A stretch of 64,000 bases of DNA, from contig CAYPBP010000001.1 in the NCBI GenBank assembly GCA_964408995.1, positions 74,823-138,822 on the forward strand. Reading direction: 5' to 3'. Numbering within the stretch: position 1 is the stretch's first letter; each line of letters opens with the position of its first letter. Below, in pieces: positions 1 through 64,000 of this stretch. The notes below the pieces were generated by a model, which did not search any database, was not told the origin of the DNA, and saw only the letters and a list, made by a program, of their open reading frames with translations. The translations under genes were made by a program, and so were the position numbers. Source of the stretch: an uncultured Gammaproteobacteria bacterium. GTDB taxonomy: Bacteria > Patescibacteriota > Microgenomatia > UBA12405.

Positions 1-22
1 CGAGCCATGTTATTCCAATAAT

Positions 23-568
23 ATGATTAAAAAATCATTGATTATTCTTTTTTGTCTTTTTAATATTTGGGCTATTGCTTATTTAATTAGCCCAACTCCA
101 ATTCCTCCAGACCTTATTAATAGTGTTAAATCAGATGAACCAGGGGACACCATTCAAATGAAAAATGTTTCTGCTTATTACACCAATATGACTCGAGCTG
201 AAGTTATGGATTTCTACAAAGAATACTATAATGGCCCTTTTAGAATTATTATCAATCATCCACCGGAAAGATCAAAAGAAATAATTAAAAACACCATGCA
301 AAGTTATTACTTAGAAGAATATATTTTGCCTTTCAAGGAGTCCCTTTATGTAAATGGTTTTGAATGGGAAAACGACGTCTTCACCAAACCTGAAAAAAGA
401 ATTAAAAATAAATTATTCTTTCAAGGCAAAGAGTATAAAACTAAAGTTACTCTTAAAACTTTCCCAACTTCAGTTCCTAAAAGAATTTTTGCTTTCTTAT
501 TTACCCAATCAGCTATTATTTTTGGTTTTTATCTTTACAAATCATTTTTATCTAAAAATAATGATTAA
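23..568 (+). CDS. hypothetical protein with N-terminal hydrophobic segment
   Basis: 181-aa ORF with a signal/TM-like N-terminus (LIILFCLFNIWAIAYL). I recognise no family. Confidence 0.35.
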   Translation: MIKKSLIILFCLFNIWAIAYLISPTPIPPDLINSVKSDEPGDTIQMKNVSAYYTNMTRAEVMDFYKEYYNGPFRIIINHPPERSKEIIKNTMQSYYLEEYILPFKESLYVNGFEWENDVFTKPEKRIKNKLFFQGKEYKTKVTLKTFPTSVPKRIFAFLFTQSAIIFGFYLYKSFLSKNND

Positions 569-1526
569 ACCTGTCCTTTCTATAATTATAGTTTCCTACA
601 ATACCAGTAAAATAACCTTAGACTGCCTAAAATCAATTTTAAAAGATAAAGGTCTTACTTTTGATTTGACCAAAATTAATAATAAAAATTTAGTTCCAAC
701 TGAAATTATTATTGTCGATAATGATTCAAAAGATAATTCTGTTGCTCAAATTAGAAAATTTATATCCGCCTATGGCGGACAACTTATCGCAAATAAGTTT
801 AATGCTGGTTTTGGAAAAGCTAATAATCAAGCTTTAAAAATAGCCAAAGGTAATTACATTTTATTTTTAAATTCTGACACTTTAATTCTTCATTCAGCCA
901 TTAGTCAAAGTTTAAATTGGCTCTGTTCTCATCCAGAGGCTTCTACTTGCACTGCTCAATTATTAAACTTGGACAAAACTATTCAAGCTTCTGGTGGCTT
1001 TTTCCCAAATTTAGCAAATGTCATTGCCTGGTGTTTAAACTTAGATGATCTTCCTTTGGTAAATAAAATAATCAAACCCCTCCATCCTCATACCCCCGAC
1101 TTTTACACTCGAGATAAATTTTATTTAAAAGACCGACAACTTGATTGGGTTACCGGTGCTTTTATGATGGTTAGAAATTCGCAATTAAAAATTACCAATG
1201 GTTTTGATGAAAATTATTTTATGTACGGAGAAGAAGTTGAACTTTCTTATAGAATTAAAAAAAATTATCCTAAATCTCAAACTTGGTATTTAGTCGGACC
1301 TCAAATAATTCACCTAGGTGGTGCTTCTGCTAAAAACAGAATTGACCCAATTTTAAATGAATACTTAGGCATTTTAGCTTTCTTCAAAAAACACAAAAAT
1401 AACTTGTCTTATCACTTGGTAAAATTTTTAGTCAAAATTAATGCTTTTAACCGTAGTATCATATACTTTATTAGAGGCAATAAAGTCAGTGCTTCAATCT
1501 ACCTTCAAACATGTTCAAAAATATAA
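561..1526 (+). CDS. family 2 glycosyltransferase
   Basis: The N-terminus SIIIVSYNTSKITLDCLKSI...IIIVDNDSKDNS is a typical GT2 DxD region. The ORF track starts at 354, but the in-frame ATG at 561 immediately follows the upstream stop, so I use it. Confidence 0.75.
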   Translation: MIKPVLSIIIVSYNTSKITLDCLKSILKDKGLTFDLTKINNKNLVPTEIIIVDNDSKDNSVAQIRKFISAYGGQLIANKFNAGFGKANNQALKIAKGNYILFLNSDTLILHSAISQSLNWLCSHPEASTCTAQLLNLDKTIQASGGFFPNLANVIAWCLNLDDLPLVNKIIKPLHPHTPDFYTRDKFYLKDRQLDWVTGAFMMVRNSQLKITNGFDENYFMYGEEVELSYRIKKNYPKSQTWYLVGPQIIHLGGASAKNRIDPILNEYLGILAFFKKHKNNLSYHLVKFLVKINAFNRSIIYFIRGNKVSASIYLQTCSKI

Positions 1527-2899
1527 ACATCTTCAGACCAATAATTGCTGTTTTAATTCTTTTTATTCCTCTCTATCCTAAATTCCCACTAGAAAGTGTT
1601 ACTGGCACTTATGTGGCTATTAGAATTGATGATATTGTTATCGCTATTGCTATTTTGTTTTGGTTAACTCATCAAATAATTCATAAATTTCCTGTTTTTA
1701 AAATAAAGATAACTAAATTCTTTTTAGTCTATTTCATGGCTATTATTGCTAGTTTTGTAACTGCTTTTTTGATTTACCAAACTGAATCAACAAATATCCT
1801 TATTCTTCACCTGCTTCGTCGTTTTGAATACATGTCTCTTTTCTTTATCGCTCTTAATAGTATTAAAAGTATTTCCGATTTTAGATTTAGTTATATTTTT
1901 CTTTTAATCTCTACTTTTTTTATTAGTGTTTATGGTTATGGTCAAAAATATCTCCAATTTCCAGTGATTTCCACCATGAACTCAGAATTTTCTAAAGGTC
2001 AGTTACTTCAAATGAATGTTTGGACTAGAATCAACTCAACCTTTGCTGGCCATTATGATTTAGCTGCTTTTTTGAGTGTTGTTTTGATTATTATTGCTCT
2101 TGTTTTTATTTTAAACAAAAACATCTGGGTAAAATTATCTAGTTTAATCGTCTGGATAACCGCTTATCCTATTTTTACTTTCACAGCTTCGCGTGTTTCT
2201 ACTTTTGCTTTCTTGGGTGGAATTTGTTTAACTCTTTTTGCCTTAAAAAAATATTTGTGGATTATCCCTTTTATCATTCTGGTCGGCTTTAGTATTTTTA
2301 ATTCAAAAGATTTAAATCAAAGACTTTTAGCCACCATTCCTGCTTTTCAAAAACAGATTAATAACAATGAGAAAGTAACTCCTCCTACTCCAACTATAAT
2401 TTCTGTCACCCCAATACCAACCCTTGCTATTTTAAAACCAACTCCCAGTATAATCCGTCACAAACTAGTAGACATTTATCCCACAGCCGATGCTGATGCT
2501 GGAGTTGCCAGATCAGGAGAAATTCGTTTTAATATTGAATGGCCCCGAGCTATTAATGCTTACAAAAAAAATATCATTACTGGTAGTGGTCTTGGATCAA
2601 TAACCTTAGCAACTGACAATGATTATTTAAGATTACTTGGTGAAAGTGGTATTTTGGGTTTTGTTTCATTTATGGCCATAAATTTATTTTTTGTCATAAA
2701 AACCATTCCTTTAATTTTCAAAAAGAAATTTACGACCTACAATCAATTATCTATCATCTTTCTTGGGGGATTATTTACTATGCTAGCTAATGCTATTTTT
2801 ATAGACGTCTTTGAAGCTTCAAAAACAGCTTATCCGTTTTGGATAATGATGGCTTTCTATTACCAAAGTTTAACTTTAAAAGATAAAAATTTAAAATAA
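1511..2899 (+). CDS. O-antigen ligase/polymerase (Wzy_C)-like polytopic membrane protein
   Basis: More than 10 predicted TM segments, an internal PT-rich loop, and a position inside a glycosyltransferase cluster. Confidence 0.55.
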   Translation: MFKNINIFRPIIAVLILFIPLYPKFPLESVTGTYVAIRIDDIVIAIAILFWLTHQIIHKFPVFKIKITKFFLVYFMAIIASFVTAFLIYQTESTNILILHLLRRFEYMSLFFIALNSIKSISDFRFSYIFLLISTFFISVYGYGQKYLQFPVISTMNSEFSKGQLLQMNVWTRINSTFAGHYDLAAFLSVVLIIIALVFILNKNIWVKLSSLIVWITAYPIFTFTASRVSTFAFLGGICLTLFALKKYLWIIPFIILVGFSIFNSKDLNQRLLATIPAFQKQINNNEKVTPPTPTIISVTPIPTLAILKPTPSIIRHKLVDIYPTADADAGVARSGEIRFNIEWPRAINAYKKNIITGSGLGSITLATDNDYLRLLGESGILGFVSFMAINLFFVIKTIPLIFKKKFTTYNQLSIIFLGGLFTMLANAIFIDVFEASKTAYPFWIMMAFYYQSLTLKDKNLK

Positions 2900-2906
2900 A
2901 AAAAAT

Positions 2907-4121
2907 ATGACCAAAAGAAAAATACTAATGATCACTCCTTATATCCCCAGACTCTCTCAATCTGGTGGTCAAAATAGTTCTTTTTATTCCATCAAATATC
3001 TTTCACCCAATAACGATATTACTTTAATCTGCCTTAGCCCTGATGAAGAAGGTCTTGATGATGTAAAAAAATATTGTTCTAAAGTTATTGTTATTAAACG
3101 CGGGAAAACATGGGATCCTAAAAAAATCATTTTAACTGGTTTTAGTCCTTATCCTTTTTTGGTGATGAAACATATTAATAAAGATTTTCGTCAAGCCATT
3201 CAACAAGAATTAGAAACTAACTCTTTTGATCTTATCCACTGCGATTGTTTTTACCCAATGCCCAATATCCCAAAAACTAAAGTTCCTATAGTTTTAGTCG
3301 ATTTAACAGTTGAATATGGAGTTTACGAACACTACGTTAGAACTCTTACTGGTTGGAAAAAACTTTTTGCTCCACTTCTTTGGATTGATGTTTTAAAACT
3401 AAAATTTTGGGAAACATATTATTGGAAAAATACCCACACTGTTATTGCCTTTGCCCATGAAGACCAAGAATTAATTTCTAAAATAACTAAAAGAAATGAT
3501 ATTAAACTTTTTCAAAATGGAGTTGATAGTAAATTTTTTGAATCTAAGCTAAAAACTAAAAAAAGTCCTTTTCCTTCTATTTTGTTTGGTGTTTCTAATA
3601 TGAAATGGATGCAAAACAGAGAATCAGTTGAAATGATAATGAAAGACGTTTGGCCAAAAGTTAAAAAAGAAATAGCAAATTGTAAACTTTATATTATTGG
3701 TCGACATGCCCCTGATTATTATGGTCATTATGCTAGCAATGACATCATTGTCAAAGAAGCCGATTTTGATGGTGAAAAACATGATCCAATTTATTATTAT
3801 CAATACTGTTGGTGTTTAGCTGCTCCAATGGGCAGTGGGGGAGGAACTCGTAATAAATTCCTTGAAGCCATGGCTTGTAGATTACCTATTATTACTACTC
3901 CAGAAGGAATGGGTGGTATCAAAATTGAAAATTACAAACAATCAATTATTTGTAAATATAATCAAATAGCTTCCAACACTATTAAGCTTTTAAAAGACAA
4001 AAATAAAAGAGTTTACATGGGTAATGAAGCTAATAAACTCATTAAAAGCAAATACTCTTATGAGAATAGTGTTAATGATTTAAATCAAATTTATCAAGAA
4101 ATTACTGATAAAAATAAATAA
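2907..4121 (+). CDS. family 4 (GT-B) glycosyltransferase
   Basis: The C-terminal region EAMACRLPIITTPEGMGGI is typical of GT4 retaining glycosyltransferases. Confidence 0.7.
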   Translation: MTKRKILMITPYIPRLSQSGGQNSSFYSIKYLSPNNDITLICLSPDEEGLDDVKKYCSKVIVIKRGKTWDPKKIILTGFSPYPFLVMKHINKDFRQAIQQELETNSFDLIHCDCFYPMPNIPKTKVPIVLVDLTVEYGVYEHYVRTLTGWKKLFAPLLWIDVLKLKFWETYYWKNTHTVIAFAHEDQELISKITKRNDIKLFQNGVDSKFFESKLKTKKSPFPSILFGVSNMKWMQNRESVEMIMKDVWPKVKKEIANCKLYIIGRHAPDYYGHYASNDIIVKEADFDGEKHDPIYYYQYCWCLAAPMGSGGGTRNKFLEAMACRLPIITTPEGMGGIKIENYKQSIICKYNQIASNTIKLLKDKNKRVYMGNEANKLIKSKYSYENSVNDLNQIYQEITDKNK

Positions 4122-4122
4122 T

Positions 4123-5034
4123 ATGGATTTATCAATCATCATTCTTAATTACAATTCCAGAGATTATCTAAAAAAATGTGTTGAAAGTATTGCAAAATCA
4201 AACATTGGTAATTATCAGTACGAAGTTGTCGTAGTTGATAATTGTTCCACTGATAATAGCGTCCAATTGGCCAAGCAATCAAAAGTACCAAATACTAAAT
4301 ACTTAATACTTAATACTAACCAAGGCTTTGCTCATGGTAACAACCAAGGCTTAAAAGAAATTAATCCTAAAACCAGATTTGTTTTATTTTTAAATCCAGA
4401 TACTATAGTGCTAAAAAATACTTTCAAAAAAATGATTGAATTTTTTGATACAAATAAAGAAGTTGATGCTGCTACCTGCCAAATTGATTTAGCCTTAACT
4501 GGAAAAATGCAACTAGAATGTCACCGAGGTTTTCCAACTCCTTGGAATTCTTTATGTCATTTTAGTGGCTTATCAAAAATGTTTCCCAATTCAAAAATAT
4601 TTTCCGGTTATTTTCTTGGCCATCTAGATAAAAGTGTTCCACATCAAATTGATGCTTGTGTTGGGGCTTTTTTGATGGTCAAAAGGGAAGTTGGTAACAA
4701 AGTTAAATGGTGGAACGAAAAATATTTCTTTTATGGAGAAGACATTGATTTTTGTTATCAATTAAAACAACAAAAGTTTAATTTATATTTCAATCCAAAT
4801 TGTAAAATAACTCATTTTCAAGGAGTTTGTTCTGGATTAATCAATAAAAGTAAACATCTATCAAAAGCTTCTAGAGAAACAAAAGTAAAAGTAGCCAAAG
4901 CCAGCACTCAGGCCATGCGTATTTTTTATCAAGAAAATTTATTTAAAAACTATTCACCATTCACCAGAGGATTAGTTATGTTTGGAATTAAACTTCTAGA
5001 AATACAAAGAGTTTTTAAAGCTAAATACTTGTAA
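4123..5034 (+). CDS. family 2 glycosyltransferase
   Basis: LSIIILNYNSRDYLKKCVESI...VVDNCSTDNS GT2 motif. It contains an in-frame heptamer tandem repeat at 4288-4320. Confidence 0.8.
   Translation: MDLSIIILNYNSRDYLKKCVESIAKSNIGNYQYEVVVVDNCSTDNSVQLAKQSKVPNTKYLILNTNQGFAHGNNQGLKEINPKTRFVLFLNPDTIVLKNTFKKMIEFFDTNKEVDAATCQIDLALTGKMQLECHRGFPTPWNSLCHFSGLSKMFPNSKIFSGYFLGHLDKSVPHQIDACVGAFLMVKREVGNKVKWWNEKYFFYGEDIDFCYQLKQQKFNLYFNPNCKITHFQGVCSGLINKSKHLSKASRETKVKVAKASTQAMRIFYQENLFKNYSPFTRGLVMFGIKLLEIQRVFKAKYL
4288..4320. repeat. heptamer tandem repeat (AAATACT/TAATACT)n inside a GT2 CDS
   Basis: CCAAATACTAAATACTTAATACTTAATACTAAC. It is nearly identical to the repeats at 25323-25358 and 47583-47700. Confidence 0.5.
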
Positions 5035-5054
5035 AGTATGTTATTATATCAATT

Positions 5055-5327
5055 ATGAAAGCAGAAACCTTAAAAAGGTTTACAAAAATCTATGGTGAAT
5101 TTAATCCAGAACCTCCATTTGAAGCTGAAGTAATTGGTTCAACACCATACGATAATGGAAGTTCACCAGAAACATTTTCTGTCATTACTCGAGAAAAACA
5201 AAGCGGTGAGATATTTGAAGTATTTGAAACAGAAAAAAGATTAAATATCGGAGAAGAAGTTAAAGTTATCCCAATGGTCAATCGACATCAGTCTAGTGGT
5301 GGAACTATAACTTTTTATGATATTTAA
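5055..5327 (+). CDS. small hypothetical protein
   Basis: 90-aa ORF, slightly GC-richer than its neighbours. No recognisable family. Confidence 0.3.
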   Translation: MKAETLKRFTKIYGEFNPEPPFEAEVIGSTPYDNGSSPETFSVITREKQSGEIFEVFETEKRLNIGEEVKVIPMVNRHQSSGGTITFYDI

Positions 5328-5433
5328 CCTGTAGCTGAATCACCTTAGAGTTTTACTTATAATCTAGTATCTTCTAATATCTTCTAAAGAAATCATAATT
5401 CAAATTGGTGTCACTTATATTGTAAAATAAGAA

Positions 5434-6600
5434 ATGAAACATATTGTCATCGACGCTCGTCTTTATGGCCCAAAACACACCGGCATTGGTCGCTACACTA
5501 AGAATTTACTCAAAGCCTTATCTGGTCTTTCCACTTTTAAAAAAAACAAATTTACCTTAATTGTTTATCAAGACTTAAAAGAGGAAATTAAAAAAGATTT
5601 AGGAAATAATTTTAATTATTGTTCCACCAATATTCGCCATTATTCACTTCAAGAGCAACTTTTCTTACCATTTGTAATTTACAAACTAAAACCAGACCTA
5701 GTCCATTTTACCCATTTCAATAAACCCATTTTATATTTTGGCAAATCAGTGGTGACTATTCATGATCTAATCAAACATTTTTTTAAAGGAAAAGACACTA
5801 CCACCCACAATCAATTTCTTTACAACATTAAACATATTGCCTATCTTCTTTTAATTCAATTAATTATCAAAAGAAACCAAATTATTGTCCCTAGTAATTT
5901 CTGGCGTGATTATTTAATCAAAAATTTTAATCTAAAAAACAAACAAGTTATCACCACTCACGAAGCCGTTGACCCAACTTTTTTACCTGCCCGCCAAGAC
6001 TGCCTGCCCGCAGTGTCTTCGACACAGTCGATGCAAGCGGGCAAAGCTGTCGCCGGGCCAACAACCCCCAATTATTTAATCTATACCGGCAATCTTTATC
6101 CACATAAAAATATTCAAGTTGTTTTAAAAGCTATCAAAAATATACCAGATGTTAAATTAAAAATTATTTGTGCTCGTAACTTTTTTAGTGAAAAATTAAA
6201 ACAACAAATTGATAATCTTGGTATTAAAAAACAAGTAGAATTTTTAGGCTTTTTAGATGACTTGGAATTTAAAAATGTCTATCATCAAGCCCTTGCTTTA
6301 GTTCATCCATCTTTAATGGAAGGTTTTAGTCTGACTGGACTTGAAGCCATGGCTCTAAACTGTCCTGTCATCTCTTCTAATGCTAGTTGTTTACCAGAAA
6401 TTTATGGCCAATCTGTTCTTTATTTCAATCCTCATAATTCAAAAGATTTAGTCAAAAAAATAAACGAATTAAAAAATAATCCAATACTTCGTCAAAAATT
6501 AATCAATCTTGGTCATCTACAACTCAAAAAATATTCTTGGACAAAAACTGCCAAATTAACCATGGCTGTTTATCAAAACTTATTATGCGAAGCAAAGTGA
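5434..6600 (+). CDS. family 4 glycosyltransferase carrying an in-frame GC-rich insert
   Basis: GT4-like C-terminal half (EGFSLTGLEAMALNCPVISS). A GC-rich palindromic segment of about 84 nt lies in-frame at 5986-6069. Confidence 0.75.
   Translation: MKHIVIDARLYGPKHTGIGRYTKNLLKALSGLSTFKKNKFTLIVYQDLKEEIKKDLGNNFNYCSTNIRHYSLQEQLFLPFVIYKLKPDLVHFTHFNKPILYFGKSVVTIHDLIKHFFKGKDTTTHNQFLYNIKHIAYLLLIQLIIKRNQIIVPSNFWRDYLIKNFNLKNKQVITTHEAVDPTFLPARQDCLPAVSSTQSMQAGKAVAGPTTPNYLIYTGNLYPHKNIQVVLKAIKNIPDVKLKIICARNFFSEKLKQQIDNLGIKKQVEFLGFLDDLEFKNVYHQALALVHPSLMEGFSLTGLEAMALNCPVISSNASCLPEIYGQSVLYFNPHNSKDLVKKINELKNNPILRQKLINLGHLQLKKYSWTKTAKLTMAVYQNLLCEAK
5986..6069. repeat. GC-rich palindromic element inserted in-frame in a GT4 gene
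   Basis: CCTGCCCGC occurs twice as a direct repeat. GTGTCTTCGACAC is a palindrome. GCAAGCGGGCA is an inverted repeat of CCTGCCCGC. The segment is over 65% GC against about 28% nearby. Confidence 0.5.
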
Positions 6601-7697
6601 AGTCCGCCTCTGGCGGAACACCAAAAGTTGCTCTATTCTACGACTGGTTAAACCAGTGGGGTGGAGCTGAAAAAGTCTTATTGGACTTAATCAAAATTTA
6701 TCCAGACGCTCCAGTTTATACTCTAATTCACGATCCTAAAAAAACTAAATGGTTGCCGGCTAAAACAAAAATTATTACTTCTTTTATTCAAAAGTTGCCC
6801 TTTGCCAAAAATAATCCTTTCTTTTACACTCCACTCTATTCAATCGCCTTAGAACAATTTGATTTTTCTGCTTTTGACATTGTTATCTCTACCACCTCAA
6901 CTGTTGGCCATTGTTTGTTAACTCAACCAAATTCCATTTTTATTTGTTATTTTCATAATGTAAATCGTCACATTTATCAAAAAAAACATTTCTGGCCCAT
7001 CAGTCAATTAATTTCTAATTACAAAAAAAGTGATTACATTTTTGCCATTAGACCCGATTATTTATTTTGTAATTCCAAAACTGTTCAAAAAAGAATTGAA
7101 AATATTTATAAAAGAAAAGCTAAAATAATTTATCCTGGAATTGACACCTCCTTTTTTATGCCCTCAATTGTAAAAGCAAAAGAAAAATATTTCTTAACAG
7201 TTTCTAGGTTAGTTGCTCACAAAAAAATAGAATTGGCTATTAAAGCTTGTCATCAATTACATCAAAAACTCTATATTGTTGGTACTGGTCGAGATAAAAG
7301 TAAATTAACCAAATTGATAAAATCCATAAAAGATCCCAATATAAAACTATTAGGAAAAGTTGATGATAATCAATTATTAAATCTTTATCAAAATTGTCAG
7401 GCCTTAATTTGTCCTCAACTTGAAGACTTTGGTTTAACTCCACTTGAAGCTCAATCTTGCGGCAAGCCAGTTATCGCTTATCAAAAAGGCGGTTTAACTG
7501 AAACTGTAATCAACCATAAAACTGGTATTTTTTTTCAATACCAAACAGTAAAAAGTCTAGTTTTAGCCATCAAAAAATTTGATAAAAATAAATTTTTAAC
7601 CGAATCTTGTCGATTAAGAGCAATCAGTTTTTCCAGTAGCAACTTTATGCTAAACTTTAAAAAAGAAACTGACATTATATGGAAGAATCATCAATAA
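6585..7697 (+). CDS. family 4 glycosyltransferase
   Basis: VALFYDWLNQWGGAEKVL N-terminus and EDFGLTPLEAQSCGKPVIA are typical GT4. The start is uncertain: ATG 6585 overlaps the upstream gene and GTG 6597 is an alternative. Confidence 0.7.
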   Translation: MRSKVKSASGGTPKVALFYDWLNQWGGAEKVLLDLIKIYPDAPVYTLIHDPKKTKWLPAKTKIITSFIQKLPFAKNNPFFYTPLYSIALEQFDFSAFDIVISTTSTVGHCLLTQPNSIFICYFHNVNRHIYQKKHFWPISQLISNYKKSDYIFAIRPDYLFCNSKTVQKRIENIYKRKAKIIYPGIDTSFFMPSIVKAKEKYFLTVSRLVAHKKIELAIKACHQLHQKLYIVGTGRDKSKLTKLIKSIKDPNIKLLGKVDDNQLLNLYQNCQALICPQLEDFGLTPLEAQSCGKPVIAYQKGGLTETVINHKTGIFFQYQTVKSLVLAIKKFDKNKFLTESCRLRAISFSSSNFMLNFKKETDIIWKNHQ

Positions 7698-8773
7698 AAC
7701 ATTATATTTTAATCCTCTGTGGTGGCACTGGACCAAGACTTTGGCCATTATCAAGAAAACATAACCCAAAACAATTTTTATCTTTTTTTAGTAAAGACTC
7801 CGTTTTGGAACAAACTATTAAAAGAGCTCAACGGACTGTTGATGTTGAAAATATTTACATTGTTTCAACCGGTAATTACTTAAATAAAATTATTAAAATT
7901 GCTCAAAAATTTAATTTAACTAAAAATATAATTATTGAACCAGATAAAAAAAATACCGCTCTGGCTATTCTTTATGCCACTACCAGAATAAAACAAATTG
8001 ATCCAAATGCTGTTATCAGCACTTTGCCATCAGACCATTACATTAAAAATGTTCTCCGTTTTAAGCAAACTTTGAATAAAGCCAAAAGAATAGCTTGGCA
8101 AACCGAAACCATTGTTACTATTGGTATTAAAGCAACTGGCCCCAACCCTTCTTATGGTTATATTTCGACTAAAAAAAAGATTGAAGATCACTACACAGTT
8201 TCTAAATTTGTTGAAAAACCAAAACCCAAAAGAGCTTTAAGACTAATTGAACAAGGTGCTCACTGGAATTCAGGTATCTATACTTTTAGTATCCCCACTT
8301 TAATATCTGAATTTGAAAAACTACAACCAGAATATTTCCAAACTTTTAAAAAATTAGAAGCTAACTTAGATTATCCTAAAAAAATTGCTCAAATATATAA
8401 ACAATCACCTGATCTCCCCATAGATAGAGCCATTTCTGAAAAATCATCAAAAATGACTATGCTTCCAGCTACCTTTGATTGGAGTGACATTGGCGAATGG
8501 AAAGCTATTTTTTTAAATTCTAATAAAACAAAAGATAATCTTGCTATCCTTGATTCAAAAACCCAATTTCTAAGCACTGGTTCTCAAAACTGTTTGGTCT
8601 CTGGAACAGAGGACAGATTAATCGGTTTAGTAGGTGTGGATAATTTGGCTATTATTGACACTCCAGACGCTTTGTTAGTTTGCAATTTAGACTCTAGTTT
8701 TAATGTTAGAGATTTAGTAAGCTTGATGGTGAAACATAAAAAATATAAATCATACTTTTTGGGTAAAAAATGA
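7679..8773 (+). CDS. manC: mannose-1-phosphate guanylyltransferase-like nucleotidyltransferase
   Basis: ILCGGTGPRLWPLSR is the GMP/NTP-transferase signature. Confidence 0.7.
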   Translation: MEESSIKHYILILCGGTGPRLWPLSRKHNPKQFLSFFSKDSVLEQTIKRAQRTVDVENIYIVSTGNYLNKIIKIAQKFNLTKNIIIEPDKKNTALAILYATTRIKQIDPNAVISTLPSDHYIKNVLRFKQTLNKAKRIAWQTETIVTIGIKATGPNPSYGYISTKKKIEDHYTVSKFVEKPKPKRALRLIEQGAHWNSGIYTFSIPTLISEFEKLQPEYFQTFKKLEANLDYPKKIAQIYKQSPDLPIDRAISEKSSKMTMLPATFDWSDIGEWKAIFLNSNKTKDNLAILDSKTQFLSTGSQNCLVSGTEDRLIGLVGVDNLAIIDTPDALLVCNLDSSFNVRDLVSLMVKHKKYKSYFLGKK

Positions 8774-9408
8774 AAAAAATATTATTCGCTATTTTCAAAA
8801 GAACAATCGATATTGTTGGCTCACTGATTCTTCTTATTTTGTTTTCAGGAATTATGCTTGTAACCATGATTTTAATTAAATTAAGCTCACCTGGACCTAT
8901 ATTTTTTAAACAAAAAAGAGTTGGTAAAAACAATAAAGAATTTTGGATGTATAAATTTCGATCAATGTACACTGGCGACAATGATAAAAGACTAAAAGAT
9001 AATTACCCAAAATTATGGGAAAAATATAAAAATAATGGCTGGAAATTACCTATGTCAGAAGATCCTCGAATTACTCCAATTGGTAAAAAAATTAGATCTT
9101 TAACTATTGATGAATTCCCTCAATTAATAAATGTTTTAAAAAGTGAAATGAGTTTAGTTGGACCAAGAGCTTATCGAGATGAAGAACTTAAAGAACAAGA
9201 AATTAAATATCCAAAAACTAAAAAATATATTGAAATTATAAGATCAGCCAAACCTGGTATCACTGGTGTTTGGCAAACTTCAGGTAGAAATGATATCTCT
9301 TTTGAACAAAGAGCTAAAATGGATGCTGAATATATCCAAAAAAAATCATTCATTGGAGAAATAATGGTAATTTTAAAAACTCCAATGTCTATGTTGTCTC
9401 GATGGTAA
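8770..9408 (+). CDS. polyprenyl-phosphate sugar phosphotransferase (bacterial sugar transferase family)
   Basis: SPGPIFFKQKRVGKNNKEFWMYKFRSM...DEFPQLINVLKSEMSLVGPR is the Bac_transf catalytic domain. Confidence 0.8.
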   Translation: MKKILFAIFKRTIDIVGSLILLILFSGIMLVTMILIKLSSPGPIFFKQKRVGKNNKEFWMYKFRSMYTGDNDKRLKDNYPKLWEKYKNNGWKLPMSEDPRITPIGKKIRSLTIDEFPQLINVLKSEMSLVGPRAYRDEELKEQEIKYPKTKKYIEIIRSAKPGITGVWQTSGRNDISFEQRAKMDAEYIQKKSFIGEIMVILKTPMSMLSRW

Positions 9409-9427
9409 TTTTAGTTTAAACTTAAAT

Positions 9428-11398
9428 ATGGACCAAATAATATCAAAAGAAACTAAAGAAACAATTGACCCCGTTTCAACTGTTGAAACAAAAACTAGAA
9501 TGAAATTTAATTTCAAAAAATTAGATAAAAAGAAACTATATTCAATCCTTTCAATTGTCTTAATTGTTTTTTCTGTAATCGCCATTTTATTTTTCTTTTT
9601 TGTTTTTGTCCCTGGAAATAAAATATTAAGTCAAATTAAAAACATTCAAAAATCAGTTCCCATTATTCAACAAGCTATTAGTGATAAAGATTTAGATAAA
9701 GTTAAAGAAGAATTAGCTACTCTCAAAAATCAAACTAAATTATTAGAATCAAATTATAAAAAACTTGGCTATACCAAATATATACCTGTTGTTGGTAATT
9801 ACTATAAAGATGGCCAACAATTTTTAATCATCGGTAAAGAGGGAATCGAACTTGGTAATATTTTACTTGAAGCTATTGACCCTTACAAAGATTTCTTGGG
9901 TGCCAAAGGTTCTTCCACTAGTAACGAAAAAACTACTCAAGATCGTATAACTTTTTTGACTGAATCAACTGCTGGATTACTCCCTTATATGAGTCAAATC
10001 AAAGAAAAAATAGTTATCATTCAAACAGCATCAGATAAAATCGATCCAAAACGTTATCCAGAAGAATTTAAGGGTTATCAAATAAAATCAAATATATTAA
10101 AACTTAAAGAGAGTCTTACTCAGGGTCAAGAAATTATCCAAAAGCTTGAACCAATTATTGAAAAAATACCTTGGCTTCTTGGTAAAGATAGTCCTCGTAA
10201 GTACTTAATGATTTTTCAAAATGATGGAGAACTAAGACCTAGTGGTGGTTTTTGGACAGCTTACAGCACTCTAACAATTAAAGATGGAAAAGTTACCCCA
10301 GGCACAGCTAGTAATATCTACGACCTTGATGACAAAATTGCCAGTAGAGTTCCGGCTCCACGTTTAATCAAAAGTTACCATATAGGAGTTCCTTATCTTA
10401 ACCTTCGTGATAGTAATCTTTCACCAGATTTCCCAACTAATGCTCAAATTTTTTTAGACCAATATACTAAAGCTACCGGTAAAAAAGATAGTTTTGATGC
10501 TGTTATTGCTATTGATACAAAAATTTTGGTTGACATGGTTAAAATTTTAGGCAAATTAGACACCAGAGTTGGAACTTTCACCTCAGAACCAGACAAAAGA
10601 TGTTGGGGTTGTCCTTCAATAATTTACGATATGTCTTGGATTTCTGGACGTCCCAGAAATTATATTGAAAAAAACAGAAAAGATTTTATGAATCCTCTTA
10701 TGTCTGCTTTGTTAGCCAATATAATGGGTTCCGAAAAAACAAAAATGGCCCCAATAATTGAAGCCTTCTTTAAAAATGTTAATGAAAAACATGTTTTAGT
10801 TTATTTTCCAGATGAAGAAATGCAAAAAATAGGAAATCTAGCCAATATTACTGGCAAAATAGTTGATGTAGAAAATGATGTGGATTATTTTCATTTAAAT
10901 GATACTAACTTTGCTAGTGCTAAAAGTAACTTTTTTATCACTCAAAAAATTAAACATGAAATAGATATTAAAAACAATGTTGCTGAACATAAAGTTTCTG
11001 TTACCTACACCAATCCCAATCCAGCCTCCAATTGTAATTTAGAAAAAGGGGATCTCTGTCTTAATGCTGCTAGATACCGTGATTTATTTAGATTTTATCT
11101 TCCAATTGGTTCTCAACTTACCAAGATGACTGGATCTGAAGTCGAAGCTGTTAAATATGAAGAGTTAAACAAACAAGTTTTTGAAGGTTTTTATGGCAAT
11201 AAATATGCCCTAAATGCTCAATCGAATATTAAAACTTCTATTCAATATACTTCTGGAGCAAAAATTGGTTCAACTTATAATCTATTACTCCAAAAACAAG
11301 CAGGAACTAAAGCAGTCGAATATGAATTAATAATCAATGGTCAAAAACAAGAAATATTTGATTGGGTGGCTGATAAAAACATCAAATTTTCTTTATAA
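9428..11398 (+). CDS. membrane-anchored DUF4012-like protein
   Basis: N-terminal TM then a large extracytoplasmic domain. This family is commonly found beside sugar transferases in glycan loci; family assignment is from memory. Confidence 0.45.
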   Translation: MDQIISKETKETIDPVSTVETKTRMKFNFKKLDKKKLYSILSIVLIVFSVIAILFFFFVFVPGNKILSQIKNIQKSVPIIQQAISDKDLDKVKEELATLKNQTKLLESNYKKLGYTKYIPVVGNYYKDGQQFLIIGKEGIELGNILLEAIDPYKDFLGAKGSSTSNEKTTQDRITFLTESTAGLLPYMSQIKEKIVIIQTASDKIDPKRYPEEFKGYQIKSNILKLKESLTQGQEIIQKLEPIIEKIPWLLGKDSPRKYLMIFQNDGELRPSGGFWTAYSTLTIKDGKVTPGTASNIYDLDDKIASRVPAPRLIKSYHIGVPYLNLRDSNLSPDFPTNAQIFLDQYTKATGKKDSFDAVIAIDTKILVDMVKILGKLDTRVGTFTSEPDKRCWGCPSIIYDMSWISGRPRNYIEKNRKDFMNPLMSALLANIMGSEKTKMAPIIEAFFKNVNEKHVLVYFPDEEMQKIGNLANITGKIVDVENDVDYFHLNDTNFASAKSNFFITQKIKHEIDIKNNVAEHKVSVTYTNPNPASNCNLEKGDLCLNAARYRDLFRFYLPIGSQLTKMTGSEVEAVKYEELNKQVFEGFYGNKYALNAQSNIKTSIQYTSGAKIGSTYNLLLQKQAGTKAVEYELIINGQKQEIFDWVADKNIKFSL

Positions 11399-11959
11399 AT
11401 GGATAAATACCAAAACACTCTTGGCATAGTAATCAACAAAAAAACTGTTAAGGAAACTGATTTATTGATTACTCTATTAACCCCCAGAAATGGCAAAATA
11501 GTTGCCCTGGCAAAAGGTGCCAAAAACATTAAAAGCAGTCGTCTAAGCTCTCTTCAGCTAGGTAATACTATTAAAGCTCAAATATATAAAAAAAATGATT
11601 ATCTATGGTTATCTGAATCTCAAACCATTATTCCTTTTTTACAACACGATAAAAATTTAACTCAATTAAACTTACTCTTTTATTTTTTGGAAGTTTTAAA
11701 TCGTTTAGTTGCTGAAAATCAACAAATTGAAAGTATTTATAAAATATCTCAAGAAATTATTGACGCTATAAACCACAATCAACTTAATCGTTACATAAAA
11801 AACGAAATTCTATTTTTAGAACAAATCGGTTTTGGTATCCCCAGTGAAATAGAAAAATATTTTCAAAAAAAAGATTACAAAACCACTCAACAACTAATAA
11901 AAGGCTTCTTTGAATCAATTATTGAAAAACCATTAGAAAGTAATAAATTGTTTAAATAA
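11399..11959 (+). CDS. recO: DNA repair protein RecO-like
   Basis: The N-terminal OB-fold pattern GIVINKKTVKETDLLITLLTPRNGKIVALAKGAKNIKSSR resembles RecO. Confidence 0.5.
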   Translation: MDKYQNTLGIVINKKTVKETDLLITLLTPRNGKIVALAKGAKNIKSSRLSSLQLGNTIKAQIYKKNDYLWLSESQTIIPFLQHDKNLTQLNLLFYFLEVLNRLVAENQQIESIYKISQEIIDAINHNQLNRYIKNEILFLEQIGFGIPSEIEKYFQKKDYKTTQQLIKGFFESIIEKPLESNKLFK

Positions 11960-11974
11960 CGGTATAATTGAGAC

Positions 11975-13090
11975 ATGAATTCAAAAAGCAAATCCCTAAG
12001 CTATAAGTCTACTGGAGTAAATTACAATATAATGGATCCAATTAAAAAGTTAGCCCAATCTTCCGCCAAAGAAACTGCGTTTAATCTCCTCCCTTTAAAT
12101 ATGTCTGAAAAAACTGAAAGTAGAGGAGAATCAGCCTATGTTTGGGAAGAAAAAGACTCGTATCGAGCTTTTGTCGTCGAAGGTTTAGGTACTAAAAATA
12201 TAGTTGCCGATGAAACTAGTAAAATAACCAAAAAAGATTACTATCAACATATTGCTCAAGACACTGTGGCTATGATCATCAACGACTTAATTGTCGTCGG
12301 AGCCAAACCCCAAGTATTAAATGCCTATTTCGCCGTTGGCTCATCTGATTGGTTTTTAGATACTAAAAGAGCCACTAACTTAATTAAAGGTTGGAAAAAT
12401 GCTTGTAACCTTTCTGGTGCAGTTTGGGGTGGGGGAGAAACTCCAACTCTAAAAGGTATTGTCGCTCCAGAAACTATTGATCTTGGTGGATCTGCTGTTG
12501 GCATAATTAAACCAAAAAAAAGATTAGTTTTAGGAAATAAATTAGCCTCAGGTGACACTATTTTATTATTAGAAAGTAGTGGTATCCATGCTAATGGTTT
12601 AACCCTAGCCAGATTAATTGCTGATAAATTACCTAAAGGCTATGCTACAAAATTAGACAACGGACAATTATATGGAGAAGCCTTATTAGCCCCAACCCAT
12701 ATCTATGCCAAAATAGTCAATGAACTTTTAGATAAAAATATTGATATTCATTATATGGTCAATATCACTGGACACGGTTGGAGAAAATTAATGAGAGCCA
12801 CCAAAAAATTTAGTTACATTATTGATCAAATACCACCCACACCACCAATTTTTGATTTTATCCAAAAACATTCAGGCAATGACGACCAAGAAATGTATGG
12901 CAACTTTAACATGGGTGCCGGTTTTGCTATTTTTGTGCCTGCAAAAGATGCTAAAAAAGCTCAACAAATTATCAAAGACAAATCAAAGTTTAAAGTTTGG
13001 CAAGCCGGTGTTGTCAAAGCGGGAGACAAGCAAGTGGTCATTAAACCAAAGAATATAACTTTCAGTGAAAAAACTCTTGAAGTCAGATAA
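11975..13090 (+). CDS. purM: AIR synthase (PurM)-related protein
   Basis: SLSYKSTGVNY matches the PurM N-terminus SLSYKDAGVDI. Adjacent to purT/purQ/purL. Confidence 0.6.
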   Translation: MNSKSKSLSYKSTGVNYNIMDPIKKLAQSSAKETAFNLLPLNMSEKTESRGESAYVWEEKDSYRAFVVEGLGTKNIVADETSKITKKDYYQHIAQDTVAMIINDLIVVGAKPQVLNAYFAVGSSDWFLDTKRATNLIKGWKNACNLSGAVWGGGETPTLKGIVAPETIDLGGSAVGIIKPKKRLVLGNKLASGDTILLLESSGIHANGLTLARLIADKLPKGYATKLDNGQLYGEALLAPTHIYAKIVNELLDKNIDIHYMVNITGHGWRKLMRATKKFSYIIDQIPPTPPIFDFIQKHSGNDDQEMYGNFNMGAGFAIFVPAKDAKKAQQIIKDKSKFKVWQAGVVKAGDKQVVIKPKNITFSEKTLEVR

Positions 13091-13097
13091 TTTTAAC

Positions 13098-14381
13098 TCA
13101 GGCAAAAATATGTTTTTCTTTTGATTCTTGTTTTTTCCACTTTGGATTTTGACAAGTAGCTATTTCTATTTTATGAGCTGCAATTTCTGCTTTCTCTTTT
13201 GCCTTTTTAACATTCTTATCAGTAGCCAAAACTATTCCCAAACGTCTATTAACATGGGCTTCATTCTTACCAAAAAGTAAAATTGTAACTCCTGATTCAT
13301 TTAAAGCTTTTGAAACATTTTTATAACCTGGATCGAAACCATCAGTTGGTGACAAAATTACATGAGAAGCTGCTGGAGTCAAAATTGGTATTACATCAAA
13401 ACCTAAATGTTTTTCGGTTGGAATTGGTAATCCTGTTATCGCTTTAACATGTAAAGCTGCCTGGGAAAACCCAATTTGCTGTGAAGCAAAAGTAACCATT
13501 CCTGTATCATGTGGACGAGGACTACATTCATTGGCCCAGACCATATCACCCTTGATAAATAACTCACAACCAAAGACTCCAACTCCACCCAAAGCGTCAG
13601 TAATTTTTTTAGCAATTTGATAAACCTTCTTTTCTGCTTTTGGACTAATGTCAGCCATTTGCCAACTAGAATGATAATCACCACCCCTTGTTTGATATTG
13701 GCCAATAGGATGGCAAAAAGATGTTTTTATTTTATTATTTTCATAATGTCTAACTACCAATTCAGTTACTTCCGTATCAAAATCAATATTTTGCTCAACA
13801 ATCAATTTATCAGATGATCCACGGGCTTCCAAGTGGGCTTTTTCATATGCCGCCTCAACTTCTTTCTCTGTTTTAACCTTACTTGAACCACTACCAGAAG
13901 AATCTTGAATAGCCTTAACCCAACAAGGATAACCAGTTTTTTTACAAGCTTCTTTTAGTTCTTCAAGAGAACTGACATAGAAATATTTAGACACTGGAGC
14001 TCCAGTTTTAACAATCATTTCCCTAATTCGTTCACGCTGCATGGCTGTATAAGTCGCCTTAGCATTAGGAACAATATTAAAACCTTCCTTTTCTAAATCA
14101 AATAACAAATCCAAATTAATAGCTTCAATTTCTGGCACAATATAATCTGGTTTTTCTTTTTCAATTATTGACCTCAAAAAACCCTCATCTTTCATGTTTC
14201 CAGTGTAAGAGCGATGAGCCACTTGTTGACCAGGCGCACCTTCATAACGATCCACTGCAATTGTAAAAAATCCCAATCTCATTGCTTCTATAATCACTTC
14301 TTTACCTAATTCACCAGATCCTAAAAGCATTATTTTTGTTGCTTTGTTACAAAGCGGGGAAAAAAGAGTATCTCGTTTCAT
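13098..14381 (-). CDS. purT: phosphoribosylglycinamide formyltransferase 2 (formate-dependent GAR transformylase)
   Basis: KIMLLGSGELGKEVIIEAMRLG...YIVPEIEAI...ECSPRPHDTGMVT aligns closely with PurT. Confidence 0.85.
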   Translation of the reverse strand: MKRDTLFSPLCNKATKIMLLGSGELGKEVIIEAMRLGFFTIAVDRYEGAPGQQVAHRSYTGNMKDEGFLRSIIEKEKPDYIVPEIEAINLDLLFDLEKEGFNIVPNAKATYTAMQRERIREMIVKTGAPVSKYFYVSSLEELKEACKKTGYPCWVKAIQDSSGSGSSKVKTEKEVEAAYEKAHLEARGSSDKLIVEQNIDFDTEVTELVVRHYENNKIKTSFCHPIGQYQTRGGDYHSSWQMADISPKAEKKVYQIAKKITDALGGVGVFGCELFIKGDMVWANECSPRPHDTGMVTFASQQIGFSQAALHVKAITGLPIPTEKHLGFDVIPILTPAASHVILSPTDGFDPGYKNVSKALNESGVTILLFGKNEAHVNRRLGIVLATDKNVKKAKEKAEIAAHKIEIATCQNPKWKKQESKEKHIFA

Positions 14382-14411
14382 ATTTGTATTATATAACTAA
14401 ATATTTTTTAC

Positions 14412-15212
14412 TTATTTAAAATAATTAATTGCATTCTTAAAAATTTGCAATGGCTTTGCATATTCAGGCAATTCTAATCCTTCTCTTAAATATTTTTCTT
14501 TTAATAATTCCCAGTTTGGAAATTGATTAAAAAAGATAGCTCTTTCAGGGTGGGGCATTAGTCCCAATATTCTGCCACTTTCATCAGTAATTCCAGCAAC
14601 ATCCTCTAAAGATCCATTTGGATTGGCTTCTAAATTTTGATAATCACAAATTTCTCCCTTTATATATTTCAAAGCAATTATATTTTTCTTTTTCAACTCT
14701 TCTAAAACTGATTTATCAGCATAAAATTTTCCCTCACCATGGGCAATTGCCACAGAAATTGTATCTATATCTTTCAACCAAGGAGAATCATTGGTCACTT
14801 TCAAATCCACCCATCTAGTTTTATATCGAGCTGAATTATTGTGCAACAAAGTTATTTGTTGACTTCCGTATTTTCCCTTCAAAGCTGGTAATAACCCCAA
14901 ACGAGTTAATATTTGAAAACCATTACAAATCCCAATTATCAAACCTCCATTTTTAATAAATTTTTCCAAATCTTTCCATAAATGATTTTTAATTTTACTA
15001 GCATAAGCATTGCCAGAACCCGTATCATCACCATAAGAAAACCCACCAGGAATGGCAAGAATTTGATAATCATTAAGACTTTTTGTTTTATCAATTAAAT
15101 CGTTAATATGAACAATGTCAGCACTACCTCCAGCCAAATCAAAAGCGAATTTAGTTTCCTCCTCACAATTCAAACCGTAACCAGAAAAAACTAATACTTT
15201 AACTTTTTTCAT
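14412..15212 (-). CDS. purQ: phosphoribosylformylglycinamidine synthase glutaminase subunit
   Basis: Class I glutamine amidotransferase motifs (GGFSYGDD, GICNGFQIL), about 266 aa, upstream of purL. Confidence 0.8.
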   Translation of the reverse strand: MKKVKVLVFSGYGLNCEEETKFAFDLAGGSADIVHINDLIDKTKSLNDYQILAIPGGFSYGDDTGSGNAYASKIKNHLWKDLEKFIKNGGLIIGICNGFQILTRLGLLPALKGKYGSQQITLLHNNSARYKTRWVDLKVTNDSPWLKDIDTISVAIAHGEGKFYADKSVLEELKKKNIIALKYIKGEICDYQNLEANPNGSLEDVAGITDESGRILGLMPHPERAIFFNQFPNWELLKEKYLREGLELPEYAKPLQIFKNAINYFK

Positions 15213-15213
15213 A

Positions 15214-18144
15214 TTAATAATTTTTAAATGTTGATTTATAAGCTTTTAACATTTCTTTAACATTAGTTTTAATTATTTCTTTTTTATTAATTCCCTTAAC
15301 CACAAAATCACTACCTTCCAAAACTTTACCAATCAAAGAAATTTTATTACCTTTCATCATTTCTTCAAATTTATTTTTATTAGCTGGATTTATTGATACC
15401 ACTATTCTTCCCTGTGTTTCAGAATATAAAGCACTATAATCACTGTTTATTTTGCCAGCTAATTTATTTAAGTTAATTAGAGCTCCAAGCATTCCTCCCA
15501 TGGTCGTCTTTGCTAAAGCCACTAATAAACCACCTCTGTTAACACTAATTGATGAAGCGATTAATTGTTTATTTACACATTTATAAAAATCTTTATATAA
15601 TTTTTGATTCTTTTTTGTATCAACTTTTGGAACTACACTTCCAAACTCATTAAAAGTCTCACCCAAAACATAAATTAAATCGCCAGCAAATTTCAAATCC
15701 AAAGAAACCGTTTTATTAATGTCATCCATTACCGATATGGCAGAAATTAATAAAGTTGGAGGAATTGAAATTTTTAATTGTTTACCTTTGGCATCATAAC
15801 CAGAAAAGTCATTAAACATACTGTCTTTCCCAGAGATAAAAGGTGTTCCAAAAGCAACCCCAAAATCATAACAAGCTTGAGTTGCTTGTTTTAATTGCCA
15901 TAATCTTTTCGGATTTTTAGAATCACACCAACAAAAATTATCTAGAATTGCAATTTTTTCTGGGTCAGCTCCAGCCGTTACTGCCATTCTAATAGCAGTA
16001 TCAATAGAACAGGCTGTCATCAAATAAGAATCTTTATTACTATATTCTGGATATAAACTAGCTGATAAAATTACCCCTTTTTTAGAATCTAGCACTGGTT
16101 TAAAAACTGAAGCATCACCATTTATTAAACCTCTACCTTGCAATGGTTTTAAAACACTACCTCCTTGAACTTCATGATCATATTGAGATGATAAAAATTC
16201 AAAACCAGCAATATTATTGCTACTCAAAGTTTTTAATAAATTTTTTGTAAAATCTTTTATTTCTGGCACCACTAATTTCTCGTTAGTTTTTTTAATTACT
16301 TCCGAAACCATTGGTCTTGGAGGTAAACCTTTATGTAAAAACTCCATTTCCAAATCTAAAATAACTTTACCTTTATAAGTTCCCACACATTTACCCGACT
16401 TAGTAAATTTTCCAATCACAGTTGCTTCTACTCCTCGTCTCTTCATTAACTCATTAAATTTATTCCATTTTGTTGGTGGCACTGCCAAAGTCATTCTTTC
16501 TTGAGATTCTGAAATCCAAATTTGCCAAGGCTCTAAACCAGGATATTTTAATGGCACCTTATCTAATTCAACTAAACATCCACCGGATTCATTAGCCATT
16601 TCAGCTACTGATGAAGACAAACCACCAGCTCCATCATCGGTAATACTTCTGTATAAATTTAAATCTCTAGCTTCTTTTATAATGGCATCGCTCATTTTTT
16701 TCTGAGTTATTGGATCACCAATTTGAACTGCGGTAGCTGGACTACCAGAATCTAGAGATTCTGAAGAAAAAGTAGCTCCATGAATTCCATCTTGTCCCAC
16801 TTTTCCACCAGTCATTACAATAAAATCACCGGGCTTAGCATTTTTAAAATCAGCTCTTTTACCCTTAATTTTTCTTGGAATTAAACCAACAGTTCCACAA
16901 AAAACTAATGGTTTACCTCTGTAATCATCATCAAAATACAAAAATCCAGAAGAAGTTGGAATCCCAGATTGATTACCACCACTATTAACTCCAGCAATTA
17001 CTCCATCCATTATTCTTCCAGCTGAAAGCATTTTTTGTTTTAAACCAGCATCTCTAAATAAATCAGTTTTATTTTTTGGATCAGCCAAACAAAATCCATA
17101 AACATTAGCAACAGGCTTAGCTCCCATTCCAAAACCCATGGCATCTCGATTCACTCCCACAATTCCAGTAATCGATCCACCAAAGGGATCCAAAGCCGAA
17201 GGACTATTATGAGTTTCCACTTTATGGGTAATTAAATATTTTTCATCAAAATCAATTCCTCCAGAATTATCGCTAAAGACTGACACACAAAAATCTTTCT
17301 TACCTTTTTCTTTTCTAATTCTTTCAGTAGCTGCTTTTATATGACTTTTAAATAAACCTTTTTCAATTTCATCAATCTTGTTAGCAAAAATTGTATGTTT
17401 ACAATGCTCTGACCATGTTTGAGCAATAGTTTCCAATTCAATATCGGTTGGCTTCCTGCCAATTTTATTAAAGTATTTTTTAATCGCTTGCATGTAAGTT
17501 AAATCCAAAGCCAAAGGACCTCGACTTAATCCATTTTTATCAATAATTCCCACCTTACCTAATTTAGTTAACTCATCATCACTAATATTTAAATCGATTT
17601 CTAAAACTTTAAAACTATTACTTAAATTAACTTTTGGAATATTTATTCCCATTCCTTTATCTTTTTTATATTCAACAAAACTCTTTATTATTACCCTTTG
17701 AATTAATGGATTGTATAAAGTAGCTGCTATTGTTTGGATATCTTTTTCAGATATTTTTCCACTAAAAAAACTAATTTGAGAAGTATAAACTCCCTCATTA
17801 GATTTAAATTTAGTTTTTAATAAATCCTCAACAATTTCTTTGGTACTAGTTGCCACATTATCAGTTACTCCTGGCAAAAATCCCACTTCCACTGCCCAAG
17901 AAAAATTATCAGGAGCCATGTTTTTACCAGTTTTTTGAGACACCAAATCAGCCAAAGTTGAAGATATTAAAGAAACTTGTTTAGTATCTAATTTTTTATC
18001 CAAAGTATATACATCAACAATAGTTATTTCTTTTATCTGAGATTTAATATCCAAAACTTCCAATTTATTTTTTCTGACCAAAGCCCTAGCATCAATTACT
18101 TTCGAAATTATTTCAATTCTTACTGCCATTTCCCAATTATACAA
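15214..18144 (-). CDS. purL: phosphoribosylformylglycinamidine synthase II (PurL) with N-terminal extension, possibly fused PurS-like
   Basis: ELETIAQTWSEHCKHTIF and the downstream AIRS domains match PurL. About 190 extra N-terminal residues precede the PurL core. Confidence 0.85.
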   Translation of the reverse strand: MYNWEMAVRIEIISKVIDARALVRKNKLEVLDIKSQIKEITIVDVYTLDKKLDTKQVSLISSTLADLVSQKTGKNMAPDNFSWAVEVGFLPGVTDNVATSTKEIVEDLLKTKFKSNEGVYTSQISFFSGKISEKDIQTIAATLYNPLIQRVIIKSFVEYKKDKGMGINIPKVNLSNSFKVLEIDLNISDDELTKLGKVGIIDKNGLSRGPLALDLTYMQAIKKYFNKIGRKPTDIELETIAQTWSEHCKHTIFANKIDEIEKGLFKSHIKAATERIRKEKGKKDFCVSVFSDNSGGIDFDEKYLITHKVETHNSPSALDPFGGSITGIVGVNRDAMGFGMGAKPVANVYGFCLADPKNKTDLFRDAGLKQKMLSAGRIMDGVIAGVNSGGNQSGIPTSSGFLYFDDDYRGKPLVFCGTVGLIPRKIKGKRADFKNAKPGDFIVMTGGKVGQDGIHGATFSSESLDSGSPATAVQIGDPITQKKMSDAIIKEARDLNLYRSITDDGAGGLSSSVAEMANESGGCLVELDKVPLKYPGLEPWQIWISESQERMTLAVPPTKWNKFNELMKRRGVEATVIGKFTKSGKCVGTYKGKVILDLEMEFLHKGLPPRPMVSEVIKKTNEKLVVPEIKDFTKNLLKTLSSNNIAGFEFLSSQYDHEVQGGSVLKPLQGRGLINGDASVFKPVLDSKKGVILSASLYPEYSNKDSYLMTACSIDTAIRMAVTAGADPEKIAILDNFCWCDSKNPKRLWQLKQATQACYDFGVAFGTPFISGKDSMFNDFSGYDAKGKQLKISIPPTLLISAISVMDDINKTVSLDLKFAGDLIYVLGETFNEFGSVVPKVDTKKNQKLYKDFYKCVNKQLIASSISVNRGGLLVALAKTTMGGMLGALINLNKLAGKINSDYSALYSETQGRIVVSINPANKNKFEEMMKGNKISLIGKVLEGSDFVVKGINKKEIIKTNVKEMLKAYKSTFKNY

Positions 18145-18172
18145 ACAAACAATTAAAATTTATACTATATAT

Positions 18173-18580
18173 TTAATCCCAAAAAAAATCATCTTCACTG
18201 TAATTCAATTTGAAAGTCATATACAAAAAATCTTCCTTAGTGTCATTAACAACTATATGTTTATCGAATGGTTCGACAACCAAAACATCATCAACTTCAA
18301 CATTTATTTTTTCTCCATTAATAATAAAATATCCATTTTTATTTAAAAAATAAAAAATTTCTGTTTGTATTTTATGAGAATGTGATTTCACTGTTTCTCC
18401 GGGTTCTATTTTAAGTTTTTGGACCAAACTTCCTTTTACTCCTAAATCTTCATCAGTCAAATAAACTTTTTTACTATATCCATCTTTCTTTAACCAACTA
18501 TTAGGCTCTGATTTAATTAATTTCATAAAATGAATTATACCAATATACGCTATAATACTTTCATGGCCCAAAACAATCAA
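18173..18580 (-). CDS. cupin domain protein
   Basis: GETVKSHSHKIQTEIFYFL...GEKI is a cupin beta-barrel motif. Confidence 0.45.
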   Translation of the reverse strand: MIVLGHESIIAYIGIIHFMKLIKSEPNSWLKKDGYSKKVYLTDEDLGVKGSLVQKLKIEPGETVKSHSHKIQTEIFYFLNKNGYFIINGEKINVEVDDVLVVEPFDKHIVVNDTKEDFLYMTFKLNYSEDDFFWD

Positions 18581-19885
18581 AACGAATTAGTCAGCAAAAT
18601 AGTTAGTCTTTGTAAAAGACGAGGAATAATTTTTCAAAATTCAGAAATATACGGCGGAGTCCAAGGTTTCTATGACTATGGTCCAATTGGATCATTAATG
18701 AAAATAAATTGGAAAAATATTTGGTGGACTGATAATGTTGTTAAACGCCGTGATGTGGTTGGTATTGACGGTTCAATCATTACTCACCCAACTGTCTGGC
18801 AAGCATCTGGCCATATCAAAAATTTTGCCGATATTATGGTCGAATGCAAATCTTGCCACAAAAGATTTCGTCCAGATTTGCTCGAAGATGATTCGAAATG
18901 TCCAGAATGTGGTGGTCAATTTACCGAAGGTCGAAAATATAATATTTTATTTGAAACTGAAATTGGTGTCATTGAAGGTGAAAAACAACATGCTTATCTA
19001 AGAGGAGAGGCTTGTCAAACTATTTATCTAGATTTTAAAAATATTGTCGATTCTTGCCGAGTTAAAATTCCTTTTGGTATTGCTCAAATTGGAAAAGCCT
19101 TTAGAAACGAAATCACTCCTAAAAATTTCCTTTATCGAACTCGTGAATTCGAACAATGGGACATTCAATATTTTGTTCATCCTTCTAAAATGGACGAATG
19201 GTACGAATATTGGAAAGAAAACAGAATGGAATGGTATAAAAAACTTTTCAATAATCCAGAAAATCTAAGATTTAGACAACACGAAAAAGATGAGTTAGCT
19301 TTTTATGCCAAAAAAGCTTTTGACATTGAATACAATGCTCCTTGGGGCTGGGCCGAAATGGAAGGAATTCATTGGCGCTCAGATTATGATTTAACTCAAC
19401 ACTCTAAATTTAGTGGTGAAGACCTAACTTATTTAGATCCAGTCACTCAAGAAAAATATCTTCCACACATCACTGAAACTTCTGGTGGAGTCGATCGTAG
19501 TTTCTTTTTTATGCTTCTAGATGCCTATAAAGAAGAAAAAAATGAATCAGGTGAAATTAGAACTGTTCTTCAAATTAAACCTCAAGTGGCTGCTTATAAA
19601 ATGGCCATTCTTCCTCTTGCTGCTAATAAACCAGAACTGATTGAAAAAGCTGAATCCATATACCAAACACTAAATACTAAATATTCAGTTGACTGGGACG
19701 ATTCTAGTAATATTGGTAAAAAATATCGTCGTCAAGATGAAATCGGAACTCCTTGGTGTTTAGTTGTTGATTATCAAACTATGGAAGACGACACTGTTAG
19801 TATTCGTGACCGAGACACCATGGAACAAATCAGAATAAAAAGCAAAGAAGTTGACAGTTGGTTAGAAAAACAGTTAAATAAGTAA
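18563..19885 (+). CDS. glyQS: glycine--tRNA ligase (alpha2 dimeric type)
   Basis: FQNSEIYGGVQGFYDYGPIGSLMKINWKNIWW is the class II GlyRS N-terminus. ATG at 18563 chosen as start. Confidence 0.9.
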   Translation: MAQNNQNELVSKIVSLCKRRGIIFQNSEIYGGVQGFYDYGPIGSLMKINWKNIWWTDNVVKRRDVVGIDGSIITHPTVWQASGHIKNFADIMVECKSCHKRFRPDLLEDDSKCPECGGQFTEGRKYNILFETEIGVIEGEKQHAYLRGEACQTIYLDFKNIVDSCRVKIPFGIAQIGKAFRNEITPKNFLYRTREFEQWDIQYFVHPSKMDEWYEYWKENRMEWYKKLFNNPENLRFRQHEKDELAFYAKKAFDIEYNAPWGWAEMEGIHWRSDYDLTQHSKFSGEDLTYLDPVTQEKYLPHITETSGGVDRSFFFMLLDAYKEEKNESGEIRTVLQIKPQVAAYKMAILPLAANKPELIEKAESIYQTLNTKYSVDWDDSSNIGKKYRRQDEIGTPWCLVVDYQTMEDDTVSIRDRDTMEQIRIKSKEVDSWLEKQLNK

Positions 19886-19886
19886 T

Positions 19887-20591
19887 ATGAAAAAAATAAT
19901 ACCTATCGTAATTGCAGTCGTTATTGTTATCTCTTTAATTTTATTTTTTGTATTGACTCGCGACAAAAAAACGACCACAAATCCAAATGCTAAAAATACC
20001 CAAGTTTCAAAAGAAATAGCATTAACAGCAGATGAATTACCAACTATTAGTCTTATTCCAAGAGCCGACGGTCATGAATTAAAATTTAAAGTAGCTAATA
20101 TCTCACCAAAATTTTCAACTGCCGAATACGAACTGATTTATACAGCAAAAGATGGTGAGCTAGAAATTGACAAAGGAGTCGGGGGCACTATAGAACTTGA
20201 TAGTAATAACTTTGAAAAAGATCTCTTGTTAGGCACTTCTAGCTGCACTAATGGCTGTAAATATAAATACGACGAAGGCATTGTTGGTGGAAATCTTACC
20301 TTAACTTTAACCACTGACAATAATGAATACTACACTTTTGAAACTCCCTTCGTTTTAAAAACATCAGCTGAAATTAATAAAGAAAAAGGCCTTAGCTTAA
20401 TTGAAGAAAACTTTTCTATTAAAGGCACTGTTACTAGTAAAAGTGACTTCTTTATCGCCATTAAAAATGCTAAACCAGTTTATTCAGTTTTTTCAAGTGG
20501 CAACGGTAACGGTAAAATTACCTCAATTGAACCAACCACTATCACTAAAACTAGTTTAACTTCTTTTGTTGGTGATTATCTTATTCCCTAA
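19887..20591 (+). CDS. hypothetical secreted/membrane-anchored protein
   Basis: N-terminal TM/signal. No family recognised. Confidence 0.35.
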   Translation: MKKIIPIVIAVVIVISLILFFVLTRDKKTTTNPNAKNTQVSKEIALTADELPTISLIPRADGHELKFKVANISPKFSTAEYELIYTAKDGELEIDKGVGGTIELDSNNFEKDLLLGTSSCTNGCKYKYDEGIVGGNLTLTLTTDNNEYYTFETPFVLKTSAEINKEKGLSLIEENFSIKGTVTSKSDFFIAIKNAKPVYSVFSSGNGNGKITSIEPTTITKTSLTSFVGDYLIP

Positions 20592-21476
20592 ATGGAATTT
20601 CATACCCCAGTTTTATTAAAAGAAACTATCGACCTTTTAAACGTCCAAAAAGACCATCTTTATATTGATGGCACCCTTGGTCATGGCGGTCACACTTTAG
20701 AAATTTTAAAAAATGGTGGTATAGTTTATGGCTTTGACCAAGACCCAAACAACCTAAAAATTGCTAAGAATAGAATTCAAGAAGCTGGTTTTGATAAACA
20801 GTTCTTTCCAATTCATGGCAATTTTAATCAATTAGAAAAAATTGTCACCACTAAAATCTTAAAAAAAGCTGATGGCTTACTAATTGATTTAGGCTTAAGT
20901 CAAAATCAACAAACAGCACAAGATAGGGGATTTTCTTTTAATGACAATAATTCTCTTGATATGCGTCTAGACCCAGAAAACCAAGAATTAACCGCCGAAG
21001 AAATTATTAATACTTATGACTATGACCAACTTTACGAAATTTTTAGCAAATATGGTCAAGAAGTCTACAGTAAACCAATAATTCTAAAAATAATAAGACA
21101 ACGCCAAAAATCACCAATTCAAACAGCCACCAGATTAGCTGATATTGTTAGAGAATTTTATAAAGAACGCCATATTAGATCAAAAATAGATCCTAGTACT
21201 AAAATATTTTTAAGTCTAAGAATTATTGTTAACGAGGAATTTAATAATTTAAAAGATATCCTAAATCAAAGTCTAAAAATTGTTAAACCAGATGCTAATG
21301 TTTGTATCATCACTTTCCATTCAGGTGAAGACAGGATTGTTAAACAATTTATCAAAGATAATTCTTTACAAAAGAAGATAATTGAAAATAAAAAACCAAT
21401 TAAAGCCAGCTTTGAAGAAATCAAAAAAAATCCTCTATCTCGCTCTGCCACCCTAAGATCTTATAGAATCGTATAG
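20592..21476 (+). CDS. rsmH: 16S rRNA (cytosine1402-N4)-methyltransferase
   Basis: HTPVLLKETIDLL...YIDGTLGHGGHT is the RsmH/MraW signature. It sits at the head of the dcw cluster. Confidence 0.9.
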   Translation: MEFHTPVLLKETIDLLNVQKDHLYIDGTLGHGGHTLEILKNGGIVYGFDQDPNNLKIAKNRIQEAGFDKQFFPIHGNFNQLEKIVTTKILKKADGLLIDLGLSQNQQTAQDRGFSFNDNNSLDMRLDPENQELTAEEIINTYDYDQLYEIFSKYGQEVYSKPIILKIIRQRQKSPIQTATRLADIVREFYKERHIRSKIDPSTKIFLSLRIIVNEEFNNLKDILNQSLKIVKPDANVCIITFHSGEDRIVKQFIKDNSLQKKIIENKKPIKASFEEIKKNPLSRSATLRSYRIV

Positions 21477-21488
21477 AATAGTATAAGG

Positions 21489-21746
21489 ATGTTAAACAAA
21501 CCATTTTTTTTAATTCTATTTTTATTAGTCATTATTCAAGTTCTCTTTTCCTTTTATTATTCTAGTGAAATCATTAATCAAAATAATTTAATAAACAAAA
21601 ATAAAACAATTCTAGAAACATTAGAAATAGAAAACCAAGACCTAGAAGAAAAATTTGCTTCAGCATCTTCACTAAGACAAATTGAATCTTCTATTAACCA
21701 AAAAAATTACATTAATTTAAAAGAAAAATTAAATCTTCAAAATTAA
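21489..21746 (+). CDS. ftsL: FtsL-like small membrane cell-division protein
   Basis: 85 aa with one TM and a coiled-coil, located between rsmH and ftsI. Called by position and topology. Confidence 0.4.
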   Translation: MLNKPFFLILFLLVIIQVLFSFYYSSEIINQNNLINKNKTILETLEIENQDLEEKFASASSLRQIESSINQKNYINLKEKLNLQN

Positions 21747-21747
21747 A

Positions 21748-23400
21748 GTGTTAAAACAAAGATCAAAAATATTATCTATCACTCTAACTTTTTGTTTTGT
21801 TGTTGTTTCTTTTAGACTTTTTTATTGGCAAATAATAAAAGGTTATGAATTAAGTGAAAAAGCCAAAAACCAAACTTACAAACTAGAAAAAATAATCCCT
21901 AAACGAGGTCAAATATATTCATCGGACAATTTTCCTTTAGCTTTAAACAAAACTAGTTACCAGCTTTCCATTTACAAACCAAATTTAAAAGATAACTTAG
22001 ATAATGTTATTAATAATATCGACCAAGTTGTCCCCAATTTCAAACTTGAAAATAATATATCAATCGATAATATAAAGAATAATCCCAATCAAAAATGGAT
22101 GACTTTTAACTCTCTTTTAAATGAATTTCAGAAAGAACAATTAGAGCTCCCTGGTATTGAATTTCAAAAAATTGAAAAAAGATATTACCCAGAAGAACCA
22201 ATGGCCAAAGATATTATCGGTATAATTGGAAAAAACTATGAAGGTTCACCAATTGGCTATGGGGGACTTGAAGCTTTTTATCAAAAAAAACTAAAGGGTA
22301 AAACTGGTTTTGTTTGGGCTCCGCAAGATGCCGTTGGAAAAACCGTTTTAAACAAAAAAAGTTGGAGTTCTGAATCAGTAAGTGGTAGAAACATTTTTAC
22401 TTATATTAATCGCAGTGCTCAATTTTATGTTGAAAAATTACTTAAAGAAGGTATCACTCAATTTTCAGCTGATTCTGGATCGATAACAGTTATAGATCCC
22501 AAAACTGGAGCTATTATCGCCATGGCTTCTTTGACTAGCACTAGTTCGGCCACACCTAGTTCCAATATCAGAAACCCAGCTATTTCTGATCTATTTGAAC
22601 CAGGCTCAATTTTTAAACCAATTATAGTTTCTATGGCACTCGACGCCAAATCAATTGACACTGATTACATTTGCACCCAATGTGATCGACCAAATGTAAT
22701 TGGTAAAGATAACATCAGTAACTGGGATGGGGCACTTCACCCTAACTCCAGTCTTCAAGATATTATAAAAAATTCTGATAATATCGGCATGAGTCATATT
22801 ATTAGTAAACTTGGTCTTAAAAATTTTTTAAGTTATTATCAAAAACTTGGTCTTAGTCAAAAAACCGGTATCGATCTTCAAGGAGAATCTAAAGCATCTT
22901 TAAAAACGAAATGGCCAGACATAGACTTAGCCACTGCTTCCTTTGGTCAAGGTATAGTTGTCACTCAAATAAATATGCTTCAAGCTTTTAATGTCATTGC
23001 TAATGATGGTGTTTTGGTTAAACCAAAAGTTGCTAATTATTTTACCGAAGAAGATAAGATTATAAAAAATAAAAACCAAACAGAAACTCAAATTTTCAAA
23101 CCAGAAACTATAAAAAATATGAAAGACATTTTGAAATATTCAGTTGAAAATGGAGTTATTGCCAAACTAAAACCAAAAGATATTGAGGTTTGTGCCAAAA
23201 GTGGTACCGCCCAAATAGCTGTTAAAGGTAAATACTCTGATTCTTCAACCATTGCTTCTTACATTGGTTTTTCTCCATGTATTAACCCTAAGTTTACGAT
23301 GATTGTCACTATTAACAATCCTAAAACTTCTCCTTGGGGATCAAGTACGGCTGCCCCAATTTGGTATGATTTGGCCTCAAAGCTAAACTATTTGTTATAA
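21748..23400 (+). CDS. ftsI: penicillin-binding protein transpeptidase (FtsI/PBP2-like)
   Basis: N-terminal TM, a dimerisation domain, and a transpeptidase KSGTA (KTG-type) motif. Confidence 0.8.
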   Translation: MLKQRSKILSITLTFCFVVVSFRLFYWQIIKGYELSEKAKNQTYKLEKIIPKRGQIYSSDNFPLALNKTSYQLSIYKPNLKDNLDNVINNIDQVVPNFKLENNISIDNIKNNPNQKWMTFNSLLNEFQKEQLELPGIEFQKIEKRYYPEEPMAKDIIGIIGKNYEGSPIGYGGLEAFYQKKLKGKTGFVWAPQDAVGKTVLNKKSWSSESVSGRNIFTYINRSAQFYVEKLLKEGITQFSADSGSITVIDPKTGAIIAMASLTSTSSATPSSNIRNPAISDLFEPGSIFKPIIVSMALDAKSIDTDYICTQCDRPNVIGKDNISNWDGALHPNSSLQDIIKNSDNIGMSHIISKLGLKNFLSYYQKLGLSQKTGIDLQGESKASLKTKWPDIDLATASFGQGIVVTQINMLQAFNVIANDGVLVKPKVANYFTEEDKIIKNKNQTETQIFKPETIKNMKDILKYSVENGVIAKLKPKDIEVCAKSGTAQIAVKGKYSDSSTIASYIGFSPCINPKFTMIVTINNPKTSPWGSSTAAPIWYDLASKLNYLL

Positions 23401-23414
23401 TCAAATACTAGAAA

Positions 23415-24716
23415 ATGATACAGAAAATTAAAAACAACTTCTGGCATCTGCCTAAAAACTTTTTATTGAATATTAAATACGGTTTTCCCTCCAAAAAACT
23501 TATTTTAATTGGCATCACCGGCACAGATGGTAAAACTACCACTTGTACTCTTATTCATGAAATTTTAAGGAAATCTGGTATAAAAGCAGGTTTAATCAGC
23601 ACTATTTGTGCCAAGATTGAAGATAAAGAAATAAGCACTGGTTTACACACCACTTCTCCAGATCCAAGTCTAATTCAAAAAATTTTTATTGATATGATAA
23701 AAGCTGGTGTCACCCACGTTGTTTGTGAAGTAACTTCTCATGCTTTAGATCAAAATCGTTTTTTTGGTTGTAAATTCGAAGTTTCTGGTATCACTAATGT
23801 TTCCCATGAACATATGGATTACCATAAAACCATGACCAATTATATAAATGCTAAAGCTAAACTTTTTTCCATGTCAAAAAGTGCTATTTTAAATAAAGAT
23901 GATCAATCTTTTAATTTAATTAAAAAACAAATCAAAGTTCCCTTTAAAACATTCAGTATCAAAGATGATTCTGATTATCAAGCCAAAAAAATTAAATTAG
24001 ACGAAAATTCACTTAGTTTTGAAGTTAATGATCAAAAATTCATCACCGATAGTAACCAAGAATATCAAGTCTATAATATTTTATTAACTCTCGGCATTTG
24101 TCAAAAATTAAAAATAGATACTAACATAATTCAAGAAGTTATCAAAAAATTTCCCGAAACCAGAGGTCGACGTGAAGAAGTTGAGAATAATCTTAAGATA
24201 AAAACTATTATTGATTTTGCTCATACTCCAAACGCTCTATCTTCATCACTATCATCACTTAAAAAAACAACTAAAGGAAATCTTGTCGTTATTTTTGGAG
24301 CTACCGGAGGTAGAGACCAAAGTAAAAGGCCTAAAATGGGTGAAGTTGTTTCCAATATAGCCAATATTGCCATAATTACTTCAGATGATACTCGAAATGA
24401 AAAGATAGAAAACATTAATAAACAAATAATTAGTGGTATAGATCAAAAAAAATCAGAACTAATTGATCATCAAGAAATTAAAAATAAAAAACATCTTCAA
24501 AAAATAATTGAATTATCAAAACATAAATTTGTTTATTTTAATGTTCCCAATCGTCAAGATGCTTTCACTTTAGCTGTCAAACTAAGTCAACCTAGTGACA
24601 CTATTATTGCTTGTGGCAAAGGACACGAAAAAACTATCCTTCATGGCAATACTGAATATCCTTGGTCTGAAGCAGAAGCTTTTAGAACTGCTTTTAGACT
24701 TAGAAAAAATAAGTAA
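23415..24716 (+). CDS. murE: Mur ligase, probably UDP-MurNAc-L-Ala-D-Glu:diamino-acid ligase
   Basis: LIGITGTDGKTTT is the Mur-ligase P-loop. It follows ftsI, as murE does in dcw clusters. Confidence 0.65.
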   Translation: MIQKIKNNFWHLPKNFLLNIKYGFPSKKLILIGITGTDGKTTTCTLIHEILRKSGIKAGLISTICAKIEDKEISTGLHTTSPDPSLIQKIFIDMIKAGVTHVVCEVTSHALDQNRFFGCKFEVSGITNVSHEHMDYHKTMTNYINAKAKLFSMSKSAILNKDDQSFNLIKKQIKVPFKTFSIKDDSDYQAKKIKLDENSLSFEVNDQKFITDSNQEYQVYNILLTLGICQKLKIDTNIIQEVIKKFPETRGRREEVENNLKIKTIIDFAHTPNALSSSLSSLKKTTKGNLVVIFGATGGRDQSKRPKMGEVVSNIANIAIITSDDTRNEKIENINKQIISGIDQKKSELIDHQEIKNKKHLQKIIELSKHKFVYFNVPNRQDAFTLAVKLSQPSDTIIACGKGHEKTILHGNTEYPWSEAEAFRTAFRLRKNK

Positions 24717-24717
24717 T

Positions 24718-25314
24718 ATGAGTCAATTCAATATAAAAAACGATCAAAATATAGATAATAATTATCAAGCTGGTTTTCTTCCCCAAAGAAATGACAAGAA
24801 CTTATTTTATTTTCAAAGCAGTTGCCGTTCTAATTTAAACAACTTTAAGCTTAGCTCTGAGAATCGTCGAATTATTAATAAAACAGATAATTTTACTTTT
24901 GAAAAAATTGCCATCAATAATTTTGATTACAACTTTAAAATTCAAAAAGAAATTAACACTTGGGTAAAAAATTTAAAGTGGGATTTTCCTATAAGTTCAA
25001 TTAAAAACGTTTTTACTAATCATATTTTCAATTATGTTTATGTTTGGAAAAATGAGAATAATCAAATAATTGCTTATTCTCTCTGTTATTTTTCCCAAAA
25101 GATAAGTCACATTGCTTATGTTTTTTATAACCCAGATTGTGCTCATGGAAATTTACCAATCAGACTTGTCCTTCAAACTATTATTGATAGTCAACAATTA
25201 GGGCTTGAATATTGTTATTTAGGTCGTTTCTCAAAAGAAACTGGTTATTACAAAAGAAACATGCCTGGTTTTGAATATTTCGAAAATCAAAACTGGATTA
25301 AATATGAAAAATAA
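24718..25314 (+). CDS. Bpt/Ate1-like aminoacyl-tRNA--protein transferase family (GNAT fold) protein
   Basis: C-terminal YLGRFSKETGYYKRNMPGFEY resembles the ATE_C/Bpt motif (GYY...YK..F.P.E). Start set at ATG 24718, just after the murE stop. Confidence 0.4.
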   Translation: MSQFNIKNDQNIDNNYQAGFLPQRNDKNLFYFQSSCRSNLNNFKLSSENRRIINKTDNFTFEKIAINNFDYNFKIQKEINTWVKNLKWDFPISSIKNVFTNHIFNYVYVWKNENNQIIAYSLCYFSQKISHIAYVFYNPDCAHGNLPIRLVLQTIIDSQQLGLEYCYLGRFSKETGYYKRNMPGFEYFENQNWIKYEK

Positions 25315-25322
25315 ATTAATTT

Positions 25323-25358
25323 TATACTTAATACTTAATACTAAATACTAAATACTTT
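25323..25358. repeat. heptamer tandem repeat (TAATACT/AAATACT)n, intergenic, upstream of murC
   Basis: TATACTTAATACTTAATACTAAATACTAAATACT. Confidence 0.5.
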
Positions 25359-25359
25359 T

Positions 25360-26733
25360 ATGCATATACACATCTTAGGAATTGCTGGAACCATGACCGC
25401 CTCTCTGGCTGTAGCCCTTCAAAAAGAAGGTCACACCATCACTGGTTCTGATCAAGACAAAATTTATCCACCAGTAAGCACTATTTTAAAAAAAGCTAAT
25501 ATAGATATAAATTCTACTAAGATAAATAAAAATATAGATTTAGCTATAATCGGTTCTTCTTTTTCTAGTTTTCAAAAAACTAAAGAAGAATTTGAACAAA
25601 TTAAAAAACTAAAAATCAAATATATTTCAGCAAGCGTTTTTATTGCTCAAAATTTAATCAAAGAAAATTCTATTCTTATTGCTGGGACTTATGGCAAAAC
25701 CACTATCTCATCTTTAGTCTCTTGGGTTTTTAATCAATCAAATCTAAATCCCAATTATATGTTTGGTGGAGAAGCTATTAATCGCTTTCCAGCCACTAAC
25801 ATTTCATCCTCAGATTGGTCAATAATCGAAGCTGATGAATCAATTCATGGTTTAGATACTAAAGCCAAATTTCTTTATTACCCAGTTAAATACTTATTAT
25901 TAACCAGTGCCGATTGGGAACATAAAGATTCTTATAAAACTGAAATCGACAATTTTAATGCCTTTAAAGAATTGATTACCAATATCCAAAAAGATGGAAT
26001 TTTATTTATAAATTCCAATGGTTTTCATACCAAAGAATTAAGTCTTTATTCAAATTCAAAAATTATTACTTACAATTCCCCAACATCTGACTATTTTATT
26101 AAAAATATAAAAATTAAAAAGAATTACACTCTTTTAAATATTAGTACACCAAGGGAAATTATCCAAATTAAAACCAAGTTAATTGGTGATTTTAATTTTG
26201 AAAATATTTTAGCTGCCATTGCCATTACTGATACTTTTAATTTAAAACTAACCAACATCAAAAAAGCTGTTTTAAGTTTTAAAGGAATCAAACGTCGAAT
26301 TGAAAATGTCTCAACTAAAAATAATATTTTAATATTTGATGATTTTGCCCAATCAGCCAACCGAGTAGAATCAACCCTAAAAGCTATTCATTCTCACTTC
26401 CCTAAAAAAAATATTAAAGTTTTATACCAAGCTCATGCTTCTTTTATTCAATATAAAGAAAGTCTAAAAGATTTTAAAAATGCTTTTTTAAAAGCATCCC
26501 AAGTAGTTTTAACTCAATTAAACTATCAAAAAAATATAGATAAAAATCAACGAACTACAGTTAAAGATTTTAAAGAAACTATCGGAAACAAACTTGTATA
26601 TTTACCAACCGATAAAGAAGTCGTTGAGTTTTATAAAAAAAACCTAAACAAAAATGATGTTTTGATAAACATGAGTTCTGGTGGCTTTTATGGAAATAAA
26701 ATGATTAAATCTATTATCAACTCTTTAAAATAA
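25360..26733 (+). CDS. murC: Mur ligase, MurC/Mpl-like
   Basis: MHIHILGIAGTMTASLAVAL..GHTITGSD matches the MurC/Mpl N-terminus, and AGTYGKTT is the P-loop. Confidence 0.65.
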   Translation: MHIHILGIAGTMTASLAVALQKEGHTITGSDQDKIYPPVSTILKKANIDINSTKINKNIDLAIIGSSFSSFQKTKEEFEQIKKLKIKYISASVFIAQNLIKENSILIAGTYGKTTISSLVSWVFNQSNLNPNYMFGGEAINRFPATNISSSDWSIIEADESIHGLDTKAKFLYYPVKYLLLTSADWEHKDSYKTEIDNFNAFKELITNIQKDGILFINSNGFHTKELSLYSNSKIITYNSPTSDYFIKNIKIKKNYTLLNISTPREIIQIKTKLIGDFNFENILAAIAITDTFNLKLTNIKKAVLSFKGIKRRIENVSTKNNILIFDDFAQSANRVESTLKAIHSHFPKKNIKVLYQAHASFIQYKESLKDFKNAFLKASQVVLTQLNYQKNIDKNQRTTVKDFKETIGNKLVYLPTDKEVVEFYKKNLNKNDVLINMSSGGFYGNKMIKSIINSLK

Positions 26734-26736
26734 AAT

Positions 26737-28065
26737 ATGCCCAAATATATAATCAACGGTGGTAAAGAATTAAAAGGTGAAGTTTCTATAAGAGGAGCTA
26801 AAAATGCCAGTTTTAAGCAAGTAATTGCTTCAATGCTAACGGACCAAAAAGTCATTTTAAATAACGTACCTCAAATATCAGATGTAAAAATTACTACCAG
26901 TATTGCCAAAAGTCTTGGTTGTAATGTCCAGCAAACTGGGGAACATGGTCTTGAATTAACAACCCAAAAAATCACCAATTCTGTTGTCCCAACTGGAACT
27001 GGAGAAAAATCTAGAACTTCTTTTATGTTTGCCGCTCCATTATTAACCAGAACCGGCAGTGCTATTGTCCCAGTCCCAGGTGGAGATAAATTAGGTGACC
27101 GACCACTAAATCGTCTTTTTGATTGTTTTTCTAAAATGAACATTAAAACTGTTGAATCAGAAAAAACAATAACTTTTAATACTGACAAAATTGTAGGAAC
27201 TCATTACACTTTTTCAAAACCATCACACACTGTAACTGAAGTAGTTTTAATGACCGCAGCCCTGGCCCAGGGTGAAACCATTCTTGATAATGCCGCTCTA
27301 GAACCAGAAATTGATGACTTAATTTTAATGTTAAATAATATGGGTGCCAAAATTCAAAGAGATACTGCCAATGAAAAAAGAATTATAATTCAAGGAGTTT
27401 CTTCCCTAAAAGGTGTCCAACACGACATAATCTGTGACCGCAATGAAATAATAACTTTTGCTTGTGCTGCTTTGGCGACCAAGGGTTCTATTTGTATTTT
27501 AAGAGTCAAACCAGAAATTGTTAGTACTTTTTTAGAAACTATAAAAACCATGGGGGCTGAAGTAAGAACTGGTAAAGATGAACTCTGTGTCAAATGGGTG
27601 AAGCCGTTAACTGGTGTCAACATTGAAACTGGCCCAGAACCTATGTTTATGACCGATTGGCAGGCTATTTTTACAGTTCTTTTAAGCCAAACTGTGGGTT
27701 GTAGCTCAATTATTGAAAGAGTCTATCCAAACCGATTTCAACATATAGAAAACTTAATAAATATGGGAGTAAAAGTAAAATTTTTCAATCCAGAAATAGC
27801 TAACCCAGATGATTATTACCAATTTAATAAAGAAAGTGATCGACCAGAATACTTTCATGGAGTTAAAATTTACGGACCAAGCAAGCTTAAACCTACTAAT
27901 TTTACTATCAATGATCTTCGATCCGGAGCTTGTGTCACTATAGCCGCCCTAACAGCACCAGGTGAATCAGTTATTAATGGTGTTGAATATATTGAAAGAG
28001 GCTATGAAAAACTGGCCGAACGTCTTTGGTCTTTAGGTGCTAATATAGAGTATATAAAAACCTAA
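26737..28065 (+). CDS. murA: UDP-N-acetylglucosamine 1-carboxyvinyltransferase
   Basis: INGGKELKGEVSIRGAKNA N-terminus and EPT-fold length. Confidence 0.9.
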   Translation: MPKYIINGGKELKGEVSIRGAKNASFKQVIASMLTDQKVILNNVPQISDVKITTSIAKSLGCNVQQTGEHGLELTTQKITNSVVPTGTGEKSRTSFMFAAPLLTRTGSAIVPVPGGDKLGDRPLNRLFDCFSKMNIKTVESEKTITFNTDKIVGTHYTFSKPSHTVTEVVLMTAALAQGETILDNAALEPEIDDLILMLNNMGAKIQRDTANEKRIIIQGVSSLKGVQHDIICDRNEIITFACAALATKGSICILRVKPEIVSTFLETIKTMGAEVRTGKDELCVKWVKPLTGVNIETGPEPMFMTDWQAIFTVLLSQTVGCSSIIERVYPNRFQHIENLINMGVKVKFFNPEIANPDDYYQFNKESDRPEYFHGVKIYGPSKLKPTNFTINDLRSGACVTIAALTAPGESVINGVEYIERGYEKLAERLWSLGANIEYIKT

Positions 28066-28069
28066 TTTT

Positions 28070-29104
28070 ATGATGCAATTATATCTAGGACTCCTACTTT
28101 TTTCATTTTTAATTACTAGTATTTTAGTAGTTCCATTTATCAATCTGCTTTATAAACTAAAATTTCAACGCCAACTTCAAAAAACAACTGATTTTCAAAA
28201 CAATAGAACTCCTATTTTTGATAAATTTCATAATCAAAAACAAGGTACACCTGTTGGTGGGGGTTTATTAGTTATTGTTTCTGTCTGTATTATTTTTGCC
28301 TTTCTTTTCCCAATTTTAAAGTTTTCTAACCTTTTTATTTCATCTAACTACAATATAACTCACGAATTAACTATTTTATTTTTTACCTTTATTAGTTTTG
28401 GGTTACTAGGTCTTTACGATGATATTTATAAATTCTTTGGTTTTAGTAAAACTGGTTTCTTTGGTCTAAAAATGTTTTATAAATTAGTTTTACAACTAAT
28501 TTTAGCTTTAATTATTTCTTCAATGATTTATTTTCAACTAGGTACTGATTTCATTTACATTCCTTTCTTAGGCATCATTAAACTAGGAATTTTCTTTATC
28601 CCTATTTCCACTCTTATCATTGCTGGTTTTGCTAATTTCTTTAATATTACCGACGGTCTAGATGGTCTTTCCTGTGGTTTATTAATGATTTCTCTCTTTG
28701 CTTTTTGGATACTAGCCAGCACTTCAATGGATACAGTCATTTCATCATTTCTTGCTCTCTGGATTGGCGCTTTAATCGCCTTTTTATATTTCAATGTTCA
28801 TCCGGCTAGAATTTGGTTAGGAGATGTTGGGGCCCTATCTTTTGGTGCCACTTTTGCAGTCATTGCTCTTTTGCTTGGCAAAATAGTTCCTTTAATTATT
28901 GTTGGAGCTCCTTTCCTAGTCGAAGGACTTTCCAGTGCCATTCAAATTCTTTCAAAAAAATTCTTAAAAAGAAAAATATTTCCAGCTGCTCCAATTCATT
29001 TAACTCTTCAACACCTTGGTTGGGAAGAAGATAAAATTGTTTTTAGGGCTTGGCTAGCTGGTATTATGTTAGCTATATTTGGACTATGGTTGGGAATAAA
29101 TTAA
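28070..29104 (+). CDS. mraY: phospho-N-acetylmuramoyl-pentapeptide transferase
   Basis: Polytopic, with the MraY motifs ITDGLDGL and GDVGALSFGA. Confidence 0.9.
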   Translation: MMQLYLGLLLFSFLITSILVVPFINLLYKLKFQRQLQKTTDFQNNRTPIFDKFHNQKQGTPVGGGLLVIVSVCIIFAFLFPILKFSNLFISSNYNITHELTILFFTFISFGLLGLYDDIYKFFGFSKTGFFGLKMFYKLVLQLILALIISSMIYFQLGTDFIYIPFLGIIKLGIFFIPISTLIIAGFANFFNITDGLDGLSCGLLMISLFAFWILASTSMDTVISSFLALWIGALIAFLYFNVHPARIWLGDVGALSFGATFAVIALLLGKIVPLIIVGAPFLVEGLSSAIQILSKKFLKRKIFPAAPIHLTLQHLGWEEDKIVFRAWLAGIMLAIFGLWLGIN

Positions 29105-29628
29105 CACAACTTAAAAAAGAAATTGAACATTATATTGGTTTGCCATATAGTAAAAATATTCTTAAAGATGGCAAAATAATCAAAGAACAATTTCTTGGGG
29201 GTAAGGGCAACTGTCGTCAAATTGCTACTGAAACCATTAGACTTGCCCAAAAACAAAAAATAGACCTACTCAAATTAACTAATCAAGAATTCTACAATTT
29301 TCAAAAAAAGAATCATCTTGGTATCGATTGTTCTGGTCTTGTTTGCCAACTACTCAATTTTTATTTTGAAACCAATTTAAATCCACGTAAAAACTCGGCT
29401 AACATGCTCACTTCTGCTCCACTTTCAAAAGAAATAAAAGAAGAAGATATTAAAACAGGGGATTTAGTTAGACAAAAAAACGGTCATCACGTTTTATTTA
29501 TAATTGAAAAACAAGGCAATATTATCAAATACGTTGATAGCTCTCGTGAAAACAGAGGAGTCAAATACGGTCAGTTTGACCTTCAAGACAAAACCTTTAA
29601 ACACCTTGGTTTCTATCGATTAAAATAA
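29086..29628 (+). CDS. NlpC/P60-family cysteine peptidase-like protein
   Basis: GIDCSGLVCQ catalytic Cys motif followed by a downstream His (GHHVLFI). The ORF track starts at 29050, inside mraY; a later start is more likely. Confidence 0.5.
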   Translation: MVGNKLTQLKKEIEHYIGLPYSKNILKDGKIIKEQFLGGKGNCRQIATETIRLAQKQKIDLLKLTNQEFYNFQKKNHLGIDCSGLVCQLLNFYFETNLNPRKNSANMLTSAPLSKEIKEEDIKTGDLVRQKNGHHVLFIIEKQGNIIKYVDSSRENRGVKYGQFDLQDKTFKHLGFYRLK

Positions 29629-29640
29629 ATTCACAAATGT

Positions 29641-29662
29641 ACCCCCGCAGCTGCGGGGGTAC
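29641..29662. terminator. perfect 20-bp GC-rich palindrome (ACCCCCGCAGCTGCGGGGGT), a candidate bidirectional terminator between the convergent P60 gene and the lysW-like gene
   Basis: The perfect hairpin is visible directly in the sequence. It is GC-rich in a roughly 28% GC background, and the flanks are moderately T-rich on both strands. Confidence 0.45.
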
Positions 29663-29676
29663 ATTTAATTAATTAC

Positions 29677-29835
29677 TTATTTTTCTTCAACCAACTCTCT
29701 ATATTTCAAAGGATCTAAAGATATAATTTCCACTTCAGTGCCACATTCAAGGCATTCAACTATATCTCCAACCATAGTTTCTTTTTGTAATTTAATTTCA
29801 GATTTACAATCTGGGCAAACAACTTTATCGTTCAT
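29677..29835 (-). CDS. LysW-like zinc-ribbon amino-group carrier protein (52 aa)
   Basis: This ORF is absent from the six-frame track because it is under 60 aa. Translation: MNDKVVCPDCKSEIKLQKETMVGDIVECLECGTEVEIISLDPLKYRELVEEK. The CPxC...GD-VEC-EC...E-E pattern matches LysW/ArgW, e.g. Thermus ...GELVVCEDCGAELEVVGLDPL..., and the tail is acidic. Confidence 0.55.
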   Translation of the reverse strand: MNDKVVCPDCKSEIKLQKETMVGDIVECLECGTEVEIISLDPLKYRELVEEK

Positions 29836-29875
29836 GTTTTATTAAAATTAATAACTAGTATAATTAAGCTATTAT

Positions 29876-30697
29876 ATGGCAAACACACCTTTAATTAAAT
29901 TAGAGAATATATATTTCAAAAGAGAAGATTTAAATGAAACTGGCTCAGCCAAAGATAGGGCTATTATTTTTCAAATAGAAAATCTAAAAAAACAAGGCTA
30001 TAAACAAGCTGTAATTTCTAGTACCGGCAACGCCGCCATCTCCGCTTCCTATTTTTGCCATCTAAATAATATCGAATTAACTGTCTTTTTATCTCCCAAA
30101 GTCAACCAAAACAAATTAAACCTAATTAAAAAATACCCTTGCCAAATAATTTTTTCCAAAAAAGCCATCAGTGACGCTATAAAATTTTCTAAAAAAAATA
30201 ACAGTTATCTGCTTCGCCAATCAACCGATCCTAGTGCCTTAATTGGTTATCAAGAAATTGGTAAAGAATTATTAAAAGAATTACCTCAAATCACCAGTGT
30301 TTTTGTTCCAGTTGGTAGTGGTGCTACTCTTTTAGGAATTTCCCAATCCTTAAATCCATCAGTTAAAATTTTTGCCATTCAACCAGCCAGTAATTGCCCT
30401 TTATCACAATATTTTGATAAAGATTATGAAAAAGAAACAGAAAATATCACTGACGCCATTTCTGTAAAATACCTACCTCTTAAACCACTTATTATTTCTA
30501 CCATCAAAAATAGCCAAGGAAATGGATTAATTGTTAAAAACAAAAATATTTTAGAAGCTCAAAAAGAACTAGAAACAAATCAAATTAAAACTTCTCTTGA
30601 AGGAGCCATGGCTTTTGCTGGCCTAAAAAAAGCTATTGATAACAAATTAGAAATAGGCAATTACCCAGTCATACTTTTAACCGGATGTCAAAGATAA
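29876..30697 (+). CDS. PLP-dependent fold-type II enzyme (threonine synthase/cysteine synthase-like)
   Basis: KREDLNETGSAKDR is the PLP-lysine motif N-P-T-G-S-x-K-D-R. STGNAAIS and VGSGATLLGI are the phosphate-binding loops. It is short at 273 aa. Confidence 0.6.
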   Translation: MANTPLIKLENIYFKREDLNETGSAKDRAIIFQIENLKKQGYKQAVISSTGNAAISASYFCHLNNIELTVFLSPKVNQNKLNLIKKYPCQIIFSKKAISDAIKFSKKNNSYLLRQSTDPSALIGYQEIGKELLKELPQITSVFVPVGSGATLLGISQSLNPSVKIFAIQPASNCPLSQYFDKDYEKETENITDAISVKYLPLKPLIISTIKNSQGNGLIVKNKNILEAQKELETNQIKTSLEGAMAFAGLKKAIDNKLEIGNYPVILLTGCQR

Positions 30698-31797
30698 ATT
30701 TAGAAACTATTATTAACGAGTCTCCATATGTTTTTTATTTTTTAGTTGTCGATAAGTTTTTAGACATCAGTTTACCTCAACTTAAAAATTTTCATAAAAT
30801 TTATCTTTCTGATTATCCATCTATAAAAATTAAAAACAGTGGCAAACTTTTGGCAAACCAACAGGTTAAAGAATATATAAAATTAACTTCAAAGTCATTA
30901 ACTCCAGTTATAATTCCCTTTAAACCATCGGCAAAAATTGATATTTTATGTCAAAAAAATAATTGGATTAACGCCAGTAATCCTGGCCCAATTAATCGAT
31001 TTTTAGAAGATAAAATTAAATTTGCTAAACTCTGTCAAAATAAAAAACTCCCAACCCTTCCTTTCTCTCTTGACACTTTTTCTGAAAATAACTTTCTAAA
31101 ATATCAAAAAAAATACAATCAAAAATTAGTTATTCAAACTCATTTTGGTTGGGCAGGGAATAGTACTTTTTCAGCCTCATCTTGGGATGAAATAAAAGAT
31201 AAGATAGAAATCGACACTATGGTTAAATATAGCCCATTTATTGAAGCTTCCTATTCTCTTTTAAACAATTGCTGTCTAACTAAATTTGGATTAATTCAAA
31301 GTCCAATAGCTCTGCAATACACTGGCATCAAACCTTTCACTAAAAATCCTTTTACTACTGTTGGTCGTCAATGGCCTTGTTTTGCTCCACCAAAAATAAT
31401 TAAAAAAACTCAAAAAATAACTCAAAAGTTTTCTAAAATTTTAAAAGAAATTGGCTATAAAGGCTTCTTTGGACTCGACTTTTTAATTAATAAAAACCAA
31501 GTCTTTTTATTAGAATGCAACCCCAGGTTAACTGCTTCTTTTGCTTTTTATACCCAACTAGAACAACTTCAAAACATTAATCCTCTTTTCTATTTTCATT
31601 TAGTCGAATTTTTAAAAATTAATTATCGTCCAAATATAAAATTCGAACAATCTCGTTTTAAAAATAAAAAAATTATTGGTTCTGAACTTACAATTAAAGA
31701 TAAAAATAATAATACCAAAAAGAAGCTTAATTTCTTTTATCCTTTGTCTCTCACCAACAATCCTATTTCTATTTCTCTAAATTTAAATGAAAAATAA
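30685..31797 (+). CDS. ATP-grasp family ligase of unknown specificity
   Basis: GFFGLDFLINKNQVFLLECNPRLTAS is an ATP-grasp C-terminal motif. It overlaps the PLP gene by 13 nt, so the two are likely translationally coupled. Confidence 0.55.
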   Translation: MSKINLETIINESPYVFYFLVVDKFLDISLPQLKNFHKIYLSDYPSIKIKNSGKLLANQQVKEYIKLTSKSLTPVIIPFKPSAKIDILCQKNNWINASNPGPINRFLEDKIKFAKLCQNKKLPTLPFSLDTFSENNFLKYQKKYNQKLVIQTHFGWAGNSTFSASSWDEIKDKIEIDTMVKYSPFIEASYSLLNNCCLTKFGLIQSPIALQYTGIKPFTKNPFTTVGRQWPCFAPPKIIKKTQKITQKFSKILKEIGYKGFFGLDFLINKNQVFLLECNPRLTASFAFYTQLEQLQNINPLFYFHLVEFLKINYRPNIKFEQSRFKNKKIIGSELTIKDKNNNTKKKLNFFYPLSLTNNPISISLNLNEK

Positions 31798-32962
31798 TAA
31801 ATCACCATTATTATTTTTAGTCTTTAGTTTAATTTTCATTGGCATTATTTTTATTTCCGTATCTTCACTTGGTGAAGCTAGTTCCACTGTTGGCGATAAA
31901 TTTTTATTCATAAAAAAACAAGCATTTTGGCTTACCTTGGGAATAATTTGTTATTACATAACTTCAAAACTAAAAATCGAAACTATAAAAAAATTTGCTT
32001 TCATTTTTTATGCTATTTCCATATTAGGATTAATATTAGTATTAATTCCTGGTTTTGGTAACGAAGCTCTAGGCGCCAAACGTTGGCTTAATTTAGGTTT
32101 TACCAGTATTCAGCCATCAGAAATAGTAAAACTTAGCTCTATTATTTATTTTTCTTATCTTTTTGCCAAAGAAGAAAAACGTCATATAAAAAATCTTATT
32201 TTTTATTTAGGAATTCCTTTTCTTTTGATTATAGTTGAGCCAAATTTAAGTACTGCTATTTTAGTTTCAGCCATCGTTGGTTCAATTTATTATCTTTCGG
32301 GTGGTGAAGTATTTCCATTATTAGGTATGGTTGTTCTAATTTTATTATTAAGCATTCCTCTAATCTTTTTATCTCCCTATCGATCAGCCAGATTAAAAAC
32401 TTTTTTAGAACCACAACAAAACCAAAGTGGTGCTTCCTATCATAGTAATCAAATCATACTAACCCTTTCCTCTGGAGGACTTTTTGGAAAAGGTTTTGCC
32501 AACTCAGACCAAAAATATAAATTTTTACCCAAAATATCAACTGACTCAATTCTGGCCGTAATTGGTGAAGAAATTGGTTTTGTCGGTATTTTTGTAGTTC
32601 TTTTAATTTATCTTTCTTTGATAAATTATCTTCTTAAATTTTCTCAAACTATAGACGATCCATTTCAAAGTTTATTAGTCTCGGGAACTGCTTGTTGGAT
32701 TGCTTATCAAAGCTTAATAAATATTTCTGCTATTGCCGCTCTAATTCCTTTAACTGGAGTTCCTCTTCCTTTTATTTCCTATGGTGGATCATCTCTTCTA
32801 ACTCTTTTTATTGCCATTGGTTTGGTTAGAAATGTCGAAAAAAATCAAAAAACACTGATATACTTAAAGGGTGATCAGCACCAAAATCAAAAAAACAATC
32901 ATCATCACCGGGACTCATCTCACTCCAGCCCTAGAACTCATCAGACAATTACAAAAAGATAA
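31787..32962 (+). CDS. ftsW: SEDS-family cell division protein FtsW
   Basis: Polytopic FtsW/RodA-family protein lying between mraY and murG. It has a His-rich C-terminal tail. Confidence 0.8.
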   Translation: MKNNKSPLLFLVFSLIFIGIIFISVSSLGEASSTVGDKFLFIKKQAFWLTLGIICYYITSKLKIETIKKFAFIFYAISILGLILVLIPGFGNEALGAKRWLNLGFTSIQPSEIVKLSSIIYFSYLFAKEEKRHIKNLIFYLGIPFLLIIVEPNLSTAILVSAIVGSIYYLSGGEVFPLLGMVVLILLLSIPLIFLSPYRSARLKTFLEPQQNQSGASYHSNQIILTLSSGGLFGKGFANSDQKYKFLPKISTDSILAVIGEEIGFVGIFVVLLIYLSLINYLLKFSQTIDDPFQSLLVSGTACWIAYQSLINISAIAALIPLTGVPLPFISYGGSSLLTLFIAIGLVRNVEKNQKTLIYLKGDQHQNQKNNHHHRDSSHSSPRTHQTITKR

Positions 32963-33971
32963 TAAAATAGATTGGCAAATAAATTATATTGGTCGAAAAT
33001 ATAATTCTAGTGTTGACCAAACTCCTTCTATAGAATCCAAAGTAATTCCCAGTTTAGGTATAAACTTTTATTCAATTGACTGTGGCAAATTAGACAGAAG
33101 GTGGATTCCCAACACCATCAAAGGTCTCCCTCAAACTTTTAAATCAATTTTCAAGGCTTCTAAATTAATAAAACAAATAAAACCAGATGTTGTGCTTTCT
33201 TTTGGTGGTTATGTTTCTGTCCCTGTTGTTATCCAAAGTTTTTTAAAAAAAATTCCATCAATTACCCATGAGCAAACATTAACCAATAGTTTAACCACTA
33301 AAATAAACAGTTTTTTTGTCAGTAAAATTGCTTTATCTTTTGACAACAAAAATCAAAAAGAAAAACTGCCTAAAAATAAAATTGTAATTACCGGTAATCC
33401 CCTAAGAAACGAACTTTTTAATCCTCAAAAGTCAAAGACAGGGGACAGTCTTCAAAAGATTAATAAACCAGTTATATATATTACCGCTGGAAACCAGGGC
33501 TCACAAATCATAAACTCATTAATTAAAAAAATATTACCTAATTTGAAAAATTACTTTGTAATCCACCAAACTGGTAAAAACGATTTTCTAGATTTTAAAA
33601 AATTAATCAAAAAATATTCTAATTACAAAGCTTTTGATTATATAGACTCAAACGATCTTAGTCATATTTTTAAAAAAGCAGAATTAATCATAAGTCGATC
33701 AGGAGCTAATACTAGTCAAGAAATTATGGCTTTAAATAAAAAATCAATTTTAATTCCTCTAAAGGTTAGCCAACAAGATGAACAACTCTTAAACGCTCTT
33801 TTAGTAAAAGAAAAGCTTCCAAAATTAACAGAAATTATTGAAGAAAAAGATTTAAACAAATCTCAACTTTTAGACAGAATCTATAAATTAATTTCAATAA
33901 ATACAAAAAAAATAGATTTAAAAGACTCAGTTAACCTCAAATTGCTTAATTTAATCCATGAAATTATTTAA
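32871..33971 (+). CDS. murG: UDP-GlcNAc:undecaprenyl-PP-MurNAc-pentapeptide GlcNAc transferase
   Basis: GT28 architecture, about 366 aa, positioned after ftsW. Motif recognition is only moderate. Confidence 0.7.
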   Translation: MISTKIKKTIIITGTHLTPALELIRQLQKDNKIDWQINYIGRKYNSSVDQTPSIESKVIPSLGINFYSIDCGKLDRRWIPNTIKGLPQTFKSIFKASKLIKQIKPDVVLSFGGYVSVPVVIQSFLKKIPSITHEQTLTNSLTTKINSFFVSKIALSFDNKNQKEKLPKNKIVITGNPLRNELFNPQKSKTGDSLQKINKPVIYITAGNQGSQIINSLIKKILPNLKNYFVIHQTGKNDFLDFKKLIKKYSNYKAFDYIDSNDLSHIFKKAELIISRSGANTSQEIMALNKKSILIPLKVSQQDEQLLNALLVKEKLPKLTEIIEEKDLNKSQLLDRIYKLISINTKKIDLKDSVNLKLLNLIHEII

Positions 33972-34338
33972 ATTATTTTTATTTACTATTTTCTTTTTTG
34001 GATTATTACTTTCCGTTTATAATCTAAACAATTCCTTTGGAAAAAAGATAAATCCAAACTCTAATAAAAATAGTTTTTACCTTGAATTAGACAATATTTT
34101 AATCAAAGCTCAAATAAAAACGGTAAAAAACAATATTAGGGATTATCAAAATCAATTTGAATTCTATATAATTAATGAAAGCAACCCAATTAAAGTTATT
34201 TTATCAACCAAAAAGAACCCTTATTGGCAAATTGCTTCTTTACAAGAAATTTTAAAAAAAGCTAAAATTAATAATAAACAACTGCAATTAGTTGACCTAA
34301 GCATCAACCATCCATATGCAACATTCAAAAATAATTAA
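33958..34338 (+). CDS. small FtsQ/DivIB-like membrane protein (positional call)
   Basis: 126 aa with one N-terminal TM, immediately upstream of ftsA. Confidence 0.3.
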   Translation: MKLFKLFLFTIFFFGLLLSVYNLNNSFGKKINPNSNKNSFYLELDNILIKAQIKTVKNNIRDYQNQFEFYIINESNPIKVILSTKKNPYWQIASLQEILKKAKINNKQLQLVDLSINHPYATFKNN

Positions 34339-35566
34339 CATAATAGACATCGGTACTTCAAAAGTTACTACTCTTGTTGGTCAATATTTTGATACTGAAG
34401 ATAAATTTAATATCGTGGCTGTTTCTTCAATTCCATCTCTTGGTTTCAGAAAAGGTCAAATAATAAACCTAGAACAAGCCTCTCACACTATCACTCAAAG
34501 CGTAGAAGCTGCCGAAAGAATGGCTGGATTTCAAATAAATAGTGCTCATGTTTCAATTTCGGCTCCCCACATTGAATCTATAAATTCACATGGCGTGGTA
34601 GCTATCAGTAATCCCAATGGTGAAATAGATGAAAACGACATTAACCGAGTTACTGAAGCAGCCAAAGCTATTTCCCTGCCAACTGGCAAAGAAATAATTC
34701 ATATTATTCAACGAAAATTCACTGTCGATGGTCAAGAAGGAGTAGTTGATCCAATTGGAATGAATGGAATCAGATTAGAAGTTGAAGCTCACTTAATTCT
34801 AGCTTCTAGCCCTGCCTTAAAAAATCTTAAAAAATGTCTTGAAGATATTGGTATCAAAATTGAATCATTAACTTACGCTGGATTAAGCACAGCCACAGCC
34901 GCCCTAACTGACACCGAAAAAGAACTTGGTGTCGCTCTGGTGGACATTGGTGGCAGTGTTACCAATATAACTATCTTTATAGAAGGCTCACCCGTATTTT
35001 CTTCAGTAATTCCTATTGGAGCCAACAACGTCACTAACGACATTGCTATTGGTCTTAGATTCTCAATAGAGGATGCTGAAAAAATAAAACTAAAGTTAAC
35101 CAAATTAGCAGAAAGCAAAAAATTCGAAGATGAAATTGAAGTTTCTCATTTTGATATTCAAACTGATGACAAAAAGAAAATTTCTCTTCAAACAGCCATT
35201 AATGGCATTGTTAAGCCTCGACTAGAAGAAATTTTTAGTTTAATTTATTCCCAGATAGAAGAAAGTGCTTTTCATCAATCAATTCCAGCCGGAATTGTGT
35301 TAACTGGTGGGGGAGCCATGACCGTCAATGCCAAAGAAATTTGTAATAAAGTTATTCCTTTACCTTTAAGAATCGCTACTCCTCCAAAAGTCGGTGGCAT
35401 AGTTGATGATATTCTAAATCCAGCTTATACTAGCACTATTGGACTTTTGATTCATAATAAAAATACTAATAAAAAAGGTGGTGGATCAAGCATTAAAGCT
35501 CCAAAAATTTCCATGGGAGGTTTTTTAAGTAAAATAAAAAATATGCTTGAACCTCTTTTACCATAA
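34316..35566 (+). CDS. ftsA: cell division protein FtsA
   Basis: Actin-like ATPase: IIDIGTSKVTTLVG...VDIGGSVTNITIF. Confidence 0.9.
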   Translation: MQHSKIINIIDIGTSKVTTLVGQYFDTEDKFNIVAVSSIPSLGFRKGQIINLEQASHTITQSVEAAERMAGFQINSAHVSISAPHIESINSHGVVAISNPNGEIDENDINRVTEAAKAISLPTGKEIIHIIQRKFTVDGQEGVVDPIGMNGIRLEVEAHLILASSPALKNLKKCLEDIGIKIESLTYAGLSTATAALTDTEKELGVALVDIGGSVTNITIFIEGSPVFSSVIPIGANNVTNDIAIGLRFSIEDAEKIKLKLTKLAESKKFEDEIEVSHFDIQTDDKKKISLQTAINGIVKPRLEEIFSLIYSQIEESAFHQSIPAGIVLTGGGAMTVNAKEICNKVIPLPLRIATPPKVGGIVDDILNPAYTSTIGLLIHNKNTNKKGGGSSIKAPKISMGGFLSKIKNMLEPLLP

Positions 35567-35570
35567 AATT

Positions 35571-36752
35571 ATGGGATTAATTAAAACTCTAACAGGACAA
35601 TTTGCCAGAATAAAAGTCATCGGTATTGGTGGTGGTGGTAATAATGCTATCAATTCAATGATTAATGAAGATGCCATAAAAGGTGTCGATTTTATTGCTG
35701 TTAACACCGATTCACAGGCTTTATTAAGCTCTAAAGCTTCAGTAAAAATTCAAATTGGAGAAAAATTAACCAAAGGCTTAGGGGCTGGGGGTAATCCTCA
35801 AATAGGTCAAAAAGCTGCTGAAGAATCAAAAGAAAGAATAAAAGAGGTTCTTGAAGGTACTGATATGGTTTTTGTTACTGGTGGTATGGGAGGTGGCACT
35901 TGCACTGGAGCTGCTCCTGTAATTGCTCAAATTGCCAAAAAAGAATTAGGGATTTTAACTATTGGAGTGGTCACTAAACCATTTTTATTTGAAGGCACCA
36001 GACGTATGACCAATGCCGAAGATGGTATTGCTCAATTAAGAGAAAATGTTGACACCCTTATTGTGATTCCAAACCAAAAAGTTATGGAAGTTGTAGACAA
36101 TAAAGCCACTTTATTAAAAGCTTTTGAAATTGCTGATTCTGTTTTAAGTAAAGGTACCAAAGCTATCGCTGATTTGATTACCATCCCTGGTTTAATTAAT
36201 CTAGATTTTGCCGATATTAAAGCCGTTATGAGCAATGCTGGCACAGCTTTGATGGGAGTAGGCGAGGCAGAAGGTGAAAACAGAGTTCAAAAAGCAGTTG
36301 AAGATGCTATTTATTCTCCATTAGTTGAAGTTAATATCGAAGGTGCCAGAGGAGTTTTAATAAACATCACTGGTGGACCAGATATCACTATGGCTGAAAT
36401 TGAAGAAGCTGCCCAAGCCATAACTGAAAGAACTGCCCCAGATGCCAATATTATTTTTGGTGCCACTATTGAAAATGAATTAAAAGGTAAAGTAAAAATT
36501 TCAGTTATTGCCACTGGTTTTGACACTAGTCGAGCCGGTCTTTATCAACATCTCAAAAAACCACAACCAACTTTAATGCGCATGCCAGATAAAGCCAAAG
36601 AAGAACCGGAAGAAACTACAAGTAGTATTACCGAGCCCTCACAATTAAGTGAAAACCAAATCAAAGAATTTATGGAAAACAAACAAGTTCCAGAAGGAAT
36701 TGATATCGTTGACGAGTACGACATCCCTGCGTTTTTAAGAAAAAATAAATAA
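35571..36752 (+). CDS. ftsZ: cell division GTPase FtsZ
   Basis: [15 protein letters not shown] and the GGGTGTG tubulin signature. Start set at ATG 35571, after the ftsA stop. Confidence 0.95.
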
Positions 36753-36755
36753 AAA

Positions 36756-37007
36756 CTAACAATAAACTTCTCTTCTGTGTCCAACTTTTAAAATATAAAT
36801 CTTATTACCTTTTATTTCAAAAATAACTCGATAATTATTTATTCGATATCTGTACTCACCTAATTTAGAATTAATTAATTTTTTAGAAATTTTTAAAGGA
36901 TCTTTTTCTAACAACAATATCTTTTTACCAATCTTTTTTTTAACCACTGCATCAAGTTTTTTAATCTGACTAACTGCTTTTTTTGTAATTAAAATCTCAT
37001 ATTCCAC
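36756..37007 (-). CDS. type II toxin, RelE/ParE family
   Basis: 83 aa. The ...RYRINNYRVIFEIKGNKIYILKVGHRREVY ending is typical of RelE/ParE. Confidence 0.7.
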   Translation of the reverse strand: MEYEILITKKAVSQIKKLDAVVKKKIGKKILLLEKDPLKISKKLINSKLGEYRYRINNYRVIFEIKGNKIYILKVGHRREVYC

Positions 37008-37087
37008 AACTTTTTCAAGAAATCAAATAATTATTATATTAATTATAAACAAAGCGAAACAAAAATTACAAATTTAATTTGTAATTT

Positions 37088-37336
37088 TTATATTTTGCCA
37101 AAAATTTCATCAAAAGGATAGACCTCACCTTTTTCAATATTCTTTCTGGCATCTTCAATATCTTTTTTATATTTAGAATTCGCCAAAGCTAATAAATCTT
37201 CCAACATATCAATATTCACAATGGCTGACTTAATTTTTCCACGACTAGAGATTAAGATAAAATCTTTTTTATTTTCCACTAAATCTAGTGTATCTGCTAA
37301 GTTATTTCTTAATATTGTACTTGTTACTGTATTCAT
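37088..37336 (-). CDS. type II antitoxin, Phd/YefM family
   Basis: MNTVTSTILRNNLADTLDLVENKKDFILISSRGK is a Phd/YefM N-terminus. Directly upstream of the toxin. Confidence 0.7.
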   Translation of the reverse strand: MNTVTSTILRNNLADTLDLVENKKDFILISSRGKIKSAIVNIDMLEDLLALANSKYKKDIEDARKNIEKGEVYPFDEIFGKI

Positions 37337-37384
37337 AACTACAAATGTACATCTTAATTGTACAATTGTCAACATTTAATTTTA

Positions 37385-37480
37385 AAATATAATTTTTTTC
37401 CAAAAAATGACGGCCAACTAACTAAAAAACAAAATACACAAATGTGCACTCGGTTGTTTAGCTCGTGGCCGTCGTTTTAT
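37385..37480 (-). terminator. long-loop hairpin (GACGGCCA...TGGCCGTC) with T-tracts on both sides, a candidate terminator for the minus-strand gene at 37519-38046
   Basis: The inverted repeat ATGACGGCCAAC...CGTGGCCGTCGTTTTATTCTTTT is visible in the sequence. The loop contains the tRNA-Val 5'-end copy. Confidence 0.3.
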
Positions 37481-37518
37481 TCTTTTGCTTTAGGATTTTT
37501 TGGAGTCTGAAATGATAG

Positions 37519-38046
37519 TTATGGTTTAAGTTGTTTAAATCTGTAGATAATATAATCTTCGCCAAAAATGGTTTCCAAAAGTTCTTCTTGATCTGCTGTC
37601 GGAGAAAATGTGCCTTCAATATGAAGCTTATCTTTAAAAAGGACACACTTCGTATTTGCTATAACCAACATGTTTTTTGTGGTTACATATGGACTTCCCA
37701 ATGTTTCATTTTGTTTTTTATGAATTCCCTCACTCTCGCCTCCGTCTTCAGCCTCATAGGCTAAACCAATTATGACTGTTCCTTTCGGAACCTTCATGTG
37801 CTCACCTGAAAACAAAACAGTTATTGCTGTTTTTGTCGCCGGTCTTGGATAATTATCCAAAATAGAATTAAGAACAATAGCTCCAACGACAATGCCGATG
37901 ATGAGACCAATAATAATACCGACATATAAATATGTCTTCCTTTTTGGCAGCTTCGTTTGCGGTGTTTTTTGTGTTTCTGTTTTTTTCGGGAAATTCGGAG
38001 GGGTGACTATAACTCCTTTGAACGGTTTATCATTTTCGTTTAACAT
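37519..38046 (-). CDS. hypothetical membrane-anchored protein (GC-richer, strong SD)
   Basis: N-terminal TM (YVGIIIGLIIGIVVGAIVL) and a canonical AAGGAG SD 9 nt upstream of ATG. Local GC appears higher than the flanking genes. Confidence 0.4.
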   Translation of the reverse strand: MLNENDKPFKGVIVTPPNFPKKTETQKTPQTKLPKRKTYLYVGIIIGLIIGIVVGAIVLNSILDNYPRPATKTAITVLFSGEHMKVPKGTVIIGLAYEAEDGGESEGIHKKQNETLGSPYVTTKNMLVIANTKCVLFKDKLHIEGTFSPTADQEELLETIFGEDYIIYRFKQLKP

Positions 38047-38287
38047 TTCTTTTTTCTCCTTCACTTAATAAATTATTTTTTTCGACCTTGACATACCCAA
38101 TTGAACTTCCTCTAAAGCAAAATTTTAAGGTTCTAAACCTTGGCTATATTAAAAAACCTAGACGCATCGTCCAGGGATAGAAAAGATTTAATGTTTCAAT
38201 GATTCACATCATGAAAACGTCCTATAATATCAATACATCTCCAAAAAGTCAAGTATTTAGTCCTCATTATGCTATATAATAAAATCA

Positions 38288-39283
38288 ATGTCTAGATCCT
38301 TGTGGCTACCAACTCTAATCAGCTTAACCGTTTTCTTTTCTATCAACATTCTAATGGTAGCTTCTGTTGCTCCAAATTCAGTTTTAAAACAATTAGCCGC
38401 TTGGGTAATTGGTTTAATTTTATTTTTCATCGGCAAACAAATCAATTTAAAACAACTTGGTTCATATAAATGGCCAATTTTTATCGCTTGTTGTGTTTTA
38501 CTTCTAATTCCAATTTTGTTTAACAGTGTTACTCGCGGATCTCGACAATGGATTTATATTGGTAATCAAAGTATCCAACCATCAGAAATAGTTAGACCTT
38601 GGCTAATGTCTTTTTTGGCTACCACTAATCTTCCTTTTCTACATGCAATTCCAGTAGGCATAATCATGGGCCAACCAGATTTTGGCAGTGCTATTTCTGT
38701 TTTCTTTTTAATTATCCCTGTAATTTTGTATAACAAAAAATTACTTAAAATATCTATCTTGATTGGACTTATTTTTATTTTAATTTCTCCCTTAATTTAT
38801 AAATATGGCCTTCGCAGTTATCAACAAAATCGAATTTTAACTTTTATAGACCCGAAAGCTGATCCACTGGGTAAAGGTTACAACGTTATTCAATCTCAAA
38901 TTGCCATTGGTTCTGGTGGTTTCTTTGGCAAAGGTTGGAAAAAGGGGACTCAAGGACAATTATTATTCTTACCCGAAAAACACAGTGATTTTATGTTTGC
39001 TACTACCGCCGAAGAACTTGGTATAGTTGGCATCTTAATTGTTTTATCTGCCTACTATTTATTAATCAGCACCCTTTTTAATAAAGCTTTTTCCACTAAA
39101 AACCGAGCCCTATTTATTTTTACTCTTGGCATTGCTATTCAAATTTGGATGCAAACTTTTGTCAATATTGGAATGAACATTGGCATCTTACCAGTCACTG
39201 GAATTCCTCTTCCTTTTATCTCTGTTGGCGGATCATCTTTAATGACTTTTCTTTTTTCATTAGGTATTGCCTATTCATCATAA
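38288..39283 (+). CDS. rodA: SEDS-family protein RodA-like
   Basis: Second FtsW/RodA-family polytopic protein. The C-terminal GIPLPFISVGGSSL motif is shared with ftsW. Confidence 0.75.
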   Translation: MSRSLWLPTLISLTVFFSINILMVASVAPNSVLKQLAAWVIGLILFFIGKQINLKQLGSYKWPIFIACCVLLLIPILFNSVTRGSRQWIYIGNQSIQPSEIVRPWLMSFLATTNLPFLHAIPVGIIMGQPDFGSAISVFFLIIPVILYNKKLLKISILIGLIFILISPLIYKYGLRSYQQNRILTFIDPKADPLGKGYNVIQSQIAIGSGGFFGKGWKKGTQGQLLFLPEKHSDFMFATTAEELGIVGILIVLSAYYLLISTLFNKAFSTKNRALFIFTLGIAIQIWMQTFVNIGMNIGILPVTGIPLPFISVGGSSLMTFLFSLGIAYSS

Positions 39284-39327
39284 ATATTTGCTTGTTTAGA
39301 AAATTTACTATGCTATAATCGAAAGGT

Positions 39328-39642
39328 ATGAAATACGCTGTTATTGCCATTTCTGGCACTCAATATCAAATCGAAGAAAATCAAACAATTACCGTTGATT
39401 TATTAGATCTTAAAGAAGGTGAAAAATCTTCAACTGATCAAGTTTTATTAACTGTTGACGGAGATAAAGTTAAAGTTGGCACTCCAACCGTAAAAGACGC
39501 TTCTGTTGAATTCAAAGTCATCAAACATTATCAAGGTAAAAAATTAAAAGTTTTCAAATATAAATCAAAATCACGTTATCGTAAAACAACTGGTTTTCGA
39601 GCTCAATTAACTGATATACAAATATTAAAAATTAACTTTTAA
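39328..39642 (+). CDS. rplU: 50S ribosomal protein L21
   Basis: MKYAVIAISGTQYQIEEN... matches the L21 N-terminus. Confidence 0.9.
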   Translation: MKYAVIAISGTQYQIEENQTITVDLLDLKEGEKSSTDQVLLTVDGDKVKVGTPTVKDASVEFKVIKHYQGKKLKVFKYKSKSRYRKTTGFRAQLTDIQILKINF

Positions 39643-39678
39643 TCTACGATCTAACATCTAAGATCTAATAACTAATTT

Positions 39679-39948
39679 ATGGCACATACAAAATCACAAG
39701 GCAAAACAAATCAAAAATCTAACCGTCCTGGGCAAAGAAGGGGAGTTAAAGTTTTTGGTAGCCAAACCATCAAAGTTGGTGAAATAATCGTCAGACAAGT
39801 TGGTTCTAGTTTTCATGCTGGTAAAGGTACTAAAACTGGTAAAGATTTCACTATCTATGCTATGAGACCTGGTATTGTAAAATTCTTCAAAAAATTTGGT
39901 AAAAACATTGTTTCTGTTATCAAGGCTGAAACAAAAAAAAACGAATAA
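39679..39948 (+). CDS. rpmA: 50S ribosomal protein L27
   Basis: MAHTKSQGKTNQKSNRPGQRRGVKVFGSQ. Confidence 0.95.
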   Translation: MAHTKSQGKTNQKSNRPGQRRGVKVFGSQTIKVGEIIVRQVGSSFHAGKGTKTGKDFTIYAMRPGIVKFFKKFGKNIVSVIKAETKKNE

Positions 39949-39949
39949 A

Positions 39950-40006
39950 TAAAGTCGCCCTGTCAAGGGAGATTTCGGTTTATCCGGAGAGGGTTTTTCT
40001 TTTTGA
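39950..40006 (+). terminator. candidate rho-independent terminator after rpmA
   Basis: Hairpins CCCTGTCAAGGG and TCCGGAGAGGG followed by TTTTTCTTTTT. Confidence 0.3.
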
Positions 40007-40066
40007 TTTAGTTTGAATCATTTTTGCTCACTTTTTTCACATGTGTTTTCATAGTAACCTATTACT

Positions 40067-40906
40067 ATGATGAAACAAGTCAGTCAAATCCCAACCAACC
40101 AATTAGAACCAAACCCACTCCAACCTCGAGGCATAATCAACAATGAATCAATTTTAGAGTTGATTGAATCGATTAAAGAGCATGGAATATTAGAACCATT
40201 GATAATTGCTAAAACTCCAGCCGGATATCAAATAATTGCCGGAGAAAGGCGCTGGCGAGCTGCTAGAGCCCTTAAACTAGAATATGTTCCAGCCATAATA
40301 AAAGAAACCACTCCTCAACAAATGTTGGAAATGGCTATCGTTGAAAATGTTCAACGAAAAGATTTAAATCCAATGGAAAGGGCTAAGGCCTTTTTAAGAC
40401 TCAAAGAAGAATTTGATTTTGATAATAACCAAATTGCCAAAAGAGTTAGTAAAAGTGTTCCTTATGTCATTAATTGTCTTAAACTTTTAACTCTTCCAGA
40501 TGCCATCAAGGATGGACTTTTATCTGGACTAATCAGTGAAGGTCACGCCAGAGCTTTATCTGGAATAGGTGATATTCGATTAATGATTGAAGCTTATAAA
40601 ATAATTCTAAAAGAAAAAGCTTCTGTTCGCCGAGCCGAAGATATTGCTAGAAGAATGAGAAAAAAGATTGAAGAAGGGGATGTGCCAATTACTAAAGAAA
40701 ATTTACCTCAATTCTTAAAATCAAAAATTGATAATATTAGCCAAGATTTAGAATCTTTTTTTGATAATAAAACCACGTCAGTTAAAATTGTTCAAACTAA
40801 TATTTTAACTAAAGTAACTTTTCAGTTTAAAGGACCAATTGACCAAAGGTTCGATGAATTGAAAACTCTCTATAAACAAATCTGTAAAAAAGATCTTCAA
40901 AATTAA
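40067..40906 (+). CDS. parB: ParB/Spo0J chromosome partitioning protein
   Basis: LEPLIIAKTPAGYQIIAGERRWRAA is the ParB box. No parA gene lies adjacent in this window. Confidence 0.85.
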   Translation: MMKQVSQIPTNQLEPNPLQPRGIINNESILELIESIKEHGILEPLIIAKTPAGYQIIAGERRWRAARALKLEYVPAIIKETTPQQMLEMAIVENVQRKDLNPMERAKAFLRLKEEFDFDNNQIAKRVSKSVPYVINCLKLLTLPDAIKDGLLSGLISEGHARALSGIGDIRLMIEAYKIILKEKASVRRAEDIARRMRKKIEEGDVPITKENLPQFLKSKIDNISQDLESFFDNKTTSVKIVQTNILTKVTFQFKGPIDQRFDELKTLYKQICKKDLQN

Positions 40907-41493
40907 AAAGTAACTTTTGGAATAAAACCAAAATCAGATACTGGCCAATACCTAAGTAAAACTTTTCCTATAATTAAATCTTTATTAATTGGACCAAATT
41001 CTCGACCATCTCTTGAATGTTCTCTATTGTCACCAAAACATAAATATTGACCATCTGGAACAATCTGTTCAACTCCTTCTTGATTAAATTCACCAGGATC
41101 AGTCACATAATCACTTGGTAAAAAACTTTGATCTACCATTTTTCCATTGACATAAACTTGACTATCTTTAACCATCACAGTGTCACCAGGAACTCCAATT
41201 ACTCTTTTAATATATTCACAACCATCAACAGCACATTGTTCACCAGCAGGAGCCTTAAACACCACCACATCACCACGTTGCGGTTCTCCTAATTGATAGG
41301 ATATTTTTTCAGTTAATAAATATTGTTTATCAACAAAATTGGGAAACATTGAACTTCCACTAACTTGATTTGGCTGAGCCACGAAAAGATATAGAAGAAC
41401 AAAAACCGCCATAGCCAAAACAATTGATTGAATAAAATCTAAAATTACACCACCAATTGAACCCGTTTGATTTTTATATTTTTCTTTTACCAT
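40903..41493 (-). CDS. lepB: signal peptidase I
   Basis: GSSMFPNF (catalytic Ser) and GDNREHSRDGR (box E). Confidence 0.85.
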   Translation of the reverse strand: MVKEKYKNQTGSIGGVILDFIQSIVLAMAVFVLLYLFVAQPNQVSGSSMFPNFVDKQYLLTEKISYQLGEPQRGDVVVFKAPAGEQCAVDGCEYIKRVIGVPGDTVMVKDSQVYVNGKMVDQSFLPSDYVTDPGEFNQEGVEQIVPDGQYLCFGDNREHSRDGREFGPINKDLIIGKVLLRYWPVSDFGFIPKVTF

Positions 41494-41525
41494 ACTGCAT
41501 CATTATAGAGTAAATTCTTTTGACT

Positions 41526-41534
41526 TGGTATAAT
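41526..41534 (+). promoter_or_regulatory. extended -10 element (TGGTATAAT) upstream of tRNA-Val
   Basis: TGnTATAAT lies 12 nt upstream of the tRNA 5' end. Confidence 0.3.
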
Positions 41535-41545
41535 CTAATTCATTC

Positions 41546-41619
41546 GGTTGTTTAGCTCAGTTGGTTAGAGCGTTCCGTTCACATCGGAGAGGTCACAGGT
41601 TCGAGTCCTGTAACAACCA
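41546..41619 (+). tRNA. tRNA-Val (anticodon CAC)
   Basis: Manual cloverleaf: acceptor GGTTGTT/AACAACC, D-arm GCTCAGTTGGTTAGAGC, anticodon loop TTCACAT, T-arm ACAGGTTCGAGTCCTGT. No encoded CCA. Confidence 0.85.
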
Positions 41620-44130
41620 CTTTCTCATTGAATTAAAATTAAAGCTTTTAATTAATACTTCATTTCCATAATTCATAGCCACAAAATTATTAGCACAAAC
41701 ATTTGAATAATCTTTTTTGTTTATATTAATTTTGTTAGTTTTTAAAAGATCATCCATATCTTGATAACTCATAGCCACCATTTCACTATTAATAATCTTT
41801 TTACTATTTAAGCTAATTAAAAATCCAATTACCCCTTGGTAATCACTAATTTTTTTAAAACCATAATTAGCTAAATTTTTTGAACAAGTATTTGTCAAAG
41901 ACATCCAAATAGTTGAATTATCAATAATTTTTTGACTAACAATTCTTTCATTTTTCCTTAATCTAAAATTAAAAATACTTCCAATTAAAAGTCGTGATTG
42001 ATTCTTGTCTAAAAATTTTAAAGCATTTTTTAAATCAATATCGTTTTTATTAGAAACTAATAATGATTCAATATCCGATTTAATCATTGATTTCAAAAAT
42101 AAAACATTATTTTTTTCATTAATAATTTGTCCATCAATAGCATCAATTTTTATAGTCCCAATTTCTCCATTAACAACATTCTTTTCCCAATAAGACCAAT
42201 TATTATCATTAGTATTACCTGCCACCACATGCATCAAACCATTTCCAGTCCCAATAAAGTTAATATTACAATATTGGTAATTCTTATTCTTAATAATTAC
42301 AAAACCATCCTTTTCTAAAACAGGGGAATCATTACCACACTTAACTGAGTAATTAACTGGTGAACCCACAAAAACAACTACACTATTAGTTAAATCCTGA
42401 TTCTGAGTAATTACATTAACCTGACTTAACCCAATTTCTATCATTACCTGGTTAACAGTTTTATCAACAATATCACCATGATTACTATTAATCTCTATAA
42501 AGTTATTTCCTTTATAGTTAGCACTTTTAGTTAAAACTGTGCCATCACCGTTATTTGTATGTAAAATATTTTTAATTCTTCCATCTGGCCAAATTCCTAA
42601 AATTTTATCAAAAATACTATTATTTGTAAGTTCAACAGAACTCATAGTTTTATAATCTTTTCCAGAAAATAATTTAATCCCCGAAATTGAAGCAACTTGA
42701 TTTTTACTCATTAAAAAATTATTTTTTGTTTCCAACTTACTATTAGATAAAACAACTCCATTCTTTTTAACAAAATCAAAAGTTGGCAATAAATCTTTTA
42801 TTATTGGAGAATATTTTCTGGCTGCTGCCATATCACTTTTTTGATTTAAACCTTGAATCTTTAATAAAATTTTAAAAGCAATTGAACTAATATTAGACAA
42901 ATCAGAAATTTGACCACCATTCCAAACCTCATAACCATCAACTGATCCCAAATGTGGACTTCCAAGAGTTATAACCTTTTCTAATCTAGAATCATTTCTA
43001 TTATCTTCAGCCCAAATTCTAGAAGTCACTCCACCAAGACTATGACCAACTAAAATAACTTTTTCATTTGATGTAACTTTTTGATTAATAAAAATATTTA
43101 AATTAGCTACAATATCAACCAAAGGTTTTCTCCAATCATAATTCCAAACATAAAAATCTTCATTTTCCTTTAAACCATTTTGTTTTAATCCATTTATCAA
43201 CGCATCATAATTTGTTACAAAAGGTGTCATTTTCCATTTATCATTACCAACTGATTTATTGTAAACAATCGCATCCGAATTCCAACTAGCTCCCAACCCT
43301 GGAACAATAATAATTTTTGTTTTTGGGGTAGGAATTGGTGTAGGTGTTGGAGTTGGAGTTGGAATTATTGTTGGAGTAGGAGTAGGTGTGGGGGTGGGAG
43401 TGGGAGTAAAGGTTGGTGTTGGGGTAGGAGTTGGTGTTGGGGTAGGAGTTGGTGTTGGGGTAAGAGTTGGAACATTAAAATCACTAACAATCAAATTATC
43501 GAATAAATTTTTAGTCGATCTCTTAGAATAGTCACCTCCCCAATTAAAAAATCCAAAACTCCCAGCTAAAATAGGATTTTCATCATCAAAATCAATTATC
43601 AAAACTGAATCAAAATATATTTTGATATTAGAATCATCAACTTTAATTTCAACCAAATGAAACTGATTCTGAGTTAATTTATTTTCAAAATCATCAAAAG
43701 AATCTAATATTGTATAACCTGAAGCATAATTATATTTCATCAAAACAATCTTGCCACCATCTTGGGGCCAATAAGGATCTTTGTATCTTACACCTAATAT
43801 ATAATATTCTTTTCTATCCTCAGAAACTCTAAAAACAATATTTTGATCTACCCCAGTCTCATTTAGAGCATCAACTTTTATATAATAATTAGATAAATTC
43901 CAAAAAGATTTCGCTAACAAAAAAGAAGATCCTCCACGACTTACTTCTCCTACAAGTTTATTATCAACAATTTTCCAACCATCTGGATTAGAATTAGCAT
44001 TAATAAAAATCCAATTATCTAAATTGTTTTGATCAAAATTATCAAAAAAATAATTAACTCCAAGAACTGAATTAACATTAAATATAAATGTTAAAATTAG
44101 AATAGATATAAATAATATTTTTGTTTTCAT
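41593..44130 (-). CDS. large secreted protein with an N-terminal LamG/DUF1080-like domain, a (PT)n linker and an alpha/beta-hydrolase (lipase/LCAT-like) domain
   Basis: Signal peptide MKTKILFISILILTFIFNVNS. PTPTPTPTP linker of about 45 residues. GHSLGG nucleophile elbow. The C-terminal 9 codons are antisense to tRNA-Val. Confidence 0.55.
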   Translation of the reverse strand: MKTKILFISILILTFIFNVNSVLGVNYFFDNFDQNNLDNWIFINANSNPDGWKIVDNKLVGEVSRGGSSFLLAKSFWNLSNYYIKVDALNETGVDQNIVFRVSEDRKEYYILGVRYKDPYWPQDGGKIVLMKYNYASGYTILDSFDDFENKLTQNQFHLVEIKVDDSNIKIYFDSVLIIDFDDENPILAGSFGFFNWGGDYSKRSTKNLFDNLIVSDFNVPTLTPTPTPTPTPTPTPTPTFTPTPTPTPTPTPTIIPTPTPTPTPIPTPKTKIIIVPGLGASWNSDAIVYNKSVGNDKWKMTPFVTNYDALINGLKQNGLKENEDFYVWNYDWRKPLVDIVANLNIFINQKVTSNEKVILVGHSLGGVTSRIWAEDNRNDSRLEKVITLGSPHLGSVDGYEVWNGGQISDLSNISSIAFKILLKIQGLNQKSDMAAARKYSPIIKDLLPTFDFVKKNGVVLSNSKLETKNNFLMSKNQVASISGIKLFSGKDYKTMSSVELTNNSIFDKILGIWPDGRIKNILHTNNGDGTVLTKSANYKGNNFIEINSNHGDIVDKTVNQVMIEIGLSQVNVITQNQDLTNSVVVFVGSPVNYSVKCGNDSPVLEKDGFVIIKNKNYQYCNINFIGTGNGLMHVVAGNTNDNNWSYWEKNVVNGEIGTIKIDAIDGQIINEKNNVLFLKSMIKSDIESLLVSNKNDIDLKNALKFLDKNQSRLLIGSIFNFRLRKNERIVSQKIIDNSTIWMSLTNTCSKNLANYGFKKISDYQGVIGFLISLNSKKIINSEMVAMSYQDMDDLLKTNKININKKDYSNVCANNFVAMNYGNEVLIKSFNFNSMRKWLLQDSNL

Positions 44131-44163
44131 AAACACAGTTTAAATGTAAATTATTTACTAAAT

Positions 44164-45015
44164 ATGTCAATAGGCAAAATTACTTTAATAATTGTTAATT
44201 ATAATTCTTCAGAAAATACCAATAAATTATTGTCATCTATCAAGAAATATATTTATGAAAATATCGATGAAACAATAATTATTGATAATAATTCCAATGA
44301 TATTAAAAAACTAAATGTTAAAGATAATAAAATAAAATTAATTATAAACAACAAGAATTTAGGTTTTGCTAAAGCAGTTAATCAAGGAATAGATAAATCA
44401 AAAAATAAATTTATTATTTTATTAAATCCAGACACCACTGTAATCGATAAATCTATTTCAGAAACTATCAACTTAATAATTAAAGATAACAACATAGGTG
44501 TAATAGGTGGAAAAATAAAATATAAAAATAAAAAAATATTTTCTGCGAACAACAAACCAACATTTCTAACTGGTCTTTTTGAATTTACTAACCTTAAAAA
44601 GGTATTCCCAAACAATAAATATACATTAAAATTCTGGCCAGAAAAAAATAATAAAATAACAAGGTTAATTGAAGTATTTGGAATCTGTGGAGCTTATATG
44701 ATTTTCAGAAAAAATGATAAAAAAGGTAAAATAAATTATTTTAATGAAAATTATTTTTTATACTTAGAAGACTTGGATTTTTGTTTAGATATGAAAGCGA
44801 AAGGTTTTAAAATTATTTTTGACCCAAAATCAACAATACTGCATATTGGAGGTGGTAGTAGTAACAATAAGTACAATATGGCATTAAATTATTGGTATAA
44901 ATCAAGAAAAATATTTTTCAAAAATCATCTAAACAAATGTGAAGGTATAATACTAAATATAATATTCACAATAGAAGAGTTACTTTTAAAAACACGTCTT
45001 CTTATAAAACCATGA
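44164..45015 (+). CDS. family 2 glycosyltransferase
   Basis: ITLIIVNYNSSENT...IIIDNNSND is a GT2 motif. Confidence 0.75.
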   Translation: MSIGKITLIIVNYNSSENTNKLLSSIKKYIYENIDETIIIDNNSNDIKKLNVKDNKIKLIINNKNLGFAKAVNQGIDKSKNKFIILLNPDTTVIDKSISETINLIIKDNNIGVIGGKIKYKNKKIFSANNKPTFLTGLFEFTNLKKVFPNNKYTLKFWPEKNNKITRLIEVFGICGAYMIFRKNDKKGKINYFNENYFLYLEDLDFCLDMKAKGFKIIFDPKSTILHIGGGSSNNKYNMALNYWYKSRKIFFKNHLNKCEGIILNIIFTIEELLLKTRLLIKP

Positions 45016-45785
45016 TTAAACATCCACACATATCCATCCTACTTCTTTCCCATAATGAAGAAAAGAATCTTCAAAAATATTGGACATGGATTGATAGATG
45101 TAAAAGAATAAACGAAATAATTGTTATTGATGATAATTCCGATGACTCTACTCAACAAATATTAAAAAATCTAGAAACTTCAAAAGTTAAAGTTAAAATT
45201 TTTGAAAGGGAATTGAATAATAATTTTTCTGACCAACGTAATTTTGGTATCACCAAATGTACTAACAATTGGATTCTTTGGCTTGACGCTGATGAAAAAC
45301 CAAGCGGCAGTTTAATCCGATTTTTGAATCATATCGATAATCTTGAATATAAAAACTATGCCTTTAAAAGGCACGATATCTTTATTGGCAACGAGCTTAA
45401 GCATGGCGAAAACGCCAATCAATATTTCTTAAGATTTTTTAATAAAAAATATGGTCGCTTCACTGGCGCTGTTCATGAAGTTTGGCAAAGTCCAAAAGAA
45501 ATTTCATACAAAAAATTTCACATTCACCATTATCCTCACACATCTCTAAAATCATTTATCAAGAAACTGAATTTTTATTCAGACATCAGAGCTCAAGAAC
45601 TTTTTGATCAAAACCAAAGCAGTAATTTATTTGAAATAATTTTTTATCCAATGGGCAAATTTATCCAAGATTACTTTTTCAAACTAGGCTTTCTAGATTC
45701 CACCCCGGGCATAATCATGGCCCTTGGCATGAGTTTTCATTCATTTTTAGTTAGAGCCAAATTATGGCATTTATCACATCAATAA
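45012..45785 (+). CDS. family 2 glycosyltransferase
   Basis: ISILLLSHNEEKNL...IVIDDNSDDST...WLDADE (DxD). Confidence 0.75.
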   Translation: MIKHPHISILLLSHNEEKNLQKYWTWIDRCKRINEIIVIDDNSDDSTQQILKNLETSKVKVKIFERELNNNFSDQRNFGITKCTNNWILWLDADEKPSGSLIRFLNHIDNLEYKNYAFKRHDIFIGNELKHGENANQYFLRFFNKKYGRFTGAVHEVWQSPKEISYKKFHIHHYPHTSLKSFIKKLNFYSDIRAQELFDQNQSSNLFEIIFYPMGKFIQDYFFKLGFLDSTPGIIMALGMSFHSFLVRAKLWHLSHQ

Positions 45786-46840
45786 TTTATTTATCCACAA
45801 TTATTGTCTTCTTTTTTGGACAATTATTAAGAATTGAAATAATTAATATTTCATTTCCCGTCATTGATATTTTAATAGCTATTGTCTTTTGTTTTAATAT
45901 TTTCCAAAAAGTAAAAAATAAGGATTTTAAGGTAAAAAATAAATATTTACTTTATTTTTTAATTTTCGCTTGGCTTATTTTTTGGTTTAATTATTTTCGA
46001 TATCAATTTGATTTTATTAAGCCAATTTTATATTTATTTAGACTAACTTTTTTATTCTCTTTTCTAACTTTTCCACCAACAATACCTCAAAATTTAAAAA
46101 AAATATTTCACTTAATTATTTTTAGCAATATTATTTTTGGTCTAATTCAATATCTTATTTGGCCAAATTTTACTTACTTTAATTCTTTAAACTGGGATCC
46201 TCATTTATATCGTTTAGTCAGTACTTTTTTTGATCCAACTTTCACTGCTTTAATCTATTTATCTTTAATAATAATTGCCTTCTTGGACAAAAAATTTCCT
46301 CTAAGAAAAACCGTTTTAGCAATTTCTTATCTAGCTATGGTATTAACTTATAGCCGTTCCACTTATCTTTCTTTTTTAATTGCTTTTACTTTTATTTCTT
46401 ATCAAAAAAGAAATTTAAAAATCTTTATTTTAAGTTTAGTTTTAATTACTTCAACTGTTTTTTTCTTACCTAGACTTGAAGGCGAGGGGACTAAATTAGA
46501 GAGAACCTCGTCTATTAAAGCTAAAATTGAAAATTATAAAGAAGCTTTTAACTTATTTCTAAAAGCTCCAGTCATTGGACATGGATACAATAATCTTTCT
46601 TATCTCCGATCCATTACAAATCAGGATTCTCATGCTAATTCAGGCTTTGACGGCTCTTTGATGACCATTTTAACTACCACTGGCACTATAGGATTATTTT
46701 TATTTGTTTTGGGATTTAAAAAAACATTTAATCAAAGCAATTTAACCAAAAAAACAATTTTAATTTCCATCTTTTTTCATTCTCTTTTTGCCAATTCTCT
46801 TTTGTATCCCTTCATATTATTATTACTAATTTTTATTTAG
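45764..46840 (+). CDS. O-antigen ligase/polymerase-like polytopic membrane protein
   Basis: More than 9 TM segments and a Wzy_C-like periplasmic loop, located beside the GT2 genes. Confidence 0.55.
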   Translation: MAFITSIIYLSTIIVFFFGQLLRIEIINISFPVIDILIAIVFCFNIFQKVKNKDFKVKNKYLLYFLIFAWLIFWFNYFRYQFDFIKPILYLFRLTFLFSFLTFPPTIPQNLKKIFHLIIFSNIIFGLIQYLIWPNFTYFNSLNWDPHLYRLVSTFFDPTFTALIYLSLIIIAFLDKKFPLRKTVLAISYLAMVLTYSRSTYLSFLIAFTFISYQKRNLKIFILSLVLITSTVFFLPRLEGEGTKLERTSSIKAKIENYKEAFNLFLKAPVIGHGYNNLSYLRSITNQDSHANSGFDGSLMTILTTTGTIGLFLFVLGFKKTFNQSNLTKKTILISIFFHSLFANSLLYPFILLLLIFI

Positions 46841-47547
46841 TAAGTAATTGATATATTTTTTCTAGTTTCATTTAAAGCTACATCTCTGGCCACTATTTCA
46901 ATATCATTTTTACCAGAATTTAACTGCATTTTAAATTTAAAATTACCATCATCATTAACAATTGCTACTTTACCATTAACTAAAACACTAACCCCAGGTT
47001 CACTTTTTCCGATAATATCAAAATCTGCAAAATCAACAGTCAGCTTATCTTCAGCAGGATTCGTTATTGTTAACTCTGGGCCTTTATTGTCAAAAATAAC
47101 AATTATTGGTTTAGATGCTTGACTACTTCCATTTTTATCTTTTATAGCTACAGCTGAAAAACTATTATCACCGTCACTTAACTCAATATTGTCAAAAGAA
47201 AAGTCACCTTCTTCATTCACATCTACCTTTCCTACTGATTCTTCATTTTTAAGTAATTGAACCATCGACCCAGACTCAGCAAAACCACTAATTTTAATTT
47301 TACTACTATTTGTAGCTTCAAATGGAACTACTAATCTTGGAGCTAATGGAGCTAAAACATTATCATTGTTTGTATCTTTATTACTTTTTGTATTACCTAA
47401 AAGAATTGAAAATCTAATTAGTATAGGCAAACCAAAAACAATAATTAAAATTAAAATTGAAATCGTCAAAAAACCCAACCAAACGGTTTTCTTAGTTACT
47501 TGTTCTTCTTTTTTTCTTTCTAATCTCGATCTTTTAAAATCTGCCAT
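46837..47547 (-). CDS. membrane-anchored protein with bacterial Ig-like domains
   Basis: N-terminal TM, then beta-rich repeats (SGSMVQLLKNEESVGKVDVNEEGDFSF / GVSVLVNGKVAIVNDDGNFKF). Confidence 0.4.
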   Translation of the reverse strand: MADFKRSRLERKKEEQVTKKTVWLGFLTISILILIIVFGLPILIRFSILLGNTKSNKDTNNDNVLAPLAPRLVVPFEATNSSKIKISGFAESGSMVQLLKNEESVGKVDVNEEGDFSFDNIELSDGDNSFSAVAIKDKNGSSQASKPIIVIFDNKGPELTITNPAEDKLTVDFADFDIIGKSEPGVSVLVNGKVAIVNDDGNFKFKMQLNSGKNDIEIVARDVALNETRKNISITY

Positions 47548-47582
47548 AGGCCTGTCTATTATAACAAAAACATTTTTAAATT

Positions 47583-47700
47583 TATAAAATACTAAATACT
47601 AGCTATCAAATACTGATTTCAAAGGCCGAAATAAAAAGGTATTTTTATTTTTAATTTATATACCAAATACTTAATACCAAATACTAAATACTGATTTCAA
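47583..47700. repeat. heptamer repeats plus a 21-nt direct repeat that overlaps the tRNA-Thr 3' end
   Basis: AAATACTAAATACT and ACCAAATACTTAATACCAAATACTAAATACT. The direct repeat ATACTGATTTCAAAG[G/A]GCCGAA occurs at 47610-47630 and at 47688-47708. Confidence 0.5.
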
Positions 47701-47701
47701 A

Positions 47702-47774
47702 GAGCCGAAGGGGAGAGTCGAACTCCCGACCCCAGCTTTACGAAAGCTATGCTCTACCAACTGAGCTACTTCGG
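47702..47774 (-). tRNA. tRNA-Thr (anticodon CGT)
   Basis: The reverse complement folds with acceptor GCCGAAG/CTTCGGC, D-arm GCTCAGTTGGTAGAGC, anticodon loop TTCGTAA, T-arm GGGAGTTCGACTCTCCC. Confidence 0.85.
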
Positions 47775-47782
47775 CATCATAG

Positions 47783-47853
47783 GAGCGGCTAGAGGGAATC
47801 GAACTCTCGACCTATCCTTGGGAAGGATATGTTTTACCACTAAACTATAGCTG
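47783..47853 (-). tRNA. tRNA-Gly (anticodon CCC)
   Basis: The reverse complement has acceptor GCAGCTA/TAGCCGC (one A-C mismatch), D-arm GTTTAGTGGTAAAAC, anticodon loop TTCCCAA, T-arm GAGAGTTCGATTCCCTC (one mismatch). Confidence 0.7.
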
Positions 47854-47874
47854 CAGCCGTTTATTTTACCACGT

Positions 47875-48426
47875 CTATAGCTTTGGAATCTTGATTGTCA
47901 TTCCAATTTCCAATAATCCTGGATTACTGATTGCAGCCTTATTTTCTTGCCAAATCTTAGTCCATTTATATCCATCACCATAAGCCCTAACTGCAATTTT
48001 CCATAAACTATCATTTCTAACAACTTTGTATTCTCCTTGATCAATTTTATTTTCAGTCTTAGTAGCAGCTACTATCTTTGCTTCCACCACTGGCATTTTT
48101 AATTTTTGACCAGTATAAATAATTGAAACATTTTTAATATTATTTTCTTTGGCAATTTTTACCCAAATATAACCATCATTATATTGACTTTCAGCAATTT
48201 TCCACAAACTATCACCTTTTTTAACCACATATTCTCCTGATTTCTCACCAATATTTTCTGATAAATTTATATTAGTTGAACCAGGAACACCTATCGTCCC
48301 TTTCTTTCTTTGAACAAAATTAAAAATTAAAGAAACTATCACTACCACAATTGCTAACCCCAACAACATACTAACCAACTCTTCAGAAGATTTAATATAT
48401 TTTTTACCTGCTTTAATTAAAAACAT
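47875..48426 (-). CDS. LysM-domain peptidoglycan-binding protein
   Basis: N-terminal TM plus two LysM motifs (VKKGDSLWKIAESQY, YKVVRNDSLWKIAVRAY). Confidence 0.7.
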   Translation of the reverse strand: MFLIKAGKKYIKSSEELVSMLLGLAIVVVIVSLIFNFVQRKKGTIGVPGSTNINLSENIGEKSGEYVVKKGDSLWKIAESQYNDGYIWVKIAKENNIKNVSIIYTGQKLKMPVVEAKIVAATKTENKIDQGEYKVVRNDSLWKIAVRAYGDGYKWTKIWQENKAAISNPGLLEIGMTIKIPKL

Positions 48427-48506
48427 ATATTTATAAACAGCAACTAATAATTTTTTGCTGACTTATAATACTCTACAAAATAAAAACCAAATAGTCAATC
48501 GATTTG

Positions 48507-48809
48507 TTACTTTCTAACTCTAATTTTCATCTCACCAATAACATCTTTATCGAATATTCCAATAAAATCATCTATATTTTTAGCGAAAGCTTTGAGTGTT
48601 TCCATGTTTAACCTATAAATTCTTTGTTTTCCAAAAATTCTATTTTCAACCAAACTTGCTTTTTTTAAAATAGACAAATGATTTGATAAAGTTGCTTGAG
48701 TTATCTCAAAATTTTTTAACAATTCATTCACTGACATTTCTCCATTTTTTAATAAAGTTAAAATCTTTCTTCTGTTAATATCCGCCATCGCTTTGAATAT
48801 TTTGTCCAT
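48507..48809 (-). CDS. ArsR/SmtB-family transcriptional regulator
   Basis: ADINRRKILTLLKNGEMSVNELLKNFEITQATLSNHLSILKKASLV is the winged-helix ArsR signature. Confidence 0.8.
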   Translation of the reverse strand: MDKIFKAMADINRRKILTLLKNGEMSVNELLKNFEITQATLSNHLSILKKASLVENRIFGKQRIYRLNMETLKAFAKNIDDFIGIFDKDVIGEMKIRVRK

Positions 48810-48861
48810 AAATATATTATATCGACAAACATCAATATGTTCAATCTTAAAGACTAATTGT

Positions 48862-48972
48862 GTAGACGCGCCGCTGACGTGTATCTAAAATATATTAATA
48901 AACACAGCGCATCTATACATATTTTTAATAAACACCAATAGATACGCCACGCAACCGCGGGGCGTATCTATA
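48862..48972. promoter_or_regulatory. GC-rich palindromic operator-like repeats in the arsR/ndk divergent intergenic region
   Basis: ATAGATACGCC-N12-GGCGTATCTAT is an 11-bp inverted repeat. The related half-sites CGTGTATCTA and GCGCATCTATA lie upstream. The region is GC-rich against an AT-rich background. Confidence 0.4.
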
Positions 48973-49019
48973 GTTCATCAACTTGATTATTTTTTAAATT
49001 TCAGAGAAAATAGACCAAT

Positions 49020-49631
49020 ATGAAAAACTTTGATAACAAACAAGAACAAACACTCGTATTAGTTAAACCAGACGGTGTTCAAAGAGGTTTAATTGGTGAA
49101 GCCATTAAACGGTACGAACAATGTGGTCTTAAATTAGTTGCTATTAAAATGGTTCTTCCAAATAAAGAAATGGCCTTAACCCATTACTCAGTAGATCCAG
49201 AATGGCCTTTAAAAACAGGTACTAAAGCCATTGAAGCATGGAAAGCTAAAGGTCTTACTCCTCCAACAGAAGACCCAATTGAATTAGCCGAAGGTGTCCG
49301 CCAAACTCTAATTTCTTTTCTTACTAGTGGACCAGTTGTCGCTATGGTTTGGCAAGGTATGAACGCTGTTGGAGTTATTAGAAAAATTACTGGTAGTACT
49401 GAACCATTAACTTCTGCTCCAGGAACTATTCGTGGTGATTACACTATTGATTCATATCAAGCTTCAGATATAGATAAAAGATCAGTCAGAAATATAATTC
49501 ATGCTTCTGGCTCAGTTGAAGAAGCTCAAAAAGAAATGCCAATTTGGTTTAAACCAGAAGAAATTATCAACTATCGATTACTTAGTGAAGCTATTATTTA
49601 CGATGTAAATCTTGATGGAATTCTAGAGTAA
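49020..49631 (+). CDS. ndk: nucleoside diphosphate kinase (extended form)
   Basis: LVLVKPDGVQRGLIGEAIKRYE and the NIIHASGS active-site His. At 203 aa it is about 50 aa longer than a typical Ndk. Confidence 0.85.
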   Translation: MKNFDNKQEQTLVLVKPDGVQRGLIGEAIKRYEQCGLKLVAIKMVLPNKEMALTHYSVDPEWPLKTGTKAIEAWKAKGLTPPTEDPIELAEGVRQTLISFLTSGPVVAMVWQGMNAVGVIRKITGSTEPLTSAPGTIRGDYTIDSYQASDIDKRSVRNIIHASGSVEEAQKEMPIWFKPEEIINYRLLSEAIIYDVNLDGILE

Positions 49632-50411
49632 ATCTTTTTGAGCCATCAAAGTTTCATAACCCAAATCAATTAGTTTTTGGTAATTCTTTTTTCTAAAGTC
49701 AAGAATAAAAGTTTTGTTTTCTTTCATATTCAAATAAACAATTTTTCTTCTTTTAAAAAAACTAATTTTTTGCATACTAATAATTTGCTGCATTAAAGCC
49801 ACTGAAGAATATAAAACATTAGCAGCAGAAGTTTTTTCATCTATTTTTTTTATTGGACCAGTAATATCAGACACAATAATTTTGGAAACTGGTGGTAAAA
49901 GCAAAATAGGAACATTGTTAATAACCCCTCCATCAACCAAAAAACGATCACCAATCTCAACAGGATGAAAAATACCTGGAATAGAAACTGAGGCTACTAA
50001 AGCTGGAAAAAGTTTGCCTTTATTAAAAACTACTTCTTTTTTTCGATTAACATCAGTCGCATTAAAAACCAAAGGAATCTTAAGATCTAAAAAATTATCA
50101 ACCTTGAGGTAATTTCTTAAAAAATTCTCGATACTATTTTTATAATTATTTCTGGTAGCCAAAAGTAAAGCTTTTGACAATTTCAAAAAATCAATTTCTC
50201 TAGAAATTTTTTCAAAATCAACTTGTGGATCAGCTGCATAAACAGCCCCAACCACAGCTCCAATCGAAGTTCCAGAAATATAATCAATTTTTATATTTAA
50301 TTCTTGTAAAGCCTTGATTACTCCCATATGAAAAAAACCTCTAGCTCCACCACCGCTCAAAACCAAGCCAACTGATTTTCTTTTATAAAAAAGATTAGCC
50401 AAAATATTCAT
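49623..50411 (-). CDS. patatin-like phospholipase
   Basis: GLVLSGGGARG oxyanion motif, GTSIGA nucleophile elbow, and a DGG aspartate. Confidence 0.8.
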   Translation of the reverse strand: MNILANLFYKRKSVGLVLSGGGARGFFHMGVIKALQELNIKIDYISGTSIGAVVGAVYAADPQVDFEKISREIDFLKLSKALLLATRNNYKNSIENFLRNYLKVDNFLDLKIPLVFNATDVNRKKEVVFNKGKLFPALVASVSIPGIFHPVEIGDRFLVDGGVINNVPILLLPPVSKIIVSDITGPIKKIDEKTSAANVLYSSVALMQQIISMQKISFFKRRKIVYLNMKENKTFILDFRKKNYQKLIDLGYETLMAQKDLL

Positions 50412-50675
50412 ATCTAATTATACGCCAAAATGAATCTATTTTTTAGTCCTATAGTTTGATTTTCCCCTTATTATTGATATAATCTGAACAATTTTATTAA
50501 TTAATCTAAAGCAGATTAAATTAATAAAAATGTACTTTAACAATCAATAAACTCAAACAATTTATATTGCTGCAATGCATCTCTTTGTGCCAAAATCTTT
50601 GACCCAAAGCGATGTATTGTTAACAATATATTGTAAGAATAAAGACGTATAAAAAGAAAGGGAAGGTTGTTTATC

Positions 50676-51278
50676 ATGAAAGGATGGGTATTTGCCAGTA
50701 TCTGCAAAAACTTAACGGATGAGGAGCAAGATTATGAGATTCTAACAGGATCGAATGAATTGGCCGAATTCGTTAAACCAGACAATTCAACAACTATAAC
50801 AATCGTAAGAAAAGACGGGGTTGGTTATCTGTACACAGGCGAAATTAAGAAAAAGCTTCCTTGCATAAGCGGATTTATGGTTGAAAAAGTCTACAGGTTG
50901 AATTTTATACTCGACAAGAACAAAATGGTTCTCTTGTCACTAACCAAAGAAGGGGCTAAGTTGTTTCCCGATGGAATAGCATCACAAATGCGATTTTTTT
51001 GGATCGAAAATATAGCCGAATGTCCAATGAATACCGCAAGACCTATTCTTGAAGGATGGTGGTTCGACGATATCTGTAATGATCCAACAATACTTAAGGG
51101 AAAACCTAACAGCGAAATCGGCTGGCCGACAGACATCAACATTAACGAATATCAAGAAATAGATCACAATGAGAGAATACATCTGATTAAAGAGCTCAAT
51201 AAGCTTGCTGACGCTAACCCCAACTGCCAACAAGAAATATTGCAAATGATTAAAAAAAACAGAAAGGAGGATGACTAA
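50676..51278 (+). CDS. hypothetical protein (cassette gene A, about 200 aa, no recognisable family)
   Basis: ATG preceded by the AAGGGAAGG SD. GC content is visibly higher than the host genes. The ORF track start at 50667 is a TTG; I prefer the ATG. Confidence 0.5.
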   Translation: MKGWVFASICKNLTDEEQDYEILTGSNELAEFVKPDNSTTITIVRKDGVGYLYTGEIKKKLPCISGFMVEKVYRLNFILDKNKMVLLSLTKEGAKLFPDGIASQMRFFWIENIAECPMNTARPILEGWWFDDICNDPTILKGKPNSEIGWPTDININEYQEIDHNERIHLIKELNKLADANPNCQQEILQMIKKNRKEDD

Positions 51279-51280
51279 TC

Positions 51281-51562
51281 ATGGATAAAACAAAAAACAT
51301 CTATAAACAAGCTTTCAAACCAACCACCGGCGCCGACATATTATTAGCCATCGAAAAGCTTCTTAATCCGGAAAAACCAATCGTTATTTGTATAAATAGC
51401 GAGATACTTGACCCCAACCATACAAATTTAGTAGCCAACAGAATTCAAGTTGGTATTGTAACTAACAACGAAACTAAGGAAGAAAGTATCATTATCGGCA
51501 ATTTGGACAACTTCTGCAGAAACAAACAATACACCTTAAAAAAATCCGAAACACCGCAATAA
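51281..51562 (+). CDS. hypothetical protein (cassette gene B, 93 aa)
   Basis: Strong SD AAAGGAGGA 7 nt upstream. It starts 2 nt after the gene A stop, so the two form an operon. Confidence 0.45.
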   Translation: MDKTKNIYKQAFKPTTGADILLAIEKLLNPEKPIVICINSEILDPNHTNLVANRIQVGIVTNNETKEESIIIGNLDNFCRNKQYTLKKSETPQ

Positions 51563-51660
51563 GAGTTTATTGATTGAAATAGGGGAGCAGTAATATGCAA
51601 GCAAACACAAATGCATAATACCTAGCTCCCCTTTTCAATGCCAAAAATTTATTTGTTCAT

Positions 51661-51693
51661 TAAAAAATCCCCAAAGATAGGGGATTTTTGTTT
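51661..51693 (+). terminator. rho-independent terminator
   Basis: AAATCCCCAAAGATAGGGGATTTTTGTTTTT is a 7-bp GC stem plus a U-tract. A longer hairpin (GGGGAGC...GCTCCCC) lies upstream at 51583-51640. Confidence 0.6.
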
Positions 51694-51698
51694 TTAAG

Positions 51699-51772
51699 CG
51701 GGTCTGATGGGATTCGAACCCACGATCTTCCGCGTGACAGGCGGATGTGCTAGACCGCTGCACCACAAACCC
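51699..51772 (-). tRNA. tRNA-Asp (anticodon GTC)
   Basis: The reverse complement has acceptor GGGTTTG/CAGACCC (one G-U), D-arm GTGCAGCGGTCTAGCAC, anticodon loop CTGTCAC, T-arm GTGGGTTCGAATCCCAT. Confidence 0.85.
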
Positions 51773-51893
51773 TTGGTCTATTATTTATCTTGATACTATA
51801 CCAAAACTTGTCACAACAAACAACAAATTGTTTTTATAAAAAAGGAAAATTAAAAAATGTTATACTGAAATAATTAAAAATTAATTTAAAAAA

Positions 51894-52472
51894 ATGATTT
51901 ATCCAATTATCTTAATTGCCGCTTTAGCTTTTTATATTTTTGCCTTTTTTAATAAATTAAAAACACTTCAAGTCAGAATTAAAGCCTCTATTCAAGAAAT
52001 CGGTAACCAACTTAAACGTCAAGCCAATTTAATTCCAAATCTAGTCGATTCTGTTAAGGGTTATATGAAACATGAAAAAGGTATTTTTGACCAACTTACA
52101 GAAGCCAGAAAATCAGTCGAAGCTGCTGTCAAAACTAATGATCCAAAAGCTATGGATAAATCTCAAGAATTAATCAATAAAGCCCTTGGTTCGATTAATG
52201 TCGTTATGGAAAGCAATCCAGAAATTAAAGCCTCAAATCTTGTTTCTGATTTAATGAACGAGCTTCGAGACACTGCTGATAAATTAATGTATGCCAGACG
52301 CACTTTAATTGATCTTGCTGCTGATTTTAATACTTCTATTTCTATAATTCCAGGAATTTGGATTGCTCCAATATTAGGATTTAAAGAAGAAAAAGGTTTA
52401 GAAACTCCTGTGGAAAGCGAACAATTAAAAGTTTCCGAATCAGAAACTAAAAATCCTGAAGTTAAACTATAA
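51894..52472 (+). CDS. lemA: LemA family protein
   Basis: N-terminal TM plus the LemA core (IPNLVDSVKGYMKHEKGIFDQLTEAR). Confidence 0.8.
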   Translation: MIYPIILIAALAFYIFAFFNKLKTLQVRIKASIQEIGNQLKRQANLIPNLVDSVKGYMKHEKGIFDQLTEARKSVEAAVKTNDPKAMDKSQELINKALGSINVVMESNPEIKASNLVSDLMNELRDTADKLMYARRTLIDLAADFNTSISIIPGIWIAPILGFKEEKGLETPVESEQLKVSESETKNPEVKL

Positions 52473-52475
52473 TTT

Positions 52476-53360
52476 ATGATTAATATTTACGAACAAGTTG
52501 GTCGTAACAAATTTAAATCAAGCTTAATAATAATCCTATTTATTGGCTTTATTTTAACCGCTACTTATTTTATTTCCCAAGCTTTCGGTTATGGCAATCA
52601 ACTTATGTTCTTTGCTCTAATTATTTCTCTCTCTACTTCTGGTGTCAGTTATTTTTGGGGTGACAAAATAGTTACCACCTTAAATGGTGCTCGTCTTGCC
52701 AATCGTAAAGAATTTTTTGATTTCTACACTGTCACCGAAAATTTAAGTATGGCAAATAGCACTCCCATGCCCAAAGTCTATGTAATCGACACCGAAGCTA
52801 TGAATGCTTTTGCTACTGGTCGAGATCCAAAACATGCCTTAATTTGCGCCACAACCGGTCTTTTAAATAAACTAAATCGCACTGAACTTGAAGCAGTTAT
52901 TGCTCATGAACTTTCTCATATAAAAAATTACGACATTAGATTAATGATGATCGTCAGTATGTTGGTTGGCACTTTGTCTCTTATTATCAACATGACTACT
53001 AGAGCTTCTTTTCTAGGTGGTAGAGATAGAGATAACGATGATAATAACCCAGTATTTTTAATAATTGGCATTGTCTTAATTATTTTTGCCCCTATTATTG
53101 CCAAGTTAATTCAACTCGCTATTTCTCGTCGTCGCGAATTTTTAGCTGATGCTTCAGGAGTAAAACTGACTCGTCAACCTCAAGGTCTAATTGATGCACT
53201 AGAAAAAATATCAAATGATCCCAATAAATTTGAAACTGCCTCCACCGCTACTGCCTCTTTATACATTAGTAATCCTTTTAAGGGTAATAAAATAGCCAGT
53301 CTTTTTTCCACCCACCCCCCAGTCGAAGACAGAATTAAAGCACTTCAATCTATGCTTTAA
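52476..53360 (+). CDS. htpX: M48-family zinc metalloprotease HtpX
   Basis: HELSHI (HExxH) and a four-TM architecture. Confidence 0.85.
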   Translation: MINIYEQVGRNKFKSSLIIILFIGFILTATYFISQAFGYGNQLMFFALIISLSTSGVSYFWGDKIVTTLNGARLANRKEFFDFYTVTENLSMANSTPMPKVYVIDTEAMNAFATGRDPKHALICATTGLLNKLNRTELEAVIAHELSHIKNYDIRLMMIVSMLVGTLSLIINMTTRASFLGGRDRDNDDNNPVFLIIGIVLIIFAPIIAKLIQLAISRRREFLADASGVKLTRQPQGLIDALEKISNDPNKFETASTATASLYISNPFKGNKIASLFSTHPPVEDRIKALQSML

Positions 53361-53416
53361 TTTTGTTTTTACTTTTCAACTTTATAAACTTTATAAACTT
53401 GATAAACTACTAGTAT

Positions 53417-56400
53417 ATGTCTTTCGTCCATCTACATGTTCACACTGAGTATTCCCTCCTTGACGGTCTCACTAAAATCAAAAAACTTGTTTCCACTGTT
53501 AAAGAAATGGGGATGGATTCTATTGCTATAACTGATCATGGCAACATGTATGGTGCTGTCGAATTTTTCAAAACCTGTAAAAAAAATGACATCAAACCAA
53601 TTATTGGCTGTGAAGTTTATTTAGCTCCAAATGGTCGATTAGATAAATCAACTGCCAATCGTCGTAACTATCATTTAATTCTATTAGCTAAAAATGAACA
53701 AGGTTATAGAAACTTAATGAAACTAGTTAGTATTGGTCAACTTGAAGGTTACTATTATAAACCGCGAATTGATTGGGAAACTTTACAACTTTACCACGAA
53801 GGACTAATCTGTAATAGTGCCTGTGTTGAGGGAGAAATTGCTCAACTAATTTTAGACGATAATTACCAGAAAGCTAAAAAAAGAGCCAAAGACTATCAAA
53901 ATCTTTTTGGTGAAGACTACTACCTAGAAATTCAAAGACACCCTGGCTTAAAAGATCAAGATACCGCAAATATTGGTTTAATCAAAATTAGCCGAGAATT
54001 AGGTATTCCTCTTGTGGCTGCCAACGATGCTCACTACTTAAAAAAAACTGACGCTTTTGCTCAAGATGTTTTATTGATGATTAATACTCAAACAACTATT
54101 AATGATGAAAAAAGAATGAGTATGTTGGCTTATCCTGATTTTTATATTAAATCTCCAGAAGAGATGCAAGAGCAATTTTCTGATATTCCGGATGCTCTAG
54201 AAAATACTCTAAAAATAGCCAAAAAATGTAATTTTGAAATGGAATTAGGTAACTGGTATTTTCCAAAATTCAAACTTCCTAAAGGTAAGACTCCAGAAGA
54301 TGCTTTAAAAGAATTAGTTTATAAATGTGCCAAAGAACATTATGGTAAATTAACTCCAGAAATTACTGACCGTCTTGAATATGAACTTGACGTTATTAAT
54401 CCAAAAGGTTACGCCGCTTACTTCTTAATCATGTATGATTTTATTAAATGGGCAGAAAAAAATGACACTCCAACTAATACTAGAGGTTCTGCTGGTGGTT
54501 GTTTAGTTGCCTTTACTTTAGGTATTACTTCTGTTGATCCTTTAATTTATCAACTACCTTTTGAAAGATTTTTAAACAAAGATCGTCCTTCACCTCCAGA
54601 TATAGATTTAGATATTGCTGATGATAAACGACAAGGCATGCTCCACCACATCATTGAACAGTATGGCAAGGACGCTGTGGCTCAAATTTGTACTTTTGGA
54701 CGTATGATGGCTAAAAGTGCAGTTCGCGACACTGCGCGCGTCTTAGCTTATGAATATGCTATTGGTGACAAAATTAGTAAACTCATCCCTCTTGGCTCTC
54801 AAGGTTTCCCTATGTCTATCGATAAGGCCATTGACCAAACTCCAGAATTAAAACGACTTTATGAAACCGATCCAGATTCTAAAAAAATAATAGAAGCCGC
54901 TAAACAAATTGAAGGCTGTGCTCGTCATATCAGCGTCCATGCTTGTGCTATCGTTATTTCTCCAACAGCTATCACTGATTTCTCTCCAGTCCAAATAGAA
55001 ACTGGTGGAGATAAAATCATTACTCAATACGAAATGCATGCCTGTGAAGATGTTGGTTTAATTAAATACGATATTTTAGGAATAAGAAATCTATCTTTTT
55101 TAGGACAATCAGTTTTAAATGTTAAAAAAAATCATAATATTGATATTAATTTAAGAAAAATTCCTCTTGATGATAAAAAAACTTTCGAAATGCTTTCCCG
55201 AGGTGACACTATGGGAGTCTTTCAACTTGCCGGAGAAGGGATGACTAAATGGATTAAAGAATTAAAACCAAACAGAGTTGAAGATTTAATGGCTATGGTG
55301 GCTCTTTACCGACCAGGACCAATGGCTATTATTCCAGAATACATTGCTCGCAAAAATGGCACTTCTGAAATCACTTTTATCGATCCTAAAATGGAAAAAT
55401 TCCTAGATAAATCTTATGGTCTTTTAGTTTACCAAGACGACTGTTTATACACCGCCATTGAACTAGCTGGCTACAATTGGACTGAAGTCGATAAATTTAG
55501 AAAGGCTATTGGTAAAAAAATTCCAGAAGAAATGGCTCTTCAAAAAGAAAAATTTATTAAGGGTTGTATTAATAACGGTTATACCCAAGAGAAAGCTAAG
55601 GAAATTTTTAGTCTTATTGAACCATTCACTTCCTATGGTTTTAACAAGGCTCACGCCGCTTCCTACGGTATGTTGGCCTATCGTACTGCTTACATGAAAG
55701 CTAATTATCCAGTTGAGTATATGTGCGCTTTACTTACTGCCGAATCTGATGATGCTGAAAAAATTACCGACGGCGTCAATGAATGCCGATACTTAGGTAT
55801 AATCATTAGTCCTCCAGATATAAATAAGTCATCTAGTGGTTTTGAAATGGAAGAAAACAAGGAATCACTTGAAAAATTAGCTATCCGATTTGGTTTAAGT
55901 GCTATCAAAAATGTTGGCACTGCTGCTATTGATAATATTATTAACGAAAGAAATACTAATGGTCCTTTTCTTAGTTTTGGAGATTTCTGTCTTCGAACTG
56001 ATTCTCAAAAAATAAACAAAAGAGTTTTCGAAAGTTTAATCAAAGTCGGAGCCATGGATCAATTTGGTGAAAGAAACGCTATTTTAGCTTCATTAGAAAA
56101 AATTAGACTTGACTGTGACAAATTAAATAATAAAAAAAATAATGGCCAATCTGGACTTTTTGATGATCCTAGTCAAAAAAACGCTAAAATAATGGCTCCA
56201 CCAGATAATTTTGTCGACACCACTCCAATGACTGAACATGAACGACTTGCCTTGGAAAAAGAACTTCTTGGTATTTTTGTTACCGAAAACCCAGTCAGCA
56301 AAATACTTGCTCCTTTCCAAACTTTAGGACTCCCCAAAATATCAGAAATACTCAAAAAAGACGCTGATATTCCTATTAAAATAGCCGCTAACTTAACTAA

Positions 56401-56836
56401 AATAAAATTAATAAGAACTAAAAAAAATAATGCTAAAATGGCTTTCTTAAGTTTAGAAGATGAAACTGGCAAAATAGAAGCTGTTTTGTTCCCAAAAACT
56501 TTTGATACTATTGAAAAAATCCTGACCGAAAATAAACCATTCTATATCGAAGGTAAAACTAACCTAAGAGAAGGTAATTTATCAATTTTAATTGATTCTC
56601 TTAGTATGGAGGCACCTAATACTTCACCAAAATATGATTTTGTCATTACAGTTCCTAAATCTGCCAACCAAACTCAATTAATGGACTTAAATAATCTGCT
56701 CAAAAAAAATCCTAATGGTCACAGAGGTTTGATAATTTTGCCTAATGGTAAGAATATCCCACTTAATTATGGCGTAGCTTACAACCAAAAGCTTCAAAAA
56801 GAAATTGATAATATCTTATTGCCAAATAAAAATTAG
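53417..56836 (+). CDS. dnaE: DNA polymerase III alpha subunit
   Basis: MSFVHLHVHTEYSLLDG is the PHP domain start. 1139 aa. Confidence 0.95.
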   Translation: MSFVHLHVHTEYSLLDGLTKIKKLVSTVKEMGMDSIAITDHGNMYGAVEFFKTCKKNDIKPIIGCEVYLAPNGRLDKSTANRRNYHLILLAKNEQGYRNLMKLVSIGQLEGYYYKPRIDWETLQLYHEGLICNSACVEGEIAQLILDDNYQKAKKRAKDYQNLFGEDYYLEIQRHPGLKDQDTANIGLIKISRELGIPLVAANDAHYLKKTDAFAQDVLLMINTQTTINDEKRMSMLAYPDFYIKSPEEMQEQFSDIPDALENTLKIAKKCNFEMELGNWYFPKFKLPKGKTPEDALKELVYKCAKEHYGKLTPEITDRLEYELDVINPKGYAAYFLIMYDFIKWAEKNDTPTNTRGSAGGCLVAFTLGITSVDPLIYQLPFERFLNKDRPSPPDIDLDIADDKRQGMLHHIIEQYGKDAVAQICTFGRMMAKSAVRDTARVLAYEYAIGDKISKLIPLGSQGFPMSIDKAIDQTPELKRLYETDPDSKKIIEAAKQIEGCARHISVHACAIVISPTAITDFSPVQIETGGDKIITQYEMHACEDVGLIKYDILGIRNLSFLGQSVLNVKKNHNIDINLRKIPLDDKKTFEMLSRGDTMGVFQLAGEGMTKWIKELKPNRVEDLMAMVALYRPGPMAIIPEYIARKNGTSEITFIDPKMEKFLDKSYGLLVYQDDCLYTAIELAGYNWTEVDKFRKAIGKKIPEEMALQKEKFIKGCINNGYTQEKAKEIFSLIEPFTSYGFNKAHAASYGMLAYRTAYMKANYPVEYMCALLTAESDDAEKITDGVNECRYLGIIISPPDINKSSSGFEMEENKESLEKLAIRFGLSAIKNVGTAAIDNIINERNTNGPFLSFGDFCLRTDSQKINKRVFESLIKVGAMDQFGERNAILASLEKIRLDCDKLNNKKNNGQSGLFDDPSQKNAKIMAPPDNFVDTTPMTEHERLALEKELLGIFVTENPVSKILAPFQTLGLPKISEILKKDADIPIKIAANLTKIKLIRTKKNNAKMAFLSLEDETGKIEAVLFPKTFDTIEKILTENKPFYIEGKTNLREGNLSILIDSLSMEAPNTSPKYDFVITVPKSANQTQLMDLNNLLKKNPNGHRGLIILPNGKNIPLNYGVAYNQKLQKEIDNILLPNKN

Positions 56837-56895
56837 ATTGCTAGACTAGCCAAGTTTACTTTGATATAATTTCAAAGCACAAATTTAACAAAAAT

Positions 56896-57210
56896 ATGTC
56901 ATTAAAATTTACACTAAACGAACAAGATTTTTCAGTTGGCGATTCCGTCAAGGTCAATTACAAAATCAAAGAAAAAGATAAAGAAAGATTACAAGCCTTT
57001 GATGGTGTCATTTTGGGTATCACTGGAACCGGTGAAAACAAAAATTTCATCGTTCAAAAAATCGCTTCTGACGCAGTTAAGGTTGAAAGAATTTTTCCTG
57101 TTAATTCACCATGGATCGACAGTATTAAAAAACTAAGAGGACCTAAGAGCAAAATTCGACGTGCTAAATTATATTATCTACGTAACGATAAAGTTCGTAA
57201 AACCGCTTAA
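56896..57210 (+). CDS. rplS: 50S ribosomal protein L19
   Basis: 104 aa ending ...PWIDSIKKLRGPKSKIRRAKLYYLR. Confidence 0.9.
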   Translation: MSLKFTLNEQDFSVGDSVKVNYKIKEKDKERLQAFDGVILGITGTGENKNFIVQKIASDAVKVERIFPVNSPWIDSIKKLRGPKSKIRRAKLYYLRNDKVRKTA

Positions 57211-57216
57211 CAATCA

Positions 57217-57330
57217 GGGTCTTTAGCCCCGCCTGCAGAAGCTATCGCTTCAGCGATTGCGGGCAGGTCAGTTGGTAGATCCGCCAACCGGCGGACTTTT
57301 AAGCAATTTATTGCTTCGTTATTTAAAAAC
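57217..57330 (+). pseudogene. degenerate tRNA-Lys-like fragment interrupted by GC-rich palindromic inserts
   Basis: It shares GGGTCTTTAGC, TCAGTTGGTAGA and CTTTTAAGCAAT blocks with the intact tRNA-Lys immediately downstream. It carries inserts CCCCGCCTGCAG...CGATTGCGGGCAGG and TCCGCCAACCGGCGGA. I cannot fold it into a cloverleaf. Confidence 0.4.
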
Positions 57331-57332
57331 TT

Positions 57333-57405
57333 GGGTCTTTAGCTCAGTTGGTAGAGCAGTTGCCTTTTAAGCAATTGGTCGCGGGTTCGAGTCCCGCAGG
57401 ACCCA
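57333..57405 (+). tRNA. tRNA-Lys (anticodon TTT)
   Basis: Acceptor GGGTCTT/AGGACCC, D-arm GCTCAGTTGGTAGAGC, anticodon loop CTTTTAA, T-arm GCGGGTTCGAGTCCCGC. Confidence 0.9.
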
Positions 57406-57463
57406 CTTTCATATATTGATTTGTTTTAATCCCTTGTAATTTTTCTGAAAAGATAAATATTAT

Positions 57464-58000
57464 TTGCTATACTTTTTTATGGAAACAGACAAAAGACCAC
57501 TTTATCTCAAATGGATGCTATTAATTATAAATATAATTCCGGTATTAATAATACTAACATCTTATGTCTCGTTTTTATTACAAAGGATAAGCTCATCTTC
57601 AATAGTATCATGGCCTATGACAACAGGATTTTTTATAATAGGACCAACTCTTTTAATTTCAGTTTTACCTGTTCTAATCTCCACATCAAATAGTAAATCT
57701 AAAAATATTTTTGGTTATGGTATTCCATTACTAATGCTATTAATAGTAATCTATGCTATCTGGCATGCTTCCGTTTGTACAGGCAAAATGTGTAGCTTAG
57801 GAGACGCAGCTTTAATCACATTCTTGACCCCATCGTTAGTAATTTTTACATTTTTTTACATACTTGGTAGTAATATTAAAAAATGGACAGAAAAAACATA
57901 TCGTAATTTATTTATATTAGAAATAGTAATTTTACTTTGTCTATATTTTTTACCTCTCATGTTATTTATGTACAAAAAATCTATTAGTATTAATAGATAG
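57464..58000 (+). CDS. hypothetical polytopic membrane protein
   Basis: Five or six hydrophobic segments. No family recognised. Confidence 0.35.
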   Translation: MLYFFMETDKRPLYLKWMLLIINIIPVLIILTSYVSFLLQRISSSSIVSWPMTTGFFIIGPTLLISVLPVLISTSNSKSKNIFGYGIPLLMLLIVIYAIWHASVCTGKMCSLGDAALITFLTPSLVIFTFFYILGSNIKKWTEKTYRNLFILEIVILLCLYFLPLMLFMYKKSISINR

Positions 58001-58011
58001 AATCAATTAAT

Positions 58012-58686
58012 TTACTTTAGAACATTATATCCAACAATTTCGAAATCACTTTGATTATTGTTAGCCATAAAGAATAAATAATCTGGAGTTATCATATCTG
58101 GAATATTTTGAATATTTACTATATTTTCACTAAACAATTGTTTAAAAATAAGATCAGCACAAGTTAATTTTTTATTTTCTTTTTTAGGAATTCCAAAAAT
58201 ATAATCCTTATCTTGGGCAATATTTATTAAGTTATTTTTTATAATATCTAACTTATTATTGTAATTTTTAGGTCTAACAATAACAAAATTATTCATATCA
58301 AAATTAAACCAATCACTTTTTGATAATTTTTCTATTTTAATATCATCATCACGATTTTTTTCTTTACCAACCGCTTGCACTATTTGATCATCACCTAAAT
58401 AAAAAGCTGAATGTGTAAAATAAGGATTAGCTAATTTGTTAAACAAAAATGTACGTTGAGTAATATATCTACGAATCAAAATATCACCAGGTAATAATTT
58501 ACATTCAATTATTTTTACACACTGAAATACATCATTTGTTAATGAATTTGTAACTTCATCATAAGAAAGTCTAAAAATTTTTTTATAAAAATTTAAACTT
58601 AAAACATAAACACCTAGTATAATAAGAAATAAAGATATTCCAGTCGTAAATATTATTAATAATCTTAATTTACGATTATTATTCAT
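58012..58686 (-). CDS. YiiX/YaeF-like permuted papain-fold (NlpC/P60 superfamily) protein
   Basis: N-terminal TM. His precedes Cys (HSAFYLGDDQIVQAVGK ... LTCADLIFKQL), as in the permuted papain family. Family assignment is tentative. Confidence 0.4.
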   Translation of the reverse strand: MNNNRKLRLLIIFTTGISLFLIILGVYVLSLNFYKKIFRLSYDEVTNSLTNDVFQCVKIIECKLLPGDILIRRYITQRTFLFNKLANPYFTHSAFYLGDDQIVQAVGKEKNRDDDIKIEKLSKSDWFNFDMNNFVIVRPKNYNNKLDIIKNNLINIAQDKDYIFGIPKKENKKLTCADLIFKQLFSENIVNIQNIPDMITPDYLFFMANNNQSDFEIVGYNVLK

Positions 58687-58713
58687 ATATAAACATTATA
58701 GATTAAAAACACT

Positions 58714-59361
58714 ATGTCAATCTACGGCCTAATTATCGGCATTTGTTTCGTAATTGGAATCACTTTTTTTCAAAAAAACAATAAAATTGTTCCCAAAGAT
58801 AAAGAAAATATTTTTATTTTTTTGTTTTTAATTTTTGCCATTATTGGCGCTCGACTTTATTCTATTATTAACTATTGGAATTATTTTTCTCTAAATCCAA
58901 TTCAAATCTTGAATCTTCGCGGTGGGGGATTAGGCATCATCGGTGGTCTTTTTTTTGGTCTAATTTTTACTTTTATTTTTTCAAAAATTAATAAACTATC
59001 TTTTTTAAAAATTACCAATACAATTGTTCCTATAATTCCTTTATGTCAAAGCCTTGGCCGATTTGGAAATTTTTTTAATAAAGAAATATATGGCATTAAC
59101 AATCAACCTGTTTGGCTCTATGAATCAATTTTAATGTTTATCTTATTTTTAATTTTCAAGAAAATTAAAATCCATCAAAGCGCTTTCTTTTTAATTTATT
59201 ATGGAATTGTTAGATTTTTATTAGAATTTATCCGTTTAGATACAATTCCTATCCACTTTTTAAGCCTAGGACAAATTTTAAGTCTTTCTTTTATCTTAAT
59301 AGGCTTTATAATCATCAAATATGAAAGTTCTCGTAATAAACCCAGGGTCAACCACCACTAA
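58714..59361 (+). CDS. lgt: prolipoprotein diacylglyceryl transferase (short form)
   Basis: Polytopic, with the Lgt signature CQSLGRFGNFFNKEIYG. Confidence 0.7.
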   Translation: MSIYGLIIGICFVIGITFFQKNNKIVPKDKENIFIFLFLIFAIIGARLYSIINYWNYFSLNPIQILNLRGGGLGIIGGLFFGLIFTFIFSKINKLSFLKITNTIVPIIPLCQSLGRFGNFFNKEIYGINNQPVWLYESILMFILFLIFKKIKIHQSAFFLIYYGIVRFLLEFIRLDTIPIHFLSLGQILSLSFILIGFIIIKYESSRNKPRVNHH

Positions 59362-60403
59362 AATCGCTATTTTTGAAGATCAAGATCTTGTTTTTGAACA
59401 AAAAATTGATCATGCTCAAGATGCTGATTTTCAACAAAAATTTAGCCGTCCAGGTAACGTTTTGGACCAATTTGAACATCGTTCAAAAGATATTGAATTT
59501 GTTTTAAAAGACAATCAAATCACTCAACTAGACGCCGTTGTTGGTCGAGGCGGCATGATACCTCCTGTTGTTTCTGGAACTTATCAAATCAATGACAAAA
59601 TGATTGATGATCTTGAAAACCGACCAATGGCCAACCATGCTTCCAATCTTGGTGCCCCGCTAGCCAAACAAATTGCCAAAGATTATAAAATTGAATATAA
59701 AGCTTTTATTGTTGACCCAGTTACCACCGACGAAATGGAACCAAAACATAAACTTACTGGCATTCCAGAAATCAAGCGATATGCTGGTTGGCATGCTCTT
59801 AACCAAAAAGCAGTTTGCAGAGAATATGCTGGATTAATAGGTAAAAAATACGAAGATTTAAACTTAATTGTGGCTCATTTTGGTGGAGGATCTTCTTTTG
59901 GTGCTCACAAAAAAGGTAAAACAGTCAATGTTATTAATGCTCTTTCAGGAGAAGGTCCATTTACCCCAGAAAGATCTGGAACAATCCCAGCTCAAGATTT
60001 AATTGAACTCTGTTTTTCCAAAAAATATTCAAAAGAAGAACTTTTACATAAAGTTTTAGGCGGTGGAGGAATTTTTGCTCATCTAAATACGAAAAACTTA
60101 AAACAATTAGAAATTGACTATCCTAGTTTAAATAAAGACAAAAAAGATGTTGTTGATGCCATGCTTTCTGGTTTTTCCAAATATATCTGCTCTGCTGTTT
60201 CCGATTTCGAAGGTGAAATAATCGATCAAATCATAATAACTGGTGGAGTTGCTCGTTGGCCTCTGGTAATTGAAACTGTTAAAAGAGATTGTCAAAACCT
60301 AAACATTGGCATTACTGTTATCCCTGGTGAAAAAGAATTAGAAGCTTTAAGAGATGGTGTTCTTAGAGTTTTAAATGGTCAAGAGAAAGTCAAAGAATAT
60401 TAA
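59321..60403 (+). CDS. buk: butyrate/acetate kinase family enzyme
   Basis: MKVLVINPGSTTTKIAIF N-terminus. The ASKHA fold and length of about 360 aa fit buk. Confidence 0.7.
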   Translation: MKVLVINPGSTTTKIAIFEDQDLVFEQKIDHAQDADFQQKFSRPGNVLDQFEHRSKDIEFVLKDNQITQLDAVVGRGGMIPPVVSGTYQINDKMIDDLENRPMANHASNLGAPLAKQIAKDYKIEYKAFIVDPVTTDEMEPKHKLTGIPEIKRYAGWHALNQKAVCREYAGLIGKKYEDLNLIVAHFGGGSSFGAHKKGKTVNVINALSGEGPFTPERSGTIPAQDLIELCFSKKYSKEELLHKVLGGGGIFAHLNTKNLKQLEIDYPSLNKDKKDVVDAMLSGFSKYICSAVSDFEGEIIDQIIITGGVARWPLVIETVKRDCQNLNIGITVIPGEKELEALRDGVLRVLNGQEKVKEY

Positions 60404-60407
60404 AATT

Positions 60408-62453
60408 CTATTCGTATCTCAAAGCATTAAGGGCTGATATTTTAGTAGCTCTTTTAGCTGGAAAATAACCAGTCAACATACCCACAAATATAGACAATAA
60501 TAAAACTGTAAACACTAAAGTTGGTGGAATATAAGAAACATTAACCATTCCCACCCCTTTAACTACCGAAAAAACACTTAACAATAGACTAACTATCTGA
60601 CCCATAACAGCACCTGCAATAAGACCAAGTATCCCTCCAAAAAATCCCATAATCATCGATTCAGTCAAAAATAATTCCTTAACTTCACTCGATTTCATTC
60701 CCATTGCTTTCATTAAACCAACTTCTCTAGTTCTTTCCAATAAAGACACTGTTAAAGTATTAAACATTCCCAATGCTGCCACAGCCAAAGCCACTGTTCC
60801 CAAAATTGCTAAAACTAATCTAAGACTCACAAACAGTTTATCAATTTGAGCCACTGTATCCGCCACTGACACTGTGGCATAACCATTAGCACCTAAAGTA
60901 GCTCTCACCTTAGCTAAGTTAACTGGATCATTTACCACTAATTTAATTTGAGAAAAACGATTTACACCCAAAGATCTTATATCAATAAAAGGAACATAAA
61001 TTACTGGAGTGCCCTCATCTGGATTAACTCCAATTATTGTATATTCCACCAAAGCTGATTGTAGTTTTTCATTTTGATCTTCCATTAATTCACCTAAAAC
61101 CACAAAAGAGAGAGATATCTTTTTACCAACAGCTTCAGACTCAGATAAATTCAAAACTTTAAGTACAGCTCTATTAACCAAAGCTACTTTTTTAGCTTGG
61201 CTTGATATCTCTACTAATTTATTTTCACTTTCAACCTGTACGGCTGATTCACTAGCAATCTCAACCACTGGCAATGAACCAGTCATGCTTTCAGTTGTAA
61301 TACCCAAAACACTCCCACTATCAGTATTTGCAACAACTTTCATTGAAATCTCAGCCATATATCCTTCTATTTGTTTTTGACCACCAGTATCATCCATTAT
61401 TGGCACGTAATTTCCATCTTCACAAGCTGAATTTATATTTTGGTCACATATTTCTTTTTGCCAAATTGGAACTTTAGTTTTAATCCATTTACTTAATTTA
61501 TTTCCATTGTCATCTACTAAGTTGGTATTTAAATCATCAGACTCTGGATAATAATTACCAACAAACTCCACTCCCAATTGTTTTCCTTCAACTTTTCGAG
61601 TATATCCAATTAATTTAGATTTAGAAGAACTGTCTTCTCGTACTTTAACCCAAGTCGATGGTTCAATTTGATATTCCACCTTACCTAGCTCATCTCCACT
61701 ACTAACCGTTTTGTTTTCTGTCATTACACCAGCCACCTGTCCAGCTTCTTGAGAAGAAACTAAAACTGAAATGTTATTGGCATCATTAAAAATTTTCCCC
61801 TTAACTGGTTGAATAGCCGAATTCTTTAAATAATCAGTTGTTACTCCATAAACAGCCATATCTGAAACTGATTGGTTATAAGAAACTTTGCCCACTACTG
61901 CAATTACTGGTGTTAATGCTTTAACATTAGGAATCTTAGAAAATTTAGACATTGTTTCTTCGGTTAAAGCCAAATCATCTCTTAAACCAGGTAAAGCATC
62001 TGCTTGTTTTAACTCATCCAATCTAGCAACTCTTGAAACCACTAATTTCTGTAACCCATAACCAATTGAAACTAGAAACACAATAAAAGCAATTCCAATA
62101 GCCATACCTCCCATGGTCACAATGGTTCTTGTTTTTTTTAATTTCATGTTTTGTATTGACAACTCAACCAAATAAGAACGATTAAAACTAGAGCATTTTT
62201 CTGGATCAATAACATTCATTATTTTCGTATTTACTTGATCAACTCTCAAAAGCCACTTTCGGCCAAAATTTTTTGGTATAAAGTGAAAGTTCAATATCCT
62301 ATTTATTATTTTATTAAAAACATACAAAAGCACTACTGCCATAAAAACAAAAATCGAAGCAATTTTTTTGAAAAGCGAATCAACTTTAGGTGACAAACAA
62401 TCTTTTACTTTATTTAGTTTGGAATAATTAATTTTATAAAAATCTTTTTTCAT
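60408..62453 (-). CDS. ABC transporter permease, FtsX/MacB-like with a large extracytoplasmic domain
   Basis: N-terminal TM, a periplasmic domain of about 450 aa, and a C-terminal FtsX four-TM bundle. Adjacent to an ABC ATPase. Confidence 0.75.
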   Translation of the reverse strand: MKKDFYKINYSKLNKVKDCLSPKVDSLFKKIASIFVFMAVVLLYVFNKIINRILNFHFIPKNFGRKWLLRVDQVNTKIMNVIDPEKCSSFNRSYLVELSIQNMKLKKTRTIVTMGGMAIGIAFIVFLVSIGYGLQKLVVSRVARLDELKQADALPGLRDDLALTEETMSKFSKIPNVKALTPVIAVVGKVSYNQSVSDMAVYGVTTDYLKNSAIQPVKGKIFNDANNISVLVSSQEAGQVAGVMTENKTVSSGDELGKVEYQIEPSTWVKVREDSSSKSKLIGYTRKVEGKQLGVEFVGNYYPESDDLNTNLVDDNGNKLSKWIKTKVPIWQKEICDQNINSACEDGNYVPIMDDTGGQKQIEGYMAEISMKVVANTDSGSVLGITTESMTGSLPVVEIASESAVQVESENKLVEISSQAKKVALVNRAVLKVLNLSESEAVGKKISLSFVVLGELMEDQNEKLQSALVEYTIIGVNPDEGTPVIYVPFIDIRSLGVNRFSQIKLVVNDPVNLAKVRATLGANGYATVSVADTVAQIDKLFVSLRLVLAILGTVALAVAALGMFNTLTVSLLERTREVGLMKAMGMKSSEVKELFLTESMIMGFFGGILGLIAGAVMGQIVSLLLSVFSVVKGVGMVNVSYIPPTLVFTVLLLSIFVGMLTGYFPAKRATKISALNALRYE

Positions 62454-62457
62454 TATT

Positions 62458-63216
62458 TTATTTGTCTAATTTAACTCTTTTTAATCCTGAGGTTTTACTT
62501 TTAACAAACTCTACTGGATCTGTTATTTCTTTTATAATCCTACCATTAAACATTTCTATTGCTCGATTAGCAAAAGTCAAATATTCCAAATCATGAGTAA
62601 CCATAATAATTGTTTTACCTTCTTTATTAAGGTTTTGTAATAATTTCATTAATTCTTGCCCTGACTCAAAATCTAAGTTTCCAGTTGGTTCATCAGCAAT
62701 TAGAATATCCGGATTAGTAACCATAGCCCTTGCTAAAGAGACTTTTTGTTGTTGACCAGAAGATAATTCTCCTGGAGCATAATTAGCCCATTGTTCCATT
62801 CCTACCATTCTTAAAATATCATTTGCTTTTTCTATGACATCTTTTTTTGGACAACCATTTAAACGCAAAGCAAAAACAATATTATTACGAACCGATAAAG
62901 CTTTAATCCAATTAGGCTGTTGATACACCATTCCAATATGACCTTTCCTAAATTCGGTTCGCATATCCTCATCCATTTTGTCGTAAATCATCTCACCTAA
63001 AAAATTTACACTTCCACTAGTTGGTCCTTCCAATCCTAAAAGAATATGTAGCAAAGTTGATTTACCACATCCAGATGGTCCAAAAAGAACCAAAAAATCA
63101 CCTTTATAAACAGACATAGAAATATCAAACAATACTTTAATTTCTTGTTCTGTTTTATAAAAAGTTTTAAAAACTTTTTCTACTTTTATAATAGTTTCTT
63201 TATTTTGTTTTTTCAT
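62458..63216 (-). CDS. ABC transporter ATP-binding protein (MacB/LolD-type)
   Basis: Walker A GPSGCGKST, signature LSGGQQQKVSLARA, Walker B ILIADEPT. Confidence 0.9.
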   Translation of the reverse strand: MKKQNKETIIKVEKVFKTFYKTEQEIKVLFDISMSVYKGDFLVLFGPSGCGKSTLLHILLGLEGPTSGSVNFLGEMIYDKMDEDMRTEFRKGHIGMVYQQPNWIKALSVRNNIVFALRLNGCPKKDVIEKANDILRMVGMEQWANYAPGELSSGQQQKVSLARAMVTNPDILIADEPTGNLDFESGQELMKLLQNLNKEGKTIIMVTHDLEYLTFANRAIEMFNGRIIKEITDPVEFVKSKTSGLKRVKLDK

Positions 63217-63221
63217 ATAAT

Positions 63222-64000
63222 TTATTTACTAATCAAACTAAAGAAACTAAATGCTTCTGATAAATTCTTAACCACTAAATCCAAAGCTGATTTAGTTGCC
63301 TTAGAAGCAATAATCACATTATCAATACCCTTGGTTTCATTCCCAGCTTTATCTTTTGAAATTACTCTTAAATGATAAACCTGGCTAGGAGTTAAGTTGG
63401 AAATAATAACTGTGTGATTGTTGGTCAAATTTCCATCTTCTTGAGTTTTTTGAGAATAGCTTGTTCCAGCTCCTTGGCCAAATTCTACTTGTGAAGTTGC
63501 TGGCTCGTCAGTATCCCAACTTACAATTATTTGAGAAGTAATTTCTCCAGCCACAAATCCCACTGGTGGAATAGTTCCCGTTATTAATTTCAAATTCATT
63601 ATTTGTGGTGGTCTAGTATCAGTAGCTGTAGTAAATCTTTGAGCATCAGACACAGCTTCATTACCCAATTTATCCCTACCTTTAACCGTCAAAATATAAT
63701 TAGTTTCTGGTAACAAACCTCGAACAACCATGGTGTGTACTCCTTTTTCTAAAACCACTCTTACATCATCTTTAATTGCTCCTCTATCATTTTCTGGATA
63801 ATAGGTAACTATTGAAGAAACTTCAGTATTAGTTGTCCAAGAAACTCTAACTGTAGTTTGAGCCGTATTTGCCACTTGTTCTAATCTAACCCCTGAAATT
63901 TTAGGGCGAGGGAGAGTAGAAAAGTCCAAAGTTGTTCCCTCATATTCACTGCCATCACTATCCAAAGTATTAATTTTATAATAATATTTAGTTCCATCTA
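63222..64000 (-). CDS. secreted protein with fibronectin type III repeats (partial; N-terminus lies beyond the window end)
   Basis: Two FN3-like repeats (PPQIMNLKL...; TPSQVYHLRVISKDKAGNE). The reading frame stays open through position 64000. Confidence 0.5.
   Translation of the reverse strand, partial: DGTKYYYKINTLDSDGSEYEGTTLDFSTLPRPKISGVRLEQVANTAQTTVRVSWTTNTEVSSIVTYYPENDRGAIKDDVRVVLEKGVHTMVVRGLLPETNYILTVKGRDKLGNEAVSDAQRFTTATDTRPPQIMNLKLITGTIPPVGFVAGEITSQIIVSWDTDEPATSQVEFGQGAGTSYSQKTQEDGNLTNNHTVIISNLTPSQVYHLRVISKDKAGNETKGIDNVIIASKATKSALDLVVKNLSEAFSFFSLISK

Follow-up and report, generated by a model that had tools for sequence, protein, structure and literature searches.

An in-frame GC-rich insertion in a GT4 glycosyltransferase gene contains a putative copy of a dispersed 39-nt hairpin repeat

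In the stretch of DNA analysed here (64 kb, hereafter the window), a gene for a GT4-family glycosyltransferase carries an 84-nt GC-rich insertion, E1, that keeps the reading frame. Our analysis indicates that the 39-nt core of E1 is very probably a copy of a widespread, precisely inserting repeat, which we call E, and that E and a smaller hairpin family, H, are probably non-autonomous selfish elements that survive only where they are harmless.

The insertion in the GT4 gene

The names of the GT4 homologues indicate Candidatus Shapirobacteria as the source group, and the genome has a GC content of about 31%. The host gene and the parts of the insertion are as follows.

5434..6600, plus strand: host gene, a GT4-family glycosyltransferase of 388 aa (ORF list, Pfam domains of homologues, orthologue alignment A1)
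5986..6069, plus strand: E1, an 84-nt in-frame insertion of 64% GC in the inter-domain linker (GC scan, orthologue alignment, fold)
5986..6002, plus strand: 5' shell of E1, in which the terminal 9-mer CCTGCCCGC appears a second time and leads into CAAGACTG; it pairs with the 3' shell (motif count, fold)
6003..6041, minus strand (canonical strand): E1 core, a putative 39-nt E-family member (covariance model R1)
6042..6069, plus strand: 3' shell of E1, GC-rich CAAAGCTGTCGCCGGGCCAACAACCCCC, extending the stem (fold, profile search without the core)

The GC content of positions 5986-6072 is 64%, compared with 30.8% for the window, which holds four 60-nt islands of at least 58% GC: E1, a G-rich coding repeat, tRNA-Asp, and a region upstream of tRNA-Lys. 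The earlier note had described a GC-rich segment that leaves the frame of this AT-rich gene intact and had quoted the encoded peptide, and both points were borne out. At the E1 site the linker comprises 29 residues and is GC-rich (64%), versus 11-18 residues and AT-rich DNA in more than 40 GT4 orthologues, whose total length is 366-385 residues against 388 in the window. Every orthologue examined lacks the insert, and the sequence comparison thus presents the 84-nt segment as an insertion specific to this Shapirobacteria lineage; the linker is too diverged for the orthologues to define the E1 junctions. The 1.27 Mb from 80 related genomes contained neither an E1-like sequence (GC-island scan, covariance model R1) nor any E copy recognised by R1, and a search of 1.84 billion representative proteins with the 30-aa E1 peptide gave no true match and one spurious match to a repeat protein. 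The insert was recovered in three independent assemblies, including the Logan assemblies from SRR8925755 and SRR8925793; the SRR8925793 strain differs by 23 mismatches in 4167 nt (99.45% identity), with one substitution inside the insert. GC-rich 30-nt patches are also present in relatives at conserved Gly/Ala/Pro motifs.

In the AlphaFold model, residues 187-209 have a pLDDT below 50, lack secondary structure, and lie between strands 172-174 and 214-219; the insert is thus modeled as an unstructured loop in the linker that joins two Rossmann-like domains. In other lineages, the same linker holds a 21-nt mini-E, an H hairpin, period-7 repeats, or a further palindromic element. Because the linker is disordered in the model and occupied by other repeats in relatives, it appears to be a tolerated site.

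The 9-mer CCTGCCCGC has direct copies at 5986 and 6003 and an inverted one at 57259, giving three matches against 0.04 expected, a number that none of 100 shuffles reached. The segment also contains GTGTC-TTC-GACAC as a palindrome and GCGGGCA as an inverted arm, and the direct repeat, central palindrome, and inverted arm that the earlier note had read in it are all confirmed. The fold prediction that it had suggested yields a single long imperfect hairpin (5989-6058) with energies of -22 kcal/mol as DNA and -36.1 kcal/mol as RNA (z of -4.4 and -4.5, respectively), and 0 of 200 shuffles were as stable. On its canonical strand the E1 core reads CCCGCTTGCA-TCGACTGTGTCGAAGACAC-TGCGGGCAGG and encodes (C)LPAVSSTQSMQAG. 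Model R1 scored it at 56.0 bits (E 4.8e-9), the core itself being part of the seed alignment. Its centre is identical at 17 of 19 positions to that of L109, the E1 peptide is similar to the L129 peptide, and L084 and the mini-E of L207 have the same termini. The 84-nt element therefore holds as an insertion but not as the repeat unit, which is the 39 nt at 6003-6041, the other 45 nt forming a GC-rich shell. E1 was also considered as two complete nested E copies and this was rejected, as E1 deprived of its core matched the family profile at the 9-nt terminus only; a nested second copy is a possibility for the shell alone.

The E family and its second copy beside tRNA-Lys

By sequence and predicted structure, the E1 core and a second element, E2, belong to one repeat family. 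The canonical strand of E reads 5'-CCCGCCTGCA, a centre of 17-26 nt, TGCGGGCAGG-3', with a modal length of 39 nt and a range of 37-46 nt. A metagenome scan with the pattern CCCGCYTGCA ... TGCGGGCAGG around a 17-26-nt centre returned at least 120 matches with a common internal architecture, the termini being preset by the pattern and their conservation across the matches not countable as evidence. The copies of the motif that had been expected elsewhere are thus present both in the window and, by the hundreds, in metagenomes. As terminal inverted repeats, the 10-nt ends form pairs at 9 of their 10 positions, T.G at one of these, and meet as a C.A mismatch at the remaining one. The centre can fold into either of two 5-bp helices, A and B, which overlap and exclude each other. 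Both covary across 49 sequences: two-sided changes were counted in 67 cells for helix A and 61 for helix B, whereas shuffles gave 23-24 +/- 5 and slid controls 7-18. These helices are TCGAC/GTCGA and GTGTC/GACAC in E1, and GAAGC/GCTTC and ATCGC/GCGAT in E2.

Copies of E are found across CPR lineages, in contigs with a GC fraction of 0.32-0.63. They lie in intergenic DNA, in truncated tRNA copies, in other E copies, and in coding sequence, and many of the intergenic ones directly follow stop codons or adjoin tRNA or rRNA genes. R1 also finds copies with variant ends; L144 holds three head-to-tail, and in L132 one E copy is nested in another. The window holds two copies in 64 kb, a density below that of typical REP or MITE families. 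The flanks of 124 copies contained no GTAG/CGTC tag, target-site duplication, or fixed target motif, the sole signal being a T at +1 in 71 of the 124. Period 7 gave the highest mean autocorrelation among the periods tested around E, and at the threshold applied such repeats surround 3% of copies but 0% of controls, which makes this a real but minority association. GenBank phages queried by BLAST with two E variants, and PLSDB plasmids queried with one, gave no match; viral contigs yielded one E-pattern match, seemingly by chance, and one H match. Literature searches returned no description of the E family.

The second copy in the window belongs to a partial duplicate of tRNA-Lys.

57217..57331, plus strand: truncated 5' tRNA-Lys copy with E2, hairpin H3, and spacer, a 115-nt unit (strain comparison)
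57228..57267, plus strand: E2, a putative 40-nt E-family member, CCCGCCTGCAGAAGCTATCGCTTCAGCGATTGCGGGCAGG (R1, 58.2 bits)
57333..57406, plus strand: intact tRNA-Lys(UUU), the paralogue that represents the empty site of E2 and H3 (ARAGORN; Rfam, 76.3 bits)

E2 sits between GGGTCTTTAGC and TCAGTTGG of the pseudo-copy, and the identical 40-mer occurs in at least eight unrelated metagenome contigs. Here the earlier note had seen CCCGC(C)TGCAG-type motifs recur (57227-57267) in a degenerate tRNA-Lys copy, and the R1 scores of the E1 core and E2 (56.0 and 58.2 bits) agree with that reading. The 115-nt unit is flanked by the 11-nt direct repeat GGGTCTTTAGC. Compared with the intact gene, positions 57217-57300 consist of identical blocks of 11, 12, and 13 nt broken by two hairpins, and E2 has no target-site duplication. 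A MAFFT alignment that treated E2 as diverged tRNA sequence was rejected, since the exact blocks favor a tRNA copy plus two insertions. Rfam reported five tRNAs only for the whole window at the gathering threshold, and nothing credible for E2 or H3 in 57150-57450 at E values up to 10.

Near-identical strains differ in this spacer between rplS and tRNA-Lys, where we found three different states. L082 shows one mismatch in 1720 nt and lacks the 115-nt unit, L083 has it, and L084 has another version of the tRNA-Lys unit, with its E copy elsewhere in the D-loop. E thus occupies two different positions of the pseudo-tRNA-Lys in two strains that are identical upstream.

A filled/empty pair in rpoB is equally exact. 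L098 reads GAGAAA-(39 nt)-ACTCCT, whereas L211 and L212, with flanks 96% and 93% identical, read GAGAAAACTCCT; exactly 39 nt are added, all target bases are kept, and no target-site duplication is present. The rpoB and tRNA-Lys comparisons present E integration as precise and free of target-site duplication, although for any single filled/empty pair a precise deletion may have occurred in place of an insertion.

Among the matches listed, long read-through ORFs contain 33 of 64 copies of 39 nt, 3 of 9 of 42 nt, and 3 of 5 of 45 nt, but 1 of 26 of 40 nt and 0 of 7 of 38 nt. Intragenic copies are almost exclusively of 3n length and stop-free, from which we infer that the E insert is read through and translated. 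Proteins with in-frame E include RpoC (two copies), RpoB, PPDK, UvrD, UvrB, a histidine kinase, GluRS, trigger factor, and PurA, and the peptide stretches predicted across E insertions include LPAVSSTQSMQAGK and PARN...DAGG. Relative to neighboring genes, 3n copies are oriented 39:14 and non-3n intergenic copies 17:16; because the latter are unbiased, the bias of the former points to selection on reading frame and peptide and not to the insertion mechanism.

H hairpins and a terminator-like palindrome

The motif TCCGCC-N3/4-GGCGGA, which the earlier note had placed at 6603-6617 and 57280-57295, was found at both sites and in a third copy at 765-779, giving three matches in the window (765, 6603, and 57280) against 0.00 expected.

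765..779, plus strand: H1, TCCGCC-TAT-GGCGGA, in frame in a GT2 gene (...ISAYGGQ...) (motif search)
6588..6617, plus strand: H2, a full 30-nt H element, CGAAGCAAAGTGAAG-TCCGCC-TCT-GGCGGA (filled/empty orthologous sites)
57280..57295, plus strand: H3, TCCGCC-AACC-GGCGGA, replacing GCAGTTGC of the anticodon stem in the pseudo-tRNA (tRNA-Lys comparison)

H1 occupies a surface loop at which orthologues read IKKFKEI---KLIANK and relatives have other inserts; L013 and L018 have a full H element at the same GT2 loop. H2, whose hairpin part is at 6603-6617, sits after the ATG of an overlapping ATGA stop/start between two GT4 genes, such that the first GT4 protein ends in CEAK* and the second gains RSKVKSASGG at its N terminus. 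The H2 site is filled in the window, L001, and L002 and empty in L003, L004, L008, L009, L010, and L016, and the same H element recurs at non-orthologous sites in L013, L018, L030, and L054. These hairpins of 15-30 nt therefore appear, from the filled and empty sites, to behave like E on a smaller scale.

A further palindrome had been counted as a minimal form of the E1 motif (29641-29662). The perfect palindrome exists and extends to 15+15 nt (29635-29666), but its membership in the family did not stand, as the covariance model leaves it unmatched. It begins 6 nt past the stop of ORF 29050..29628, has a predicted RNA fold of -25.9 kcal/mol (z of -8.4), and was matched on the minus strand by a terminator scan; with a GC-rich hairpin after a stop and a T-rich tract, it looks like a candidate intrinsic terminator.

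Origin, movement, and relation to known repeats

Judging from the anatomy of the copies, E and H would depend for copying or movement on a trans-acting enzyme, one that recognizes the hairpin or the asymmetric ends and whose joining of DNA involves no staggered cuts. Candidates include a transposase of the Y1 HUH type (IS200/IS605/RAYT), a serine recombinase of the IS607 type, and reverse-transcriptase-based copying. A strictly lagging-strand, single-stranded DNA mechanism of the IS608 type predicts an orientation bias; the non-3n intergenic copies (17 versus 16) have no such bias, with gene orientation as a crude proxy for replication direction. E would persist only where it does no harm: between genes, in tRNA copies that are redundant, and, at 3n length, in surface loops that tolerate it. 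Because copies of identical sequence turn up in genomes that differ widely, and one lies on a phage-like contig, E probably spreads horizontally. A composite-transposon arrangement was rejected for the paired copies of L135, between which lie housekeeping genes only and no transposase-like ORF.

A bolder joint reading, to which we give rather less than even weight, is that E represents an undescribed class of mobile DNA of about 39 nt, transferred horizontally among CPR bacteria and possibly phage-borne, which would insert with single-base precision without duplication by a mechanism unlinked to known transposons. It would repeatedly seed new surface loops of core proteins (RpoB, RpoC, UvrB, and aminoacyl-tRNA synthetases), and the overlapping, covarying centre helices together with the asymmetric ends would form the recognition structure.

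A benefit to the host would offer a different account, in which E and H are structured motifs under selection as terminators, mRNA stabilizers, or modulators of translational coupling. The many copies just past stop codons or beside tRNA and rRNA genes, the position of H2 exactly on a stop/start junction, the compensatory changes that keep the hairpin, and the fact that REPs play such roles in other bacteria (PMC3733652) are in agreement with it. We nevertheless consider it unlikely, as copies lie in essential proteins, in pseudo-tRNAs, and in one another, their presence differs among near-identical strains, and 80 related genomes do without them, a pattern that fits a parasite better than a required signal. 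The host-beneficial and selfish views are not mutually exclusive.

Could the GC-rich segment have arisen on the spot, by replication slippage, template switching, or palindrome amplification in the linker? Two copies of the 9-mer stand 17 nt apart, nothing recognisably related to the 45-nt shell was found, and the linker and adjacent loops in relatives are full of slippage-prone period-7 repeats; for the shell alone, such an origin is plausible. It fails for the E1 core, which matches an external family end to end and resembles L109 in its centre and L129 in its peptide, and as an explanation of the whole segment we regard it as very improbable.

We give marginally less credence still to the idea that the inserts are spliced out of the RNA or skipped by the ribosome, as mini-introns or by translational bypass, and leave the protein unaffected. 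Bypass has precedents in the yeast mitochondrial byp elements and T4 gene 60, the hairpin is very stable, and several E copies occupy D-loop or T-loop positions of tRNA-like sequences, a placement reminiscent of non-canonical archaeal tRNA introns. Under removal or bypass, length would be irrelevant, yet copies in coding sequence are nearly all 3n and stop-free; the hosts are bacterial (trigger factor, UvrB, L19), and the E-bearing tRNA copies are truncated and lie beside intact genes. An archaeal-type (BHB) tRNA mini-intron was rejected: the window and L084 copies are 5' fragments beside intact tRNA-Lys, and in silico deletion of E restored a predicted tRNA in 1 of 19 tRNA-proximal cases, with a stop anticodon. 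That the segment is an assembly chimera, which metagenome-assembled genomes can contain, or ordinary conserved protein sequence, as the GC-rich patches of relatives might hint, is scarcely credible given its recovery in separate Logan assemblies, its absence from all orthologues examined, and the lack of a true protein match to its peptide.

The selfish-repeat reading of E invites comparison with known small elements. MITEs are non-autonomous, range from 70 to 300 bp and beyond, and are usually flanked by a target-site duplication; E resembles them in its terminal inverted repeats, but it lacks the duplication and is far shorter. IS200/IS605 derivatives also insert without target-site duplication, but the hairpins at their two ends differ from each other and one side abuts a fixed target of 4-5 nt, whereas E has a single hairpin and only the +1 T bias. 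The earlier note's reading of MITE/REP-like elements holds for small, GC-rich, hairpin-forming, dispersed repeats that can lie in frame, and on a larger scale than it had proposed, but E is neither a classical MITE nor, without a GTAG/CGTC tag, a REP.

The closest analogues appear to be Nostoc SDRs, Rickettsia RPEs, intragenic REPs, and yeast mitochondrial GC clusters. The SDRs of Nostocaceae are said (Elhai et al. 2008, Genome Res 18:1484) to be mobile, hairpin-capable, and tens of nucleotides long, and reportedly occur nested in one another, inside genes, and in association with tandem heptamer repeats; we know of no transposase for them. E is likened to SDRs by description only, being tiny, hairpin-capable, nested, and intragenic, and differs from them in phylum and in its unrelated sequence. 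SDRs are reported in Nostocaceae only (PMC5861425). RPEs (Ogata et al. 2000, 2002), according to PMC10969869 and PMC3733652, are palindromic selfish repeats of an AT-rich reduced genome, often in frame in unrelated, functional, conserved genes whose protein fold tolerates the added peptide; PMC3733652 gives them as about 100-150 bp, confined to Rickettsia, and with a CGTC end. E shares the in-frame insertion into functional conserved genes but measures 37-46 nt, has no CGTC tag, and extends across CPR lineages. REPs are GC-rich imperfect palindromes of 20-40 nt with terminal GTAG or CGTC, mainly extragenic and in hundreds of copies per genome, although some lie within genes, among them genes for replication and repair, and dimers and nested forms occur; their proposed driver is a trans-acting HUH transposase (RAYT) that recognizes the hairpin (PMC3733652, PMC3116915). 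E is likewise a GC-rich imperfect palindrome of that size, sometimes intragenic or nested, but has neither tag, has a two-helix centre, is present twice in 64 kb, and about half of its 3n copies are intragenic. Yeast mitochondrial GC clusters such as GC42 are GC-rich hairpins of about 40 nt in an extremely AT-rich genome, with constrained stems and variable loops, and they merge, shuffle, and transfer horizontally by a movement mechanism that is unresolved (PMC4478555). They are organellar, mainly intergenic, and have a putative AG target-site duplication (PMC4478555); E similarly spreads as a GC-rich hairpin of about 40 nt in an AT-rich genome but has no duplication and is often in coding sequence.

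Precise, duplication-free integration of so small a unit, identical across genomes of very different base composition, poses the question of which enzyme moves E. CPR bacteria have tiny genomes and are known nearly solely from metagenomes. In-frame copies in RNA polymerase, repair enzymes, synthetases, and cell-envelope glycosyltransferases affect annotation, alignments, marker-gene phylogenies, and protein-family models, and E can mimic a lineage-specific insertion or domain. It would also provide a ready supply of new protein surface loops, and the states of E, for example in the spacer between rplS and tRNA-Lys, can serve as strain-level markers. E breaks assemblies as well, and two Logan contigs terminate at an E element.

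A GC-rich insertion in the linker of a GT4 gene

The window has a GC content of ~31%, and the names of homologues suggest that it comes from Candidatus Shapirobacteria, which belongs to the Candidate Phyla Radiation (CPR). The following features are referred to below.

5434..6600, ORF of a GT4 glycosyltransferase, 388 amino acids
5986-6069, E1, insertion in the GT4 gene
6003-6041, minus strand, E1 core, 39 nt
57228-57267, E2, 40-nt element in a tRNA-Lys pseudo-copy

Within the GT4 gene, positions 5986-6072 reach 64% GC and form one of only four 60-nt islands of ≥58% GC in the 64 kb. Translation bore out the earlier note in that the insert keeps the GT4 reading frame and encodes the peptide quoted there. 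Two direct copies of the motif CCTGCCCGC (5986 and 6003) and an inverted one (57259) were found, with 0.04 matches expected by chance, and the segment folds into a single long imperfect hairpin, 5989-6058 (DNA −22 kcal/mol, z about −4.4; RNA −36.1, z about −4.5). An assembly artefact as the origin of E1 is ruled out by insert-bearing contigs from SRR8925755 (Logan; 100% identity to the window across 11.8 kb, insert included) and SRR8925793 (99.45% identity, one substitution within the insert).

The linker was compared across 20 aligned homologues and more than 40 orthologous loci of GTDB genomes. From EAVDPxFL to NYxIYTGN, it comprises 29 amino acids in the window, whereas it is AT-rich and only 11–18 amino acids long in the homologues and orthologous loci. 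An AlphaFold model of the GT4 protein (mean pLDDT 82) shows residues 187-209 as an unstructured loop (pLDDT <50) connecting the final strand of the N-terminal domain to the first one of the C-terminal domain. The E1 insertion is specific to its lineage and sits in a tolerant linker, which other small repeats occupy in other lineages.

Repeats in the GT4 linker of comparison loci (L-numbers; related genomes, metagenomes, and Logan assemblies)
L005 and L011, period-7 repeats (GGAAATT)n
L030, H-type hairpin (TCCGCC-N3/4-GGCGGA), then heptamers
L207, 21-nt mini-E, CCTGCCCGC-TCG-GCAGGCGGG, with heptamers on its flanks
L209, another hairpin
L034 (10556-10624) and L049 (832-927), palindromic element TGTCATCCTGAA...TTCAGCATGACA

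Palindromic inserts of the TGTCATCCTGAA...TTCAGCATGACA / GTCATCCTGAGCGAA...CGAAGGATC type were observed in other lineages both in the GT4 linker (L034, L049) and in a GT2 loop (L052, L057), encoding peptides such as CHPEFISGS...VQHDK.

The E family of dispersed hairpins

The E1 core reads CCCGCTTGCA-TCGACTGTGTCGAAGACAC-TGCGGGCAGG on the minus strand; E2 reads CCCGCCTGCA-GAAGCTATCGCTTCAGCGAT-TGCGGGCAGG. Scanning JGI metagenome contigs with the pattern CCCGCYTGCA-N17-26-TGCGGGCAGG returned at least 120 matches, which are not noise; those listed have a common internal architecture and recurrent subtypes. Among them, the center TCAGCTATGCTGAAAGCAT recurs 13 times, and the exact E2 40-mer lies in eight contigs of 0.32-0.52 GC with unrelated flanks. 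E is identical across unrelated genomes. Conservation of the ends among the pattern matches carries no weight, because the search pattern fixed them; the same ends were found independently in E1, E2, L084, and L207.

An alignment of 49 distinct copies revealed two overlapping 5-bp helices, A and B, in the center of E, both covarying. Cells changed on both sides numbered 67 for helix A and 61 for helix B, compared with 23-24 ± 5 after shuffling and 7-18 for slid partners. A covariance model built from this alignment detected only the E1 core (56.0 bits) and E2 (58.2 bits) in the window, both members of its seed, and no E in 1.27 Mb from 80 related genomes, same-species contigs excepted. Applied to the metagenome loci, the model found further variant copies, including three arranged head-to-tail. 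The 39-nt E1 core is part of a large family, and the proposal that it forms one dispersed hairpin family with the tRNA-Lys pseudo-copy element holds.

The flanks of 124 copies contained no GTAG tag, CGTC tag, or target motif; their sole signal was a T at +1 (71 copies). E can be nested in itself, as in L132, where one copy lies within the center of another, and adjacent copies occur in L107, L116, L144, L159, and L196. Some copies reside on phage-like DNA: in L109 (0.63 GC), the copy at 6446-6484 has a center matching that of E1 at 17 of 19 positions, and 7808-8818 codes for a phage major capsid protein of the SU10 type. E was not found in GenBank phages or PLSDB plasmids.

E in coding sequence and at tRNA genes

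Among the matches listed, long read-through ORFs contain 33 of 64 copies of 39 nt, 3 of 9 of 42 nt, and 3 of 5 of 45 nt, against 1 of 26 copies of 40 nt and 0 of 7 of 38 nt. Coding sequence thus keeps E almost exclusively at lengths that are multiples of three. The commonest translations among these matches are PARNAFSIADAGG-like and xLPA....MQAG-like, the latter being the frame of E1; the peptide in L129 is CLPAVPSAQPMQAG, compared with CLPAVSSTQSMQAG in the window. Copies with a length divisible by three are biased in orientation relative to neighboring genes (39:14), whereas the others are not (17:16), an indication of selection acting on the encoded peptide and not of strand-specific insertion.

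The host proteins include RpoC (two copies), RpoB, pyruvate phosphate dikinase, UvrD, UvrB, a histidine kinase, GluRS, trigger factor, and adenylosuccinate synthetase. RpoB of L098 (Candidatus Nomurabacteria) has 13 extra residues, PARNTFGIADASG, that are missing in 95-96% identical orthologues. At the DNA level, GAGAAA[39 nt]ACTCCT in L098 corresponds to GAGAAAACTCCT in L211 and L212, and this comparison revealed neither a target-site duplication nor lost target bases. E is a discrete, precisely integrated unit. The Parcubacteria RpoB P0182 carries PARNASHSDAGG at a site different from that in L098. Close relatives differ in whether they carry E, and its position in homologous sequence varies.

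P0182 has its E-type PARNASHSDAGG at a second variable RpoB site of Parcubacteria, alignment 634-647 (P0122, P0128, P0130, P0131, P0182), where several lineages, the E-bearing P0122 among them, have (G/S)L(T/A)HK(A/T)T(A/T)(E/G)G. This site may represent a decayed E insertion.

Nineteen of about 125 copies lie ≤400 nt from tRNA genes, several of them in truncated tRNA copies adjoining an intact gene for the same tRNA. Downstream of rplS, the window reads GGGTCTTTAGC [E2] TCAGTTGGTAGA [TCCGCCAACCGGCGGA] CTTTTAAGCAATT, with a 24-nt spacer and the intact tRNA-Lys after it. This spacer (57217-57342) exists in three states among strains that are near-identical upstream. L083 shares the state of the window, a unit of 115 nt with the direct repeat GGGTCTTTAGC at its borders; L082 (1 mismatch in 1720 nt) has neither this unit nor the pseudo-tRNA, its tRNA-Lys lying 6 nt after the rplS stop codon. 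L084, 100% identical over 489 nt upstream, has a version of ~165 nt, in which a differently truncated pseudo-copy contains an AT-rich insert of 89 nt together with an E of 44 nt at another D-loop position, the central helix of that E being changed in a compensatory way (ATCCCGAT/ATCGGGAT). The simplest reading is that E inserts into tRNA genes, as several cases suggest; such an insertion would survive only with an intact duplicate, and the hit copy would then decay.

The tRNA-Lys could be the boundary of a variable region, since L084 diverges from the window 3' of it. Logan contigs L082 and L083 end at or within the pseudo-tRNA/E2 region, indicating that these repeats fragment short-read assemblies. 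In L180, 12 nt separate a copy (2670-2709) from the 5' end of a downstream 16S rRNA gene (AGAGTTTGATCCTAGCTCAG).

We suggest that E is a selfish, non-autonomous element. A protein acting in trans would recognize its hairpin or asymmetric ends, join DNA without staggered cuts, and thereby move or copy it. Candidates would be the enzyme classes known to leave no target-site duplication: Y1 HUH transposases (IS200/IS605, RAYT), IS607-type serine recombinases, and tyrosine recombinases. E may also be copied through reverse transcription. A classical IS608-like mode is mildly disfavored, because no target motif is fixed and intergenic copies show no orientation bias.

The behavior of E matches that reportedly described for the small dispersed repeats of Nostoc by Elhai et al. 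in 2008, a study cited in PMC5861425 and PMC3116915. It equally matches that of Rickettsia palindromic elements, which are in-frame selfish palindromes (PMC10969869, PMC3733652), intragenic REPs (PMC3733652), and yeast mitochondrial GC clusters such as GC42 (PMC4478555), but E differs from each compared system in at least one tested defining feature: size, end tag, or target-site duplication. Searches of the literature, with incomplete journal coverage, for the sequence strings and for CPR with MITE or REP found no published description of the family. As a very small palindromic repeat that colonizes coding sequence, E belongs to a known kind; it is notable for its size, precision, cross-lineage spread in CPR bacteria, and essential host proteins.

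H hairpins and other small repeats

The following features belong to this part of the analysis.

765, 6603, and 57280, H hairpins TCCGCC-N3/4-GGCGGA
29635-29666, perfect 15+15-nt palindrome AAATGTACCCCCGCA-GC-TGCGGGGGTACATTT, 6 nt 3' of the stop codon that ends ORF 29050..29628

The observation at 5986-6069 and the interpretation of the earlier note were upheld with the sole exception of this palindrome, taken there as a minimal family member. It is rejected as a member of E or H: the E model does not match it, only CCCGCAG is common to it and E1, a T-rich tract follows it, and it scored as terminator-like. The second hairpin family was substantiated, with three copies in the window against 0.00 expected; as a class, GC-rich hairpin seeds number 12, compared with 1.2 ± 1.1 in shuffles.

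The GT4/GT4 junction is a compact overlapping ATGA stop/start in six relatives; in the window, L001, and L002, 30 nt (CGAAGCAAAGTGAAGTCCGCCTCTGGCGGA) are inserted after the ATG, giving the first GT4 the tail CEAK and the second the N-terminal RSKVKSASGG. This element recurs at non-orthologous places, namely a GT2 loop (L013, L018), the N terminus of the first GT4 (L054), and the GT4 linker (L030). The copy at 765-779 (...ISAYGGQ...) lies in the GT2 loop also used in L013 and L018, where the shortest orthologues read IKKFKEI---KLIANK. E-positive metagenome contigs contain 26 H-type hairpins in 776 kb, often as tandem 15-nt modules and sometimes directly beside E; in Shapirobacteria, H hairpins usually have period-7 repeats on their flanks.

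Two further GC-rich families, TCCTCCCTTCATCAAGGGAGGATGTCCGAAGGAC and CACCCC(C/A)TCCTTGTCAAAGGAGGGG...GGGGGTGGATTNGTTTGGGGTGCTTCCGCTGC, occur in related Shapirobacteria loci, each across genomes and each twice in L011.

Sites listed for these two families
First group, L008 3860; L011 217, 3919; L014 3179
Second group, L002 1600; L004 1590; L008 877; L010 2368; L011 104, 1593; L003 72

Period-7 microsatellites of 3.9-4.9 copies (TACTAAA, ATACTTA, ATCTAAG, ATACTAA) lie in the window at 4286-4319, 25324-25357, 39642-39668, and 47660-47692. The first is in a GT2-family CDS (4123..5034), in the loop that corresponds to the 765-779 hairpin site of the paralogous GT2, and the last is 10 nt from a tRNA-Thr. 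At these hot spots, relatives carry the heptamers AAATTAG, AAATTGG, or AAATTGA, often around GC hairpins. Another of the four GC-rich islands, 43323-43471, consists of G-rich tandem repeats (e.g. GTTGGTGTTGGGGTAGGA; periods of 6, 18, 24, and 48 nt) and probably encodes a Gly/Val-rich repeat.

Follow-up and report, generated by a model that had tools for sequence, protein, structure and literature searches.

A divergent Bpt/ATE1-like aminoacyl-tRNA transferase homologue in the mur gene cluster of CPR bacteria

The cell-wall operon and its gene between two Mur ligases

The window (the whole stretch of DNA analysed, 64,000 nucleotides in length) contains a cell-wall operon in which an ATG-started open reading frame at 24718..25314 on the + strand, encoding a transferase homologue of 198 amino acids, is flanked by two Mur ligase genes. 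A longer GTG-started frame (24595..25314, +) is also open at this locus, and the ATG at 24718 was taken as the start because the homologues, which are 196–209 amino acids long, begin with a common M-x-Q-F-N. Homologues numbered 558 in a set of 5.8 billion proteins, the best 120 of the 558 sharing 65–99% identity, and relatives at 53–75% identity were found at 80 species-level genome loci. Against 11 of these 80 loci the dN/dS of the gene ranged between 0.09 and 0.25, with dS saturated. The protein of roughly 198 residues that the initial annotation had proposed is therefore the product of a real gene under purifying selection; no membrane segment was detected in it.

The upstream neighbour is murE (23415..24716, +; TIGR01085 334 bits, cut-off 257), whose stop lies 2 nt before the transferase ATG and whose product lacks the N-terminal UDP-binding domain 1, its alignment to the TIGR01085 profile beginning only at profile position ~75–103 and its P-loop GTDGKTT standing at residue 35. 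The same N-terminal truncation was observed in other CPR MurE proteins. The specificity motif of MurE in the lineage of the window reads DDTR and retains the Arg of the DAP-type DNPR. The downstream neighbour, a MurC/Mpl-like ligase whose N-terminal domain is complete (25360..26733, +), is separated from the transferase end by 45 nt and is followed in the same operon by murA (26737..28065, +; Pfam EPSP_synthase) and mraY (28070..29104, +; Pfam Glycos_transf_4), which are syntenic in most related loci. MurE and MurF both lack UDP-binding domain 1, and the MurC-like ligase alone retains the N-terminal domain.

The partner ligase has the three-domain architecture of MurC and Mpl, including the UDP-binding N domain, and scored 236.8 bits against NCBIfam murC (cut-off 335) and 181 bits against mpl (cut-off 389), with identities of 21–28% to MurC and 21–32% to Mpl. 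HMM scores placed MurC over Mpl by 24–56 bits while tblastn scores favoured Mpl, and the altered amino-acid-binding motifs match neither, as the MurC motifs DDYGHHP and PH(R/T)(F/Y)(T/S)R and the Mpl motif EPRSNT are all changed. The initial annotation had located the gene between murE and murC; murE and a ligase do flank it, but the so-called murC is, judged by its sequence, a member of a separate MurC/Mpl-like clade.

Beyond mraY, an accessory block (29050..31797) occupies the usual slot of murD and comprises an NlpC/P60 gene (29050..29628, +; Pfam), a LysW-type zinc ribbon of 52 amino acids (29677..29835, −; PF21344, E 4e-13), a PALP enzyme (29876..30697, +; Pfam) and an ATP-grasp gene (30685..31797, +; Pfam), so that the LysW/ATP-grasp unit described earlier is indeed present. 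The block is kept in the related loci as well as in L166 and L175, and the ATP-grasp, NlpC and PALP genes also surround the transferase in the 'short-N' lineage. The LysW/PALP/ATP-grasp block was considered as a replacement for Ddl/MurF and rejected, as locus L175 carries both. Just upstream of the dcw cluster lies a glycyl-tRNA synthetase gene (18530..19885, +; Pfam tRNA-synt_2b and HGTP_anticodon), which was found upstream in 65 loci as well as in L081, L166 and L175, always adjoining recO. As a pointer to a Gly-tRNA donor this neighbour is weak: Microgenomates conserve the order recO-glyS-dcw, but the gene is missing from the Parcubacteria loci examined, and recO and glyS also adjoin each other in other bacteria, an ancient arrangement.

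Homology, fold and conserved residues

The Pfam profile ATE_C (PF04377) matched the 198-residue protein with 27.4 bits and E 5.6e-6 (gathering score 25), and the six NCBIfam arginyltransferase equivalog models gave 25–33 bits against cut-offs of 170–267. Alignment by hhalign of the CPR family profile with a genuine Bpt (A. baumannii WP_000844343.1, from an Acinetobacter record) reached a probability of 98.3% and E 1.5e-14 over 181 columns, at 18% identity. The AF2 model (pLDDT 89.8, pTM 0.87) found its best Foldseek matches in the PDB among the human, S. cerevisiae and K. lactis ATE1 structures (8tzv, 7wfx, 7tif, 8e3s; E 5e-9 to 1e-6, TMq 0.64–0.72), with the aminoacyl-phosphatidylglycerol synthase domains of MprF as the next-best neighbours (TMq about 0.5); all of these are aminoacyl-tRNA transferases. 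The ATE_C/Bpt resemblance noticed in the initial annotation is borne out by the ATE_C score above gathering, the hhalign match to Bpt and the first rank of ATE1 in Foldseek. Its broader comparison with the Ate1, Bpt and Fem families held for ATE_C and Bpt in the profiles and for ATE1 in the fold, but not for Fem, since FemAB (PF02388) gave no Pfam match at E<=1 and Fem structures were absent among the top 50 fold matches; ATE_N and Leu_Phe_trans, named alongside them, also gave no Pfam match at E<=1. No match was obtained for the DUF2156 (MprF-type) profile, and the likeness to MprF-type enzymes is at the level of fold only, the CPR protein having no membrane domain. Sequence searches of the PDB with the single protein and with the family profile returned nothing relevant and matched no ATE1 chain, and an exhaustive profile search, which gathered 229 clusters at E<1e-3, did not reach canonical Bpt. 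The protein is a divergent relative of Bpt/ATE1 and is non-canonical as a Bpt.

Homology to Bpt (A. baumannii WP_000844343.1 and V. vulnificus) extends over ~180 residues, from the GF motif to YLG...YK...P.E, between proteins of a similar size class that have in common a Tyr-Lys pair, a basic helix and an uncharged donor pocket. The C-terminal motif quoted in the initial annotation, YLGRFSKETGYYKRNMPGFEY (residues 167–187; 25216..25278, +), is present, carries the ATE_C signature YLG...YK..F.P.E and aligns to YLGYWVPHSAKMNYKSQYTPLE of Bpt. Within it lies the predicted catalytic pair Y178-K179 (25249..25254, +), equivalent to Y303-K304 of klAte1 and F304-K305 of FemX, aligned to the YK of Bpt and invariant both in 24 close homologues and in a CPR-wide alignment of 48 sequences. 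In klAte1, the substitutions K304A and Y303F kill activity, and this Lys equals K305 of FemX (PMC9351520). A conserved basic helix, S46-K55 (SSENRRIINK; 24853..24882, +), is equivalent to the alpha3 helix of ATE1, which binds tRNA (PMC9351520). The stretch is modelled by AF2 as a helix over residues 47–55, and its hhalign partner in Bpt is NSMQKKAWKR; the close family keeps S47, E48, N49, R50, R51 and K55 without exception, and for the E and the second R this invariance extends to the 48-sequence alignment of the wider family. The predicted donor pocket (I132, L150, T154, C166) is uncharged at positions that are also uncharged in the Leu-specific Bpt, unlike those of the Arg-specific ATE1, the acidic Arg-binding residue E277 of klAte1 being replaced by Thr.

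Other features of the known enzymes are lost or altered. The first ~45 residues of Bpt, including the N-terminal Cys, have no counterpart in the protein of the window, and at the four cysteines of the Bpt CHLCRQCLSC, which belong to ATE_N, the CPR family has P, Y, S and I. ATE1 is 2.5 times larger than the CPR protein, and its Cys/Fe-S or heme-related N-terminal module is absent from the latter. The GFRRSG position of Bpt reads GLLPQR, with an Arg nearby, and appears as GFLPYSG or GFVFTR in the wider family. In klAte1, R80 of this region binds the acidic N-terminal residue. With this acceptor-recognition motif of ATE1/Bpt altered, homology gives no guide to the acceptor chemistry. The Fem-family enzymes (FemX, FemA, FemB, MurM) are likewise aminoacyl-tRNA-dependent and of GNAT type, with a catalytic Lys following an aromatic residue as in the CPR protein, but they are two-lobed proteins of ~330–420 residues, about twice the size of the 198-residue protein.

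Distribution and gene neighbourhood across the CPR

The family is restricted to the CPR, where its roughly 2,000 sequence clusters come from Microgenomates, Parcubacteria and other Patescibacteria, and literature searches returned no description of it. At almost every locus examined, the transferase adjoins murE and/or the MurC-like ligase, which is its most constant partner. Where murE precedes it, the transferase start lies against the stop codon of murE or overlaps it. The order murE>transferase>murC-like was conserved in 80/80 genomes of the lineage of the window, which places the gene within the dcw cluster of related genomes, and the same triad was observed in other Microgenomates and in Nomurabacteria. 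In a further Patescibacteria lineage, the order was mraY>transferase>murC-like, with the MurC-like gene adjacent in 46/46 loci and mraY next to it on the upstream side in 43/47. The murC-like>transferase pair of a complete Kaiserbacteria genome stands alone, and at locus L174 a murE-transferase pair occurs with no MurC-like ligase nearby. Natural fusions of the transferase to the MurC-like ligase were detected in P0122/L166, L087 and L091, which are independent and fall in two subfamilies; in another family member the fusion partner is a PPDK_N/PEP-utilizer module. One Parcubacteria locus holds a separate FemAB-family gene in addition to the transferase.

The link to peptidoglycan precursors, seen here in the operon position and the Mur ligase fusions, is common to the CPR gene and the Fem family, but we know of no Fem gene that is embedded between murE and murC or that is coupled or fused to murC. 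The neighbours also differ from those of Bpt: the genuine Acinetobacter Bpt gene adjoins aat, whereas aat never adjoined the transferase at the loci examined. Neither clpS nor clpA nor clpP was found within the 64-kb window.

The cell-wall clusters of L081 and L175 include murA, murB, the murC-like gene, murE, ddl, murF and mraY, but murD was not found in them. No murD-like sequence was detected in the 64-kb window, in L001–L084, in L165 or in L166, all of them stretches of 12–64 kb. Probing with an approximate E. coli MurD sequence, used as a probe only, and with a CPR MurD-like protein showed, however, that one Patescibacteria lineage with the transferase/MurC-like pair has an adjacent MurD, with a MurD-type N domain, as well as MurE and MurF. 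The transferase as a general replacement for MurD is excluded, MurD-like genes adjoining it in that lineage.

Candidate roles in peptidoglycan synthesis

To our knowledge, Bpt/ATE1 enzymes are known only as modifiers of protein N-termini, and tRNA-dependent steps in peptidoglycan synthesis only from Fem-family enzymes. Because of its position in the cell-wall cluster and its occasional fusion to a Mur ligase, the CPR enzyme probably helps to build or decorate the wall peptide and does not tag proteins for degradation, and we place the probability that it is a peptidoglycan-dedicated aminoacyl-tRNA transferase at roughly 75%. Fem-type branching is the sole established task of aminoacyl-tRNA transferases in the synthesis of peptidoglycan (PMC2655667, PMC2922099). 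The initial annotation had suggested tRNA-dependent branching of the stem peptide here as well, a proposal that is strengthened by the synteny and the natural MurC-like fusions.

The account favoured here is that a soluble, single-domain transferase of the Bpt/ATE1 lineage would have been recruited in the CPR from protein N-terminal tagging to the cytoplasmic synthesis of peptidoglycan precursors, where its function would parallel that of FemX/MurM, with Bpt as the scaffold. The basic helix S46-K55 would dock a charged tRNA by its acceptor arm, the aminoacyl ester of this tRNA would sit in the uncharged pocket (I132, L150, T154, C166), a pocket that may suit small or neutral residues such as Gly, Ala or Ser, and Y178-K179 would stabilise the tetrahedral intermediate during attack by a free amino group of the muropeptide precursor. 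The most likely acceptor would be the side-chain amine of the diamino acid just added by MurE to the UDP-MurNAc-peptide, and MurE, the MurC-like ligase and the transferase may form a working complex. Taken as a whole, this account of a Bpt-derived, Fem-like transferase for the stem-peptide precursor is our best explanation, offered at somewhat short of an even chance, and the side-chain amine in particular, which is chosen by analogy with Fem, is put forward more tentatively still. Several points weigh against the Fem-like part. The DDTR motif of MurE retains the Arg of the DAP-type DNPR, and walls of the DAP type are as a rule directly cross-linked, with no branch; pairing with a ligase that acts before the precursor has a free amine would not be predicted for a side-chain transferase; and a Parcubacteria locus has its own FemAB-family gene.

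Should a peptidoglycan role be correct, the substrate range of ATE/Bpt enzymes would widen from proteins to cell-wall precursors, the walls of CPR bacteria would be predicted to contain a stem peptide that departs from the canonical form through branching or some other modification, and the 198-residue protein would serve as a model of a minimal ATE-type catalytic core without the ATE_N cysteines. The question also bears on the coupling of wall synthesis to the charged-tRNA pool in these CPR bacteria, which live as obligate symbionts and are unable to synthesise most amino acids.

Among the alternatives, the one that survives best, though it seems unlikely, is that the transferase forms a tRNA-dependent backbone bond in the stem peptide, coupled to the MurC/Mpl-like ligase, so that in Microgenomates and Parcubacteria the MurD step would be bypassed or assisted. 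In one version, the transferase would put the residue of position 1, such as L-Ala taken from Ala-tRNA, on the alpha-amine of glutamate or of a peptide with an N-terminal Glu, which is the acceptor class of Bpt/ATE1, and the ligase would then join the product to UDP-MurNAc; in the other, the ligase would acylate the amine of an Ala-tRNA held by the transferase. The constancy of the MurC-like partner and its fusion in two subfamilies point in this direction, as do the clusters of L081 and L175 with other mur genes but without murD, the lack of murD-like sequence in the window, L001–L084, L165 and L166, and the loss of UDP-binding domain 1 from MurE and MurF with its retention by the MurC-like ligase only. 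The ligase is, moreover, equidistant from MurC and Mpl, with motifs for the incoming amino acid that differ from both, and Mpl-type enzymes are able to ligate peptides (PMC3060825). On the other hand, MurC is favoured over Mpl in the HMM scores, the Arg-rich motif that serves Bpt/ATE1 for the acceptor has changed in the CPR family, the transferase of L174 accompanies murE with no MurC-like ligase nearby, and MurD, MurE and MurF occur together with the transferase/MurC-like pair in the Patescibacteria lineage mentioned above; the absence of murD concerns 12–64 kb stretches and not whole genomes, and a complete Microgenomates genome was reported with an 'essentially complete' peptidoglycan pathway (PMC7143001). 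If true, such a backbone reaction would lead to the universal cell-wall precursor without MurD and in part by way of tRNA; that the stem peptide of Microgenomates and Parcubacteria is indeed made in this partly tRNA-dependent, MurD-independent way, and not solely by the classical four Mur ligases, is a slightly slimmer prospect.

Comparably slim is the chance of a different acceptor, such as a hydroxyl or amine of a sugar nucleotide or lipid intermediate in the manner of MprF, or of a non-catalytic role as a tRNA-sensing subunit through which tRNA charging would regulate the first ligase of the stem peptide. The second rank of the MprF aminoacyl-lipid synthases among the structural neighbours and the mraY gene upstream in one lineage are consistent with the former, although the sequence and profile affinity is to Bpt and not to MprF, and the membrane segment is absent. 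Fusion to the MurC-like ligase would be compatible with a regulatory domain, and the PPDK_N/PEP-utilizer fusion shows that the domain is also combined with other partners; that the Tyr-Lys pair never varies in the alignments, and that purifying selection is strong along the entire protein, nevertheless argues for catalysis.

An ordinary N-degron enzyme, that is, a reduced Bpt adding Leu or another residue to N-terminal Asp/Glu for degradation by ClpS/ClpAP, would fit the homology to Bpt, the uncharged pocket and the annotation of the family by JGI pipelines as arginyl-tRNA--protein transferase, but is very improbable given the scores far below the NCBIfam equivalog cut-offs, the missing ATE_N cysteines and altered GFRRSG, the lack of an adjacent aat gene and of clpS, clpA and clpP in the window, and a fixed mur-gene position across deep CPR lineages which, together with fusion to a Mur ligase, such a function would hardly explain.

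Genomic setting and conservation of the putative transferase

On the + strand of the window, whose G+C content is 30.8%, a division/cell-wall (dcw) cluster was observed, which comprises mraW (20592..21476), a small ftsL-like ORF (21489..21746), ftsI (21748..23400), murE (23415..24716), the transferase ORF (24718..25314, 198 aa), a MurC/Mpl-like ligase (25360..26733), murA (26737..28065), mraY (28070..29104), an NlpC/P60 protein (29050..29628), a LysW-type zinc-ribbon ORF on the - strand (29677..29835), a fold-type II PLP (PALP) enzyme (29876..30697), an ATP-grasp enzyme (30685..31797), ftsW (31787..32962), murG (32871..33971), an ftsQ-like ORF (33958..34338), ftsA (34316..35566) and ftsZ (35547..36752). 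The cluster is otherwise complete, with no murD, murF, murB or ddl detected across the 64-kb window (1..64000). The ATG of the transferase lies 2 nt past the murE stop (TAAtATG), and the ORF, together with the C-terminal motif quoted in the initial annotation (residues 167-187), was confirmed.

The transferase is a real gene; 558 homologues were found in a collection of 5.8 billion proteins, the best 120 of which exhibit 65-99% identity and lengths of 196-209 aa and come from MAGs named Shapirobacteria or Woesebacteria. GTDB, sampled at one genome per species, yielded 80 loci with the transferase at 53-75% identity, and dN/dS against 11 of these ranges from 0.09 to 0.25, with synonymous sites saturated. 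The wider family comprises 1,568 clusters at E<=1e-3, with proteins of 215-275 aa from Microgenomates, Nomurabacteria, Kaiserbacteria and other Patescibacteria.

The gene order of the window lineage is GlyRS, a hypothetical gene, mraW, (ftsL), ftsI, murE, transferase, murC-like, murA, mraY, NlpC, lysW (-), PALP and ATP-grasp, and the placement between murE and a murC-like gene, which had been proposed from the window alone, recurs in 80/80 loci. Other Microgenomates (loci L081 and L175) display mraZ, mraW, ftsL, ftsI, murE, transferase, murC-like, murB, murA, ddl, murF and mraY; the Nomurabacteria locus L083 and locus L084 display murE, transferase and murC-like; L174 carries murE and then the transferase, with no MurC-like ligase found nearby; and L165, from a complete Kaiserbacteria genome, carries murC-like and then the transferase as an isolated pair. 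Another Patescibacteria lineage, marked by a short N-terminus (short-N; 80 metagenome loci), has the order ATP-grasp, (NlpC), mraY, transferase, murC-like and PALP, the MurC-like ligase adjoining or fused in 46/46 of the sufficiently long loci and mraY lying upstream of the transferase in 43 of 47.

Family assignment and functional residues

The initial annotation had placed the protein near Ate1, Bpt and Fem enzymes; at the profile level the ATE_C part of this claim stood, as the sole Pfam match (27.4 bits, gathering score 25), and no Pfam match to ATE_N, FemAB or Leu_Phe_trans was found in the transferase. NCBIfam arginyltransferase equivalogs scored 25-33 bits against cut-offs of 170-267, skipping the first 64-80 profile positions, and PDB sequence searches returned no relevant matches. 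Of 1.84 billion cluster representatives searched exhaustively with the profile, no more than 229 scored E<1e-3, and canonical Bpt was not reached; the family is a small one, clearly set apart.

In hhalign, a 48-sequence family profile aligned with the reference Bpt, a genuine one from Acinetobacter that is annotated as arginyltransferase and adjoins aat, at 98.3% probability (E 1.5e-14, 181 columns, Bpt residues 46-240); the match starts at the GF motif of ATE_N and ends with the C-terminal YLG...YK...P.E motif. The AlphaFold2 model (pLDDT 89.8, pTM 0.87) supported the Ate1/Bpt likeness, its best PDB matches being human, yeast and K. lactis ATE1 (E 5e-9 to 1e-6, query TM 0.64-0.72), followed by the tRNA-dependent synthase domains of MprF. 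Every aligned homologue has the pair Y178-K179, which corresponds to Y303-K304 of K. lactis ATE1 (klAte1), where mutants are inactive (PMC9351520), and to F304-K305 of FemX, and the basic helix SSENRRIINK is the counterpart of the tRNA-binding alpha3 helix. In contrast, the Bpt cysteines (CHLCRQCLSC) are replaced by P/Y/S/I, the N-terminal ~45 residues of Bpt are missing and GFRRSG reads GLLPQR. Since the functional residues are kept and these other features are lost or altered, the transferase is a predicted ATE/Bpt-like catalytic core, yet not a canonical member. By the mapping inferred from the hhalign register, the donor pocket is formed by I132, L150, T154 and C166 (klAte1 S255/S273/E277/Y289; Bpt A/A/Q/L), and as these are uncharged, the donor is predicted not to be Arg.

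Public pipelines name the protein hypothetical, GNAT acetyltransferase or arginyltransferase, and no description of the family was found in the literature searched. tRNA-dependent peptidoglycan enzymes (Fem) are already known; new is a probable one that derives from ATE/Bpt, sits among the dcw genes and is joined to a Mur ligase in some lineages.

Mur ligase partners and the candidate step

Two different subfamilies contain natural single-ORF fusions, in which the transferase is N-terminal and the MurC-like ligase follows. In a relative of the window lineage they form protein cluster P0122 (seven members, 630-654 aa, from ENA, JGI and NCBI), with a Pro/Ser-rich linker (PSPSVPSPSVPSPSTPS), and the fusion at L166:10001-11938 lies in a locus otherwise syntenic with the window; independent short-N fusions occur in L087 (696 aa, L087:9995-12082) and L091 (754 aa, L091:3180-5441). 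Together with the mur-gene contexts, the fusions argue strongly for a function in making peptidoglycan precursors, and a peptidoglycan-dedicated aminoacyl-tRNA transferase is the probable identity of the protein (roughly 75%).

The MurC-like ligases (the window copy and those of L081, L083, L084, L155 and L165) form a separate clade below both NCBIfam cut-offs, about as far from MurC (21-28% identity) as from Mpl (21-32%). DD(Y/F)(G/A)HHP of MurC/Mpl is replaced by DDFAQS or DDFAHS, and PH(R/T)(F/Y)(T/S)R of MurC or EPRSNT of Mpl by YQAHASF, FEPHASF, YQPRSSE or FEPNIGGR, so that neither the MurC nor the Mpl motif for the incoming amino acid or peptide is present, suggesting that the incoming substrate may have changed.

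As to the step, the nucleophile that aminoacyl-tRNA transferases acylate is an amine or, for MprF, a hydroxyl, and in classical precursors the sole free amine is on the side chain of residue 3. Fem-like side-chain addition is tentatively favoured, at somewhat below even odds, on this background and because the gene is translationally coupled to murE and, in L174, paired with murE alone. Four observations do not fit it comfortably and suggest instead that a backbone bond is made with tRNA and the resulting peptide passed to the MurC/Mpl-like ligase, or that MurD is bypassed. The MurC-like ligase is the most constant partner and also a fused one; the DAP-type motif of MurE still has its Arg (DDTR, EDPR or DDPR), except in the short-N lineage, where it reads EDPY; UDP-binding domain 1 is missing from every CPR MurE examined (401-465 aa; window 23415..24716, L081:6769-8004, L083:6706-8004, L084:6533-7885, L175:8799-10004 and L149:17010-18305(-)), where alignments begin at profile position 65-103 and the P-loop lies at aa ~35, and likewise from the MurF-like proteins of L081 (401 aa) and L175 (409 aa), an N domain being kept only by the MurC-like (UDP-binding domain 1) and MurD-like ligases; and the L081 and L175 clusters, otherwise complete with murB, ddl and murF, contain no murD. 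A backbone bond is nevertheless unlikely, as a MurD-like gene encoding a MurD-type N domain neighbours the pair in the short-N lineage, HMMs rank MurC above Mpl for the partner ligase, the absence of murD covers stretches of 12-64 kb only, and an essentially complete peptidoglycan pathway is described for a complete Microgenomates genome (PMC7143001). Slightly less probable again is another acceptor or a regulatory role, and a classical N-degron enzyme is highly improbable, the contexts and fusions being strong evidence against so generic a role.

Accessory and neighbouring gene sets

The slot between mraY and ftsW (29050..31797), usually occupied by murD, holds the NlpC/P60, LysW-type, PALP and ATP-grasp block. 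Its carrier-like LysW-type protein (52 aa, opposite strand) ends in ...VEEK, not the EDWGE of LysW, and the small PALP enzyme matched Thr synthase/dehydratase and SbnA models weakly. The block recurs at L166:14446-17921 and L175:17701-20804, in L175 alongside ddl and murF, and in the short-N lineage the transferase has the ATP-grasp, NlpC and PALP genes of the block as neighbours. Within 28070..29628, which spans mraY and NlpC/P60, the NlpC/P60 ORF (TTG at 29050) shares 55 nt with the mraY 3' end, an overlap that tblastn coordinates also show for nearly every related locus; either the real start lies further downstream or the overlap itself is conserved. Directly 5' of the dcw cluster (window 18530..20591; L081, L166, L175; throughout Microgenomates) lie recO, glycyl-tRNA synthetase and a conserved 230-270-aa protein with a hydrophobic N-terminal stretch and no Pfam match; mraZ was found in L081, L166 and L175 and not in the window.

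In protein cluster P0181 (L176:10001-12430, 809 aa; a single cluster with one member), a family member is fused to a PPDK_N and PEP-utilizers (phosphotransferase-type) module, outside a dcw cluster and with a Mur_ligase_M/C gene 4.4 kb upstream. In Nomurabacteria, L083:2124-5816 (-) encodes a FemAB-family protein, a DegT aminotransferase and a MurF-like ligase whose 115-aa N-terminus is unrelated, divergent from murE-transferase-murC-like and possibly a second precursor-modifying module.

Elsewhere in the window, two glycan-assembly gene sets (354..11398 and 44164..46840) contain several GT2 and GT4 glycosyltransferases, two Wzy_C/O-antigen-ligase-like proteins, a Bac_transf priming transferase, a nucleotidyl transferase and a 656-aa DUF4012 protein, and a second FtsW/RodA paralogue lies at 38288..39283. 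A purine-synthesis block (11975..18144), with an AIR-synthase-related protein, a PurT-like ATP-grasp protein, GATase_5 and a 976-aa FGAM-synthase-like protein, is notable because the lineage is usually described as having no nucleotide biosynthesis.

Follow-up and report, generated by a model that had tools for sequence, protein, structure and literature searches.

The dcw clusters of Microgenomates, ultra-small bacteria of the CPR, contain a widespread module of four genes, usually between mraY and ftsW, which encode a zinc-ribbon protein of the LysW fold, a short PLP enzyme derived from threonine synthase, an ATP-grasp ligase, and an NlpC/P60-like amidase. The evidence in hand consists of homology, intact catalytic motifs, an invariant tail on the small protein, conserved synteny, gene fusions, and linkage to mur genes, and the gene context points to a link with the peptidoglycan stem peptide, residue 2 in particular. 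We propose that the module is a carrier system serving cytoplasmic stem-peptide synthesis, and we hold tentatively, as a real possibility that is still open to doubt, that it runs a load-modify-release cycle on the tail lysine to supply a stem-peptide amino acid, most plausibly D-Glu. Covalent tethering to the carrier tail is suggested by analogy with LysW. The original prediction, made from the sequence of this region, had called the system undescribed, and literature searches returned no account of a LysW-like/PLP/ATP-grasp/NlpC-P60 module.

In the window (the whole 64-kb stretch of DNA that was analyzed), the three predicted ORFs and their dcw surroundings were found where they had been placed, with coordinates, strands, and motifs confirmed (Table 1). 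Upstream of the module lie rsmH, ftsI, murE, an ATE-like gene, a murC/mpl-like gene, murA, mraY, and the P60-like gene itself, and downstream lie ftsW, murG, an ftsQ-like gene, ftsA, and ftsZ. The plus-strand pair does overlap as predicted, with 13 nt shared between the PLP enzyme and ATP-grasp genes, and the ATP-grasp gene overlaps ftsW by 11 nt. The hairpin between the convergent 3' ends of the P60-like and LysW-like genes resembles a bidirectional terminator, and promoter-like hexamers, which are consensus matches only, occur on both strands of the divergent intergenic region. All four module proteins are small or of modest size, with no signal peptide or membrane segment visible by eye in any of them.

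Table 1. Positions of the module genes and intergenic features in the window.
Feature	Position	Strand	Description
NlpC/P60-like cysteine amidase, cytoplasmic	29086-29628	plus	candidate release/reversal enzyme
Hairpin	29634-29667		15-bp G+C-rich stem; from terminator scan and sequence read
LysW-like ORF	29677-29835	minus	52 aa; CPDC and CLEC pairs; tail -LVEEK
Divergent intergenic region	29836-29875		40 bp between LysW-like and PLP enzyme start codons
PLP enzyme	29876-30697	plus	273 aa; includes KREDLNETGSAKDR
ATP-grasp ligase	30685-31797	plus	370 aa; includes LLECNPRLTAS; candidate loading enzyme

The P60-like, LysW-like (always on the minus strand), PLP enzyme, and ATP-grasp genes occur together in 66 of the 67 Shapirobacteria loci with enough upstream sequence; ftsW is directly next in 71/71 loci and mraY lies upstream in 60/60. 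Despite rearrangements, dcw clusters of the Woesebacteria type and of other Patescibacteria also carry all four genes, and the head-to-head arrangement of the LysW-like and PLP enzyme genes is kept in every lineage examined. An NlpC/P60 domain is fused to the ATP-grasp C-terminus in four representative clusters (P0299, P0318, P0352, and P0384), and PLP enzyme::ATP-grasp fusions occur in some genomes, for instance as one ORF in L033. These fusions were re-tested with Pfam, and a metagenome scan with the fusion family gave 11 confirmed loci only. The originally predicted triad is therefore real and syntenic as far as its three genes go, but linkage and the ATP-grasp fusions make the unit one of four genes, NlpC/P60 included. 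A GNAT domain fused to the ATP-grasp in P0373 had no BLAST similarity to the ATE-like neighbor, and we draw no link between the two. The ATP-grasp relatives L085 and L105, which are more remote, have unrelated gene neighborhoods, and the module association holds only for the inner ATP-grasp family.

The 52-aa ORF has 72 orthologues among 80 species-level loci, whose codon differences fall mostly at position 3 (48060, vs 24073 and 14650 at positions 1 and 2), and half of the differing codons are synonymous. Because of the orthologues and the codon-position pattern, we conclude that it is a conserved coding gene and no chance ORF; together with the 66/67 gene order, this bears out the conservation and synteny on which the prediction had depended. 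The globular domain of its product is a four-Cys zinc ribbon of the LysW fold, as judged by Pfam (PF21344, 49.1 bits; gathering score 27), by PDB sequence search (LysW matches at E=2e-8, to Thermus LysW, and 4e-7), and by a Foldseek search with an AF2 model, for which the best five matches were LysW chains (TM 0.62-0.68). The mean pLDDT of this model is 78, lower over residues 41-52. The predicted LysW identity was upheld by these searches but not by the curated family models, with 40.3 bits against the TIGR01206 lysW model (cut-off 53.2) and 33 bits against the archaeal LysW/ArgW model NF041070 (cut-off 75). Orthologues in public records have already been automatically named 'lysine biosynthesis protein LysW'.

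The hallmark LysW tail, which we take to be -EDWGE with the terminal Glu carrying the substrate, is absent from the LysW-like orthologues and from the sister-lineage copies. The tail is instead -EEK in 117 of 120 cluster representatives and in the 72 locus orthologues, barring rare EQK and ETK, and other lineages have EEEK, EDEK, or DEGK, always with a Lys after acidic residues. The terminal Glu had been suggested as the attachment point, and the conserved feature of the tail turns out to be Lys. In the -EEKG tail of one lineage the alpha-carboxylate of the Lys is blocked, and in DEGK the residue immediately before the Lys is Gly and not Glu; both variants make the Lys side chain a better candidate for the functional group than a terminal Glu.

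The tail also bears on whether the small protein could be a true LysW-type amino-group carrier, to which an amino acid would be joined by its alpha-amino group at a tail Glu (E50 or E51), modified at its distal end, and released as a diamino or other non-canonical stem-peptide amino acid. We consider this unlikely, if worth keeping in view. The small protein does have the LysW fold and sequence, every lineage seen retains one Glu or more among the last four residues, the linkage of carrier and ATP-grasp parallels lysX/lysW, and an amidase able to release a product is present. Against it stand the loss of -EDWGE, the invariant terminal Lys, and the Gly that precedes it in DEGK, as well as an ATP-grasp that is not of the RimK/LysX type. 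There is also no kinase, reductase, aminotransferase, or M20 hydrolase resembling LysZ, LysY, LysJ, or LysK adjacent to the module, confirming the earlier observation at every locus examined, where the neighbors are dcw and module genes. The sole modifying enzyme is a fold-type II PLP enzyme, which needs the free alpha-amino group that such a linkage would block.

The ATP-grasp protein has the ATP-grasp fold, the Mg/ATP-binding residues, and invariant catalytic motifs, and is catalytically intact by these marks. Its structural class is that of biotin carboxylase, PurK, and the L-amino-acid ligases. L-amino-acid and peptide ligases rank among its top structural neighbors, but similarity leaves its substrate unfixed, since the scores of PurK and biotin carboxylase equal or exceed those of the ligases BesA and PylC. 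The LysX-like partner ligase of the original prediction did not hold up, as family HMM models and structural ranking rejected a LysX/RimK/ArgX-type enzyme and placed the protein in another ATP-grasp clade. We also weighed whether it is a divergent D-Ala-D-Ala ligase whose neighbors are coincidental, a reading prompted by the lack of ddl in the Shapirobacteria cluster or the window and by weak local Ddl HMM matches (E about 1e-4). This reading is effectively refuted on three grounds: the HMM match is confined to a stretch of about 40 residues at the shared ATP-grasp motif (PF07478, E=0.068; TIGR01205, E=3.6e-4 and 19.6 bits against a cut-off of 246), the structural ranking speaks against it, and a bona fide Ddl (Dala_Dala_lig_N plus Dala_Dala_lig_C) occurs together with the ATP-grasp family in L082-84 and L086. 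The earlier caveat that the ligase might prove to be a plain Ddl thus did not materialize, a full-length match to the Ddl N- and C-domains being missing.

The PLP enzyme scores 164 bits against Pfam PALP, and its predicted ThrC-like nature was supported by a PDB profile search in which threonine synthases, the closest solved family, came first (2zsj, 2d1f, and 6cgq; E about 1e-23). It shares with ThrC the K-D-R Schiff-base motif (Lys K26) and the S-(S/T)-G-N-A-A motif, here SSTGNAA, and keeps the Gly-rich loop. It nonetheless fails ThrC membership: its best NCBIfam matches are archaeal-type threonine synthase families, all far under their cut-offs (the best ThrC-family score being 98 bits vs a cut-off of 358), and in the 2zsj alignment the Arg of the ThrC NSxNPxR motif, which binds the substrate phosphate in ThrC, is opposite Ala. 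A different Arg, R114, is invariant. Longer sister-lineage copies retain a GIWRY...LGEG N-terminus that we take to be ThrC-like, and the Shapirobacteria enzyme is without these roughly 40 N-terminal residues. From its profile matches and motifs, we consider the protein to be a short fold-type II enzyme derived from threonine synthase, with the phosphate-binding Arg replaced. We know of no ThrC-type racemase, and the fold-type II racemases known to us stem from the dehydratase branch.

The fourth protein scores 27.1 bits against Pfam NLPC_P60 (PF00877; gathering score 23). Its ORF opens at 29050, and the conserved start is the Met at 29086 (Met13). Its motif G-I-D-C-S-G-L-V and a His further downstream show no variation among 71 orthologues, and the DCSG motif and His are also kept in sister-lineage homologues, which adjoin the LysW-like gene there as well (31% identity in L081, 29% in L082). 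A PDB sequence search returned spurious repeat-protein matches only; the Pfam match and the motifs argue for a member of the NlpC/P60 papain-like family with conserved catalytic Cys and His. This family is best known for cutting gamma-D-glutamyl bonds, a specificity that is not common to all of its enzymes.

The module lies between mraY and ftsW in Shapirobacteria, L081, L086, L087, and L095, where a dcw cluster of the E. coli type has murD. In the fusion lineage, the gene immediately before the module encodes a ligase that scores above the TIGR01087 murD cut-off (228 vs 212 bits); this combination of MurD-type ligase and module was found in two contigs (L088 and L093), whose ligases are 45% identical. 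Elsewhere the LysW-like/PLP pair adjoins the MurC/Mpl-like ligase. This Rossmann-type ligase stays below the cut-offs of both the MurC and the Mpl model, and its Mpl score comes close to its MurC score (237 vs 181 bits for the copy in the window, 235 vs 221 for that of L082). No other Mur ligases, Ddl, or MurB were found in the window or, at cluster level, in the 80 Shapirobacteria loci (about 21 kb each), and no MurD-type gene was found in module-carrying Microgenomates dcw clusters. MurF and Ddl, and also MurE, are retained alongside the module in sister-lineage clusters, so the module is no general stand-in for murF or ddl. The original suggestion that it occupies the slot of murD, murF, and ddl therefore survives in the usual murD position and not for the other two genes; likewise, the proposed stem-peptide role is backed by peptidoglycan linkage in several lineages, but not as a substitution for MurF or Ddl. 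A simple replacement of MurD is weakened by the MurD-type neighbor in L088 and L093.

The same context would suit an ATP-grasp that acts directly on a soluble peptidoglycan precursor, by replacing MurD, by adding a side-chain or bridge residue in the manner of the D-aspartate ligase Asl, or by providing the MurC/Mpl-like ligase with a dipeptide. The PLP enzyme would then supply a D- or otherwise unusual amino acid, the LysW-like protein would be a non-covalent adaptor or regulator, and the P60-like protein would trim or proofread. The occupied murD slot, the absence of murD from Microgenomates clusters, and the ligases among the top structural neighbors are consistent with direct action. ATP-grasp and Mur ligases have acyl-phosphate chemistry in common, and the enterococcal asl-racemase operon, which pairs an ATP-grasp with a racemase and modifies the Lys epsilon-amine of a precursor, offers a precedent. 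Direct action leaves unexplained the strictly conserved tail and the constant linkage of the LysW-like and PLP genes, MurD replacement fails where a MurD-type ligase adjoins the module, and the ligase::amidase fusion suggests that both enzymes work on one bond. On balance we find direct action improbable, though a serious contender.

Salvage of muropeptides, in which the P60-like and MurC/Mpl-like proteins would recycle scavenged fragments and the ATP-grasp and PLP enzymes would re-tailor them, seems to us very improbable. CPR bacteria rely on hosts for building blocks, and the nearly equal Mpl score and the P60-like protein without a visible signal peptide fit such a scheme; the conserved carrier tail would have no part in it, and the MurE, MurF, and Ddl kept in sister clusters indicate that de novo assembly is evidently in use.

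The ATP-grasp::NlpC/P60 fusions recall glutathionylspermidine synthetase/amidase, where one polypeptide combines a domain for ATP-dependent amide formation with a papain-like amidase (CHAP/NlpC/P60-type), both acting on the same amide bond. The fusions repeat this logic with the domain order reversed; the known enzyme has no carrier protein and no PLP enzyme, and its substrates are unrelated to those of the module. This resemblance also raises the prospect of reversible modification of the small protein, with the ATP-grasp adding residues to the tail, the P60-like enzyme removing them, and the modified zinc-ribbon protein regulating cell-wall synthesis or division. Residues are added in this manner by RimK on S6 and by tubulin ligases, the opposed activities of glutathionylspermidine synthetase and amidase are comparable, and an acidic tail is conserved on a protein encoded within the dcw cluster. 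We rate regulation of this kind as improbable, for it leaves no role for the PLP enzyme, which is always linked and in some genomes even forms a fusion with the ATP-grasp.

In the carrier cycle that we favor, the ATP-grasp would turn the carboxyl of a free amino acid into an acyl phosphate and join it to the epsilon-amino group of the terminal Lys on the carrier's acidic, flexible tail. The likeliest substrate would be the gamma-carboxyl of L-Glu, so that the tethered residue would retain a free alpha-amino acid end. The PLP enzyme, needing a free alpha-amino group, could then work on the tethered residue, most likely by inversion at C-alpha to the D form, and the P60-like amidase would cut the isopeptide bond, so that the product goes on to the MurD-type step and the carrier can be loaded again. 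Since ATP is spent and release would be stereoselective, the conversion would be one-way. This cycle would account for module membership as seen in co-occurrence, in rearranged clusters with the same four genes, and in natural fusions; for a LysW fold and similarity, with the tail modeled less confidently; for Lys-ending acidic tails across lineages beside invariant ligase motifs; and for the murD position with its MurD-type or MurC/Mpl-like neighbors. The small protein has a pI of 4.4 and the three enzymes have pIs of 9.3-9.7, which would suit an acidic carrier among basic enzymes but is weak evidence in an AT-rich genome.

Several points count against the cycle. A ThrC-type racemase would be without known example, NlpC/P60 enzymes are not uniformly specific for gamma-D-Glu, and structural neighbors do not fix the ATP-grasp substrate. 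Four genes for the job of one MurI would be unparsimonious in reduced genomes, which may hint at chemistry more complex than epimerization. If D-Glu is the product, the absence of a MurD-type gene from Microgenomates clusters implies that the user of free D-Glu is encoded elsewhere.

Both halves of the proposed chemistry have counterparts among ATP-grasp ligases: BesA makes a gamma-glutamyl amide, a temporary handle in amino-acid tailoring, and PylC joins an amino acid to the epsilon-amine of lysine by acylation. Their identity to the module's ATP-grasp is only 9-11%, and they act on free amino acids, whereas the module ligase would act on a protein tail. An ATP-consuming, one-way L-to-D route to peptidoglycan D-Glu has a precedent in MurD2/MurL of Xanthomonas, which brings D-Glu into the stem peptide in bacteria without MurI (PMC8788868). 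The MurD2/MurL genes, like the module in L088 and L093, are next to a MurD-type ligase; for the module, a D-Glu role is one that we propose. There is no protein homology between MurD2/MurL and the module, and MurL epimerizes UDP-MurNAc-dipeptide and, unlike the proposed cycle, needs no carrier, PLP enzyme, or amidase.

The LysW/ArgW amino-group carriers of Thermus, Sulfolobus, Thermococcus, and Streptomyces share the fold, a zinc ribbon of some 50 residues whose globular domain is 38-48% identical, and are likewise acidic proteins with a flexible C-terminal tail, linked to an ATP-grasp and a potential release hydrolase. The module differs in its -EEK/-EDEK/-DEGK tail, about five residues shorter in alignments, in an ATP-grasp of another clade, in having a ThrC-derived PLP enzyme and an NlpC/P60 amidase as partners in place of the kinase, reductase, aminotransferase, and M20 hydrolase, and in lying within the dcw cluster, in organisms from which amino-acid synthesis is not expected. 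It varies the amino-group-carrier idea, with an invariant tail of another kind and an entirely different set of enzymes, the chemistry being proposed. To our knowledge, LysW-type carriers have an established role only in the biosynthesis of lysine and arginine and in a few secondary-metabolite pathways of Streptomyces. In the module, a protein of the LysW fold is fixed in the cell-wall and division cluster of a large uncultivated radiation with few amino-acid biosynthesis genes. If it belongs to a carrier system, the carrier-protein principle would extend to peptidoglycan precursor synthesis, the source of a stem-peptide residue, perhaps D-Glu, could be explained, and the module would be a lineage-specific, essential-looking target.

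A bolder version, which we think rather unlikely, is that Microgenomates make or assemble part of the stem peptide on a protein carrier, replacing the MurI supply and possibly MurD. Glu, probably, would hang by a side-chain isopeptide bond on the terminal Lys of the LysW-fold protein, the ThrC-derived PLP enzyme would invert or tailor it, and the NlpC/P60 amidase would release it or hand it to the Mur ligases. In its most radical form, the odd neighbors of the module, namely the ATE-like putative aminoacyl-tRNA transferase, the MurC/Mpl-like ligase, and the MurE-like enzyme, would be adapted to a protein-tethered rather than a UDP-tethered substrate. The MurE-like enzyme is without its N-terminal domain, as is a MurF-like enzyme in sister lineages.

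The module lies in an AT-rich window (G+C content 30.8%) whose closest homologues carry the name Candidatus Shapirobacteria (Microgenomates, CPR). Every motif quoted in the original prediction, which had described a LysW-like carrier, a ThrC-like PLP enzyme and an ATP-grasp ligase inside the dcw cluster, was found in this sequence. The LysW-like ORF and the PLP enzyme gene are arranged head-to-head, 40 bp apart, and on its other side the ORF is separated from the tail-to-tail NlpC/P60-like gene by a hairpin with a 15-bp stem.

Features of the dcw cluster and its embedded module in the window
Feature	Position	Strand	Remark
rsmH	20592-21476	+	dcw cluster
ftsI	21748-23400	+	dcw cluster
MurE without N-terminal domain	23415-24716	+	profile match begins at ~position 75-97
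ATE_C-like gene	about 24718-25314 (listed ORF 24595-25314)	+	Pfam ATE_C
MurC/Mpl-like ligase	25360-26733	+	under both curated cut-offs
murA	between MurC/Mpl-like ligase and mraY	+	
mraY	28070-29104	+	
NlpC/P60-like gene	29086-29628	+	
LysW-like 52-aa ORF	29677-29835	-	sole minus-strand gene of the dcw cluster
PLP enzyme	29876-30697	+	
ATP-grasp	30685-31797	+	
ftsW	31787-32962	+	followed by murG, ftsQ-like gene, ftsA, ftsZ

The three genes originally proposed as a unit are indeed linked, but the unit was drawn too small: the NlpC/P60-like gene is a fourth member, found with the other three in 66 of 67 Shapirobacteria loci. Its product has a conserved start at Met13, invariant Cys (of the DCSG motif) and His residues, and no visible signal peptide. 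An exhaustive profile search returned 189 representative clusters of the ATP-grasp family at E<=1e-30, and the best 150 of these include four fusions of the ATP-grasp ligase to an NlpC/P60 domain and one of the PLP enzyme to the ATP-grasp ligase. At the loci encoding fusion proteins (L088, L093 and L092), a minus-strand LysW-like gene and a PLP enzyme gene lie directly upstream. The ligase-amidase fusions are built like glutathionylspermidine synthetase/amidase, in which a ligase and an amidase act on one bond from one polypeptide, and by this analogy they would fit two enzymes working on a single bond. One of the main rivals to the carrier cycle described below, reversible modification of the small protein, belongs with this observation. 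The PLP enzyme and ATP-grasp ligase also form one ORF in a Shapirobacteria assembly (L033, 1775-3655) and in a JGI/NCBI contig (L089, 3-2045, cluster P0307), possibly as a natural fusion or, in L033, through a frameshift.

A sister ATP-grasp family (~450 aa) occurs in other Microgenomates, including Woesebacteria, with its partners unchanged: a P60-like homologue (29-31% identity), an opposite-strand LysW-like gene and the PLP enzyme. In one Woesebacteria-type cluster (L082), a SAM-dependent methyltransferase and a minus-strand murB split the PLP enzyme from the ATP-grasp ligase (8142-8867), and an 81-aa ORF follows the latter (11342-11587).

The proposed resemblance of the small ORF to LysW was borne out by a 49-bit match to Pfam Zn_ribbon_LysW (gathering score 27), the second-best zinc-ribbon family in Pfam being nine orders of magnitude worse. 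PDB matches were to Thermus and Thermococcus LysW chains (E=2e-8 and 4e-7), and a fold search with the AF2 model (pLDDT 78, lower at residues 41-52) returned LysW chains as the five best hits (TM 0.62-0.68). The protein scores under the curated cut-offs of both NCBIfam LysW models. We found 72 orthologues in 80 species-level loci, and the concentration of their nucleotide differences on codon position 3 indicates a real gene under purifying selection. Public records name orthologues automatically as 'lysine biosynthesis protein LysW'. In the sister-lineage locus L081 the gene (8864-9091, minus) is uncalled because an over-extended PLP gene call, running ~100 codons upstream, covers it; public gene calls probably understate how many such small carrier genes exist.

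In 117 of 120 cluster representatives the carrier tail terminates as -E-E-K (of the other three, two read past an intact EEK and one ends EQK). Almost every one of the 72 locus orthologues does likewise, with EQK and ETK as rare exceptions. More distant loci end in -EEEK (L081, L082, L086, L095), -TEEK (L088), -EDEK (L093), -DEGK with Gly before Lys (L097 8222-8464 and L104 17199-17363, both minus) or -EEKG, where Lys is not terminal (L087 8818-8979, minus). What stays constant is a Lys that is terminal or next to the C-terminus and follows acidic residues, whereas LysW ends in Glu within the motif EDWGE. A main alternative is a true amino-group carrier with a tail Glu as the attachment site; the DEGK and EEKG variants weakly suggest that the functional group is instead the Lys side chain, not the penultimate Glu or the terminal carboxylate.

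For the PLP enzyme, the expected similarity to ThrC was recovered when the family profile was searched against the PDB, with threonine synthases first (E ~1e-23) and threonine/serine dehydratases and racemases next. Sister-lineage enzymes keep an N-terminal GIWRY...LGEG, which we take to be ThrC-like and which the Shapirobacteria form has lost. Together these similarities indicate a ThrC-derived enzyme. The Schiff-base Lys and PLP-binding motifs are invariant. The Arg of the ThrC NSxNPxR loop, which binds the substrate phosphate, aligns with Ala, so that O-phosphohomoserine is probably not used; another Arg is invariant.

The ATP-grasp ligase is catalytically intact, with invariant residues D265, E277, N279 and R281. 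It matches only generic ATP-grasp models and NCBIfam PRK06524 'biotin carboxylase' (104 bits vs a cut-off of 684), and Foldseek places its confident AF2 model (pLDDT 94.6) nearest to biotin carboxylase, PurK and PurT, with lower scores for Ddl structures (~19), LysX/ArgX (16.9) and RimK (15.8). On this structural ranking and the generic profile matches we rejected both a LysX-type ligase and a Ddl. Woesebacteria-type loci carry the module alongside bona fide Ddl and MurF, which also rules out the module as a Ddl replacement. Distant paralogues have unrelated gene contexts; one (P0330, in L105 3643-10930) accompanies a second ATP-grasp, a 7TM-transglutaminase protein, MATCAP, FGase and GNAT, in what looks like a different peptide-modification system.

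In Shapirobacteria and in the sister loci L081, L086, L087 and L095, the module sits between mraY and ftsW, where clusters of the classical dcw arrangement have murD. Sister clusters encode MurA, MurB, a MurC/Mpl-like ligase, MurE, MurF, often Ddl, MraY and MurG, and no MurD-type ligase is present in L081, L086, L087, L095 or the Woesebacteria-type clusters. Immediately upstream of its LysW-like gene, the fusion lineage carries a gene that exceeds the curated murD cut-off (228.5 vs 212 bits), and a 45%-identical MurD-type copy occupies the same position in another contig; in other lineages the LysW-like/PLP pair adjoins a MurC/Mpl-like ligase. Another main rival has the ligase using UDP-MurNAc precursors as its direct substrates and the small protein serving as an adaptor. 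MurB, MurD, MurF and Ddl homologues are absent from the window and from all 80 Shapirobacteria dcw loci at the level of the cluster, which is not readable as absence from the genome since MurB is also among those missing.

We tentatively propose, from these sequence features, a load-modify-release cycle on the tail Lys, a reading that is possible though short of probable. The ATP-grasp ligase would load an amino acid onto this Lys, linked by its side chain or a carboxyl so that its alpha-amino group stays free, as fold-type II PLP enzymes require; the PLP enzyme would then alter the tethered residue, and the P60-like amidase would free it from the carrier. Within this cycle, Glu is the likeliest substrate and D-Glu the likeliest product, although this specific chemistry is a more doubtful suggestion than the cycle itself. 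It draws on the repeated location of the module at the MurD position or beside a MurD-type gene, on the gamma-D-glutamyl specificity that many NlpC/P60 enzymes typically show, and on the presence, among the ATP-grasp ligase's structural neighbours, of enzymes that form gamma-glutamyl bonds or acylate Lys. The D-Glu reading also has a precedent in MurD2/MurL, which converts the Glu of peptidoglycan from L to D in one direction only, driven by ATP (PMC8788868). Muropeptide salvage is a further main rival to the carrier cycle.

Full-text literature searches yielded no paper joining LysW-like proteins with dcw clusters, CPR bacteria, NlpC/P60 or ThrC-like enzymes, and public annotation of the module genes is automatic only. 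The module resembles AmCP systems in its carrier fold and in the logic of pairing a carrier with an ATP-grasp ligase but differs in every other membership feature tested; it is therefore a variant of a carrier-type system and falls outside the LysW pathway family.

Other genes of the cluster are also unusual. The window MurE exceeds the TIGR01085 cut-off despite its late profile start, from which we infer that it lacks the N-terminal domain, which in classical MurE binds the UDP moiety (counterparts: L081 142-1332, L082 3153-4373, L087 164-1369); MurF-like genes of sister lineages start late too (~position 70). The ATE_C-like gene, resembling arginyl/leucyl-tRNA-protein transferase (NCBIfam arginyltransferase E 1e-6 to 5e-12), is always flanked across Microgenomates by murE and the murC/mpl-like gene (L081 1340-2131, L082 4370-5155, L087 1366-2151) and may provide an aminoacyl-tRNA-dependent step of stem-peptide synthesis. 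The MurC/Mpl-like ligase, the sole Rossmann-type Mur ligase of the window cluster, scores 237 bits against MurC (cut-off 335) and 181 against Mpl (cut-off 389), with near-equal scores in L082 (235 and 221), and its substrate may be other than plain L-Ala.

Elsewhere in the window, a purine-synthesis block (purM-like, purT, purQ, purL) occupies 11975-18144; the usual description of CPR bacteria is that they cannot synthesize nucleotides. A second SEDS protein, RodA-like (274 bits, cut-off 337), is encoded at 38288-39283, ~1.5 kb downstream of ftsZ, and an 847-aa protein at 41593-44136 (minus) combines a long Pro-Thr repeat linker with a GHSLGG lipase/esterase-type motif recognized by eye.
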